DNA of 62,255 nucleotides, counting the filler, from Dimargaris cristalligena (Eukaryota): assembly GCA_003614675.1 (NCBI GenBank). It is 14 parts of 14 records of this genome, joined end to end, with 100 filler letters (N's around TTAATTAATTAA, not from the genome) between each part and the next. Parts side by side here need not be neighbours in the genome. Positions count along the whole stretch, not along the records: positions 44,713 to 48,951 come from ML003798.1; positions 49,052 to 53,397 come from ML003799.1; positions 53,498 to 57,830 come from ML003800.1; 11 more parts are not named here. One strand, given 5' to 3'. Below are positions 1 to 62,255 of this stretch, one piece after another. The first letter of the stretch is position 1, and the number at the start of each line of letters is the position of its first letter. The position numbers and the translations under genes are program-made. The notes under the pieces are model-generated. The model worked only from the letters and a program-made list of their open reading frames with translations, was not told where the DNA came from and searched no databases.

Positions 1-751
1 TATTTTTTGGCAATCCGCATGTTTGGTCTTTTTATGGCCATTCCTATATAACGTCTAATATACTGCTAAAAAACTATTTAAAAGTAAGTGAAATTCAACT
101 ACAAAGGCCCTTGGATTGAGAGTGTTTCCTTCAAATTATGCAGACGGTCATTTTCATTAGCGTCGATATGAGCATGTGTCCCTAAAACTTCTTATCCAGT
201 CACATGCCTACTCGCCCAGTCCGCTTAATTATCCTATTGCGGGGGTGGTTTATGACATCATGTTATGGATGTTGCTGAGGTGAATCCGCCGAATCCCTGG
301 AAAATCCACCCTCCGAATTTTAGCTCATGTTTTGTGGTATAAGAACTTAAGCAGTCTGACCAACGTGGCTTGGGTCTACCACTATTCTGAAAGAAAGCCA
401 GAAGCTAGGGCAATTGGTATAATCCACTATATAAGTAGGTGGAGCGATCAATGCGCACCGAAATAAGTCATATCATATCCCACTACAGGTGCCACATACA
501 CTATTTGCATACCCTCCCCCTTATTAGCATGCGGATTCTCTAACAAAATGGTAAAATCTTTTACAGAATGGTTCATTAATAGAATGGGAAATGCCTCAAT
601 AAACTGAAAATCGACAAAGATTAAACTGAGTTGGCCAACCAGACCCAGTCCCGATAATTGAGGTGGTTGTTTGAGATTACACCGCATAATCCAGAGTTCT
701 TGCACCTCGAGCCAACTATACAAACTACGCGTAAAGTAAGCTGGAAGGGTT

Positions 752-3700
752 TTAGATAAACGTAAATACACTCTTGGCGCCAACCACCATTTTCTTGGCC
801 ACATCGGTGCCCACCACCCGTTCAAGTTGCTGGAGGTCGTAGTTCGTAAATAAAGCGGTACAGGTCCAATCCTCGGCATCGAATGCGCCTTTAGTCGCCT
901 CGGCCAGGGCCTGGGCGGTCTTTTGGAACAATTCACTGCGATTGTCGAATTTGCTGGCGCGGCTCACATTAGTGAGGGCCATGAAATTGATCAATTCGGG
1001 GTAGTAGTGATTATGCTGGGGCAAGCCGTAGTACACCACGTGTTGGATACCCCGGATACGGTAGCGGCGGTAGAAGTGGAACCGTTCGGTAATGACCAAA
1101 AAGCTGAGTTGGCCCCGGAAGAAAGCCAGGCGGTGACGGGTGATGTCGCGCCGGTTGCTGTATTCGGAAATGAACCCGGCGCTGTAGTTCTGCTTGAGCA
1201 TGTAGTTGCGCACCCGGACAAAGTCAAAGTAGGAGGGCACGAAAATGAGGACACCTTTGGCCGTCCAGGCCGCCGCCATCATGTTGGGTAGGAGGGTGTC
1301 GGTGAAATATTGGAACCGGGTGTCGTCGGCTTGGGCCAGGCTGGGGCAGTCCACACGGGTGAAGACCTGGGGAATTTTGGCCACAACCTTGGTGATCACG
1401 CCCGGGTGGGAACGGGTGATGCGGACCTTACCCGCGACATTCTGGAAATATTTCTTGTACATGGCGTTGAGTTCTGGGGTCAGGTAGTCGGTGAAGACGA
1501 GGTTCTGGCGCAGGTAGCGAGTCTTGCCGTCCAGAGCGTATCGGCGCACCCGCGAGAAGTCACAGTCGTGGGCCTCTTTCGGCATCAGGTTGAGGGCGTT
1601 CATCACGTGCTCGACGTGTTCCCAGTTCTGCATCTGGAGGAAGTCACACTGGTCCACAATTACCATTTCAATGGACGCTAACAGATCGGACTCGTAGGCT
1701 TTGCTACCGGGGATACCGATGGCCATACGCATCGCCAACGGGGATGCCACCAGAATATCCGAGTCGTAGAAGTCGGTGAACAGGTGGTCAATCTGACGGG
1801 AGAATTTAATGCCGAACCGGAAGTAGTCGTCGGTGTGGCCCCGGAAGTTGGCCAGGAAATCCTGGGGTTTGGACAAATCTACGCGGTCATCCTCGGGCCG
1901 GATACTGAACCCCCCGATGAGTTGGGCCTTCTTTTCGACCTGGTCCTTCCCGCCGATGCGCAGCAGCATACGGACCACTTCGAGGGCGCTGTTACGTGCC
2001 GGTAGCATAATCAGCACCTTGGGTCGGGTGAACCCCTGGTCCCGCTTTTCGCCGATATCCTCCCGGCGCAATTTGGCTCGCCGCAGGGACATGGCGTTCT
2101 CCGCCGTCGCATCCCGGTGCTTATACAAATGGCTGACGGCGTGCAACAAATAGGCGCGGCGGATCTGCGAGGCATTCGAGTGCAGGCGGTTGGTGAAGAG
2201 TACATCGCGGTAGGTGTTCATGAGCCGGAACAACTGCGCCTCCAAATCAATGTGGGAGTTGCCCTTGAACGCCCCATGCTTGGGTCTATGGGCCTCGACC
2301 CAGTGTTCCTTCACCTTCTCCTTGATGCGCAGGGCCTTGAAGTCGTCCAGGGGCTTGTTCAGACTGGCTACGAGTTCGGTCAGATTATCGACGTTGGCGC
2401 CCTCGTACGAATGAAACGTAATCCGGTGAAGAACGTCGTTGGTAAAAGTACGGGCCTTCGCCGAGCCCTGGTTCACACGTCCAATATGCAGGTCGAGCTC
2501 ATCCGATACGGCATCTCCGAAATGGGTGGTGTAATAGTCGATAGTTTCGTAGTCTGTGGGATCGTCCTCGTCAGCAATGGCTTCCTTCGCTAGAAGGGCT
2601 TCGTCTTCGTCGTCGTTTTCGCCGTCGCTATCTTGGGTGGGTCGACTTTTGAGTTGTTCGGCCAAACGAGCGTCCAGACTAGCGTTGTTCTCGGCGTATT
2701 TGGAAATGTAAAGCCGGATCGCCTCGGGATCTTCGAAGTCCGCGTCATCGTTATTGGTTGAGAGGGTGGGTATCGGGTTCTTTTGGGAAGATGCCACGGC
2801 CGTGATGTCAGTTGTTTCGCTGGTCATCTCATTTTCACCATCCTCTTCGACATCGACATCGACGTTGTCGTCGTTGTCCTCACCGGCATCATCACCATTC
2901 CCACAGTTTTCAGCATCCTCGCTATCCAAGTCAGAGCCATTTTGGGAGTCGGCCGCGTCCTTGGGATCTTTATCGTCGCTGGCGGCGTCCTCGCCGTCAC
3001 TTCCACCATCACTGCTGCTGCTCTCGGCGGCTTCCTCCTCCAACTCGTGACGTTCGTAAACTTCCGAAAATTCGGATTTTTTCTTAAGAATCCCCACCAG
3101 CATTTCGAAGGCGTTGCCGGCATTGACATCCTCGTCATCACCACTATTATCACCACCACGGCCACGACCGGATGACTTCTTCGGCCGACCGGCCGCCGCC
3201 GCAGTTGTAGCGGGACGGAGGGCCCGGTGGTTCTCACCCAATACTGATTTGAGTTTCTGTTTCGTCAGAAACAGGCCACTCCGGGAAGTCGACTGCGCCA
3301 GGCGCGAGTGGGCCTGGTCTTGGGTGTCGTCCTCGGCAGTGACCCCGGTCGATCCCACCGTCAAAAATTCGATGCCTTCACCCTGACCGTCCAGTTGAAT
3401 TCGCCGTTTTTTGCGGGCGATGAGACTGTCTTTAGCGTACGAAAGATCGTCGTCCGAGTCGCTTTCGTCCGCCAGTCGGGATTGGGCGTCATCGCGGGCT
3501 TGGGCCCGATTCGTATAGGGGACGTCATCATCGATGGCGTTACCATGCTTATCCACCGCAAAGGTCGTTTCGCTGTACCTATGTGGGTGAAGGAATCATA
3601 TTCCAAACCCAGAAAGAGTTATGTACGTGGTAAAATGGGTTAGTAAAACAGGGAGTTTACTAATGTATATCAGCCAGAATCAGGGGAATTCTATATCCTA

Positions 3701-4034
3701 CCCAATGCACCAAGTCACCCAGGGCTGGCGATATGCAAATCATAATTCGTATACCACCTGACCAGGTCAATTAAGCAAAATGTCGCAAAGTATCAATGTA
3801 TGCCCGTTGGTTAATGCATTTCCCTTTAAGAATACCAACTTACGGCTTATTAATGGCCCGGGAAATGGCGTCTTCGAGGTCGTCATCTCCCCGGTCCATA
3901 GTAGGGTCTAGTTGACCATATTCGTCAATTTCTTCACGTTGCTGAGCGATGGTTTTCTTTGAAGGTTGGCTACCCTTGCCCCGATCCTTGCGACTCACGG
4001 TGCGCTTGGAGTACTTGGTCTTTGAGGGACCCAT
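752..4034 (-). CDS. UTP25: U3 snoRNA-associated protein Utp25 (DEF/DUF1253), two exons: 3844..4034 and 752..3578
   Basis: 934-aa ORF with acidic N-terminus and Utp25 motifs RDQGFTRPKVL, DILVASPL, MQNWEH, LIFVPSYFDFVRVRNY, TERFHFYRRY. Upstream exon MGPSKTKYSK joins in frame through intron 3579..3843 (CC|GTAAGT...CATAG|GTAC). Confidence 0.93.
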
Positions 4035-4287
4035 GGCAATGTTGAATTCGGAATTGGACAAGTGGAACTAAAGAAACGGAGGCTAATGGTCAATGAGTCT
4101 CGTGCGGTAAATGGCCAAGACAACCTAGGCACGTAGGGTCAAGGGAATGGCAAGCATAAGGTACTACTTGAGTTTTTTCGGCTGTGTTGACCAACCTACC
4201 AATATGGGCTATGGTAAAGATTCCAGGTGAAGTAATTAAAATAATAAAAAAAAAAGAGGCCGCCAATGTTACAATGACAAAAAAATT

Positions 4288-4387
4288 NNNNNNNNNNNNN
4301 NNNNNNNNNNNNNNNNNNNNNNNNNNNNNNNTTAATTAATTAANNNNNNNNNNNNNNNNNNNNNNNNNNNNNNNNNNNNNNNNNNNN
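4288..4387. other. Artificial contig spacer N44-TTAATTAATTAA-N44 (first of 13)
   Basis: Identical 100-bp spacer with stops in all six frames recurs at 8784, 13279, 17764, 22248, 26729, 31208, 35681, 40150, 44613, 48952, 53398, 57831. Contig lengths fall from 4396 to about 4330 bp. Confidence 0.98.
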
Positions 4388-4439
4388 ACATTAGAATAAG
4401 GGAGTGATGTAAAAGTTTTCCTTATTTATATCTTATTTC

Positions 4440-5093
4440 TATAAATGCCCCGGAGGATCCGAGGTATTCTCATTTTCCATTTTCCACATTTCCTTTCTCT
4501 TTTCGTACACCATTTAAACTTAAGGACCCAACCAGTTTTCTCCCTTCATGGTTTTATGGTTGCCAGTCCATTTGAGGATGATGTCCAAAAGATCATAGCA
4601 TAGTCTTAAAGCTGTAACATCAAATTTTCTTATTTATAGTCTCCCAGCCAGCCCTTAAAATGGCAAGTTATCTTTGAGATTAGTTTTTATTATTCAGAAT
4701 AAATATCTATTTTTTTAACTTCACCCAGTGTTTTACCCAGCATCAACTGAGGACTTCAACCAGAAGTCAATTTTTCATTTTCTTAATTTTTATTATCTTA
4801 TTTTATTTTCAACACATAGCCACCGTGGCTCCTCCAGTACCTAACTCCGATGACGGGAGTGTAGGACCATTTTGTGTGGAACATTTGGCACCGTACCCCA
4901 GTTCGATCTCCGACAACAGCTCTGAGCCAATCCGACTAGCCGAAGGACCATTTCCTGAGTTCTCCATGTTGCATCCAGGCGCTGGCCCCTTGAAACCAAT
5001 GTCCGGTGAACCTTCCAGTCCGGGAGGGAGCAGGGAATCCAACCCCAGCCCTAATCCTGAAATGGAGGTGCCTCAAATCACCGGCACAATAAT
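4440..5093. repeat. Dispersed LTR-like repeat family B, copy 1
   Basis: Colinear with 40250..40683 and about 41160..41890 (shared CCCTTAAAATGGYAAGTTAYCTT, TAACTTCACCCAG, CCTCCAGYACCYAACTCC). Similarity ends at about 5093. Confidence 0.8.
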
Positions 5094-7326
5094 AGGTACC
5101 ACTAGGTGGGTTTGTTTTATTGAATTATAGACGATGGGTGACATTTGAAGTGGTTAAAATGGTAAGAACTAAAGTAACCAAAAAATTTCATGTACTATCC
5201 CAGAAACTGGAGATAAAAATCTACCCACTGGAGTATATTTGCCAATGTACACTACCCGTCCCTTGAAGGGGAGCCCTATTCTTATCTGGTGGAGCCTGAC
5301 GAGTTCGAGTTTAAATTATAGTACCATGTCCAAGATAGGCCAATTGTTTGTGTTTAAAGCCAAAACCCGGATATAAATAAGCCCCAATACAGGATCATCA
5401 CTACAGAGACCATTCCCTACCTGAACTTTAACTCCACAAACACAGCTTCAACTACCCATACTTTGTATTTCATAAGCTAGACACGCTGTTTCAAAGAGAT
5501 TCAGAGTTGCATTGGCAGCTCTGGTGGCCACGACATACGCCAGGTATGTTTTAACATAGTTACGCTGGAGAGTCGGAAGACTGAGCACTATAAATTACCT
5601 TTAAATTTACCGCCATCACTACCCTCCTATCCATCAAACACCATTACATATTCCTGCCACGGCCCTATAGATTTGCTAATTTCTTATCGCATAATTTAAT
5701 TCCATATATATATATATATATATATACAATAGCCACCCTTTGGTATATACTAAGAAAATCCCCGGCCATCTGAAGCACTGTTCAGCTCTTCTTAGCCATT
5801 CGCAAATTTACCTATGTAGGTTAAATCTGTTTTATATTAGCGCACTATATATTACTCGCCCCCACCTTGCCAGCTATAAATTCACAAGAAATCCTATAGC
5901 ACTTGAACAAAGTATCCCCATTGTACACTTTATCTAGTCGCAGCATATGACAAGTGTCTATTTGGGCCACATCTTAAGGCATGGGATATGCTATTCCGTT
6001 GACAGGCCCCATAATCCCCGGGCTAGGAGTAGTATACCAAAACACCAGTCCCATTGGCATGTTGATGCTGGCTCGACTAACTGTGTTGGTCGTTTTGCCG
6101 TCTAAATGGCACTATTTCCCATAACAATGGACCAGGGCCTGGGAACAATCCTAATGAACGGTATTTATCTCTCAGACTGGCACTGTTGAACCAGAAGACA
6201 CGGACTTTACCAACACCGACCAACTTCTCTGCTCGACTGGGTTTATTTGTATGAGGTGCACGGCAAAATTGGCACCTGTTGACGCAACACTGTTTACATA
6301 ATACTCCTACCCTTATCCACCTGCACCTATTCCGGAATATCCGGTAAATCGGACTGCTGAATGAAAGAAGTGCATCGTTATTATCTAGGATAAAATTGTC
6401 ACTGAATTCCAGATCCCATTGAATGGATTCTAACAAGCGTATAAAACCATGGTTAACCGTGGGATTGAAGTCAAGGGGCTTCTGAAAGATAGTGCAGAAA
6501 ATTCACCAAGTCCAAAATTCCAAACTCATTTACAAGCGAACTTCACTATCATAAATGGAAGTCTTCGCGCTGGAATCCCTAACGAAGCCATGTAGTTATT
6601 AAATCTCTAAATAAGGCTGAATCAATTTCTGGCTTTTATATTTCACCATTCAACCAGGCGTTCATTTCAAGGATTCATTGAAAGGAACTTGGAAATATGA
6701 TTAAATTTATATTGGAATCGCAGTTATAATACGAAGAGTATCCACCGTATTATACTATTACTGGCCCTAGTATGCGTAAATAAATATGGTATCTTGTCTT
6801 GCCAGCCTAGCTCCAGCGTATACTGTGCCAAGCATATTCTCCCCACGATACTTTTTTTCGATTTCTGATTTCTTACCCTCACAAATTTTGCACTTTCCAC
6901 CGTTTTGTACCAGTCCTCTATCCCTAGATCCGGGATTTATATCAACAAATTCATCATTTACAATTTAGTGTGGTTCAACTTGTGTTTAAGTAAATTATTG
7001 CAGGCCACTTTCAGTGCAGGTAACTGGAATCTACATTCAAATGAGCAGGTCTTGGCTACGTTACACCTACTCATGGGCGCCAGAGGATTACACAGGTGAG
7101 TAAGCTACTTGCCAATACCTGTCCGATACCAAACCATCATTTTCATTAATGCATCTGTCATACTACACACTTTGCCATCTTGTAAAATGAAAGTTACTAA
7201 ACTCATCATTTATATTGAAACATACAATTTCTCTTATTTTTATTTTCTGCTACGGTATCAAATGAATACTCAAAAGCAGAATCATCTGCCAAGGACCTGA
7301 TATCTCACGTCCTAAGAAGACACCGG

Positions 7327-7725
7327 ATGTATATGGCCTCCAATGCGCCAATATATGAGAATATTACTGAGGGTAGTGCGAACTACTATAATTACCCGCC
7401 TGGCACGGTCGCCCTCCTTAATGTACAAGACATTAAGGATCCCCATATTTGCCACAGCCACTTTATCTGCCTCAAGTTGGGCCAGCGGCAAGACTTAGAG
7501 ATAAGTGGCACCAATTATGCTAAGCAGCTCCAAATCCTTCTGGATCAGCTTAGTGGAAAGAATGCAAAAGCTGATTTATTCATTATTCCCCCTGAGGAGG
7601 CTGCTCACTTCTGCTTCCTTATGATTTTGCACCATCTCCAACCTCTGTTGAGGAAAATGGGTCTCAAACTACTGGCTGAAGATAGGACTAACAACATTTT
7701 AAGTTGGATCTGGCCACAACCTTAG
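7327..7725 (+). CDS. Hypothetical protein, possibly last exon of a decayed multi-exon gene
   Basis: 132-aa ATG ORF in AT-rich sequence; splice-donor-like sites upstream (7019 GTAAC, 7096 GTGAGT). No recognisable motif. Confidence 0.25.
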   Translation: MYMASNAPIYENITEGSANYYNYPPGTVALLNVQDIKDPHICHSHFICLKLGQRQDLEISGTNYAKQLQILLDQLSGKNAKADLFIIPPEEAAHFCFLMILHHLQPLLRKMGLKLLAEDRTNNILSWIWPQP

Positions 7726-8075
7726 CAAGGCAGGTTCCTACTCCACAGCTTCTGTAAGTTTTTATTTGACTCATAAAAATTCACTTGATAATTAACACTC
7801 TTCATAGGAGGGAAGGGTCTCAATACCATATTGAATGTGGTTTGCCCCCCTCTCTACTTTCCCCAATCACTATTATCAGAATTTAAGACTGGCTGTTGTT
7901 GTGGCTGGCCTAAGAGGACCCTAATGGTATTCCTAATAGACCACATAAGTTATAGTTTACCTACGGGCTGATGGCCATAATCCTAAATACAATTGGACTC
8001 TACTTATATTATTAGCATCATTTTTTAACACATAATATTGAGACTTACCCCAGTTTCACAATTATTAGATTATAT

Positions 8076-8613
8076 TATCACCTGGGTTAACCACTCTTAG
8101 TCTATCAAGAGTCCTAAGGATAAGCTTCTAATAGTAGCAGGGCTTAGGCTTAGCTAAGTAGGCTACTAGTATCAGGTACAGGGTATAGTACTAACTAATA
8201 AAGGCTCAGTAGTAGGGATATGTAAGGGACATGTAGTAGGCACACTTATTAGTCAATACAAGGGGGTATGTAGTGCCACCCAGAGGTTGGCACTTATCCC
8301 CAGGCTATGAACAGCTAGTCCTCATTGCCAGAGGGTGGAATATGCCATGATATGCAATGGCAGTATCATTCCTATCATTTACCCACAAAAAAACACTGCC
8401 TATACTGTGGTGCCCACAAAAACCAACAAAATATTATTCCTTTCTTTATACTTGCAGTTTGTATTAAAAAGCCTACCATTCTTCCTTGCATTTAAAAGTC
8501 CAACCTATTTTTTGGTAGATTCCTTATTATTCTATCTCTTTCCATTCTTGATTTTTTTCTCTACATCCCTGACCTTGTATCCAGCAGCCCCTAAGGCCCA
8601 TGGGATGGCTACA
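8076..8613 (+). mobile_element. Decayed solo-LTR-like element, family C
   Basis: Starts TATCACCTGGGTTAACCACTCTTAGTC, a transition-decayed version of TGTCGCCCGAGTTAACC at 8658 and 57573; plausible end at ...GGCTACA. Right boundary is approximate. Confidence 0.6.
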
Positions 8614-8657
8614 TAAGTAACTAGTGAATTCCCACTTATTTGAAGAGGAATCATCAC

Positions 8658-8783
8658 TGTCGCCCGAGTTAACCTCTCTTAGTCCGTCAAGAGTCTCGGG
8701 GGTAGGCTTCTAACAGTAGGCGGGGCGTTGGACACGGCCAAGCGGGCTACTAGTGTTAGGGGGGGGTGACAGGACTAACCGAA
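8658..8783 (+). mobile_element. Young LTR-like element family C, 5' end, cut by contig end
   Basis: Begins TG; near-identical to 57573..57700 (TGTCGCCCGAGTT...GGCCAAGCGGGCTACTAGTGTTAGGGG). Confidence 0.75.
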
Positions 8784-8883
8784 NNNNNNNNNNNNNNNNN
8801 NNNNNNNNNNNNNNNNNNNNNNNNNNNTTAATTAATTAANNNNNNNNNNNNNNNNNNNNNNNNNNNNNNNNNNNNNNNNNNNN

Positions 8884-10192
8884 TAAAAATGACGAAGAGG
8901 AGACGCCCTTCAAAGGGTTGGATCACGGCGGGACGGCCGCTGCTACCGGTGTTCCCCTCCCCGGCCTTTTCGGCGTTGGGAGCCGCGCCGTCCGCCTGGT
9001 TGGCCTCGGAGAGCGGGCCGTACTGTTCCTGATGGGCCACTTCCCGTCGTCGCAGGAGACGAGTATAGTTCTTATCAGCCATGATACCCCCGATCAGCGC
9101 CCCGCTGATACAGCCCACCCCAATGGCAATATAGCACAACCCGATGTTGGAGGTTGAATAATGGTATTGGTCGGCCAGAATGGTCGAAACGGCCGTGTTC
9201 ATGGAATAGAAGGAACCGAAGATCAGGGCGGTACACAGCGTAGGCAGGGACACGTACTTGAACTTGAGGGTGGGGGCAATCGCAAACGGGTTGATCTGCT
9301 GCAAAGTGATCGGCGGGCGGGGCTTCAGGTGGATGTCAGCGGGTAAACCCTTGAGGGGCATCTGGTAACGACGGGCCATCGTCACTCGGTGGGTTTCGGG
9401 CATGATGAACGTAACAATGGCGCAAAAGACCCCGCTAATAATCACCGACAGCCAAAAAGTCCACCGCCAACCCAAATTTTCAGCAACGTAACCACCAATG
9501 ATCGTACCTAGGACAGGTCCCAGCATCTGGGCACTGAAAAACACGCCCAGGGCCCCACCGCGCTGGGCGGGTTCGTACACGTCACTGATCGAACCGGCAC
9601 CGACCACAATGGTGGCGGAACCGCCAAAGGCCTGCAGGAACCGCATGCCCAGGAGCAGCGAGTCGCTTTCAGCCAGGGCACATCCGACCGAGGCCAGGGC
9701 GCACACCAGACAACCCAACGAATACGAGTAACGTCGGCCAAACTGGTCGGCCATGGGACCCCAGAAAATCGGGGCAACTCCCAATCCAATCATAAATACC
9801 GACACGGCCACGTTGATACGCTCGACCGTCGAATTCAAGTCATCCGCAACAATGTGCAGGGCCGGCAGGAAAATGTTGGAGCAAAACGGGGCGAGCATCC
9901 CCGTCACTCCGGCGATTATCACCACAATCTTTTTCCAGCCTTCGGATAAGGGGGTGTACAACAGTTCGGGGGCATCGGCCTCGGCTTCGGAGTCCTTGGT
10001 GTCTTCCGGGACGTCTACGGAAAGGGCCTGTTTCGGCGGGTTGGACAACGAGTTGCGACGGGTCTCACCACCACCCCCGAGGAACGACGACGACGACGCG
10101 TCTTCGAGCGAATCACCATTGATTACGGTGGAGGCGTTGGCGACGCCACTGCCCTGGAAATCGGAGAGCGGGCTATGAGTGAGTCCAGCCAT
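8884..10192 (-). CDS. MFS transporter, DHA1 drug:H+ antiporter type (Qdr/Dtr1-like), 3' truncated
   Basis: Multiple TM segments; motifs WGPMADQFGRR, GAGSISDVYEPAQRG, GPVLGTIIGG, LGWRWTFW, MPET. Confidence 0.9.
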
Positions 10193-12477
10193 CTCTGTAG
10201 GGATAAATACGGCAGTGGGGAAAGCAGCCGTGAGAATCCAATAAGCGGGTCAGGGACTTCTGCGGGGGAAACCAGTGGAGAGGAGTGGGAAAAAACCCTG
10301 ACTGAATCACACACACACACACCTCACGTAATGGTCAAGCGGAAAGCGGATATATTGGGCTAGGCCTAGCGTGCGCTAAGGCGGGACCAATGTGCAGATA
10401 TCGACAGGTGCTGTGTACTAGTAATAAAATGGTCAAGTAGACGAACCTCGAATAATTCGAGTAGAATTAGCTGAGAGCCCAGGCCGGATAATTAAAAGTA
10501 AATAAAAAAGAATAGCTAAACTTAAGAGGGTCACCGGGTATTTTTTTTAAAAAATGAAGTATAGGATAGCCGGTAGAATCGGAATAAAAGCAGTGAGGGG
10601 GGTGGCAAACGTATGGTTCACAATCGAATGGTGAAAATTACAACAGTGCAACTAGACTGACAGATTTTGGAATACCTAATTTGGAATTCGGGGCAAACTG
10701 ATTAAATATTGGGTGAGTGAAAGGGTCGAAAAATGAAAAACCGAAAATAGAACCTGTTACTTACTGCTAACTTTGGGGATGATACAAAGGCGGAGAATAT
10801 TGCGGCTATATATATATATATAGCTGTGGGCAAGAACGAAGGGGGAGAGGGCTGACTACCACCCATACCTGGCCATGGTACCGCACAACCTGGACGGGGA
10901 GACAATGTGGGTAAAACAGTAGGGACTGGTGGGCGGTGGTGAGTGGTTTTTCCCCCAATGAAAACCCTCCAAGAGAAAAAGTCCTTTTCACAACAGTGCA
11001 GCAGCCCCAGAATAGCGCTCTCCACGCGCGAATCGCCACCGGGACTGTCGTTTGCAAGACCTCACTGTGAATGGGGGAGAAAGGCGGATCTTAGGCACAC
11101 CAGTGCGCGAATCACCAGACTCTCTCTCGTTAAATGAGAATCTCTCACTGCTATTTGTCATCCCATGGGCACAATTGGTGGAAAATAAGGGACAGTATTC
11201 TAACCAAACAGCTTCAATTAAGCCCCTTCCATACACGACACTAGTAATCACTTCCAAGGCTGATAAATTTTATTTCCAATTAGGGGATTTCCTAAACGAA
11301 ACAAGGAAGGTAGGCAGAAGACGTCGAATGGGAATCCTTCTGCAACGCGATTTATCTATTCTCCGATTGCTGGATGCTCTAGAGGGCAGCTGAAAACAAA
11401 ACAACAATTGTTCTTGGACAAAGCCTCCGGATGTTCGAACAGTTACGGTTACTTAATACCTCGCCAAAACGGCACCGCGCCTTCATCAATCGACACAAAA
11501 AGTATCCAGGAGAAATGGTTAGGCCTGCATGGTAGATGCCCATATGACCCCAAGTAACTGCCATACAGTTCGGCCAATTTCTCAGGAGGCTGCCCCGCTA
11601 CGGCTAAATGTTTTAAAATGTGGCGTGGGGTTAGTCAGCAACCCCATTCAGCGGCTAGGTCGGAGAAGGTCGCACATTTCCCCCATTAATTTGATGGAAA
11701 GTACAGGGATAGTTCTGGATTAGCCTTAAAAAAATGCCGGGCATTGCGAATGACTCACCCACCCTATTCGTTCATTATACAGTGCCAATGCTTGAATCTT
11801 CCGAGCGGCCTGTTTGGCCCATTCGGTTTTCCGATATTTCCTCCTATAATAGCGAATCTAGTCCTGCTATCTGATGTCCGGCCACCAGCCAGTTACGCTA
11901 GTTCCGGGTAGGGGAGTTTACCGGACTCGACTAGTACACGGCAGTATCCAGGCAATCACATTGAATCATCCTGGCCAGACGCGGTGGAACGAGAAAAAAA
12001 TAGCCGTGTCCGGAAGCCTCAGTGGATGGTAATCTAACCCTGCCAACATGTGCTAGTTTGGCACCAACTACCGCCCCCCCTTACATACATATTTCCGGCC
12101 ACCGGCCGACCACTGAGAATTCCCCACCTCTTTCTGCCTGTGCTGCTCACAGGCCCCGTGGATAAAACCCCCTTCTCACTTTGGCGGGGTACAGTCGCTG
12201 CGGATTGGGCATAATAAAAATCCACGAATAGAATCCATCTTCGGCAAAGATAATACCCGGAAAGGGGTTGGAATTTATTGGTGGGGATTTGTCAGTTATT
12301 AAGCCCACAGATGAACTCCTCACTCATACACTCATCTATTTCCATAATAATCTACATACGTTTTCCGATGGCTTGACGTTCCGCAGCGATGCAATATCCC
12401 ACCTCTAAAATGGACGTGCATAGTCTGAAACGGAAAAAATGCCTGAAAAATATGCTCAGGGTTTTTTATAATACACA

Positions 12478-12614
12478 TGGGTGAAATTCAGCTCGGCTGT
12501 ATAAGGTTTTAATAGATTGTGTATGGGAAAATCAGTGGGATGTTAATTTTCAACCAGTAGTATTTGCCTCCCCAAATGGATTTTTCGTTATACAGCCTTG
12601 TTGAACTACTCCCA
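12478..12614. mobile_element. MITE, about 137 bp, diverged full copy
   Basis: Imperfect terminal inverted repeats TGGGTGAAATTCAGCTCGGCTGTATAA / TTATACAGCCTTGTTGAACTACTCCCA; colinear with 44360..44497. Confidence 0.8.
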
Positions 12615-13235
12615 CATGGTTTTATAATACCTTCCACGTCATCCAAACAACTCCCTCCTTTCCAAAACGAATTATAGTTGATTATCTGATAGTCAAAACG
12701 ACCCCTGGTAAGTGGGCCGGCAACGTAAGCTAAACCAGTAACGAATGGCCTTATTGTAGGTTTCGTTGCTAATCACAGACAACCACACAACCTAATTCGG
12801 CACTCGGCCATCTGATAAAAGAATGGGGATACAGTAATGACTGCGGAATAGAGAGGGGGAGCTCACGTCCCGGCTGATGGCCAATCCAACTCTGTTATTA
12901 ATCGGGTAATTTGAGTGGAGCTATAGGGATATTCCTTTTCAGCCATTATTTTTGTGTAATGAGTATACCACAACTGTGTCGGATTTTCCGGTATACTTCA
13001 ATGACAATACAGGGTGTTTTTTGGTTATAGTTAGCCCGCACTGGCCCTGTCAGGTTGTACTATTATGTAGCTTAACTGGGAGAATTCCGACATTATGTTT
13101 AGGGTAAGATAAATATAGGGTGTTTTTATGCTGAAATACTACAAGCTTTCAAGATCGAACGTTCAAACCAATGGATTGCTTGTCCGACGAATTCCCTGGC
13201 AGCTGGTTTTGGATAAATATATATATATATATATA

Positions 13236-13278
13236 TGGGAGAAGTTCATCCAAGCTGTATAACGAAAAATCCATTAGA
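13236..13278. mobile_element. MITE terminus inserted in a (TA)n tract, cut by contig end
   Basis: TGGGAGAAGTTCATCCAAGCTGTATAACGAAAAATCCATTAGA is the exact reverse complement of 35790..35832, with different flanks. Confidence 0.8.
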
Positions 13279-13378
13279 NNNNNNNNNNNNNNNNNNNNNN
13301 NNNNNNNNNNNNNNNNNNNNNNTTAATTAATTAANNNNNNNNNNNNNNNNNNNNNNNNNNNNNNNNNNNNNNNNNNNN

Positions 13379-15285
13379 TGAAAAATAGAATAATAAAAAA
13401 TAGGATGGGTGCGCGCCGATTCTGTAGGGAAGTGAGGGGGCATGTGGAACGGTAGTGGGGGAAGGTGGGGCGGCATCGGAGGTGGAATATGAGGGAACAT
13501 AGGGGGGAACATGCCCATACCCATACCCATATTCATGTTCATATTTATAGCCATAGGGTCAGGAGGTCCTCCCTCTCCCATAATAGTAGGGGGGAACCCG
13601 CCGTGTCCGTTGGGATACTGCTCATCACCCGATGGGGCATTATTGGGAGGCCTTCCGTTAAGGTCGGTCGGATGGCCATTATTACTCCGGATACCGGCTG
13701 TATCGACCCCGGTCCTGGTTGGGTCGTGGTGGCGGGTCTCTGGATCATGGTCGCTGTCATGGTGAGTGGTGGTCGTGGAATCCGCGGCAGTGCCCGGTTT
13801 TTGATTACGAACCCAGGCACGCTCCAGCATAGCGGATAACAGGTTGGTGGTAGGGGGAGGGGAGGAGGTCGAAGGTGCCTCATCAACCTTAGCAGTATAA
13901 TCACCATCACCAACATTAACATCTTCTTTATCGTCGCTCCCACTACTAGCATGTTCGCCTTCAGTTCCTTGCGAATTCTCGCTACCCGGGCTAGCTGATT
14001 TCGGTTCCGCCGGAAGAGAGGGGGACGTCGGGCGTCGGTCGGTGGTTGGGGCCGGCCGGGAGCGTGTTGAACGGCCACCACTGGACCGGGAGTGCGACTG
14101 TGAATGGGAAGAGGTCGGCGGGGAACGCGTACGAGACTGATCGGGACGGGGGCGACGCCGATCGACGGATAAACGGGGCTGCGAAGAACGACGTGAGAGT
14201 AGTTCGGCGGATGATGCCAAGGGAGAACCGGAGAGTAAGTCGGTGATACTTCCACTTCCTCCTTCTCCTTCCACGGGGCGCTGGGTTTTGATGGGACTAC
14301 CCGGGGATTGGAGTTGACGGTAGTAATGGCCGGTGGGCGACGAGGGTTGGTTCGATGGTTGACGTTGTTGGGGTTGGTAGTGCACTTGGGACTTCTGGTC
14401 CCGGTGATGGCGGTGTCTCTGCTCTTGTTGCTCCAATTGTTGTTGTTGCTGTCGCGGTTGTCGCGAGTGGGCATAGGCGGGGGACTGATTATACGCGGAG
14501 AGAACCGGGGAAGGGGGTACCAAGCCTAGTGTACGAAGCCGTTCCATTTCCCGACCGATGCGCTCACGGTCGGTCGTTTGGTAAATCCAAATGGCGTGGA
14601 TATTCTTATCCCTTACCTGGTCGGTAAGTAGGCCGCTGGCCGTCACTGGGGTAGTGGTAGTAGTAGTGGCGGTGTTGGTGGTAGTGTTGGCAGGGGTCGT
14701 CGTTTTGGGAGTCTTTGGTTTCGAAGTGGGTGGTTGTTGGGAAGCCTGGGTGGATTTCTTGACGGGCCGAATCTGACCATCGCTGGTGAACTCAAACTCT
14801 TCGTACTGGTCGGAATCGCTGCCATCATCATTATCCTGGCTATCATCACCATCACCATCATCTTCTTCTTCACTTGGACTTGATCCACCGGTCCCTTCTA
14901 CCCGGGCGGCCGGGCCCCCCACCACGGCCTCCTCCTGTTGGTGGGAGGGGTCCGTTTCCCGAAAGATGATGTATTCCGAAGTGGACTGGACCTCCATCGT
15001 AGGTTGCAAAAAGACGAAGAAATTATCCAATGCCAGCCGATTCATCACCACGAACCCGTAGTACGGCGGGGTGTTGCGTTGGAACAGGAATAACGTGCCT
15101 TCGACCCCTTTTTTGGCCCACCCGCCCTGGCCCTGGTTGGCGTGGAGGTCGAAATAGTAGATGACGACATGGCTGGACTGGTCCAACAGACGGACGATGG
15201 ACCGGTCGTGGCGTTGGAGCACACTGAGATTGACGGCGGTTTTAGTCTGCCGTAGACTGGGGGAATTCCGGGAGTTCATGGGCAT
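13379..15285 (-). CDS. DCP1: mRNA decapping activator Dcp1 (EVH1 domain plus long disordered tail), 3' truncated
   Basis: N-terminal NLSVLQRHD...HVVIYYF...W.KKGVEGTLF...YGFVVMNR...IHAIWIY matches the Dcp1 EVH1 domain. Confidence 0.88.
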
Positions 15286-16825
15286 GGGATGAAGAGAGAA
15301 TGCGGACGCGGATTTTTATCTATCTAACTTATCTATATAGAGAGAGAGATATATGGATGTCGGTAGGGGGTAGTAAGTATAGTAGGTAGGTAGGTAATGG
15401 GCAATGGCTGACGAGAGAGGATACTACCTAGTTGATTAAGGGATGCTGAGGTATACGAAGCGAAAGGTCACTTAGAGAAGGTGAAAGCTGGGGGAGAAAG
15501 ACTAGTCGAGTCGCAGATGATGCGATGAGTGGGAGAGGGGGAGACTGCCTGTCTAGCAGTTGGACGCTAGTTTGGTCTGGGGGTGGTTGGGTTGGGGAAA
15601 TATCAGTGAAAGAAGAGAGGAGGTAGGTAGGTAGGTGGTTGTGCGCTGAATAGAGAGAGATATAAAACTAAGAGTGGCGGGGTGTGCGTATTTCTTTGGT
15701 GTATATGTGGGAGACGAGAGAATGTGAGGTTGTCTCTATGTATACTATACATATGTGGAATGGCTAATATTCATGTGGGGTTGGTAGAGGTGTATTGTGT
15801 GAGAGGGACGAGAAGGAGGGGCGTTTCAGACTATAGTATAGGGCGCGCGCACGCGCTTTTATCCAAAATAGACGACGGCAGGTTAAAAATGGTAAAATGT
15901 CGCGCCCTTTCTATATATCTCCCCCTCCCTCGCCTATACGATCGCGCTGTACTAAATCTATAGATGCAATGGGTGCTATTTAGATACTATGCCGCCCCAT
16001 GATATATCGGCGGTGGTGCATTCCTTCCTCACGCGTAATTCATTCGAATTTGGGTGGGGGGTGCTTTCGGGTCAATTACATGATTGCCAATATTCGCGTC
16101 TCTATGTATTTACTTCAATCTCGAGTTGAGGCACCGGTTCTATAGTGTGTAGAGAGAGAGAGAGAGTCTCATCCACCTTGCAAATCGGAATGAACACCGT
16201 ATTATACATATCCTAACCTAAAAACCTAAAGCCCCGGGCATATTCAATTAGAGCAATATAATATAGTATCGTAAACCGCTAAAAATCTTAATATTCTCGA
16301 ACCAATCTCTCTTATCTCCCAATCCCAATGATTCCAATCAGCTTAATTCTGCTAAAATCCGCCTATGGCGCAGTTCAATTCACTAACTAGCAGGATAAAT
16401 ACATGCCCTAACCACACCTACCTTATCCAGGGTAGAGAATTATCGACATAGCAAGGCCTATACCATATTCCTTGGTAAAAACTAAGAAGAATTGACGACT
16501 GAATACTAGAACAATACATTTCTTTCCATCCACATCCAGCTAGTGGGTTGGCATTGTGGTTTGGATTGTTCGACTGAGTGGGCATGTGATATCCCCCCCC
16601 CATTCCCTCACCGCACGTATTGCTATAAAAAATGTACATCTATTGGTAATTATTTAAGGTAAATGGAAACTATAACAACTAGGAAAGGGCCATATAGATG
16701 GGCGCCTTTTCGAAGTAGTAAATATAAAAAGGCGGATAATAAAGAGAATCGGGTATAATAGTCTAATTAAACAAATGAGCCTATATACCCACGTTCTTAA
16801 TTTCAACTCCCAACGGCATTTCCCT

Positions 16826-17748
16826 TTAAGCGGTAGTTCCCGACGCCGGGGTGGTGGTGGTGGTGGTGGAGTCCGCCTCCTTCAGCTGCTGGTCGATTTT
16901 CTCAATGACTTCCTGGGCCGCCAACGGAATCTTGGTGCCGGGACCAAAAATAGCCGCGACTCCCGCATCCCGCAGGAATTGGTAGTCCTGTTGCGGAATG
17001 ACCCCGCCGCAGATGACCAATTTCCGCGCAGCCCCCACCGTAGCTTTTGGTCCAACGCCGAGCTTCTCGAGTTCAGCGATTAATTGGGGGACCAATGTCT
17101 TATGGCCCGCGGCCTGGGATGATACGCCCACGGCGTGGACATCCGCATCAATGGCCTGCTGGGCCACTTCGGCGGGCGTTTGGAACAACGGGCCAACGTC
17201 CACATCGAAGCCCAAATCGGCAAACCCGGAAGCAATAACCTTGGCGCCGCGGTCATGACCATCCTGGCCCATTTTGGCGACCAGCAGACGGGGTCGGCGA
17301 CCGTGGGCCGCCTGGAATCGGTCCACGGCGTCGAGGGTGTTTTGCACATCATCGGTATCCGATCCGTATTCGGACTTGTACGCCCCACTAACCACGCGAG
17401 TGGTCGGTTCGTGGCGACCCCAGACCTTTTCCAGGGCGTAGGTGATTTCACCGACCGTACAACGGGCCCGTGCCGCGTCAACCGCCAGGGCCAAAAGGTT
17501 ACCCTCCCCGGTACGCGCCGATTCGGTCAGGGCTTCCAAAGTGGCCTGGGCTTTCGTTTCGTCGCGGGCGGCCTTCATCTTCGCAATACGGTCGATTTGG
17601 GATTTACGGACGGAGGTATTGTCAATGGCCAAGACATCAATGTCGTCTTCCTTTTCCAGGCGGTACTTGTTCACCCCCACGATGGTTTCCTTGCCCGAAT
17701 CAATCCGGGCCTGGCGTTTGGCTGCACTCTCCTCAATCTTGAGTTTGG
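16826..17748 (-). CDS. MUT: Methylmalonyl-CoA mutase, C-terminal part with B12-binding domain, 5' truncated
   Basis: [50 protein letters not shown] (DxHxxG cobalamin ligand), [22 protein letters not shown]. Confidence 0.96.
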
Positions 17749-17863
17749 GAGATAAGAGAGATTNNNNNNNNNNNNNNNNNNNNNNNNNNNNNNNNNNNNN
17801 NNNNNNNTTAATTAATTAANNNNNNNNNNNNNNNNNNNNNNNNNNNNNNNNNNNNNNNNNNNN

Positions 17864-19806
17864 CCCGCCGGGGACTGCGACTGTTGGCGTTCCTGGATCT
17901 GCCGGTCCTGGTGTTCAACCATACTGATCCGGATGGCCTCCATAACCATGAGTTCCTCTAAATCGGCACCCATATGGTGCATCGCTTGGAGGTAACCGGT
18001 GTAGTGAGTACCAATGTTGGATGTGGTCCTAGAATTTTGTTCACGGGGCCGGGTAGACCGAGGTCGAAAGATGGGCTCCGACCGGGGAAACAGCCGCCGC
18101 GGAGGGAAGACGGACGACCGACTGGACGATCGCTCACGGGCCTGGATAACCCGCAGTAAGTTTGGCCGAATCTCGTCTGGATAACGGGTAAAGTAGAAAT
18201 ACATCAGAAGTACGATATACAGGGAAGGGAGATGGTCGATTAGAAACATTCAATACCGAGATGATAAGTAAACCTAAGAAGGGAGCAATACATCGGTTAA
18301 TAATGATAATGACGCTTGCCATGAACAACTTACCGCTAGTGACAACACTGGGTTGGTCGTGATTTAGGGACCGGCTACGGCCCCGGAGAGAACGATGTTG
18401 GGTCAGCGAAACCGGATCAGCACCAGTGGGCCGCTAATTGGGGTATGGGGTATTCATGGACATGGTCAGTTGGTGACGTTTAAACAGGTAAGAGAGTCCG
18501 TATTAGGTTAGAAGCGAGTTAGTCTAATGCATTCAGTGGAACTAGTATAGTGCATTACTCTCAGGAGAAGGACGTAGCGTGGCAGGTCGATACCCAAGTG
18601 ATCTGTGAATTTAAATCACTTCCGAGAAGGAAAATCATTGGGGGCAATCCCCAATAGTAAGTTCATGGTAGTGGGCTTACCTGAGGGGCCAGACGTGTAC
18701 CGGGTTCACGGAAGCAGCTGGGGGGAACATAGGTGATTGTGAAATTGGTCTGGACGCAGAAGGGGCAACTGTGTGTAGAAGGGGAAGGGGTGGTTGGGCG
18801 GGGCCAAGGATGCAGATGTGAATGGGTTCGCCAATAGTTAGCAAAGTGCGGCGGAATATAATTTAACCATGTCGGTCGACGGTACGGCCCTCAACGGACC
18901 CTTGTTTAGAGGAGAGAACGGCCATGGAAGCAGGCGGGGGGGTGGTTTTAAACGTGCTACTTACCTAGTGGGGGCTAAAATGGGTTCCTGGCGTTTGATC
19001 TGCAGGAAACACTCAGTACAGATGGGCTGTTGACAACAGCGAGCGTAGTTTATATTGATGGGGTAGTGGAGGAAACAAATGGGGCACTCAATCACGGGTT
19101 TAAGGAGTTCCCTCACTTCGGCCGCGGTCCACCGACTGGCACTGGGGGCCGTTCGGCTCCGCCGGGGTGAAGGAGTAGGGGAGAGTGGGCGCAGGGCGGC
19201 TACCGCACTACTGGTCCGGGTGGTGCTGCCCCGGGGCTGGGTCGACGGGCTGACGGCCGTCGACCGGGTCGTATTAGGGCAGGGGTGATGGTCGCCCCCG
19301 CACGAATGGGGGAGGGCAGAGTCCGCCGAACGCCGACCGGAGCTTTTGCCCAGTGGCCCGAGCGGGTAGCGAGTACTCGCTGAACGGCGGGGGCTCTCTC
19401 CGGCGCCGGTGGGGCTCGGGCCGTCGGGGGAGGTGCAGTGCTCTACGCTACGGTCAGCATCCGCTTCCGTATTGGCATCGGCACCAGCACCAGCACCAGC
19501 AGCAGCAGCAGTAGTAGTAGTAGTAGTAGTGGCGTCGCAGGGGCTGGTACCGACGCCTCGAAGACTCTGACCGGACGTACGGGTGGTAAGTGTCGCGGAT
19601 GGAAATGCGGTGGTGGTCTCGGAGTGGCCAGGTTCGGCAGGTTCGCTCGCCCCCTCGTAGAAAGGGGCCATTTTCCGGTCGAGAATGAGCCTTCGCACCA
19701 CCCGCTGGTCGTAATTCTGATCCTTAACGGGATAAATGCCATGAGGCTCGAGTTGGCCTCCGTCAAAGGTGTCGGACAGGTGGGGTTTGGTGTGGGAGTT
19801 GCCCAT
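17864..19806 (-). CDS. SIP5: Sip5-family RING-like protein; exons 18965..19806, 18681..18768, 18334..18433, 17864..18176; 3' truncated
   Basis: MGN start, G.Y...Q.Y...[72 protein letters not shown]. Three GT-AG introns keep the frame. Confidence 0.88.
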
Positions 19807-22060
19807 GATTAGACGCAAGAGGGATAGGGGAAGGCGGGACTGGAGGATGAAGGGCCAAGGGAAAAGACGAAGACGGAAGGAGAAAATAGATTAGGAGACG
19901 AACTGAGTTTGGCAAAGGAAAAAGAGGAGTGAGTGAGCACCACCAGTGAAAGGTAGGACTGGGTTACCGTTCAGGGTCGGGTGAGTAGGGCTGGGAACTG
20001 GAGACCAGGCACAATACTGAAACGTCACTGAAACCCAGCAATGGAGCAAGGGGGGAGAGAGAAAGGTAATAAGTATATGGCGAACGGACTGCCGCTGATA
20101 ATAAAGGGAAGAAGAAGAGGAATGCACTGGCAACAAAAGCGGGAAGGTAAATTATGTCGCTAAAGGAGGAGCCAGGTGACCGAAAATGAAGACTATTAAA
20201 GACTGACGCTATCGAACAACCCCAAAGACTAAGTAAGGCAGAGGTGCACGCGTGCCGCTCACCGGACCAGCTGGTGGGAGTACAGGTGTAAAGGTAAAGG
20301 AGAAGGGTGCTTGTAGAGTAAAGGCAAAAGAGACCTTGGGCCGCGCTGTAGTCGCCGATATATATATATATATATATATATACTGTGTATACAATTCGTA
20401 GACTGCTGAAGCCTACCAGTGCGTTGTTAATACTGGAGGGGCCTTAAATGCAGGCAAATGAGTGGAGTCCACTGGAGAGACTTGGTCGGGCGGGACACCC
20501 ACCAGTCAAAACCCTCGAGTACTTTGACAGCGCCCATCCCCACCACCATAGGCCCCCCCTGTGCTCTACAAACGAATTGGAAACGACGGAACTACGGTCA
20601 AAACGGGAAGTGGCCGCGGCAGACGTAATCCTTTCCATAATGGGGCCCCCCTTTTTACCATGACTGCATCCCAGCAACACTCCCTCTGCCCACTGTCGGG
20701 CTGCGACCATCTTATCTGTTTTCGTCCCCTGTATCACCCCCCAAATGGCCTTCGCCCAGCGATCCGTCAGCTCGCCGCCACAAGGCCCTTCCTTTGTCCT
20801 TATCCTTGGGCCTTTAAGCCCGCCGATGGATCCTTCATGTTTCGCTTATACTCCTCGCCGTGTCATGGGAGCCGGTACCAAACAGTACCAGGGGTATTGG
20901 CAGCCCAACGTCCACAGTAGCAACGGAATGGCAGCCCGAGTTCAACAGTATCAATGAACTATGGCAGCACTTATTCAACAGGATTGTGGCACCAAGTGCT
21001 CGTATCACCCACATCATGTTCTGATACTAAAAGTGGAACTCGACACAAAAGGCCGTTTGAGGGGGGGGGGAGGGTGGCCCATGGAGGATCGGCTCTGCCA
21101 TTCACTCGAGTTTCCCCTCAACTGATTACAGTATCTGATAAAGGCAATTCATCGCCCGCGGGTTGTACTCTTTATAATTACGCCCATCACACCATTCTGG
21201 GGTTTTTGAAACTCGAGAACAGTACCGCCTTATTATTTTTTAGTACAAGCCCCTCGAAATGGGTAAGGGCAATCCACGCCACCTTAATATAGGTCAAACA
21301 AGGTTCGGTCGGCCCCATATAGATTGCTATTATTAAGGGCATGTTAAATACATGGTGCTATCCCACCTATATTGGAGACGAGACACTTGCCTAGCATCTT
21401 ATTAAGCAACGGCCTAGCTATCATTCCCAAGCTATTATCCATACTGCCAAAATCGGCTGAAACAGTCCGAAAATCCCTCTCTTCATCCCAATTCCCAATA
21501 AAAAAATCTTCATGGGCTACCTAATGGGCCAGCTTGAGAGGTATTACTAACAGAAAGCCCTCAGTAAGAAATATCCTAAAAGAATAATGCAAAGTTGAAA
21601 ATCAACTGTAACAAAAAAAAAAGGGAAGAGCTTGGCCTAGTAGCCATCACAAAACATTGTCTAAATAATAGTGTAACAATAATTGTGGTGGATGGCAAAT
21701 TTACCATGGGTCAAGTTCTGAGGGGAGGAAGCATATTGCACATGGAATAGTCTATGAGATTAAATTATGAGTTTATTGGAACATACTGAATCTAGTTAAT
21801 CAGGTATTACTATACATTTATTCTTTAGGTTTGTCCTCAGATCCAATTGGGTTGATAACTACTTGCTTGGTACTTAGCAGGATATCTCAGTGATAGTAAT
21901 CATGTGATCTGGATGTCTCAGGAAGGTTCCCTTGCCTAGTGGTTGTAATAGTGCAATATAATACACATTCCATTCAATATATCATTAATACTACTTAATT
22001 AAATATGGTATAGGCTAACTTTACAGTAATCTGATTTTAGCATAATATATATAAGCCCCT

Positions 22061-22247
22061 TATAAAGAACTGAAATCAAATCCTTGAAAACTGAACTTTA
22101 TTTAAAAAATAGATAATAAAAAAGGGAAAGGTAATGATAGATTTGCTGTTCTAAGAGGTAGTAGCAAGGGGGAGTATTTATACTCAAAAGAGGAAGCCTA
22201 AATAAAAAGATAGATGAATAATAGAGAAAGGGAGAGAAGGTCCCAGA
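22061..22247 (-). mobile_element. LTR family A, 3' part (TATA, AATAAA, ...TTCTTTAYA end)
   Basis: Reverse complement matches 22348..22402, 31308..31411 and 35596..35680; contains GAGTATAAATAC and AATAAA on the minus strand. Confidence 0.75.
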
Positions 22248-22347
22248 NNNNNNNNNNNNNNNNNNNNNNNNNNNNNNNNNNNNNNNNNNNNTTAATTAAT
22301 TAANNNNNNNNNNNNNNNNNNNNNNNNNNNNNNNNNNNNNNNNNNNN

Positions 22348-22402
22348 ATCTATCTTTTCAAATAAAGTTCAGTTTTCAAGGATTTGATTTCAGTTCTTTA
22401 CA
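22348..22402 (+). mobile_element. LTR family A, 3' end
   Basis: AATAAAGTTCAGTTTTCAAGGATTTGATTTCAGTTCTTTACA, ending in CA. Confidence 0.75.
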
Positions 22403-22548
22403 ACCACCAACCCACTGATTGGTTTTTTCTGTCCATTGGCTATGTTTCACAGAACCACATGCCACCAGCCCACTAATTGGTTCCCTTTTTATTGGCCATA
22501 TTTCACATAACTACCAGCCCACCATCCTACTGATTGGTTTCTCTGTTC
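22403..22548 (+). repeat. About 58-bp tandem repeat x2.5 with ATTGG (CCAAT) boxes, probably the U3 region of another LTR
   Basis: Units start CCACCAnCCyACTrATTGGTT at about 22404, 22462 and 22519; TATAAATA follows at 22682. Confidence 0.55.
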
Positions 22549-22939
22549 CTACTAAAGCCTTCCTATGGGGTTAGTCTATTCCAATTAGTTTATAGTTCCA
22601 CCATATGCATAAGTTCTTATGTTGATGACTAATTTATCATTTCCCTCTGATTCTCCCTATATTTCCCCTTGGATGAAATACTATAAATAAACCCCTTGTC
22701 TGTCCCCTTGAAAAGACAGAAAACTTTGGCCCCTTGCTTCCTAGACATTGTTATCTGACCCTTTGGCCCCTGGTAGGACACTAATACCATCTTGGCTTCA
22801 GGTGACTATTAGTTACTACTCAGTTTACTCTCTGTTCTCCTTTTTCCTTACACTCAGTAAAAGTCCCCATTTATCACCTTGGTTTCTGATATTAGTTAAA
22901 CTTTTACCTAGTTTTGTCTAATTCACCACCTCACTATTA

Positions 22940-23120
22940 TGTATGCCATCAAAGAGGCCCTCTGGCTTAAATGTGTAGCCAAGTTTCTGGGAGAGATCAT
23001 GTGTACTATACTGGTTGACTGTGAAAACACTGTGTATATATTGATTTTAATGAACCTGGTCTATTATATTCCAACAAAATCATATAGATACAAGACTACA
23101 CTTTATTTATGACAATATAA
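22940..23120 (+). pseudogene. Ty1/copia RNase H remnant
   Basis: Translates AIKEALWLK...; after a frame break NHIDTRLHFIYD, matching copia RNase H motifs KEAxWL and KHIDxRxHFIRD. Confidence 0.7.
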
Positions 23121-24385
23121 GAAAAGAATATATAAAATTGAAGAAAGTGAAGAGCAAAGAGTGAAGGGTGAAGGGTGAAGGGTGGACATCCTGATCCAAC
23201 TGCTCTCTCCTATCTCTTTTTCCCACTGCATTAGGCTTAACATTATGGCACCCAAAGCTCACTGAGGGGAATGTTAGAAATACATCTCCCCCCAAGTTCC
23301 ATTTACTGTATTGGACTATTGGAGCAATTCTATTACTCTAAATTATCCCTAATAAATACTATAATAAGCTTAATTCTCATCTTGTGGTTCTTTCCTACTT
23401 CCATCTATTTTTAACATAAGCTTTATTATCAATCTCAGATTATCATCTACATGAGAATTTGTGGTTATTCCAATAATAATGAGTTGGAAATCTGAAGACA
23501 AGGAGAATTAGCTCATATAGGGAAATAATATTGCACTGCCTGCCCTGGGCTGTTCCCATGGAATAAACTTACCAATCATCCAGGACCTTGAATTCATACA
23601 TTGTATGCCTTCTTCTTGACTTTGCCACTAGCACCAGTGCTTATGTGGCCTCAACCTAGCTACCCATGGTAGCATAACTACCCTGTTCTAAAGTAGCTTG
23701 AGAAGGCACCATTTCTCTTTTAGCACTAAGTATTATGACTTTGTACTTGATGGTTTTAACACCAATATTTATACTTAATGAAGTGAGGTTTTCTCTTAAC
23801 TCCCATATCATTATAGTGGCATCAAAACAATCTGAGTTGACATCAAGCTGGCCTTGCTTCTCTACCAGCTTAGTATGTCAAATACGGGTTCGTTCAATGA
23901 TACACATACTCAAAATATATATTTTCTTAATAATTCAAATTGTACTTAACAAATTTAGTTTCCTGGGGAGCTAAGCTACTATTTTTATTAGTCATTAGAG
24001 GCAATGAAATTTTGTAGCCGCAAACTTATCACTGGGCCAAAGATGGCTCTCATTTGATGCTCCATCAAAAATGGTACTCTGTAGACCCAACGTCTGGGCC
24101 AGTTGCTGAATAAAGGCAATTGATGAATTGGTAGCCATAATTACCAGCACTAACTAGACTCATTCTTCTTTACACTAACAACCTCCAGGCAACTGCTCAA
24201 CCCGGGGATATTCGATAATATATTCCCCGTCCAGTCATAAAATCGCATACAACCAAGTCTAACTTAAATAATATCTATGGCTTGCCCGTTAATAGGCCGA
24301 ATGCTTTTATTGACTAAAGTAACACAAACCCCGACCAAGGGGGCTTTAAAATAGTGCGCATGGTCTAATATATCCACCCGGGGGA

Positions 24386-26728
24386 TCACCAGGCCAAGAT
24401 GGCCTGACTCTCTTGGTCGCAATGGCCGCCATCGCCCAATTTCTCATCGACTGGTCGGGCAACCTTGGATTGGTCCGCACTTCCACAGCCGGCAAACTGC
24501 TCCGGATTATCGGAAATGGCGGCCCGGAATAGCTTGGAGCCATACTTGTTGTACATGGCCGTAACTCCGCCGCCGCTAAGCAGACGCTCCTCCATCTGCG
24601 AGAGAACAAATGGGAACTTTTTGTTGCCGATCGTCACGGTACGCTTAGCCACGTCTATGACCAACTCCGCTCCCTCCTGGGCCAGGGCGTAAAACTCGGG
24701 GTCCTTGAGAGTGATTCCGAGCAGGGACATGTTGGGCTGGTTGCGGGCGTAAATAAAGGCAAAGGACTTGGCAATAACCGCCTTAACACCGATGCTCTTG
24801 AGGGCGCGCGGGGCCTCCTCGCGCGACGACCCTGATCCGAACCCTTCGTCGGCGACCACAATGGTGGCACCCTGCTTCACACGCTCCCGAAATTCGGGCC
24901 GCACTAGACCGAAGCAGCCGTGGCCCAGCTCCTCCTCGTTGAAGGTCCCGCAGAATTGGGCGGGGATAATCTGGTCCGTGTCCACGTTATCGCCGAAGCG
25001 CTGGACCCGCCCGGAAATGGACGGCAGCGAGTGGGCTGCCGCGGGCGAGCTCGTGACCGAGGGGGACGCGGATCCGGGCGCCACGGGCCCTTCGGAAATG
25101 GCGGCGGGACTGGGCTCGGACACGGTGAGTCGCACCACGGGCTTTTCCATCCACAGATCGAGGGCCTTCTTCAGGCGGGTCAGGTCAATGGTGTTGAGGA
25201 GATCGGTGGGGTCGGTGACGGCCATGTCGAAACTGGAGGCCGCCACGGAGGCCGCGCTGGCTAGATTGGCGATACTGCCGGGGCCCATGCGATTCTTAAA
25301 ATTGCGGTTCTGCGAGCTCAGCCAGACTTCCCCGGCGAGGGCCTTGTCGGCGGCCATGGCGATGCAGTACGAGCAGCCCGGGGTGCCGATATCGAAACCG
25401 GCCTGTTCGTAAACCCGGAGCAAACCGAGGCGACGGAGTTTAGCCAGAATGGGCACCGATCCGGGGGTCACGCGGCGCTTACCGGTGGCCACAGGGACCT
25501 TGCCCAGCTTGAGCCCGGCCTCGAGCACCAGGGCCCCCAATACCAGATCCTCCTCGGCGGTGGTGCACGCCCCGATAAAGACGCCGTCCAACTTCATGTC
25601 CAACGTCTCGGTAATGGGCACCACGTTATCGGGCGACGGGTACAGGGCCACCAGAGGGGCAATATCGCCCAGGTCAATTACATGGGTCTCCACGTACTGA
25701 GCGTCGGGGTCGGCCCGGAAGTAGAGCGACGAGTTCTTATGTTCGGGGTTGGTGCGTTTGGCAATAAAGGCCGCCGTGGTTTCATCGGCCTCAAAGACCC
25801 CCGCAATACCACCAAACTCGGTGGTCATGTTGGCGATGGCGAACCGGGCGTCGCAGCTGAGGAAGTCCAGGCCCGGGCCGGTGTATTCCACGGCACGCTC
25901 CATGGCTACGGTATTCCGCTTGAGCTTGCCCAGCACGTAGAGGATAATATCCTTACCCCCCACGCCAAAGCGGGGCTTACCCTCGAAGCGGATGTTGATC
26001 GTCTCGGGTACCTTGAACCAGGTCTCGCCCGTGACCAGGGGCATAACGACGTCGGCCGCCCCCAGGCCAAGCGCAAACGCACCCACCGCCCCGGCCGAGC
26101 AAGTGTGGGAGTCGGCGCCAATGACAATCTGGCCCGGCTGGGCCCGCTCGCGGTAGAATTCGGTGTGGATGATGGTGTAGTTGGGGCGGTAATAGTCGAC
26201 CAGATTGACTTCCTTGGCGAAATCCTCAGACAGCTGCACCAGTTTCTGCACAAGGGGGCGGTCCATGGTGCGGGGGTCTACGGTGTGGTCGACGGCCAGC
26301 CAGAGACGGTCATTGCGGTTGACCCCGGGACGGCCCATCAGTTCATAAGTTTTGTTCATGCCGACCAGGGAGGCTTCGGAAGATACGGTCCACTCGACGC
26401 TTACGCACACCATGTCGCCGGGGGCCACGTGGCCCGGGGCGGGCAGGTTAATGGCATTATGGGCCAGAATCTTTTCGCAGATGGTCATGCCGCGGCGGCC
26501 GACCGGGCGCTGGAGCAACAGGGGCCGGACCAGGGAATCGTCGGCCGAATTGAGGCCATCCAACAAAGGGTGGAGGGCGCGGAGGACGGCATCGCCCATC
26601 TCCGTGGTACTGGCCCGGCCGCCCAAATCACGGGTCCGCACGTTGAAGCCGTGCAGCTCGACGTCGTCGTCGAGGGCTTTGCGGACGGCCTGCTCAACTG
26701 CATTGGCCTCGGCCTCCAGGCCCATGGT
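24386..26728 (-). CDS. Fusion: C-terminus of a beta-decarboxylating dehydrogenase (IDH/IPMDH family) + aconitase-family large subunit + small (swivel) subunit; 5' truncated
   Basis: First about 55 aa (A.AVEQAVRKAL...RTRDLGGRASTTEMGDAVL) are the IPMDH/IDH-family terminus. Then MTICEKILAH, DHT, GADSHTC, IGACTT, GCSYC, SQNRNF.NRMG, and small-subunit NVDTDQIIP, FGSGSSRE.A, AKSFA.IY.RN in one frame. Confidence 0.88.
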   Translation of the reverse strand, partial: TMGLEAEANAVEQAVRKALDDDVELHGFNVRTRDLGGRASTTEMGDAVLRALHPLLDGLNSADDSLVRPLLLQRPVGRRGMTICEKILAHNAINLPAPGHVAPGDMVCVSVEWTVSSEASLVGMNKTYELMGRPGVNRNDRLWLAVDHTVDPRTMDRPLVQKLVQLSEDFAKEVNLVDYYRPNYTIIHTEFYRERAQPGQIVIGADSHTCSAGAVGAFALGLGAADVVMPLVTGETWFKVPETINIRFEGKPRFGVGGKDIILYVLGKLKRNTVAMERAVEYTGPGLDFLSCDARFAIANMTTEFGGIAGVFEADETTAAFIAKRTNPEHKNSSLYFRADPDAQYVETHVIDLGDIAPLVALYPSPDNVVPITETLDMKLDGVFIGACTTAEEDLVLGALVLEAGLKLGKVPVATGKRRVTPGSVPILAKLRRLGLLRVYEQAGFDIGTPGCSYCIAMAADKALAGEVWLSSQNRNFKNRMGPGSIANLASAASVAASSFDMAVTDPTDLLNTIDLTRLKKALDLWMEKPVVRLTVSEPSPAAISEGPVAPGSASPSVTSSPAAAHSLPSISGRVQRFGDNVDTDQIIPAQFCGTFNEEELGHGCFGLVRPEFRERVKQGATIVVADEGFGSGSSREEAPRALKSIGVKAVIAKSFAFIYARNQPNMSLLGITLKDPEFYALAQEGAELVIDVAKRTVTIGNKKFPFVLSQMEERLLSGGGVTAMYNKYGSKLFRAAISDNPEQFAGCGSADQSKVARPVDEKLGDGGHCDQESQAILAW

Positions 26729-26828
26729 NNNNNNNNNNNNNNNNNNNNNNNNNNNNNNNNNNNNNNNNNNNNTTAATTAATTAANNNNNNNNNNNNNNNN
26801 NNNNNNNNNNNNNNNNNNNNNNNNNNNN

Positions 26829-28364
26829 ATCATTATCGCTGGCATCGCCGTTCGACCCCGATTTCGATTTCGACTCCAAGAGTTGGGGGTTGGTGAGAAG
26901 ATGGCCCTGGATAATGAAGTCAGCGCGCAGAATCCAGGAACGTTCCTCCTTCGGATACAGATGTGTCGTGAGTTCGGCGAGTTGCCCCACCTGCTGGGTG
27001 AGCTGCTCGACAAGTTCGGTCGTCAGAAATTCTGGCCAGGAGCCGACTTCCGCTTCGGATAGTTCGTCAAACCAGTCGGCCACTGCCATGCAGTATTCCG
27101 GTGACACGGCCGAAGTCGTCTGGGACTTGGCGTTGTTTTTCTGCATTTGCAACGCCAGGCCTATCCAGTGCAGCAGGACCCGGCAGATGAACGTGCGCAG
27201 GTGGGTCTCGGTAGTGGCGAACAGTTTCGGAACCAGTGACCGGTGGGCGGCGAGAAACATACCGGCGGTTCCCAGACGTACCACAGCACTGTCCAGTTGG
27301 GCAATGTACTGGGCCAGGGCGTCGACGTAGGCGGGGGTGTCTACATCCACCCCGACCAGCTGGCGCTCGGCTAGAAGGCTAAAGGTACGGCCCTCGTTGG
27401 GAAAATCCTTTTCGATGGAGGTGTATATGTCATCCAGCACGACAGGGAAGCGGGGAAAGAGCTGGGCGATGCGAATCAGGGCCACCCGGAACTCCAGGTC
27501 GTCGGGGATTTGTTGGATGGCGTTCTGGAGCACCAGACGGGGGATCGCGCCCTGCTTAAAGTCGTCAGTGTTACCCGCGACGGCCTCGTTCACTTGTTCG
27601 TTAACCTCCTGGGCCATGGTGTCCTCGGTCTCGTTATCCTGCCCATCCTCGGTCATTTCCACCGATGCAGCAGTGACATCTTCCGCGCTCTTTTCCTTTT
27701 CGATAATCTCCCGGAGGGTTTCCCGCTGGGTGAAACGCTCAACGTAGAGCAACTCCAGCTTGAAGTACTCTTGCCAAATGTTCTTGGCCTCGGGATTAAT
27801 CCGGATCGCCCGGAGAAAGATGCGGCGGGCGCCCATGGGGTCGTCAATGTTGGCGTACTGCCAGGCCCCCGCCTGGATCCAGAGCTGACTGGAGCAGGGA
27901 TTTTTAACAATGGCTTCGGAAAAGAGAGCGGGGAGTTCATGCGCATCGCCGAAACTTTCGATGATGGCAATGTACTGGAGCCACAGGGTCACGTCGGTGG
28001 GGTAGCGACTCAATATGCGGCGAAAGAGGGAGCGGATCCGACGCCCCTGAGTTTGTTCGAGAAACCGGCGCACCTCCTTTTTCTGATTGGCCTGGGCCCG
28101 GGAATGGTGGGATTTGGGGGATTCATCAATCTCCCCGTACACCCGCTCGAAGCGCGACCAGCGTAGCTCGCCCAAGCGCAGCTCGTATTCAATGTAGCGC
28201 AGGAAATCCAGCTTGGATGTGATACCGCTCTGCAACAGGTTCTCGAAGTAGGCGCGCTTCTTAACCACGGCCTTGACTTCGTCGGCGCTAAATATATCGA
28301 AGCGCTGGTAGGCCCGGAATTCGGGGGCCTGGCTTTCCAGGTGGCGGGTAGCGGTGAACGACAT
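26829..28364 (-). CDS. UTP6: U3 snoRNA-associated protein Utp6 (HAT repeats), 3' truncated
   Basis: LE...PE......IFS.DEVKAVVKKR..FE, DFLRYIEYE.L, LWLQYI, ARRIFLRAIRINP...IWQEYFKLEL. Confidence 0.88.
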
Positions 28365-28991
28365 GGCTACGGCGCAGGTCGCGAATAGGTTAGGCGGTAC
28401 AGGTCACTGGAACGGGGGGGTACTGGGAGTCTAACAAAGCCAGGCGGCAGCTGGTCGAGAGTGGGCAGTCGTAATTAAGCGAAATCGGCGTAATTTAAAC
28501 AGGCAATAGGCTGGGGCAATGGCAATGCTCGACTTGAAAAGTGAACGGGAATCAGCTTGAGTAGGGAGGGCAAGGCATTAGAAGCTCGACTGGGAGTCGT
28601 ATTGGTGGGATAGATAGCAAGCACTCCAACAAGCTAAAGCAGCTTCATTGGTTTTCGTAATTTTATTGCTTTAATTTTTTTTAATCGTCCGAAAAAAAAT
28701 AGGCAGGTGGGGAATTATTTATGGGTCATGGGAAAAGATTTAGTAGGATAGATTGGTCGATATCCCTGAAAACCATTCAATCATCATCACTCATAATAAA
28801 TGATGAGTAAAAGTATACAGTAGGGGAATGTGGGAGACAACAAAGCCCAGGTCCTTCGTTCAGGGTGACGAATGGGGACCACGTCTCCGAAACGACTTGG
28901 CCCAAACCCAGCCCATGTACAGTACTGAGCCAAACTAACTCCCCCGTTACCTTGTTTTAGCCCTCCATTCCCCCCACTCTTCCCCTTTTCC

Positions 28992-31150
28992 ATGCCCGAC
29001 GTAGTGCAGGAGCCCCCCCAATCCACCCTAGGGTACCTCTATGAAACCTACATTCCTCGCATTGAGGCCTTTGTACGGTCCCCGGGCGACTCCCGGACTC
29101 CGACAGGACTAGTCGGTGAATATGCCACCGTCCTAGGCCGCCTCATCACCGTGCTGGACCGGACTCTACGCGCCGCCTCCGGTCCCCACTCTGCTGGCCC
29201 CACGGAGCACCTGGCGCATTCTCTCCACCAAACCCTTCGCGTAGGGGCTGGCTTTATAACCGCCGCTAGCCAGCGCGACTCCCAAATGCCCACGGCCTGT
29301 TACCGGGCCCTCTTGGTGGCCCTGGTTGCCCTGCTGTGTGGTCCCACGGTGGGTGCTCGCCCGGAGCTTCGTATAACCACCTACCACTGTATTCGGTCCC
29401 TCCTTGAACTAGGCCTCCGGATAAGGTCATCTGCATCCCATGCTGCTTCATTTATTCTGGCCGTTGATACCCCGTCCACCCTGGAGCTCCTATTTTTATT
29501 GAGCCACCAGTGTCTCGAAGCTCTCGCTAGTGAGGACGGCCCGCCCGAGCTCCGGGAGGCAGGGGCCGGCGTCCTTTGGCTGATTGTGGACGGCGTATTT
29601 CACCAACACAGAGATCTTTTGCTTAACCTTTTACCAGGAGTACTGTCCTGTATTTGCCGACTCCTCCAGCGCCCCTCTGTCATTACCGGACCAAGCACCT
29701 ATTTAGCGCAACTCATCGACATCACCCGCGTCTTGATAAAGGCGACCTTGGCGGATCAGCCAAATCAACAATGGATTACTCGGACTGAACCCACCTGGTC
29801 GGTTCTACACGGCCGGCAAACGACGGCGGAAGATAAAACAGCGCCCGAAATCAAACAATCTCGGCAACCTACCGCTGGTCCTGGCCAATCACGGAGCGGC
29901 CCTCCTCTTATCCACCGGGATGCTACTTGGTGGACCCAAACTCGGCCACGGGTGCAGTCTTGCTTAAGCATCATTATGGGCCTCCGACACCATGCCCACT
30001 GGCGGGTCCGGGCGGCGGTGGCTACTTTCGCCGCCGACATCTTGACCCATTGCTTAGTAACTCTACAAGGGGGCCTAGCCGACCTTCTCGAGACTTGTGT
30101 GGACCTCACCGCCGACCCACTGTCCGAGGTCCACTCCCCCAGCCAAGCCATTTTAACCACCCTCACCGAGCGCTGTGCCTCCGATCCGCTGGCCCACCAG
30201 CTGGTACATGAAGAGTTGGGGCGTATTGTGGGCCGGATACGCGCCAGCCCCTCCTTAAGTCTAGCCACGGGGACCCTCCCTGACCCCACTGAAGGTGCAT
30301 CGCAGGGGGGCGTTTCGTCTTTTGCCAACGATCTATCCCAAATTACCGACGGAAGCGCCCAGCTATCGATTACCTCGAGCACTAATGATGCCGGCCTACG
30401 GCGCTATGCCCAATCATCGGCCCGCGAAGTGATCCGTTATATGAAGGTGGCTACTGCATTTGCACCAGTCTTGCACTCAACGGGCCGGTTTTCCGACGTG
30501 GATCTTCTGGAGCAGTGGATCACTGCCATTGTGGCCAATATCCCCTTGGATGAACGAACTCCGGGATCTGCCGTTCCCCTCAAAATTGAAGCCAGTCCCT
30601 CCTCCTCTACTGGTGGCGGTGGTACACCGAATATGCCACTGAACCAATTGTCGCCAGCTGATGTATTGACGCAGTTTTGTCAATCAACTGACCAACTACT
30701 TGAAGGGGCGGCCTTGGCTGGCTATCGCGAAGCGCGTCAGTTTGTCACAGCCCTTGACCGTTATCTAGAACACTGTCTCGCCACCCAATCATCCCAACTC
30801 CTCCAACTGATTGTAGTTCGAATGGCACCCATTTTAGTGGATTCGTCCACTAGTGAACCGACTCTGACCATGGAGCGGGCCCAAAATATGTTTTTCATTA
30901 ACCGATTTTTACGCGCCCTGGCGCATAGTTCCGTCGCCCAGCGTCCTAACTTTCGTTCACTAATTGACATTTTAGAGGCCTATACGAAATTGATTACAGA
31001 TCAGCCCGAAAACGAGGGCTCGCGGTTGGAAACTGGCTCGACCCATTGCTCCCTTCAAGAGAACAACTCGACCATAACTAGGCTACCGCTAGCGTCGTCC
31101 GAACGGGGGAACCCTGTTGGGGATGTGGTATGTTGTCTGGCATTTGAGGG
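28992..31150 (+). CDS. TTI1: TEL2-interacting protein Tti1-like (ARM/HEAT), partial
   Basis: 730-aa helical ORF; LPGVLS, HRDATWW..T, H.HWRVR, L.HC..TL...L.DLLE.CV.L..D, CLAFEG resemble Tti1. Divergent from UTP6. Last about 10 codons of the ORF look foreign. Confidence 0.72.
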
Positions 31151-31307
31151 CCAGGGGTCACTAGGTGCAAGAAAAAAGATGTAGAGAAAGGTCAAGAAAT
31201 GGAACAANNNNNNNNNNNNNNNNNNNNNNNNNNNNNNNNNNNNNNNNNNNNTTAATTAATTAANNNNNNNNNNNNNNNNNNNNNNNNNNNNNNNNNNNNN
31301 NNNNNNN

Positions 31308-31411
31308 CTGCCACCTCTTGGAACAGCAAGTCTATCATCACCTTTCCCTTCTTATCATCTATTTTTTTAAATAAAGTTCCGTTTTTAAGGATTTAAATTT
31401 AGTTCTTTACA
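31308..31411 (+). mobile_element. LTR family A, 3' end
   Basis: Same AATAAAGTTC...TTCTTTACA terminus as other family A copies. Confidence 0.75.
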
Positions 31412-34400
31412 ATGGGAACTCATTCACAATCTGATGGGTTGTAACCTATAATCTAACTGTAAATATAAGATGGAGAAGCTCACTTGGGACTCCAAAACTG
31501 AGTACCTATACCATTTTACACAAGTACTCACCCTTGGATAATAAGGTGGTATCAACTAAACTAAGATTCACCACTACCTCCTCCATATCCTTAAAGAATC
31601 TTAGTATAAAGACTTACTTTACAAAGATACACTGAGTGGTACAACCTGTATGGATCAGTCCTGTACCACCTAAAGTAAGAGTTATTTGAACTCTAATACA
31701 AAAGGAGCCACAACAACTCAAGACATGATTAATTCTGGCCAAATATATCTGCAGCCCTACAAAACTACTGTTCTCCAAGTACCCCCTAAAGGCAGGAAAC
31801 TTCTAACTGAGTAACAAACCCTACCCCCCAAAGTCCAACATGTGCTTTATCTTTGGTAATGTTGGCTACTTCACCTTACTGTATTCAAAGAACAAAAACC
31901 CTAAAGTTAATGAGGCTCACATAGAACTTGAAAAGGCACTAGCAGAATCTGAATTTCAGCCAACTGATAATAAACTATATGCCTTGGACTATTCCAACCT
32001 GGAGGATGCCACCATAGGTGCCGTTGAAGCTCCCCAAATTAGTGGACAATACCTCCTTAAGGTACTAGTTAATAGCTAACCCCAGGAGGCATACCTGGAT
32101 ACTGGTACCTGAAGGTGCCAAGGAAGTTCCCCCAGTTGGAACTGGCTATATCACCCTCAGAGATAAGAGCCATACCTGAGTGAACTGCTATGTGGAACTC
32201 CAAGTTACTGTGGGTACCCTGGTCATACCAGTAATTATAGCCATACTCCCCAAAGGAATTTTCCTCCTTGGGACTAATTGGGCTAAATTGGCCCAACTGG
32301 TCATTAATATTAAACACCAGGTCATAAGTCTGGGGTACCAGGAGACCCCCCTGTGGGTTCTCCAGCCCACTATTATTACACCTTAGGCCATAGTTCCCAT
32401 TAAGGTCCTGGCTAATGGACCTGTCCCTACTACCATATTTATCCACATAATCAGCAGTAGTCTAACATATACTATCCCTAGACTTGTCTAGTTCAAATAG
32501 CAAGATACATGGATTCTGGTGGGTAACCCTACTACTGAGCTCATTATTCTCATGCTAGAGACCTGGGTTAGTATAGTCACCACAGACCCTGATACTAGCA
32601 ATATGGATAACACACCTTGGAACTGACCTTACCAAAAGTGAAAGTCTTTCAATCTGCCAAGTTATCCAGGACCACAGGTTATTTACAACTAACCCAAAGA
32701 AACCTATGATCATGTACAGTATAACCCATTAGATCAACCTGCTGGATGTAACCCCAATCTGGAGCCAAGCCCACCAGACCCCCTGGCCCAAGAAAGTCAA
32801 ACTCCAGTAGGTTGCAGAGATACTTAAGAATGTAATTATCTAACCCTGCAAGAGTGCCTGGGCCAGCCCTATTACCCCCATCCTCAAGAAGGATGGAACA
32901 ACCCAGTTCTGTATTAATTTCCACAAACTTAACAAGGTCACCCACAAAGATACCTACCCTTTGCCCAGCATCAAAGAAGCCCTCAACCATTTAGTAATGG
33001 CCTCTTACTTCTCTATACTTAATCTAGTATTGGGATACTGGCAGATTCTGATAGAACCAGCTAGTGTGGAAAAGATAGTATTCACCACCAGTGACACCCT
33101 GTATAAATTCATAGTTAAGCTGTTTGGCCTGTGCAATACTATGGCCACCTTCCAATGACTCATAAATAAAGTACTACAGAAATACCTTAATATATGCTGC
33201 CTTATCTATCTGGACAATGTGATTATCTTTTTGCAGAATGCTGAGAGCCACTACAAAGACCTACAACTAGTCCTAGACACCCTCCACAAGCATAGGTTAC
33301 AGCTCAAATAAAGCAAATGCCTGTTCAGGGCTCAGAAAGTCCCCTATCTGGGCCACATTATTACCTGTGATGGTGTCCAGTCCAGCCCTGATAAAATCAT
33401 GACTATTGAAAACATGCCCATACCCACCACTGTTAAGGACATCCAGAGCTTCCTTAGCCTAGCCTTGTACTATTGATAGTTTATCCAGAAATTTGCAGTA
33501 TGGTCTACAGCCCTCTGTGGGCTCATCAAGAAGGATATCCCCTTCCTATGGACTGCCAAAGAACAGGCAGAGTTTGACAATCTCTGAAAATGCCTATCTG
33601 GGAACCTAATCCTATGATACCCCAACTTTGCTAAGATATTTATTATCCAAACCAATACCTTGAATACCAGTATAGGCACTATACTCACACAAGGGGAGGA
33701 AGGGTACAAACATATTGTTGCATATGCCAGTACACAGCTAGATCTGGCACAGAAGAACTACTCAGTTACTAAATGTGAGTGCCTGGCAATCCTATTTACC
33801 CTGAAAAAATTCTGACTATACCTGTATAGATAGTATTTTACTATCAAAATAGACCATGCACCACTGCAGTGGCTCTACTCCACCACCCCACACTCAGGTT
33901 GACTTGAATATTGGTACCTGACCCTGCAAGAATATGACTTTATAGTCCACCACTGTCCCAGCCAAGTCCACAGTAATGCTGATAGACTATCCCACCTAGC
34001 CACCCCCCCAAGTAGTAGACCTACAGGGTGAACCCCTGGTCAGCTGCCTCAACCTCAAAGCTGGTACCCCCATATTTGTCATCCAATGCCACCACCCACA
34101 GGCAGTCATACTAATACAGGCCACCCCTGGTTCTGCAGGTTATAACCTAGCATGTATCACCAAGTTTAACCTTACCCCCTACTAATGCACTAAAGTAGCC
34201 ACAGGCTGGGCCTTACAAATGGAACCCCTTATGGTAGCCCTTGTAAAAGAATGCAGTTCCCTTGGACTGTACAGCATTGCCATCCATGGCAGAGCTATTG
34301 ATGCTGATTTCTGGGGCAAAATCCAAGTACCAATGTACAACCTCATAGCTGAATTGCTCCAATTCCAACTAGGGGATCACATCACCCAACTAGTCTTCCA

Positions 34401-35595
34401 GTAATACAAGTCCCCCCTCCTTATGGAGACCACCACCCTGAGTGAAACAGAATGCAGCCCCTCTGGCTTTGGGTCCACCAATGTCTAGCCCACTATCCTG
34501 GCTGTCACTGTCCCCCTAGCCCAGATGCTCCAGGACTAATTAGCTAACCCCAATGTAAAGAGCCTGCATGACCACATAGAAGATTACATATTACACAAGT
34601 TCTGCAGAAAGAACTAAACCTTCATACTCAAAGACCACTGCTGTACCAACAAGGCCCTGGTGGACAGGACCACCTAGTCCTACCCAAGTCCCACTGAGCC
34701 ATGGCCATTGACACCACCCATTGCAGACCCAGTACCAGCTACCTTAGTGTAGAAATAGTCCTACACTGTTTCTGCCAAACTATATACTGGCCCTCCATAG
34801 ACAAGGTCATTAAGGAATACATGCACAGCTGCAAAACTTATCAGTACCACCAATAGGCCCTCCAACTGCCTACTCAACTGGTGACCCCCCTCACTGGTCC
34901 CCTGGACTACCTGGGTATCAATATCATTAGCCCCTTTAACATTATCCATAATGGTAACAAGTTTACCATTGTCACTGTAGACTACTTCACCCATTGGCCC
35001 TTTACATACACTGTCCCAAATATCACAGCCCAAGTAGTCATTCAGTTCCTTATCAAAGATGTAATCAGCATATATAGCTGTCCCTGGATCCTCATCTCTG
35101 ACTGCAGCAAGCAATTTACTGCTAGCATCCTCCAGCAGACCCTATGACTTTTGGGAGTAGATCAATATATAGCTATCCCATACCACCCCCAGAGTAATAG
35201 AGCTATAGAACACCTCAATGGTACCCTCAAGCACATAATCTCCAAATATTCTTTAGGTGATAACCCCCAATAAGACTAACACCTTACCCTGCACCTATTT
35301 GCCTACTGCATAGCCTACATCCATATTATTGCCAATACACCCTTTATTTAATGTATGGCCATGACCCACATATACCCATCAATGTTACCCTAAATGCCAA
35401 ACCTGATACTTTACAAGCCTCCACAGGCTCTACCTGTCAACAAGCTATGCAACTGACTCAGCAAAGCTTACCAATGGGTCTGCTATAAGCCAGGTCCTAA
35501 ACCCACTGACCCCATATAGTACTACATCAGAGACTGTATCCTAGTCTAGGTCCCCCATAGGCCCCTGTCCCTACAGGCTCCCTTCAAAGGCCCCA
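31412..35595 (+). mobile_element. Heavily decayed Ty3/gypsy retrotransposon: gag(CCHC)-PR-RT-RNaseH-dUTPase-IN
   Basis: Degenerate knuckle CFIFGNVGY (31843), YLDTG (about 32092), SAWASP..PILKKDG, YPLPSI, FGLCN.MATFQ, YLDN (about 33206), RNase H to NADRLS (about 33995), dUTPase about 34075..34485, integrase VDYFTHW/LISD/YHPQSN. Many stops. Confidence 0.92.
34075..34485 (+). pseudogene. Retrotransposon dUTPase domain between RNase H and integrase
   Basis: ATPGSAGYNL, ECSSLG, RAIDADFWG, GDHITQL, TECSPSGFGST: all five trimeric dUTPase motifs, altered by transitions. Confidence 0.88.
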
Positions 35596-35680
35596 TGTAA
35601 AGAACTGAAATCAAATTCTTGAAAACTGAACTTTATTTGAAAAGATAGATAATAAAAGGGAAAGGTGATGATAGACTTGC
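35596..35680 (-). mobile_element. LTR family A end, antisense to the gypsy element (nested insertion)
   Basis: TGTAAAGAACTGAAATC... is the reverse complement of the family A 3' end. Confidence 0.75.
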
Positions 35681-35780
35681 NNNNNNNNNNNNNNNNNNNN
35701 NNNNNNNNNNNNNNNNNNNNNNNNTTAATTAATTAANNNNNNNNNNNNNNNNNNNNNNNNNNNNNNNNNNNNNNNNNNNN

Positions 35781-35832
35781 TTGGGCGAATCTAATGGATT
35801 TTTCGTTATACAGCTTGGATGAACTTCTCCCA
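35781..35832. mobile_element. MITE terminus followed by TA, cut by contig start
   Basis: ...TTATACAGCTTGGATGAACTTCTCCCA|TA; same family as 12478 and 44360. Confidence 0.8.
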
Positions 35833-36972
35833 TATAATATTGATTTCATGGAGATAGGGGGAATAGTAAACCGGCATGACTATCCACTGGGGTTACACTG
35901 TATTGAGGCGCGGTTGAAGTAGACGGACAGGGAGGATATGGCGAATGCGGTGGGTATGGCAGAGGGTTACTCTATATGGTGTGTCGAGCATAGCAATAAT
36001 TAATTGAGCAAAAGGGTAGTATATTGGAAAGGCGATCCTAGCGGGCCGTTTCTTAAAAGAAGGGAATGGGGGAGTATATTATATACGAAACATATATGGG
36101 CGATCTGAATGGTAAACTACGGGCAAAAATCAATGCAGCTATCCAACAAAAGATTCACTGACAGGTCGGGTCATATTGACGCTAAAGAAATATAGTAGAT
36201 TCTTGTCACCTCCCGTTTCATCCAAGCCTTATGCGGCTCTGGGTTGGCCTACCCTCCTATGAAGAGAGGGGAGGGGAAAATGGAGTGAGCCAACAACCCA
36301 TGTTGTCAGGCAACGAAAGCGAAGCGAGAGAATATATTATATACGCAGTCCAACGATTTCTTTGAGATACAGCAATCCAAAAGGTATTACAAGGACTTGT
36401 CCCCAATTTTGAATCCCAAACCCCATTATACTAAATGATTGAGGAATATTGGGTGGTTGATCTTATTCATGGCTTGCATTGGCAATCTACGGTAGTTGAG
36501 CTAAATTTGTCTTCCGCTAGGTGGTTTGGCCCGAAAACAGGGGTGGGTGGAAATGAGTGAATGGGCGACCCCTCCGACCCTGAAAAACGGGAGGCTAGTT
36601 GTAGACCATGGAAATATAAATTCCTTTAATATATCCTGTGGACAAAGGTAGAGTAGGAAAGGGCAGGTAGATGCTCGCTAACTTGCAGTGGCTGTTCACC
36701 GGGTATAGTTCGGGAATAATCCCTTGGAATCATAGGCAGGATGCCCCACGGTCGAATGTGTTTAAAGTAGCCAAAGGACAGCATAAGGTACCCTTCGTTC
36801 GGTCTGGCCACCCGACTGCTTGGTAACCATATAAATACCCCAGGCGACACCTCGTTTCTAATCAATATCGCCTTCTCATCCATCGTACTTCACATCTGCA
36901 CTTCCATTGCCCTTTTCTGCCCTACATTTTTGATTTCATTATAACCCGTCCATCCTTCCAACTACTCGCACT

Positions 36973-37272
36973 ATGGTTAAGCTCGTCCAACTGTTGCTCT
37001 CCGGCGCCCTGATCGGTACCGTTCTCGTCGCGGCCTTGCCCCTTCCGCAACCCGGTGAATTGTCGGATAACTTACTAGGAATATCATCTGCCGCCGTATT
37101 TACTGCGAAATACCACGCCGGTAGAGCTGCCGACGCTGTAAAGGACAAGGCCAAATCCGCGGTCAAGGTATTGGGCACGGTTAAAAAAGCCGAGGCCGCT
37201 ATGAAGAACTCAAAAGACAAACCCACAGGCGCTGGAAAAAAGGCCAATAAGCCGCCCACGTCCGCCAAATAG
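36973..37272 (+). CDS. Small secreted Lys/Ala-rich protein (99 aa)
   Basis: Signal-peptide-like MVKLVQLLLSGALIGTVLVAA|LP; TATAAATA at about 36830 and a pyrimidine-rich leader; cysteine-free basic mature part. Confidence 0.72.
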   Translation: MVKLVQLLLSGALIGTVLVAALPLPQPGELSDNLLGISSAAVFTAKYHAGRAADAVKDKAKSAVKVLGTVKKAEAAMKNSKDKPTGAGKKANKPPTSAK

Positions 37273-39003
37273 CCGGGTCAACTGGGTAATATAAAAACAG
37301 CTTAACCAATTCATAATTTGAGCCTCAATTAATTACTCTTGCGGCATGGGTACACTCATCTACCCTGAGTACATTTTACATATTTTAGTTTTCCTGCTAT
37401 TATAGTGATCATCTCTTTTGGATGCTTTTGAAATTAGCCATCCTACGCATTTATACATTCTTGCGACTCTGTGTTTTATTATTGAAGGCGGCGAATCATT
37501 CGCAACCGACCTCTCCAAACACATCTTATCAATAAACCAATGTTTCCACATTTAAGGACGCCAGCCCTTCGAACCAATATATTTCGGTATACAGTGTAAA
37601 TATACTTAAACACAAAAGTAAATAGCATCTGATTCTAGGGGTTTTTCCCGCTGTTGTCTATTTCTAGTTAGTAAAAGTAGGTTATCTAAACAGATATACT
37701 AAGTAGAGTTTTTAAAAGCAGGCTGTTTAAATAAATACCATAAATATTGTGACCAACTATTGAGATTGAGAAATCCCACTAGAAGAAGGGGTTTTGAATG
37801 GGCCATCCTGGTAATCCCTTATCTTTATACCATTTGCTGCCCGGCTATTTATTTATAAGTTCCTCGCTGACCTGGTGAGTCACAACTATTACTCTGCTTA
37901 TAGGTGGCACAATTTCTACATACATTGGTGTACTTAGTAAATTTGCTCCGTTCATACCAATACTATGCTTTTACTGGAACTCGTGGTTTCCCGTTTGTCA
38001 TCTGCCATTCTTAATAGGAAATTTGGCGATTGGCGGCTTCGATTTACCATTTGCTTAGTTAAAAACCCGGTTACAAATGATGCCTATACTATAATTACGC
38101 TAACCCCTGAATGCAACCAAGGCCAAAACTAACCACCCGACTATGCCGGAGTGCCTTAATTACATTTCAGACATGCTCCTTGACCATTCTGAAGCATGTT
38201 AGCACTATATACGACAGGATTCACCGGGTTTATAGAGCGAATCCCCCTCTTCTAGGAGACTATGTACCTCTAAAACCATTCAGTCCGTCCCGGTGGGATG
38301 TTGCCATATATAGCGGGGGCGAGTTCCCGACAAATGGAGACAGTGCAGTTGTTACCAGTAGGAGAGGGGCTTGGGTCGGTAGAATTAGCCCAAGGAAACA
38401 GTGTCATGTGAACTTTAAATAATGACTAACCCACATGTGAAGATTAGTAGCAGCGGGAAGCTTAATAGGTGCCCTCAGGTTAACCAAACCTATCATCCCC
38501 TTGGTGCAGTGCAGAGATTGGTCAACCAACCAAGCACATGCGCCTATTTGCCATTCGCCGCCGTTCCTAGCTAGATATGGCTGGGGCCATTTAAGCTGAG
38601 CGACCACGGTCACTCTACCACCACCACCTCTCCCACCCTTGGCGTACTAATCTGTGACGGCTCTAATCTATCATGGATGGGAGCAGAGCAATTAGATACC
38701 GTTTCAAGTCACATTGGTATTTCAAGTAGCCCTAGAGATATGTATATATATACCGGTACACTCGCCCCAGCTACTTTGACCTTGCCTGACTCTCTGTCAA
38801 CTGCTTCCTTTAATCTCCCCGCTCTTTAATTCCCCTTATTTGGACTCACTCCACTGTGTGTGGTCCCTGTGACTTGTATCGACATTCCCCGCCTGGTTCA
38901 CAGTCACTACTGCTAATACCATATTCCTCCCCTGTCTCGGGTCTAGTTTTTCCAATCCACACTAGCCCTTTTCGCCGCACGCCATACTTTCCCCACTACC
39001 ACC

Positions 39004-40149
39004 ATGACTCAAGCCGATTTCATTGCCCAGGAACAGCAGGCTTTTGAAGCCCAGGCCGCTTCCATCAAACAATGGTGGCAATCCAGCCGTTTCCGCCAGG
39101 TCCTGCGTCCCTATTCCGCCGAGGACGTTGCGGCCAAACGCGGCAATCTCACCGTAGAGTACCCATCCAATGCCCTCGCCCGGAAACTCTGGGCCCTCCT
39201 CGAAAACCGGTTCGCCACCAAGACAGCCACCCACACGTTTGGCTGTCTCGATCCCGTACAAGTCTCCCAAATGGCCCAGTACCTCGAGGCCGTCTACGTG
39301 TCCGGCTGGCAGTGCAGTTCCACCGCTTCGACCTCCAACGAACCCGGACCAGATCTCGCTGATTACCCCATGGATACCGTGCCCAATAAGGTCGAACAGC
39401 TGTTCATGGCCCAGTTATTCCACGACCGGAAACAACGCGAAGCTCGTCTGTCCACCCCGGTGGCCCAGCGCGCCCAACAACCCAACGTGGACTATCTGCG
39501 TCCCCTGGTGGCCGATGCCGATACCGGACACGGTGGGATTACGGCTAATATGAAATTGGCCAAGATGTTCGTGGAGCGCGGAGCGGCGGCCGTTCACATT
39601 GAGGACCAGGCCGCGGGGACCAAAAAGTGCGGCCACATGGCCGGTAAGGTGCTGGTCCCGATTTCCGAGCACATTAACCGTATCGTGGCCATGCGGGTCC
39701 AAATGGACATTATGGGAGTCGAAACCCTCATCATTGCCCGAACCGATGCGGAAGCCGCTACCCTGCTGACCTCCAACATCGACCCCCGTGACCATCCCTT
39801 CGTGCTGGGCGCCACCCACCCCGATATCCCCAGTCTGGCCGAAACCATGACCGCCGCTGAGCGCGCCGGTAAGGCCGGGGCCGCCCTGGAAGCCGTCGAG
39901 TTCGAATGGCTCCAAAAGGCCCAGCTCAAGACCTACGGGGCCGCCGTGGCCGACGCCCTCCGGCAGGCCGGCCGCAGTGACGCGGACATCCAAACGCAGT
40001 GGTTCGCCAAATACTACTCGCTCTCGCACGCCGAAGCCCGGCGGTTAGCCCGCGACCAACTCGGGGTGGACCCCACCTACTGCTGGGACAAGCCCCGGGT
40101 GCGCGAGGGTTACTACCGCTACCAGGGCGGGACCGAATGCTGTACCGCG
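39004..40149 (+). CDS. ICL1: Isocitrate lyase, 3' truncated
   Basis: [56 protein letters not shown]; eukaryotic insert present; no mitochondrial leader. Methylisocitrate lyase is not excluded because the C-terminal diagnostic residues are missing. Confidence 0.93.
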
Positions 40150-40249
40150 NNNNNNNNNNNNNNNNNNNNNNNNNNNNNNNNNNNNNNNNNNNNTTAATTA
40201 ATTAANNNNNNNNNNNNNNNNNNNNNNNNNNNNNNNNNNNNNNNNNNNN

Positions 40250-40683
40250 CCCTTAAAATGGCAAGTTACCTTCGAGATAAGTTTTTATTATTCAGAAGAA
40301 ATATCTATTTTAACTTCACCCAGTGTTTTACCCAGCATCAGCCAAGGACTTCAACTGGAAGTCAATTTTTTGTTTTTCTTAATTTTTTTATCTTATTTTT
40401 GGTATGTAGCCACCATGATTCCTCCAGTACCTAACTCCAATGACAGGAGTGTAGGACCATTTTGTGTGGAACATTTTGCACCATACCCCAGTTTGACCTC
40501 CAACAACAGCTCCAAGCCGATCCAACTAGCCAAAGGACTGTTTCCCGAGTTCTCCATGTTACATCCAGGCACTGGCCCCTCAAAACCAATGTCCAGTGAA
40601 CCTTCCAGTCCGGGAGGGAGCAGGGAATCTAACCCCAGCCCTAATCCCGAAATGGAAGTGCCTTAAATCACTGGCACCATACA
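40250..40683. repeat. LTR-like repeat family B, copy 2
   Basis: High identity to 4652..5093; ends ...CACCATACA. Confidence 0.8.
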
Positions 40684-41159
40684 TTCCAGGTTTCCAATGG
40701 TGCTAATTTATTCCAGAATGGGACCAGCTCATCCTAGACCTGTTAGTTGGTATAAATATCCCCCTTCTCTTGAAGTATTTTCTCCCAGGCTTCGTCTATC
40801 TAGATCATTGAATCATTAGCAGGGGCAAGGTTGGCAGTGGGATTAATTAGTAGGATAAATAATAGCAGACTTCAATGGTGACTCTATGGCTCAGACTACT
40901 GGAGTAAATATATTATGTAGCTGGTCACTGGGGATGAGGCTATTTAAGAGTGAATGGTGCTTTAAATGCCTTTACTTTTGGTTGCATATGGTTGATGTAC
41001 TGCCAGGGTCAGGACAATTTTCCTTTTCCATGAGACCAATTGGTTGTTATACTCTACCCCATGATGCCACACACTCCGGATATGTAGTTATGCCTTTGCT
41101 GCGAACAACACACATGGAGACAAGGGAGCAACATTGAAGTCTTCCATAAACTACATTTA

Positions 41160-41890
41160 AGAAATACCCCAATGGATCTGAGGCAACTTTATCTTCCATT
41201 TACTCATATTCTTCTTTTCATAACTTATATTCAAGGAATGCCCCAGCGGATCCGATGTGAATCTATTTTCCATTATTTTTCCACTTATCCTTTTCTTCCA
41301 ATTTTCCACAGTGTTCAAACTTGAAGACCCAACCAGTTTTTCCCTTTGTGGTTTTTATGGTTGTTCGTCCATCTGAGGATGATGTCCTGAAGTAGTAGTA
41401 TAGTTCCAAATTCATAAGTATTATTTTGCATATATATAGTCTCTCCAGTTGGCCCTTAAAATGGTAAGTTATCTTTGAGATAAGGTTTTATTATTCCGAA
41501 TAAATACCTATATTTTAACTTCACCCAGTATTTTACCCAGCATCAGTCAAGGACTTCAACCAAAAGTCAAATTTTCATTTTCTCAATTTCATTATCTTAT
41601 TTTTTCAGCACATAGCCACCGTGGCTCCTCCAGCACCCAACTCCAATGACGGGAGTGTAGGACCACTTCTCTTTGAACATTTTGCTCTGTATCCCAGTTC
41701 GACCTCCAAGCACAGTTCCTACCCAATCTGAATAACCAAGGGACCGTTTCCCGAGTTCTCCATGATTTGCCTAAGCACCTTGAGCCCTCCAAACCTGACG
41801 TCCAGTGACCCTACTGATCCTGGGGAGAGCAATGGGTCCAACCCCAGCCTTAGCCCCAGAAGGGAGGGGCCTCAAAACACTGGCCTAACA
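41160..41890. repeat. LTR-like repeat family B, copy 3 (diverged)
   Basis: Colinear with 4440..5093; ends ...GGCCTAACA. Confidence 0.75.
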
Positions 41891-42031
41891 GTCAGCCTCC
41901 ACTACCTTATATTTCTTAGAAGTATAGTTTCATGGAAATAAGACATGTTCTATCCAATTCTAACTTGCCAAGGGGTATTGTTAAATGGAACCCTTATATT
42001 TGTATTGGACCATCATCCATTAAATTAATGG

Positions 42032-42298
42032 CTATAGACTTACTTGTTCTTGCAAAGTGCATATTGCGAATTTACCGACCCAGATATGGTCAGGAGTGAG
42101 GTTTCTTAACATGGTCCAATCCAGCTGACTGAATATATCCAGAATTAATTCATTTGGAAGCTTTAGAACACCGGACAAGTCTGATGCGGGGCTAGTTGAC
42201 TCATGAGCATCATCAGTTCCCTCGAGTAAAGTTGCCTGGGTATTCCAAGCAAGAACTAAGCCGGTGGCAATTGCATACACGCCGATGGAGACTTTCAT
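42032..42298 (-). CDS. Signal peptide + F-box-like protein, first exon; downstream part interrupted by repeat B
   Basis: MKVSIGVYAIATGLVLAWNTQA signal-like leader, then VLKLPNELILDIFSQLDWTMLRNL (F-box consensus L..LP.EL...IF..L...L). CAA|GTAAGT donor just before the stop. Confidence 0.65.
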   Translation of the reverse strand: MKVSIGVYAIATGLVLAWNTQATLLEGTDDAHESTSPASDLSGVLKLPNELILDIFSQLDWTMLRNLTPDHIWVGKFAICTLQEQVSL

Positions 42299-44359
42299 GT
42301 TGGTCGATTAGCGGTCGGGAAGAGGTGGTGGGATGCTTAGCATACTTTAGGTCACCCAAAATAGGAACACATTGTGTAATATAGATGATCATCCAAGAAT
42401 TGGGGAACTAAAGAGGATAAATAGGGTCAAGATTAATGGTTAAACAGTGAATGAGAGTGAGTAGGAGATATCAAAGTGTTTAATGCAAAATTGCTTAGCA
42501 ACACTGATAGTATTTGTATATTGCCTTTCAAAGGACTACTTGGGGGAGGGGGAATGGTGCTCCACCATTTTTACCAACCCTGTAGAAGAGAGGGTCTCCC
42601 CTCACTTAGCACCCATTAGGGCGGCTACTTTCAAAAAATAAATAAAATAGAAATAGAGTGCGGCTCACTGTAATGTAGTGCTGTGCTGCCAATTTGTGTG
42701 CTTGCATTTATCTATTGCACTTAATTAGCTACTAGCTGGCTAGGTGACCTTGTTGTTCTTTTCGGACCCGCCTATTGTGATATGCAGTATGGGTTGCCAA
42801 TTGGTTTGTCCTTCTGTGAATGTTGGTATGTGCAGGAGGATTAAATTTCCACTGTTATCCTTGGAGTTTGTACACCGTGTTTTCCCTTTCCCTTATCCTC
42901 CCCCTCCCTCTCGCCCCTTTCCTTTCCTTTTGTACTGAAAGGGGAATTAATGAGATCATGTAAGTATAACTAGATGCTCCAACAGGGACACATTGATGAA
43001 AACCCAGTAGTATTGGTGCATTGGTGGTACAGGAAACTGAGATGGTTGAGCTTGTAGCATTCATTGGAACATCAAAGCCAAGCTATACACAAATGCCATT
43101 CACAGACCTTCCTCACGGATTATTTTTTTCATCTGGCTATATAACAAAAACCCTGTTTGATGAAACAGGGAGGGGGGTTGGTAAAGATACTGTAATGGTT
43201 TGGGTCGAGTATGACCTATGGGTTAACTGATTTTCCAAAAGGAGTAAGGATTGACAAAATAACAAGGTGCCGAGTTGGGCAAAGAAAGCTTCTAAAGAGT
43301 TATTTATTGATTATAAAATCGAAACTTAAGGAGTTGAGATTATACTATGTCCTTTTGTTATATACTATTCGGTTGGTTTCCTTGCTGGCTTAGGCAGCTA
43401 CTGCTCACTACTTGCCCGGTGGGGGCGGATATAGGGGGAGGAGTGAGCTGGACGATTTCATTAGTCGCATGCTCTAATTGCTCTATAGTTGGGTGATCCG
43501 CCTTGCCTGGCGGTTGCAATACATCCACCACCTATAGCGCCATTTGCACTCCAAACAAAGTCACCGATAGAGCTGAATATTTTTCTCAACAACATGAGTC
43601 CTAATATAGACAATGGTAATGGTTCGATAATTGGCTAACCGTGCTAACCTACATCCTGGTAATGCAGGCCTTGGTCAATTGGGAACAATTTGTCCACCAA
43701 TGGTGTGATAGCCAACAGCAATATGTTGTATACACATTTACCATAGTGGCAGTGTATGAATATCCCTTATATAGTAGAGAACAAGATCACTTTGCTACAT
43801 TATTGTTAATAGATGCCATCGACATTTGTTATTTTATTGGTGATACTTATTTCACACAATGGACAAGTCCACGGTTTATAATAACCGAAAGTTGTCATGG
43901 ACTTTAAAGAAACTCAACAGATAATAATTTTGATAGTAAAAATATAATAAACTAATTAGGGTTGGCTGGTAGGAAGGAATAAAAGGAGAAAGTAATATTT
44001 TTACGGAAGATTGTTTCTTTCCCTTCTATTAACATACTGAGTTTTAAAACTGAAAAAACCCCAACAACAGCAGTAACATAGCCACCCCAAGCCCTTTACA
44101 TCTTCATGTAATAATTAAATCAAATTATCAGTTTCCCACTCAGTCTTCCTGGTACATCCAATTTAGAAAGACGATGTAAATAGCTAAGTAATACAAGCCT
44201 CCCTTGATTCAGGAGAGGGCTGGGGCTGCGAGGTTTGATAGTTAATGAACACAGATAGTCTACTTCGGCTGGATGGTGCCATGCTGATCATTTGTGCTGA
44301 GGATGGTCTTGAAGGTCATTTAAATTTTCTTTTCTAATAAGCCACTCGACCAATAAATA

Positions 44360-44497
44360 TGGGTGAAATGCGGCCCAGCCGTATAAGGTTTTAAATGATA
44401 CATGTATGGGGTAATATATGGGAGATTTATTTTCAACCAGTAATATTCACTTCATCCAACAGATTTTTCGTTATACAGCTTAGTTGAACCTCTCCCA
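44360..44497. mobile_element. MITE, 138 bp, full copy with TA target duplication
   Basis: TA|TGGGTGAAATGCGGCCCAGCCGTATAA ... TTATACAGCTTAGTTGAACCTCTCCCA|TA. Confidence 0.85.
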
Positions 44498-44557
44498 TAT
44501 GTTTCCAAAATTAATTTGATTCTATTAATGATAAACCCGAATAAAAACAAAAATTCT

Positions 44558-44612
44558 TAGCGATGCTACGTTTCGATCGTAGGACCTCAGGGTTATGAGC
44601 CCTGCGCGCTTC
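44558..44612 (-). tRNA. Initiator tRNA-Met (CAT), 5' part lost at contig end
   Basis: Minus strand GAAGCGCGCAGGGCTCATAACCCTGAGGTCCTACGATCGAAACGTAGCATCGCTA: GGG/CCC anticodon stem, CAT anticodon, initiator-type GATCGAAAC T-loop, T-rich Pol III terminator downstream. Confidence 0.95.
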
Positions 44613-44779
44613 NNNNNNNNNNNNNNNNNNNNNNNNNNNNNNNNNNNNNNNNNNNNTTAATTAATTAANNNNNNNNNNNNNNNNNNNNNNNNNNNNNNNN
44701 NNNNNNNNNNNNATAATCCGTTCACCGACGCAAAAAGGCGCCACAAGCCGCCCCGTGTCACTACTTCGCTACTACCTAC

Positions 44780-47700
44780 CCAGTCCGGATCCACGTCCAT
44801 GGCCCACTTGAATTTATCCCGTAACGTCCGGGTGAAGCTCTTCTCGATGGGCACGCCATGTTTCTTACTCCACGCGATGGTAATCCGGGGATCGTTGTAG
44901 TTTAATTTCGACGTACCCAACGCAATCGTTTTGTTTTCGTCCTTATCCTCGATTTGTAACAGGGTATTCTTGATCCGGTCCGTTATTTTGTCAATGCCGC
45001 TCGCCAGCCGTTCGGTTAAGTTGCCGCTGCGCTCGCTTAACGGGGGGAATTCTTTCACGGACGGCAGTTTGTCCTTGGCCAACAATTTTTCCTTGCGGGT
45101 GACCGCCTCGTTCAGCTTGGCCTGGAGGTCCGCTTTACCCAACGGCTTCTCCTTGCGCGCTTTGCGTTCCGCATTGTCCTTTTCGAATTTCGCTTCGATC
45201 CGCACCCGTTCCTTGGCCGTCAAATCCCGTTCGTGGGCCAAGTTCCATTCGGGACTTAGGTTCGCCTCGCCCTCCTCCCCCCCTTCGGTCGTATAAAACG
45301 CCGGGTGCTTCCGCTTGTACTTGGGGTCGAGCGCCGCCAATTGGAGGGCCATCCGTTGGCGTTGGTATTTCAGGGCCCGGATCCTATCCTGCAACTTCTC
45401 CATTTGCGTGCCGAAGGCTTTACCCACGGCCCGTTGGTGGTTACACAGTTCGGCCACCCGGCGGTTCGCCCGGTTGTAGGCGAGGATCTTCTCCTGGATC
45501 GTCCCGTTGGCGGGGGTGTTCTTGAGTTCCTCCTGGAGCGTGTGGGATGCATTATACGTACGGAAGACCTTGGCCGACAATCCCGGCATCAGCGACTTGA
45601 GGTGGTTGTTCAGGCCCGTGGTGGTCAGACGATCAAACAGTTCCTCGCCTTCGGTTTTCGGGGGTTTCTTGAAAATCCGGATGTTCTTAAACACCTGGTC
45701 GTCCACGGGAACCGCATTGTAGTAGCGGACTGAGTCCTTACCCAGGAAATCAAAAACCAGGATGTTGGGCGGCTGCAGCGTCACATGTTCGTACCGGAGG
45801 GAACAACAACCCACGGTATCGGCCTCATCCTCCCCCTTTTCGTTACCCGCTCGCAGTGCCAGCTTGTCGATGAGGTACAGGGCGGTGGCGCGCTGGCGAA
45901 TGGCCATGGATTTATCCCGCAATTCGGCCATATAGTCCCGGCGGATGGTATCGACACACCCTTTGAGGTTCCGGGCCTTTTCAAATTTCTTCAGGTCACT
46001 CTGGCCCTTTAACGAACTGGTGGCCCCGAACTGGACGTACTTGAACTGGTCGTTGACGTTTTCGCGCCACATGGCCAACCAACCCACCTTGTTATCGTGG
46101 ATCACGTTCTTCCACCGATGCCCCGGGGGCGGTGGGGGAACTTTGGCCTTCGGACCGATGTTAATGGTGATATCCTCGGGTCGTACGCGCCGCTTGTAAC
46201 AGCCCGTCCGGGGATGGTCACCTCGCCCGCGGAACAGACCCGGGGGTTCAATATTATAATTCCCCAGATTTTCCTTGCGGCCGTCCAAGGTGGCGAATCC
46301 GTAGATGCTTTTGATGGCGTCCTTTTCGTCTTTTAGCTTCTGCTTGTCCTCCTTGGACATGTTGCGCTTGATCTCGCGCAGTTTTTCGAAATGGTCGTAC
46401 ATGCGGGTAAAATTGCACTTGTCAAAGTCGGTGATGGGGTGGCCCGGCTGGACCCGGTTCAGAATAGCCCGGAAGTCTTTGAAGAAGTTACGCACAAACG
46501 TCGGATTTTTCGCATGGTCGGTTTCCAGCATCTGGGCGTAGTAGCTAGCGATTTCCTCGGCTTCGGGGTGGAGGGCGATTTCCTTGTTATCGTACACCAG
46601 GGGAATTTTGTGCGGCACGTATTCCGGCGGGAAATACACCCCGTTGTGGGCCAGGGTAGTCCACTTTATGGTATCGTTCGCGTTTTGTTCCAGCCACCAC
46701 TTGTACTCTTCCCCCTCCTCCTCTTCGTCCATTTCGTCGGACCCCGGGGATTTTTTCGATTCGGCCTTCACCTTGACTTTCCCATTAGTCTTGGTGGCGG
46801 TCGCCTTGCTGGTGGAAGCAGTGATCTTGGCCTTGGAAGTGGTGGTGGTTGATTTTCCGGGAGTTGAAACGACCCTGCCGTTTTCCTTTTTGACGGCCAC
46901 CTGGGTGCTGGTTTTGGTGGCGGGGGTCTGTCAGGGTCAGAGGACAAGAAAGACCAAAGAACATAACGAACTCAGTGAGTCGAGACATACTACAAAGGCC
47001 GTGATATCATGATCACTAATATTTACATAATCCGGAACGATGGAACCGACCGATTTCCAAATTCATTGTTTGTGAGAGATATAGCCTAATAGTGCAGCCT
47101 TCCAACAACTGCCATGCGGATAATTAGCCACCAATTAGTGGGGAGCTTACCTTCTTAGCGGGCGTATTGGAGTTGGACTTAACCTTCTTAGCCTAGATTA
47201 GGGTGGGGATCAGCACATATATTGATATTATAGTATGGAGGGCGGTTAAAAAATAGGTAAAGTTTAGCGACCGGATGATTGCAGAACGCTAAGGTGTCGA
47301 TGTAATATTACAAGCCCATACTCGGATTTCAAGGTGAGTGGGATCGCTGGATCACTTACTAGTGGCACATCGGAATCGCTGTCGCTGGAGTCATTGTGAG
47401 CAGCCGGTTTACGCTTGGGCGCTGTGGCTGGTAATATGCCAAGTCACCCGCATCACGAAGATGATATCAGCCAGAATTGATGAAAGTAATAGTTGATGTA
47501 TTAGTAAGGGATCCCTCTATCAGACCAGTTGATTAACTGTACATCAACAATATAGGCGGAAGCGGGCTTTACCCGCCACAATCGAATGTAGGGATGTCCC
47601 CCTCAAATACCCACTAGTAGCCCGACCAATCTGAGTTTGAATAAATAACCACGGAGGGTAAGTTGAGTTGAAAATAATAATATTGAAAATTACCTTGGGC

Positions 47701-48105
47701 GGGGCGTTTAGTCGGAGGGGCCTTCACTTTTTGGGCCAATGGCACATCGTCGTCACTATCGGAGTCCGATGTGGCGGCGACAATGGCAGCAACCGCAGCG
47801 GTGGTGGAGGCCCGTCGCGCTGGAAGGGGTTTCGGGACCGCTTTCGAGGGCTGGGGCCGACTCCGCTGGGCCAGGGGCTTATCGTCCTCACTATCGGAGT
47901 CGGATGCCAGGGCGGAAGGTGGCTGCTTCGCGGGGGCCAGAATGGGGGCCGCCTTACGTTTCTGCAGAATCTTCTGGGCCAGGGGCTGGTCTTCGTCGTC
48001 ACTATCACTATCACTCGCCTGGGTGAATCGGGGACGGGGTACTGTCTGGAGCTGCTTCACCGTGATGGTGGTAAGGCCGGGGTCGTCGGAATCGGAAGAC
48101 GACAT
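44780..48105 (-). CDS. TOP1: DNA topoisomerase I (type IB); exons 47694..48105, 47360..47427, 47151..47192, 44780..46927; last tiny exon missing
   Basis: KWTTL.HNGV.FPP.Y, EPPGLFRGRG.HP, ALRAGNEK, FDFLGKDS, AKVFRTYNAS, CNHQR, catalytic SKLNY.DPR. GT-AG introns keep the frame from MSSSDSDD; donor TGG|GTAGGT at 44779. Confidence 0.96.
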
Positions 48106-51100
48106 GGCGGTGGTGGTGGATGCGTATAAACCCAAAAGTGAATAGTGGCGGAAATGGGGATTGAAACAAGGGACGACTGCAACAGACCAATCGAAATGAG
48201 TGGACGGTGGTCGGGAGAATAATAAAGAAGGACCGCGTCGAGGAAATGGTAAAATGGACAATGGAAATAAAGGGCTAGGAAGGCTCAGGGTCAATAAGTG
48301 CGCGGATTTCAGGCGGAGCAGGGCCACGGCCGATAGGGACATGCAATATGTAGAGACCAGACCAAGCACCAAAATAAAATAAAAGGAAACTGAAGTAAAT
48401 TGGCGGTGAATGGGGTTTTTTAAAATTATTTTTTTAATAAAAAAACACACACGCTGCTAAGACGATGAGTGGATTGGTGTATATATAGGTTATATTTCGC
48501 TCTAGGCTGGCCTGAAAGGATGCGTGGACTATACACAGGGGCCCGGCAAATGGAACATTCGGCCAGTGGTGGTTGTAGTAGAGGAGGGAACTATAGATAC
48601 TGTGGTCGGGGGCCGACTTTACTTTAGAGAAGAAAAAAAACCGGGGATTTGGGTAACCAGACGAGGCGAAGTGCTTGGTTGGCTAAAGGTAACTTGGTTA
48701 AAAAGAACTGAGCAGGAAGAAATGCAGAGGATCTCCCCCGCCCTTGACTTAGCGAATAGAGAAGGGAGGAGACGAGAATAGAAAAGGTGGCTTCTTACTA
48801 CTCATGTAGAATGATTCCTTCCATTAGGCGACAATACACCACTGCAGTGTGGATCGTTTAACCACACTCCACCGGCGCCGGGAGTCTCTAGTATATTGTT
48901 CGCGAATGGCCGTCATCCGCGTGGGTGCGACCAATAACCACCAGGGATTCCNNNNNNNNNNNNNNNNNNNNNNNNNNNNNNNNNNNNNNNNNNNNTTAAT
49001 TAATTAANNNNNNNNNNNNNNNNNNNNNNNNNNNNNNNNNNNNNNNNNNNNAGATCTTCGGGTGCAAATGGCTAATAACAAGGTAGGAAGAAAGTCATCC
49101 CAATTTCGTCAAGGTCCAATGTTTTGTCGACGTATACCTCCCTTGATTTCAGCATGGCAACATTCAACCTGCCCATTAGTGGCAGGATGATAAGCTGATG
49201 TTAAGAGATGGTGGATATTCAAGGACTGTAAATAATCCTGGAAATTATTGTCAGTGAATTGAGCACCACGGTCAGTTAGAATTTGACATGGTAATCCAAA
49301 CACAGGAATTAATTCTTCTCTAAGGAACGCAATGGCCGCTTCAGCAGTAATCTCTGGAATCGCCCAAGCCAGTGGGAATCCAGTGGCATGATCAATCGCG
49401 GTGACCAGATAGTGATTATTTTGGTGAGATCTCACCAAGGGACCAACAAAATCCATGCCCCACATATCCAGGGGTTGTAAGACAGGCGCTAATGGTGTAG
49501 GTTCAACTCATGTAATGGGATAGGACCGGCGATCAATTTGACATCGAGGACATTCACGAACAAAGCGCCGAATAGCACTTAATAATTGGGACCACCAAAC
49601 TCGAGTCTTCATCCGGTAATAGGTGGCCTGATAACCCTCATGACCAAAATTATCATGATATTGGTGTAACTGGCGTTGCCGATCAGCAGGAGGAATGTAA
49701 GGAACTTGATCATTATCAATTAATCGGCAAAGTGAGTTAGTATGGTCATCCCAGCGGAAATTAACCTGTTCCTGCTCCAGTAGTTGTCGGACTTGAGGAG
49801 TAAGTTCAGTAGGTAATGATTCATGGTGTAGTAGAGAACGCATATGATCAATCCAGTTAGCGGGTAGATCGTCAATGGTAAGAGACAATTGCTCAGTCAC
49901 CATATTCAAAGTGGGACTAGGCTCGTGGCAGCGGGAAAGGGCATCCGCTACCAACTGCTGGGTCCCCGGAAGATATTCAATGTTAGGATCAAATTCAAGG
50001 AGCATCTCCAACCAATGATGTAAACGTAAAGGGAGTTTAGCTGTGTGTTTAAGGAACTGTAACCCCTTATGGTCTGAATGGACAGTAAATTTTTGGCCAT
50101 GAATAAAATGACGCCAAGTGGTTAGGGTATGTATAATGGCATACAGTTCAAGTTCATGAGCCGCATAACGGGATTCCGGACTAGTTAATTTTTTGGACTC
50201 ATAGGCAATGGGCTGTAAACCCAAACCCTGGTCCTGCATTAACACAGCCCCCAGTGCAGTAGCCGAGGCATCAGTGAAAATTTCAAAGGGCTGAGAAAAG
50301 TTAGGGTAGATTAGCACTGGGGTACAAGTAAGTTGACCACGAAGGGTCTCAAAAGCCACTTGACATTCTGTGGTCCAAGTTAGTTCTTTAGGCTTATTAC
50401 GTAGAGCACTGGTTAAAGGAGCCACAGTGTCTGAATAATGGCTAATAAATCGCCGATAGTAATTAGTTAAACCTAAAAAGGATTGTAAGGCCTTAATGCT
50501 ACTAGGTGTAGGAAAATCTTGCATAGCTTGAATTTTACGAGGGTCAACACTAACACCACTAGAAGAAATAATATGGCCTAAATATTCTAAAGATGATTGC
50601 CCAAATACACATTTCGATAGATTAGCATATAAGTGATGTTTTTCCAACAGTTGTAAGACTTGCCGTAAATGATCCTGATGACTCTCCTCAGTTGGGCTAT
50701 AAATAAGGATATCATCCAGATAAACCATCGCGAATTTGTCCAAGAAGGGATGTAGAATCCCATTCATAAGGGTTTGAAAAGTCGCCAGCACATTGGTGAG
50801 CCCAAAAGGCATAACCAAGAATTCGAACTGCCCATATCGAGTATTTAGGGCTGTCTTGGGAACATCAGGAGGATGAATGCGGATTTAGTGATAGCCTGAT
50901 TTTAGATCAATTTTGGAAAAGAATTTGGATCCCGCCAGACGGGCAAAAGTTTCATCCACATGTGGCAGTGGGTACCGGTTCTTAATGGTCTTAGTATTTA
51001 ATGCTCGATAGTCAATACACATACGACAAGTCCCATCTTTTTTAGGGACAAAGATAACAGGCGCCCCCCAAGGTGAGGATCCCGGTTGAATCCACCCCTT

Positions 51101-51829
51101 TTGTAAATAATCGTCCAGCTGGGTCCGCAATTCCTGTAAGTCAGCTTGAGTTAATTTGTAAGGATGCCGGTAGATTGGTACAGAGTCACCAGTATCAATT
51201 CGATGGTCAATAGGACGTGGTGGTGGTAAACCCGGGGGCAATGGACCCAAAATAGTGCCACAAAAAGGCTGAAGGATGGCTTCATAGTTAGCTGGAATAG
51301 CCGGGGAAGCCTCATGGGGTGGTTGCACCATGACCATAAACGTAGGCTCAGTTTCCATTTCATTAATAACTTGATCAATGGAAACTAGCTGGGCTGATTG
51401 GCAGTGACTCTCAGGGCTAATACTTGGGCGTCCCTGAATACTAAGATTACAATGAGGTAATTTCAGTTGATAGTCTTGCCAATGGATAGTGGGTTGGTGC
51501 TCCATAAGCCATGGTTGGCCTAGGATAAGATCATATGGGGCTTGTTCAAGGACTAAGGCACTAATGGGGCCATGCCAAGGAGGTAAACAAAGTGGGCTGT
51601 GAATAAAATGAGTTAATTCCTGGCATTGGAGATTACCAAGACTAACAATATAAGGTTGTTTACAAGGCAGTAATTCAAGACCCGCTTGTTCAGCAGTAGC
51701 CTTAGTGATAAAATTATTAGAAGCACCAGTATCAACCATAGCTGTAACACAATGGCCCTGAACCTGACCATCCATAAGAAATAATGGCCGGCCCTTAGGC
51801 CCATCATAACTTCCTAAATCAATGGTATA

Positions 51830-52230
51830 ATTACTGGAACCAAAGCCTTGGTCCTGGTGCTGGGTGGATGGTAAAGATTCTACCAGTTTAAACTGGCAAC
51901 TCATATGGGGTAATAAAACTCCTTGGACTAAGCGATCCCCTTGATAAATGGCCAAATCATGGTCAGTATAATTAGAAAGAACCGCGTAAATAGGACCCCG
52001 GTAGTCAGGGTCAATAACTCTGGCATCCAAGGTATATCCAGTTATGGCAGCACTGGAACGAAGGGCTAGTTGGATATAATATCCTGGTGGGGGCATTACA
52101 CAAATACCAGTATTAATTTTTTCACATTGGCCGGGCTTTAAAATCTTGTTCTCCATACTAGACAAATCAAATGCTACCGCCTGTTCAGACCCCAGAAATA
52201 AATCAGCAACCCAAGGGAAAAGTTTTTTAT
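51830..52230 (-). CDS. Retrotransposon dUTPase domain upstream of protease
   Basis: [38 protein letters not shown] correspond to dUTPase motifs 1-5. Confidence 0.9.
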
Positions 52231-52323
52231 AAGTAAGTGTTAAAGATGGGTGTGAAGAGGGGGAACTAGTGGTATTGATTGAAGTAGCAAGGGCAGAATG
52301 GCCCAAGGATAATGAAAATGGAA

Positions 52324-52369
52324 AACCTTGGTCGGGCCCGGCTAAGCCTCCAAGGTTGGGGAGTTTTTT
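52324..52369 (-). promoter_or_regulatory. -1 programmed ribosomal frameshift signal (A AAA AAC + stem-loop)
   Basis: Gag frame ACA AAA AAC; 5 nt later AACCTTGG-(18 nt)-CCAAGGTT hairpin; the -1 frame is open into dUTPase-pol. Confidence 0.8.
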
Positions 52370-55300
52370 GTCTGGCCCTGATCCAGAGAGTTGGCTTGAG
52401 ACTCAGTTGATGAGTTACGTTGTCTATATTTAGGACACTTGCGAGCCACATGCCCCTTCTGACGACAGGCAAAACAAGATCTGCTAGCTCGGAGGTAGTT
52501 ACGCTCTTCATTGGTCAAGGGTAACAAAGCGTCCAATTCCATGGGCCCAGGACCACTACCCCCTCCATATCCACAATTTCCCCGAGGTCCTCGGTGATTA
52601 CGAATTCCCATTCCGGGCCCGTCAGCATACACAGGGTGGACTTGGCCAGCCAAATTAATGGCTTGACGTAAATTAGTTGGGTATGTAGTAGCTACCGCAA
52701 CCTGAGTATGGGCCGGCAATTTCTCCAGGAATAAAGGGACTACTTCAGCCTGAGACATGTCCGGGATTTGATCAGCCAGTTTCGAAAACTCACTGGTAAA
52801 ACGCTCAATGTTACCTCGGAACTGGAGCTGTTTCAACTTAGATCGCAAGCGGCGGGTAATGGAGGGGTCATAAAATGCCTCCATAATGGAGTCCTGGAAG
52901 TCCTCCCATTGAGTAAAGTAATGACCGCTGCTCTCCTCATCATTGAACCAGCGTAAGGCACGGTGATCCAAGGAGCGGGACACATGCTCAACTTGTTTTG
53001 CCTCAGTAGGAAACAGGCCCTTCGACTGGTTTCGGGCCTTTTCCAACCATGTCTGGACATTTTCTTAGATACCCCCGGTAAAAGCATCCACACGCTCTGG
53101 TTTGGGGCGGCCATAGGTTTCCAAAATCTCACCCCTACCAGTATCTGTCATAGCTGATTGCACCTGAGTCGCAGTGGTACCCGCTTGATGAGCAAGGGTA
53201 CCCGCCTGGGTCGCAGTAGTGCCTGCCTGTCTCGCAGTGGCACTCGCCTGGGCAGCAATAGTTCCCACCTGGGTGGCAGTACTTCCCGCCAATTCCGCGG
53301 CTTGACCAGCTCATACAGCTGTTTCCCCCGCGTCCTCCGCTCGTTTGCCCGCCTTTCGGGCCGTCGAATCCGCCTTCTGGGCCATCTGGCGGGCCACNNN
53401 NNNNNNNNNNNNNNNNNNNNNNNNNNNNNNNNNNNNNNNNNTTAATTAATTAANNNNNNNNNNNNNNNNNNNNNNNNNNNNNNNNNNNNNNNNNNNNTGA
53501 TTAATAAAGAAATACTGTGGTTAACTAAGTAGTCTCAGGTCCTACCACAACAGCTATTAGTCATGCTAAATGAATGGCATAGGAGGAACAGCAGATAGCA
53601 AGCCTTCAGGGCCTAAAGCTCTTATTAAACGGGATATGTTTTACCCCTAGTAAGTATGGCTCAAGCAGCCAATCTGTTGAACCTTATCCACAAGCTTACC
53701 AATGGCCAATCTTACTATTTGGCGCTTATTAGCTGACCATACATATACCGAGGTGACAATCACTCTACCATAGTTTGGTCGCTCTATCAGCTATACCACT
53801 GCTATTTGTCGGACTCTATCCATCCAGCCCATCTTGGACTTCAACCTTTTTTCCTAGTCATTCGCAATTCACCCAGTGCCGTGATTGCTCTTAAAATATC
53901 CAACAATAAGACATGAAAGTGCACTGGATTCCCCTTAGGCGAAGGGCATTACCCACCACTTCTCGGCCACTAGATTAGTGCCCTTGCCTCAACCGCTGAG
54001 ATACCCAACCGTGGCCCCTCTCGCTCAGGTTCCACCTCTTCACAATTGACACTTTAGTTCGTTTCACAGACAAAGTGTCAACCAGAATTTTGTGCTATTG
54101 TATAGCCTGATATATATATATAATGTTATAATTACATATAGAAGTGTTTGGCATATGGTCAAAGAAGGGTTACTATGCTTTTACTTCAGCCTCGACTTAT
54201 ATCAATATTGCTCTATTGTATAGGTGGAAATGGGGCATAGCGATTGGGTTGGGTGGGGGTACTTTCTAGATTATTGCGCAAGGGCCCGGGGTGGAATTAT
54301 TTATAGAAAATTAATATGGTTTTTAATATCCCTGTGTAATCTCAGGTATTTTTATTGAATACCAAACTGACAAATGGCCGACTGCAACTATCAATCAAAG
54401 GGTTGAAAATAGACTAGAGCGCAATAAATCAATGCGGGGATTGAAAGGGCTGAAATACTTGAAGGAAATCGAACAGGGCATGGCGTGGGTTAAATACCTT
54501 TTAAATTGTAAAGTGACCCTACTAATCTCAGTTTGAAGCATAACACATTGAAGGAAATTTCCGGCCGGGACACTCTAGCTATACAGATACACACATCATA
54601 ATTTAGGGACATTAGCTATACCCAAATGTTTCCCCTCCCCGAGTGCTTCCGGTAACGGTGCCAACCCACAACTCAGCCACAAGACCCCCCACCCCAAATA
54701 ATAATAATAATAATAATAATTAAAGAGTCTCATTATCATTGATTTCCAATGATTGCAAGACCTGCTTAATGCGCCCCTCCATCCCCAAAAATATATATAC
54801 AAGAGTTGCAAGTTTAAGACATCGAATACCCCCTTCATTAATTAACTAAGTTCGCTTACATTGGGGGATTAAATGCTTAAACTGAACTCAGTCCCTCAAA
54901 CCTTCGGATATGACTCGAGGTGTGCGCTACATGACTCAGTTAACATAGTATGGCTACATAATTATGGAAAGACAACCTTTATCTAGACTATTCATATAAA
55001 TCACCGAGTATATTGAATCAGATGTATGTGGGGTCTAACTTAACCGGTTTGCCATTAGGGCACATGGTGGCCGATGGGGTTTTAAGCCGAATGATCGAGG
55101 GCGATCAAACATCGTGGTTGTTAGAGCAGAGATGGCCCAAATGCGATTAGCACGATTCACCGGAGTATCCTCCAAAAAACCAAGCCGGACGCATATCTTT
55201 CCCTCGTGTGGCGCAGAAATCAAATTATATAGGCAGAACCAGATGAGATTATCCGTAGTATCACCCCGCCCTTCCGTCGGCCATAAGTAGGGATCACCAG

Positions 55301-55850
55301 CCCCCATATTGATCGTGTTGAACATCGATCACCCGATACTACAAAGAGTCAAGCCCAATACAACCGGCGATTCGTAAGACAGTTAACCTTGTCGAAACTG
55401 TCTTTTAATACTGCCTGTACATTCGTTGGTAGTTGATAGTTGGGTTAGGAAGCAGAACCCAAGGAATATAGGTAATAGTCAATATAGTTATCGCAACGAT
55501 TTACCCTTGCATGAGACACTCCCTTGGCCCATCGAATCCAAGCATATTAGACCATTTGGAATAACTATTTCCTCGTCGCCTATGCCATCAAACGTACGAA
55601 AGTTAGGGAAGCCCACGCAGAGAATGAGTAACCTGCGCTCATATTCTAGTGAATATATAAACCAGTCCACATATTCTCTCGATTTTTACAGTATCTAGCT
55701 TTACATCATAGTCATTCCATCATTCGCCTGACCTTTCTTTCCTCACCCCCTTTACTAATACAAATCGAATAGGTCAATTATTTACCCTTGCAGTACTACA
55801 TTTCTCCCAACACTACTCAGTCTTATTACCGTAGAGCCACCTTCTCAACC

Positions 55851-56261
55851 ATGAAGTGGCTCATCTCCCTCCTTCTGACCACAGCTCTTGTTGCCACTAT
55901 GGGAATGACTGCCGCAACAATTCCTGAAACCCACCGTGCTGTCGCGCCGATGGCCAAGGGCGCACTTGGTATGCTTCACACTAAGCTCCTGACTGCGCCG
56001 CAAGATTTGTTACACCGTCGGGGATATCACAACTACACCCCTGAGCATCGTCGTCGCCTGGCCCTCTCTAAAAAACCTTGCGAGTCTCTGGTCAAGCGGA
56101 CACCTATTCCAATGCCTGTCCCAAAATCATCCGGAGATAACTCTGGTGATTCGGGCCAAAATAAAGTGCGAGCTACTGGCTATAACAATCTCCATATATT
56201 TACTCCGATACTAATTGGGAGCTCAGATTCCAAATATCTCAATTTTTCTTTAGCTTTCTGA
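55851..56261 (+). CDS. Small secreted basic prepro-peptide; 3' end may be spliced
   Basis: MKWLISLLLTTALVATMGMTAA leader, ACC ATG context, TATATAAA at about 55654; dibasic sites RR, RRR, KK, KR. Possible intron from GTGCGA at 56166. Confidence 0.65.
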   Translation: MKWLISLLLTTALVATMGMTAATIPETHRAVAPMAKGALGMLHTKLLTAPQDLLHRRGYHNYTPEHRRRLALSKKPCESLVKRTPIPMPVPKSSGDNSGDSGQNKVRATGYNNLHIFTPILIGSSDSKYLNFSLAF

Positions 56262-57199
56262 GTTACAGTACTGGCCCATCCATTCGTCAAAGATATATTT
56301 GCAAGGCCCTAATTACCCAATCTTACTACGGTTTGCCACTTGCATAGAGTTTTCCTATTCTCTTGTTTATGTATTAAATATATATATATGAGGTTACCAA
56401 GCTAGTGCAATCTCTTTTCAAGCATACCTTATCAATAAATACAACCTGTCATATTTATTATATAGAGTGTGTAGTCTACTGGTCCAATATTAATGAGGTA
56501 TCTTGGTTATTGACACATTACTTTAGTGCTCAAGCTATAAGTAAAAACCTTGCCCTAATATTTGTACTAGAGGTTGCTTCCAACCCAGTTCATCTATACA
56601 GTTTTTTATTTCTATATTAAAGCATACCTGAAGGTGGCCTGATTACTTTGCAGGGCCTAATTAGTTGAGTGCTCACTCAGAGAAGGTGACTGTTGTACTG
56701 CCATAGGCAGGAATGGGTTTTCTGTTCCATAAGTATAAATAGTTATTAAGCCACCAACACACTACCCCAGTTCTCAAACCCCCATAAGCTTACTACTATG
56801 AGAAGTTTTGCTTGATAGCACAGTCACCACTACCATGATCTTCTCCTATTTTAGTTATATTTTGTTTCATTTCTTGTTGTGCTTCATTTAACTTCACAAA
56901 TGCTTAATACTACCCTACAACAGTAGGTATGTTAGCCCTCCTAATCCAACTTGATCTAGACTTAATGATCACTAACCCTTATTAGGCCTTATAGCACCAT
57001 ATTAACCCTCCCATAGGCACCCCTGGTACTCTGGGTTTATCATTTAGTATATGACCCTTCTCCTTCTGGCCCCAACACTTTGCACAAAGCACTCAACCTG
57101 CTGATCCAAAGACTCTTCCAGTTCCCGTGAGAGTCTTCCAGATATGAAGCCATCTGGTTGGACTATTTATCTACCTATACCTTAGTCTTAGTAGCATTT

Positions 57200-57512
57200 C
57201 CCTTGGGACCTTCCTCTGGAGCTGTCCCCACATATATATAACCAGGCCCCACTGGGACCAGTTCAATTCCTTAGCTTATTCATACCCCCCAGTTTACCTC
57301 AATAAACTCTATATATACTCACCCCCTTATACTAACTAATAAGTGTGCCTGCTGTACTTCCCTTGCATATACCTATACTTATCCTTTATTAGTTAGTACT
57401 GTGCCCCCATCCTAATGCTAGTAGCCCACTTGGCCAAGTCTAAGCCCCACCCACTATTAAAAGCCTATCCTCAGGACTCTTGATGGACTAAGGGTGGTTA
57501 ACCTGGGTGATA
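57200..57512 (-). mobile_element. Decayed LTR-like family C copy, inverted relative to 57573..57830
   Basis: Reverse complement starts TATCACCCAGGTTAACCACCCTTAGTCCATCAAGAG and continues to match TTTATTGAGGTAAAC...AATAAGCTAAGG. Left boundary uncertain. Confidence 0.75.
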
Positions 57513-57572
57513 AGGTGCAAGTAAGGAATTGTGATCATTAAATAGAAGAGTACCATATTGATATCTTCCAAG

Positions 57573-57830
57573 TGTCGCCCGAGTTCACCACTCTTAGTCC
57601 GTCAAGAGTCTCAGGGATAGGCTTCTAACGGTAGGCGGGGCGTTGGACATGGCCAAGCGGGCTACTAGTGTTAGGGGCAGTGACAAGACTAACCGAATAA
57701 AGCAAGCATAGGACGTAGGCGAGGTCCGTGCACTAGATGCACACTTACTGGTCAGTACTAGGGGGTGAGCGTATATAGAGTTTATTGAGGTAAACTACGG
57801 GGGTAAGAATAAGCTAAGGTACTAACCGGT
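57573..57830 (+). mobile_element. Young LTR-like family C copy, cut by contig end
   Basis: TG start, CpG-intact, near-identical to 8658..8783. Confidence 0.78.
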
Positions 57831-57931
57831 NNNNNNNNNNNNNNNNNNNNNNNNNNNNNNNNNNNNNNNNNNNNTTAATTAATTAANNNNNNNNNNNNNN
57901 NNNNNNNNNNNNNNNNNNNNNNNNNNNNNNG

Positions 57932-60900
57932 CAATACAACAGTTGCGACGGGCGTACGCGAACTAGTGCGCGGCGATTATGGGGCCAGGTCCATCCTGTG
58001 AAACGGACCGAGTATGGGATTATGAGGCCCGACTATGATCCAGGCCTTACATCCCACTCGCACTCCGATGCAGGCTGCATGCCCGATCGTTTATACGGCC
58101 GTGCCCATTTCTTGGCCACTTTAGCGTACGTGGATATTGAGTTTACCAACGGCCACAACCCTCTACTATCCCAGTCATCATTACGCAGACAGCACTCGTC
58201 ATGCAATGGGGCCGAGGAGTTCGTTGAGCTTCACTGGTGGTTTCAGTCCACCTATCCGGAGGGGCCGAAGTCAACTTCGTCGCAGGGTCCTTCTCCACCT
58301 CACCGTATCTCCACTGTGGTGCGATGGATGGTTGGCCAAGCCGCTCGATTCGCTATTGCCAACCAGGCCCAGGTGGACAAGGTATCGGTGCTTTCGTTGC
58401 TGAAGCGGGCCACTGAACAGTTGGTCGTGCTGCCGGGGCTCTCTACGGATCACCCTCAGTTGCCACATTTGCGCCACACTGCCTACTGGGTACTTGAGTT
58501 GGGGTTCCATTTCGAGCGCGCATTTTACGCTGCCTTGGTGGGTCCTTCTCCAGAGACCGACTCCGCCGTTGTTGTATCCGATTGGCAACAGGTGCGTACT
58601 TTCTACCGGATAAAGCGGGACAGCTTCATTGATTTTTTTGCGACCGTGCGGCCAACATGGCTGGAATTGGCCTCCTATCTCGATCGGTCGGCGGCGACCC
58701 TTTATTTTAATTGCCAGGTAAGTCAGTGTATTAGATTAAATACGACAGTGGGCCCGACTGGGTCTCGGGTCTTGGTGCTGTACGCCTGGCGCCATATGTA
58801 ATCCCCCCTCCATATGAATCTCAGCCTGGCTCTATAGCAACACTTCTGTTGGCTGGGCCGAAATCCGTCCGGATGTTGGATCACCTGGCATCAAGTACTG
58901 CCAACTAACTTTTTGGAAACGGATATAAATATATCATCTATCCGGGCCGGTTTACTAGCAACCCATCGGGCGTCCCCCGCAAATGACAGTTACGACCGTC
59001 CCCGACCCCTCGGAGCATGAGGCCCATAAAGACAATGTGGGATTGGTGCGGAACAGCCTATGTCAACTGGGAAACCCTTACGAATATCAAGTGGTCGCCT
59101 GCTCTCCCTCGGACGAATCCGGCGGGGCTTGGGCGACTGAGCCGTGGTCTCAGTCCCTGCTCACTCGGCTCTCAAGGTTTGCGTACGAGGAAGTGCTCCA
59201 CCTTTTGGACACGGATCCATCATGCGGGTTAGCTCCGGATATCGACGACGAGCTTGCCCGTTTTGCCATTAAATCGTCGCTTTTGGGGGCCTTAATCGAG
59301 CCGGAATCGGTTTCGCGGGCTATCGAAGCTTTATCCACGTTTGATTTGCCAGCGCCACTTAAACTCGGCCCGACCTACGCCAGCGACCAGCAAATCCTAC
59401 GGGCCCTGGCGACTTCCCTCAATCCACCCTCATTATCACCCTTTCCTTTGCATTTGCCGATTTTCGACTGGTCTTCTGCTGCGGCGCTTCCCATGGCGCA
59501 CAGCCAACCTTCCTTACAGACGCTGGACCTTTGCCAACATGCCCTCAATGTGAACCACGTCCTAGGGGTATGCGATGGCGCTGCCCTGGTGCCCCCCAAT
59601 CCATCTGTACTGCGAGGCTCGCTGGCTTCCTTGCCTGACTACAGCTGGTCTGATTGCGAAGGGGAGCCACCCTCCATGGAGTACTTAACCCAGCTCGCTC
59701 GGTACGCCAGTCAGGGCCCACCCCAGGCCAGCCACCACTTTTTCAGTCGTAATTTCCGGCGGTTGGGCGGCTTGCTCCAGTTGAGCTGGAACCAACTACT
59801 TGAGCAAGGACCCAGTCCCGACGAGTCCACCGGGGAATTGATCAGCCCGAAATTACTCTCGTTAGTCGACGCTGGCGAGCGGGCCATTAACTCGGCCAAT
59901 CAAACCCATAATTTTGCCACGGCCAGTTATTTCATCAATCTAACCCGAACTATTTTGGAGTCGAAATGGGCTAAAGGCCTATTGCCCATGACCCGCCGCC
60001 GAGAACATCTCCTGGGCATTCGAATGGCCTTGATTGATACCCTTATAGGCCAGGGTCAGATCAGCGCGGCGCTGGAAACCGTGGAGAATTGTTTGCGTGA
60101 ATTCGGGCAGTGCACTTCACCTGCCGATGGCGCTTTGCGGTTAACAGCCCCATCCCCTCTGTTACAGCCCCTGTACGTTCAATTGGTGCGTTATTGGCCA
60201 TCTTTTTCTTCGCCGGCCCTCCATCTACTAACGGCCTTACTTGGCGGCCCAACGACCGCTTCTCTCCCATTCGGCGAACCCTCCTTAACGGGGGAAGAGC
60301 CCCCTCCAGTTTCCCTACTTCGCGCCACTTTGGCCACCGGGGCCCAGCCGACCCTGGATTCCCCCTTCAATGGAGACTCCGCCCTACATTCCGCCGCGAG
60401 CGCCTACTGGACTCTAGGAAACTATTACGATGCGGCCGTCCAGTCTGCCGGTCCAGGCAATGCCAATGGGACTGCCTCGGGGTATGGTGCCCTGGCGGCT
60501 CGACTGGCCCAAATGGTGGCACAATCAATCGCCCGGCTGGCGCCCTCCCTTGCGCTCATACCTCCACACTCTTTAGTTGAGCAAATTCTAGCGGACCTCA
60601 CTGAAGCTTGGATGGATAATTTACCCGATGGACCACCAGAGGTAGATGCCACTGGTATCCACTGGACTTGGGGTCGCGATGTTTACCTGATCCCTATTCG
60701 TGAATGGCTTCAGGAACACCATCCCACAGCAGTATTTCAACACACTACGGCCCCGCTTGAGGGCGAGGATCTGGGGCCGTTCCTGCGCGACTTTATCGAT
60801 TTCCATACCCGGAAGCGGGCATTGGCCCACGGTGCCGCGGAATTTTATAGCCGTTGGCTGCGAGTGTCTAGCCGCTGTACCCGTTCAACAGGCCATTCCT

Positions 60901-62255
60901 ACCAACGCGACGATCCGGATCCTCCCCAGGTTGCTGCACGGCTCATGGTATTAGTGGCTGACTATCCTATCCCCCGAGGAGAGGCGACGGGTCCTCACGA
61001 ATATGTCCCCGGTAATATCCATATCTGGGAACCGCTGGTCCCTAATTTGATTGATCTACTGCACCATCCCCAGGAGCGATTGGTCGACTGGGCCCACCGG
61101 CTGTTGGATACTCTGGCAGCTGAGCTCACTGCGCCGGCACAACTCTCCCAATTTCTATTCCGCATAACTGTGGCCCAGCAGGGGCTCGATTCCCTGCGAT
61201 ACCCGCGGGCCCGCCGTTACTTGATACGACTCGCCCAGGCCCCCGCGGGAGAGGTTACGCACCGAGTCTCCGAGCTAGATGGTATGATACGTCACTTGCA
61301 GCGAATCGCCGTTCTTTGGGAGGAGCGACTTTACTATCTATTGGCCCGGCTTATACCCCGCTCTGAGGCCCTTTTAGCCCAGGCGAGCAAGGGGGAGCGC
61401 CGGGGTTGGATCCGTGCTCTGGCCCTCCTCGTGGAACCTTTCCAGCAGACGCTTCGCCACAGCTGGGACACCGTCGGCAAGTCGCCCCACGAACGGCGGT
61501 TCTTGCATGACTTTGGACCGGCGCTGCAGGCAGTCCTCAAGGCATTTGGAGACGTTCAATGTCCCAGTGACGGGGAGAAGGCCCTGAGGCGAGCCGCCGA
61601 TCTTTCCCGCCGTCTCCTCCAACGCATATCCACCCCCCGTGTCTTGATGCTGAGCGACCTTAGCCCGTGGTTGGCTAATATGGCTAATTTGTCTTTTTCT
61701 ATTCCTGGCACCGACTCGCGGTGTGCTTCGCTGCAGCGATTCGGGCCGAATGTGACCGTCTTAACCACCAAGACCAAGCCCAAGAAGATCCAATGGCTGG
61801 ACAGCCACGGGGTTTCCCGCACCTATCTCCTTAAGGGCATGGAGAACCCGCGTCCGGACGAACAAACCATGCAGGGACTGGCCGCTTTTAATCGCTGGTT
61901 GGGATGGCCGGGTGCGCAGTCGTTGCCTAGAATTGATCCGGTGTCGGTGTACGCTGTCGTGCCCTTGGGACCCGCTTGTGCGTTGATTGAGTGGGTCCCG
62001 GCCGTTACCTCCGTTTACCAGATCTACCGCCGGTGGTGTGTACAAGAGCAGGGCCTTTATTCCTCTTTAATTGGCCAGGCGGATGACCCTGCCCGTTCCT
62101 TTGTTACCGTGGGAGCATCGCCGTCGCCAGCCAAGGCCCGGCGTAGGGCGACTAAACGATACGGCAGTCGTTCGACATCCCCTCGCCGCCACCGCCCCCG
62201 GGCCGACGGGCTACCGGAGGATTCCGCCACCCCACCACTCTTTCTCCGTAAACCT
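57932..62255 (+). CDS. SMG1: SMG1-like PIKK kinase, partial at both ends; intron 58718..58958
   Basis: The long frame from 58959 runs off the window, so it is absent from the ORF track. It encodes WEPLVPNL...LHHP, LQRIAVLWEE, VLTTKTKPKKIQWLDSHG..RTYLLKGMEN.R.DE..MQ, YAVVPLG....LIEWV...TSVYQIYRRW. TKTKPKK is the SMG1-type signature; exon 1 has VRTFYR..R. Intron CAG|GTAAGT...TTTACTAG|CAA is in phase. Confidence 0.85.

Follow-up and report, generated by a model that had tools for sequence, protein, structure and literature searches.

Two Ty3/gypsy families in one Dimargaris cristalligena assembly probably carry dUTPase at different places of the polyprotein

Introduction

Few accessory enzymes have been acquired repeatedly by retroelements, and dUTPase is one of them. 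The locus described here, from the Dimargaris cristalligena assembly GCA_003614675.1, raises the question of whether two different Ty3/gypsy families of one genome carry the domain at two different places of the polyprotein and, if so, whether it was captured once or twice. The window, i.e., the whole stretch of 62,255 nucleotides that was analyzed, is made up of 14 assembly pieces of ∼4.4 kb each, joined by spacers of 44 N + TTAATTAATTAA + 44 N. As separate pieces were joined, the two elements, A (49052-53397, minus strand) and B (31308-35680, plus strand), come from different contigs, and each is truncated before an LTR is reached. No direct repeat of at least 25 nt spanning the piece was found on the A piece or the B piece. 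LTR, PBS, and PPT were not seen because the two pieces stop within the coding region or right next to it, and the absence of LTRs from such pieces does not imply an absence from the elements. A previous sequence-only reading had placed a dUTPase-bearing gypsy element at 49052..53397; the element is present there, its start and end being merely those of the piece and not element boundaries.

Analysis of the other pieces with Pfam in six frames revealed no match in the low-GC, CpG-poor pieces at 4388-8783, 40250-44612, and 53498-57830. The window also carries an ATR-like ORF, for which an Atlas search yielded matches from mixed taxa, and an isocitrate lyase ORF, the best PDB matches of the latter being long eukaryotic-type ICL chains (1dqu first), which we take to be fungal.

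Domain organization of element A

Pfam analysis of element A showed, on the minus strand, the order gag, a −1 frame change, and dUTPase-protease-RT-RNase H-integrase, with the following features:

53065..53397, minus strand: region upstream of gag, in the gag frame, with an in-frame stop (53065-53067) before gag; reaches the piece end
52342..53064, minus strand: gag with capsid-like domain and CCHC zinc knuckle (Ty3_capsid E 3.7e-13, Retrotrans_gag E 1.5e-9, zf-CCHC E 2.4e-4)
52363..52369, minus strand: candidate −1 ribosomal frameshift heptamer A AAA AAC (gag-frame codons ACA AAA AAC), inside the gag/pol overlap
52324..52357, minus strand: predicted hairpin, 6 nt past the heptamer (MFE −23.2 kcal/mol, 83-nt stretch)
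51833..52195, minus strand: dUTPase, first domain of the pol frame (PF00692 E 2.2e-20, residues 70-190 of ORF 50885-52402)
51506..51772, minus strand: retropepsin-type aspartyl protease (gag-asp_proteas E 1e-9, residues 211-299 of ORF 50885-52402)
50567..51049, minus strand: reverse transcriptase (Pfam); TAA at 50885-50887 interrupts the GYH*I motif
49991..50377, minus strand: RNase H (RT_RNaseH_2 E 1.7e-33, RT_RNaseH E 5.2e-33)
49184..49696, minus strand: integrase zinc-binding domain and catalytic core (Pfam); TGA at 49508-49510; core truncated by the piece end

The placement of dUTPase between gag and protease agrees with the earlier assignment (51830-52230). The pol of A lies in the −1 frame relative to gag, the two overlapping by 61 nt, and the heptamer within this overlap corresponds to what we take to be the gag-pro slip site of MMTV. 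By itself, A AAA AAC is no rarer than chance, as 17 copies were found window-wide against 12 expected; likewise, the hairpin does not exceed shuffled sequence in stability (z-score −1.13) and is hence not significant by itself. Judged from sequence, the layout of A appears betaretrovirus-like in having dUTPase N-terminal to PR, the −1 frame, and the heptamer in the overlap. A −1 ribosomal frameshift at the heptamer would give access to a pol frame opening with dUTPase and continuing with protease, RT, RNase H, and integrase, i.e., a betaretrovirus-like order.

The A copy contains three in-frame stops. Its ORF 50885-52402 comprises 505 open codons (dUTPase, protease, and the start of RT), ORF 49508-50884 covers RT, RNase H, and Integrase_H2C2, and ORF 49109-49507 the rve core. 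Contigs from all four runs with the same organism label cover the A piece, and in each of the four, position 50887 is G, not A, which gives a sense codon; the stop within RT is, hence, not shared. Contigs of other runs extend past 53395, and the architecture was recovered in other assemblies on a single 2446-nt contig covering PR, dUTPase, and gag. A search of sequencing runs gave five DNA runs in two studies, with no RNA run among the matches listed. Family A is probably young and multicopy.

Domain organization and decay of element B

Element B, read on the plus strand with stops passed through as X, showed the Pfam order RT-RNase H-dUTPase-integrase:

32880..33362, plus strand: reverse transcriptase, decayed (RVT_1 E 3.5e-15, frame 1)
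33549..33935, plus strand: RNase H, decayed (RT_RNaseH E about 1e-26 (1.1e-26), frame 1)
34108..34479, plus strand: dUTPase, between RNase H and integrase (E 1.1e-14, frame 2); three stops, key motif residues replaced
34683..35189, plus strand: integrase zinc-binding domain and core, decayed (Integrase_H2C2 E 4.6e-5, rve E 4e-7, frame 1)
31326..31416, unstranded: short repeat, left end of the B piece, 88% over 91 nt to the copy at 35592-35680
35592..35680, unstranded: inverted copy of the same repeat, right end of the B piece

The earlier reading had located this dUTPase at 34075-34485, between RNase H and integrase, and Pfam confirmed that position. PR was undetected, and no Gag domains were found with Pfam at E up to 0.01. 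The B copy is a dead relic from which CpG is almost gone: the observed/expected ratio is 0.01, and CpG counts from RT to the downstream end gave zero in all five sub-regions, dUTPase included. There are 15 in-frame stops among the 712 codons counted and at least two frame changes. The short repeat has further copies at 22055-22159 and 22348-22403 and sits at other piece ends too. As candidate LTRs, the two end copies were ruled out since they are mutually inverted.

Lineages of the two elements

The Pol of both elements follows the Ty3/gypsy order, with PR, RT, RNase H, IN_H2C2, and rve in A and RT, RNase H, IN_H2C2, and rve in B, and A also has a Ty3/gypsy Gag (capsid-like domain plus CCHC knuckle). 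Their RT-RNase H regions share 34% identity, and grouping them as a single clade was rejected (AU test p 0.028), in accordance with the two different gypsy lineages proposed earlier. Element A was placed in a starred 8-row clade (SH-aLRT 98) together with elements without dUTPase, named for Calcarisporiella and Mucorales. Element B was placed in the other starred clade, where the free tree paired it, on a long branch, with P0278, which also lacks dUTPase.

Gypsy polyproteins were the best RT relatives of both, A having 7866 such proteins at E<=0.001 (E values as low as 1.5e-164 among the matches listed) and B having 63. PF00692 was present in 0/120 of the relatives of A among the matches listed. 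Among the 63 found for B, no dUTPase lay between RNase H and integrase, and two proteins had a weak one upstream of RT. A metagenome scan with the 505-aa ORF of A returned no relative. These counts are in line with the earlier view that dUTPase is uncommon in such elements, but its occurrence at multiple positions in fungal gypsy elements has already been published, as the portion of PMC2864245 cited here describes.

Five metagenome gypsy elements (L019, L044, L049, L051, and L057) were found to have the order RT-RNase H-dUTPase-integrase within a single open frame. In L051, a 1217-aa open ORF contains RVT_1, RNase H, dUTPase (E 2.8e-37), IN_H2C2, and rve, and L044 and L057 are similar. The five belong to the same major RT clade as B and show 35-38% identity to it in RT and 26-30% in dUTPase. 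The free RT-RNase H tree set B apart from them, and a clade uniting B with them was not rejected (AU p 0.31 for RT-RNase H, 0.38 for dUTPase). Hence, the arrangement of B is not unique, as metagenome contigs hold open gypsy polyproteins with the same order, and B is most simply regarded as a decayed element that belongs to, or lies near, a gypsy group with an intact RNase H-dUTPase-integrase order.

Identity and likely function of the dUTPase domains

In a PDB search, the dUTPases of A and B both matched solved trimeric dUTPases, with 8hrv_A as the best match (E 5e-16 and 6e-12, respectively). Their PF00692 scores (73.2 bits for A, 54.7 bits for B) lie above the Pfam cut-off of 22, and their scores with NCBIfam TIGR00576 (dut), 88.3 and 67.6, lie below its cut-off of 102.55. 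It is, on the whole, likely that this one assembly contains two distinct Ty3/gypsy families with a trimeric-type dUTPase at different polyprotein places. By analogy with retroviral dUTPases, the enzyme would probably hydrolyze dUTP at the site of reverse transcription and thereby lower the uracil content of the cDNA.

Alternatively, the domains could be relics without enzymatic use, or non-catalytic, and there would be no selection against uracil in cDNA; we consider this unlikely. Motif residues were taken from alignments to solved dUTPases. The motifs of A (AVAFDL, LRSS, IDPDYRG, GDRLVQ, and HQDQGFGSS) show Ala in place of glycine in motif I and His in motif V, where 9/10 other aligned rows have Arg; those of B (SAGYNL, ECSS, IDADFWG, GDHITQ, and CSPSGFGST) have lost the key Asp and Arg. 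The changes in A, the scores under the dut cut-off, and the death of the B copy speak for relic domains. However, A has canonical motifs II-IV in a frame that stays open for 505 codons, and P0015, the sister dUTPase of A, has Arg at the motif V position. Moreover, the dUTPases of the metagenome elements retain all five motifs, and pairs of them gave dN/dS values of 0.06, 0.08, and 0.22, from which TE-borne dUTPases appear to evolve under constraint. The sequence-only reading had suggested strong selection on the retroelements of this genome to keep uracil out of cDNA; the two copies lend it no support, B being dead and A lacking the motif V arginine.

Number of captures

The dUTPases of A and B are 25% identical to each other, less than their identity to many stand-alone dUTPases (46% for A and 35-41% for B). 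A dUTPase tree of 152 rows was poorly resolved, with 11/149 branches starred, and the work was, therefore, continued with smaller trees of 43 and 56 rows. The dUTPase of A paired with P0015 (46% identical), with support of 97/81, 98/85, and 99/82 in three trees, and a starred 4-row set contained A without B. None of the four free trees paired A with B, yet the AU tests did not reject an A+B clade, with p 0.66 and 0.53 when B was unmasked and p 0.056 and 0.187 when its CpG-decay-prone codons were masked. Hence, the trees do not establish the two independent captures inferred in the sequence-only reading.

A single capture, after which the dUTPase was passed between families or moved within pol by recombination of co-packaged RNAs, would make the two domains sisters. 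Besides the AU tests, in which the tree constrained to A+B with unmasked B was at least as good as the free one, it is favored by the grouping of most TE-borne dUTPases, from differing positions and even from a copia element, in one weakly supported set (89/81), which suggests inter-element transfer. On the other side stand the free trees, the supported sister and starred set of A, and the low A-B identity; furthermore, the unmasked B dUTPase has a branch of 4 changes per column, so that a pull to another long branch is expected. A single capture thus appears rather improbable, and the two positions would instead reflect two separate insertions into pol, in two lineages, from one or two gene sources.

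In an exhaustive phmmer search with the A dUTPase, no relative exceeded 48% identity apart from one protein of 120 aa that is identical to the window, so no donor can be named. The nearest dUTPases were P0015, P0013, P0028, P0034, and P0070, and a word-index search directed at long proteins that contain a dUTPase like that of A yielded one match, a copia-type polyprotein.

That the B dUTPase is foreign to its family, whether nested by chance between RNase H and integrase or placed there by a chimeric assembly, is highly improbable: in the one decayed copy seen, it lies in another frame than RNase H and integrase, its GC (0.49) is somewhat above that of the neighboring stretches (0.41-0.46), and the piece is bounded by an inverted repeat found at other piece ends, but the domain is on the same strand, fills a linker to IN_H2C2 of 225 codons (∼100 in A), has lost CpG as completely as the rest of B, and has the same order in open ORFs of the metagenome elements.

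Comparison with known systems

Separate insertions in two gypsy families, the preferred reading, could possibly be taken further, to a proposal that we put forward tentatively and rate somewhat below an even chance. B and the five metagenome elements would constitute an undescribed RNase H-dUTPase-integrase gypsy group, while A would be a separate, recent acquisition in a Mucoromycota-type lineage in which every known relative lacks the domain, recreating the betaretroviral module of gag, −1 frameshift, and dUTPase-protease down to A AAA AAC; both layouts would have arisen in one small genome by convergence. If true, this would add two cases, a gypsy element with a lentivirus/ERV-L-like order and one with a betaretrovirus-like frameshifted dUTPase-protease module, and both would favor a general pressure on cytoplasmic reverse transcription against uracil.

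The multi-position pattern itself is not new for fungal retrotransposons. Novikova and Blinov are said to have described, in 2008, dUTPase-bearing gypsy elements in Phanerochaete chrysosporium. For Postia placenta, the sections of Novikova et al. (2010; PMC2864245) cited here describe several Ty3/gypsy families in one genome (PosPlaTy3-3, -4, and -5) with dUTPase at the Pol N-terminus, at the Pol C-terminus, or in the PR-RT interval, and the acquisitions are proposed there to have been independent. Repeated acquisition at differing positions in one fungal genome is, therefore, already published, and the present elements open no new question in this respect. The Pol N-terminal position is common to A and one of these families, whereas the RNase H-dUTPase-integrase order of B is absent from the positions given in those sections (PMC2864245). 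Both fungi are basidiomycetes, whereas the RT clade of A groups with Mucoromycota elements. In other LTR retrotransposons with dUTPase in Pol, namely, Tmt1 (Tuber), Juno, Vesta, and TelKA (bdelloid rotifers), and giant gypsy elements of planarians, the domain lies between PR and RT according to the passages cited (PMC5408684, PMC6431247), unlike in A and B. The PR-dUTPase-RT order was also found in P0031, P0140, and L059.

Among retroviruses, betaretroviruses (MMTV, MPMV, and HERV-K) have dUTPase N-terminal to protease, and non-primate lentiviruses (FIV and EIAV) and ERV-L have it between RNase H and integrase or downstream of them, as given in the cited part of the GyDB paper (PMC2238898). 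The betaretrovirus-like order noted earlier for A matches these descriptions, and so does the domain order noted for B, although in its decayed copy the dUTPase lies out of frame with RNase H and integrase. Element A shares with betaretroviruses a zinc-knuckle Gag followed by a −1 frame with dUTPase-protease, and the Atlas look-alikes of this dUTPase-PR part were dUTPase+RVP clusters named for HERV-K (score 0.94). It differs from them in its gypsy RT, RNase H, and integrase, in a protease of the gag-asp_proteas/RVP_2 type, in having dUTPase, PR, and RT in a single frame, and in that no env was seen. In the PDB ranking for the A dUTPase, the retroviral 1f7d (E 1.3e-9) came below cellular and other viral dUTPases, led by 8hrv; the resemblance to betaretroviruses is, hence, one of layout and not of descent. 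Similarly, B is itself a gypsy element that shares the domain order of FIV, EIAV, and ERV-L, and its dUTPase is matched better by 8hrv than by those of FIV/EIAV (1f7d, E 1.5e-7).

Organization of the Window

The window comprises 14 pieces of 4,239 to 4,396 bases each and is not one chromosomal stretch; its 62,255 bases include 13 spacers, each made of two 44-N runs (26 runs in all) on either side of the 12 letters TTAATTAATTAA. As the window is a chain of assembly pieces, adjacency across the spacers carries no meaning. Positions 49052 and 53397 are both ends of a single piece, that of element A (a gypsy retrotransposon on the minus strand), and element B, a decayed gypsy retrotransposon on the plus strand, occupies the whole of another piece (31308–35680). 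Being separated by spacers, the two elements are therefore located on separate contigs of one assembly. The remaining pieces harbor housekeeping genes of eukaryotes whose exons are long and open, namely, UTP25, an MFS transporter, DCP1, aconitase, UTP6, TTI1, isocitrate lyase, topoisomerase I, an ATR-like kinase, and the C-terminal part of methylmalonyl-CoA mutase. A fungal host is plausible in view of the isocitrate lyase, whose nearest PDB chains are fungal, and of the RT clade of element A. The mutase part, with a B12-binding domain (16829–17761, minus strand), is on the same contig as eukaryotic DCP1 (13381–15315); B12-dependent enzymes are not known from Dikarya, so that an early-diverging fungus, or else another eukaryote, may be the host. 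Three pieces that are low in GC and poor in CpG have repeats in common at 77–92% identity (4425–5091, 40250–40681, and 41217–41884; also 8075–8783 and 57321–57766), which look like an unclassified repeat family, and six-frame translation of these pieces gave no Pfam match.

Domain Architecture and Decay of the Two Elements

Pfam analysis located a dUTPase domain between gag and protease in element A and between RNase H and integrase in element B, the layouts that the sequence-only reading had described.

Element A
52342–53064, minus strand: gag ORF with Ty3_capsid, Retrotrans_gag, and a CCHC knuckle (Pfam)
50885–52402, minus strand: ORF with aspartyl protease and the beginning of RT (Pfam)
51833–52195, minus strand: dUTPase, within the preceding ORF (Pfam E 2.2e-20)
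49508–50884, minus strand: ORF with the remaining RT, RNase H, and integrase zinc domain (Pfam)
49109–49507, minus strand: ORF with the integrase core, cut by the piece end (Pfam)
Element B
34108–34479, plus strand, frame 2: dUTPase, between RNase H and integrase (E 1.1e-14)
Plus strand, frame 1: RT, RNase H, integrase zinc domain, and integrase core, in a translation with X at stops

Three in-frame stops interrupt the element A copy: one stop belongs to the gag frame, and the other two are a TAA at 50885–50887 and a TGA at 49508–49510. Its pol is in the −1 frame of gag with an overlap of 61 nt, in which the heptamer A AAA AAC (gag codons ACA AAA AAC) is placed in the X XXY YYZ register 24 nt 5′ of the gag stop. 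A hairpin of −23.2 kcal/mol is predicted 6 nt downstream, shuffled sequences folding almost equally well (z −1.13), and the heptamer occurs 17 times in the window vs. 12 expected. Its position and frame make it a candidate −1 frameshift site.

Element B is dead: stops were counted nine times in RT–RNase H (376 codons), three times in dUTPase (141 codons), and three times in integrase (195 codons); gag, protease, and LTR were not found in its piece of 4,373 bases. RNase H and the zinc domain are 225 codons apart, as compared to ∼100 in element A, because the dUTPase domain sits between them. The observed/expected CpG ratio was 0.01 for this piece (2 CpG in 4,373 bases) as against 0.79–1.06 for the gene pieces and 0.55 for element A. 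Such near-total CpG loss points to CpG-directed mutation acting on repeats in this organism, and the composition would fit a decay process that targets CpG, whether methylation-driven or RIP-like. The ends of the piece are inverted copies of a ∼90-nt repeat present at other piece ends too; with copies of about 55–105 nt at 31313–31416, 35590–35680, 22055–22159, and 22348–22403, this repeat may mark boundaries of repeats at which contigs were broken during assembly, or may be an inverted-repeat element of short length.

Identity of the dUTPase Domains

Solved trimeric dUTPases were matched at E up to 1e-5 by both domains (47 distinct chains for dUTPase A and 30 for dUTPase B). The best chain was 8hrv_A in both cases, with the retroviral dUTPases 1f7d, 1dut, 1duc, and 2d4l ranking lower. 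Motifs I to IV of dUTPase A can be aligned to those of solved enzymes; motif V retains GFGSS but contains His in place of the Arg found in 9 of the 10 other aligned sequences, including the nearest relative P0015 (a 112-aa fragment, 46% identical). The motifs of dUTPase B read SAGYNL, ECSS, IDADFWG, and GDHITQ, with other residues at the positions that align to the catalytic Asp and Arg in solved dUTPases. Both domains score below the NCBIfam cut-off for dut. The best-scoring non-self matches of dUTPase A (P0004–P0010 and P0012; 374–564 aa) contain two or three tandem dUTPase domains (single-chain pseudo-trimers).

Element A in Sequencing Runs

Among the sampled words of element A, 63–85% were present in five runs from two studies under a single organism label; the runs listed included none of RNA, which has no bearing on expression. 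The window may itself derive from one of these runs, so that the replication is not fully independent. Contigs of 4/4 runs covered all 30 bins of the element A piece. A single contig of 2,446 nt, which differs from element A at 11 positions, bridges protease, dUTPase, and gag, and contigs of 1,121 and 855 nt also cover the dUTPase. At least two contig variants, differing mostly by transitions, were found at the same place in RT–RNase H (0–1 vs. 27–30 differences per ∼310 nt); therefore, the family of element A is multicopy. Position 50887 is G in contigs of all four runs and A in the window, and with G the TAA within GYH*I becomes a sense codon.

Relatedness of the Elements and Distribution of dUTPase

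Elements A and B share 34% identity in RT–RNase H, 26% in integrase, and 25% in dUTPase. In the RT–RNase H tree (42 rows), element A was placed in a starred eight-row clade (SH-aLRT 98) with dUTPase-less elements, named in their sources for Calcarisporiella, Absidia, Rhizopus, and Lichtheimia, and element B in the other starred clade, of 19 rows. Constraining A and B together was 49.6 log-likelihood units worse and was rejected (p-AU 0.028), which supports the two being different Ty3/gypsy lineages.

The domain is also rare among the RT relatives of both elements. PF00692 was absent from the precomputed domains of the 120 best listed RT–RNase H–integrase relatives of element A, and a custom profile built from 150 dUTPase domains matched none of them; 2 of the 63 relatives of element B (P0275 and P0279) showed, upstream of RT, a stretch weakly resembling dUTPase, and none had dUTPase between RNase H and integrase, these counts being lower bounds because the protein collection rarely includes transposon ORFs of poorly annotated genomes. 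The closest intact RT relative of element B, P0273, has a stretch of 370 residues that separates RNase H from the integrase zinc domain and matches nothing in Pfam; a profile built from dUTPase domains did not identify this stretch as dUTPase, and a further insert, so far unrecognised, may occupy this position. A copia-type polyprotein from a public metagenome (P0002; 1,864 aa, RVT_2) contains dUTPase between integrase and RT; hence, dUTPase capture is not limited to gypsy elements.

Metagenomic Elements With the Order of Element B

Scanning metagenomes with patterns derived from the alignment of dUTPase A and P0015 gave 392 relatives in 592 matched stretches, and none of the 80 loci kept was >40% identical to dUTPase A. 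According to tblastn with the domains of element A, 13 of the 80 are retroelements. The order RT–RNase H–dUTPase–integrase was present in five loci (L019, L044, L049, L051, and L057); L038 showed dUTPase–integrase, six loci (L011, L013, L037, L040, L058, and L075) had dUTPase upstream of RT, and L059 was protease–dUTPase–RT. The L051 open frame of 1,217 aa contains RVT_1, RNase H, dUTPase (E 2.8e-37), zinc domain, and core by Pfam, and open frames were also found by Pfam in L044 (938 aa) and L057 (1,188 aa). The dUTPases of the metagenome elements keep all five motifs. The dN/dS of the domain was 0.06, 0.22, and 0.08 (dS saturated in the last) in three pairs with usable divergence, and 0.63, on 10 differences, in a fourth, close pair.

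The five loci formed a 100%-supported RT group within the major clade of element B, adjoining P0275 and P0279. Element B is 35–38% identical to them in RT and 26–30% in dUTPase, and holding it with them was not rejected (RT–RNase H, 10.9 units, p 0.31; dUTPase, 3.8 units, p 0.38). On the simplest reading, element B could be a decayed copy that belongs to, or lies close to, a gypsy group with the RNase H–dUTPase–integrase order.

Origin of the Two dUTPase Domains

An exhaustive search of 1.84 billion representatives with dUTPase A returned 1,019 proteins with E ≤ 1e-10, and the only one above 48% identity was a 120-aa protein identical to the window, so no donor could be named. The domain paired with P0015 in three trees (97/81, 98/85, and 99/82); in two of the three, both were in a starred four-row set without B (98/80; 98/82), and with B masked the next starred set around them had eight rows (95/87). 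Most TE-borne dUTPases, of various positions and including a copia-type protein, fell in one weakly supported set (89/81).

Separate RT and dUTPase trees had been suggested as a check, and in none of the four free trees did dUTPase B join A; B was never in a starred set. Its unmasked branch was 4.15 changes per column, and the tree holding A and B together was equal to or better than the free one (AU p 0.66 and 0.53). When X was placed at the 52 of 141 dUTPase B codons possibly produced by CpG decay, the branch was 2.25 and the held tree 18.3 units worse (p 0.056), or 17.4 units worse (p 0.187) with 13 added TE-borne domains. The data thus lean towards dUTPases A and B not being sisters, sisterhood not being rejected. 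Two independent captures had been proposed: two insertion events, at two places in pol and in two lineages, are supported, but AU tests do not reject the two domains as sisters (p 0.056 to 0.66), and they may derive from one source or from several. The observation was correct and its interpretation only partly supported.

Possible Role and Comparison With Known Elements

Gag-Pol of family A would arise when ribosomes slip into the −1 frame at A AAA AAC, and the protease would free the dUTPase, which would assemble into the usual trimer and could reduce dUTP in the particle or cytoplasm, the site of cDNA synthesis. A dUTP-lowering role is described for retroviral dUTPases in work cited in PMC2864245. 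Element B may represent a later stage, in which a copy was silenced and its CpGs were lost by transitions.

Full-text searches, in a collection with few subscription journals, found no report of the RNase H–dUTPase–integrase order in a non-retroviral LTR retrotransposon. Retroviral dUTPase positions are given by the GyDB paper (PMC2238898), dUTPase is among the enriched transposon-related Pfam families in an Entomophthora muscae preprint, and the PR–RT position is reported for fungi as well as for rotifers and planarians (Rodriguez et al., 2017, PMC5408684; Arkhipova and Yushenova, 2019, PMC6431247). The main idea is already in print: according to Novikova et al. (2010, PMC2864245), dUTPase occupies varying Pol positions in Postia placenta, i.e., the Pol N-terminus in PosPlaTy3-3, the C-terminus in PosPlaTy3-4, and between PR and RT in PosPlaTy3-5; Phanerochaete chrysosporium and Tuber melanosporum had already been known to contain dUTPase-bearing elements, and acquisition was proposed to be seemingly independent and from different sources.
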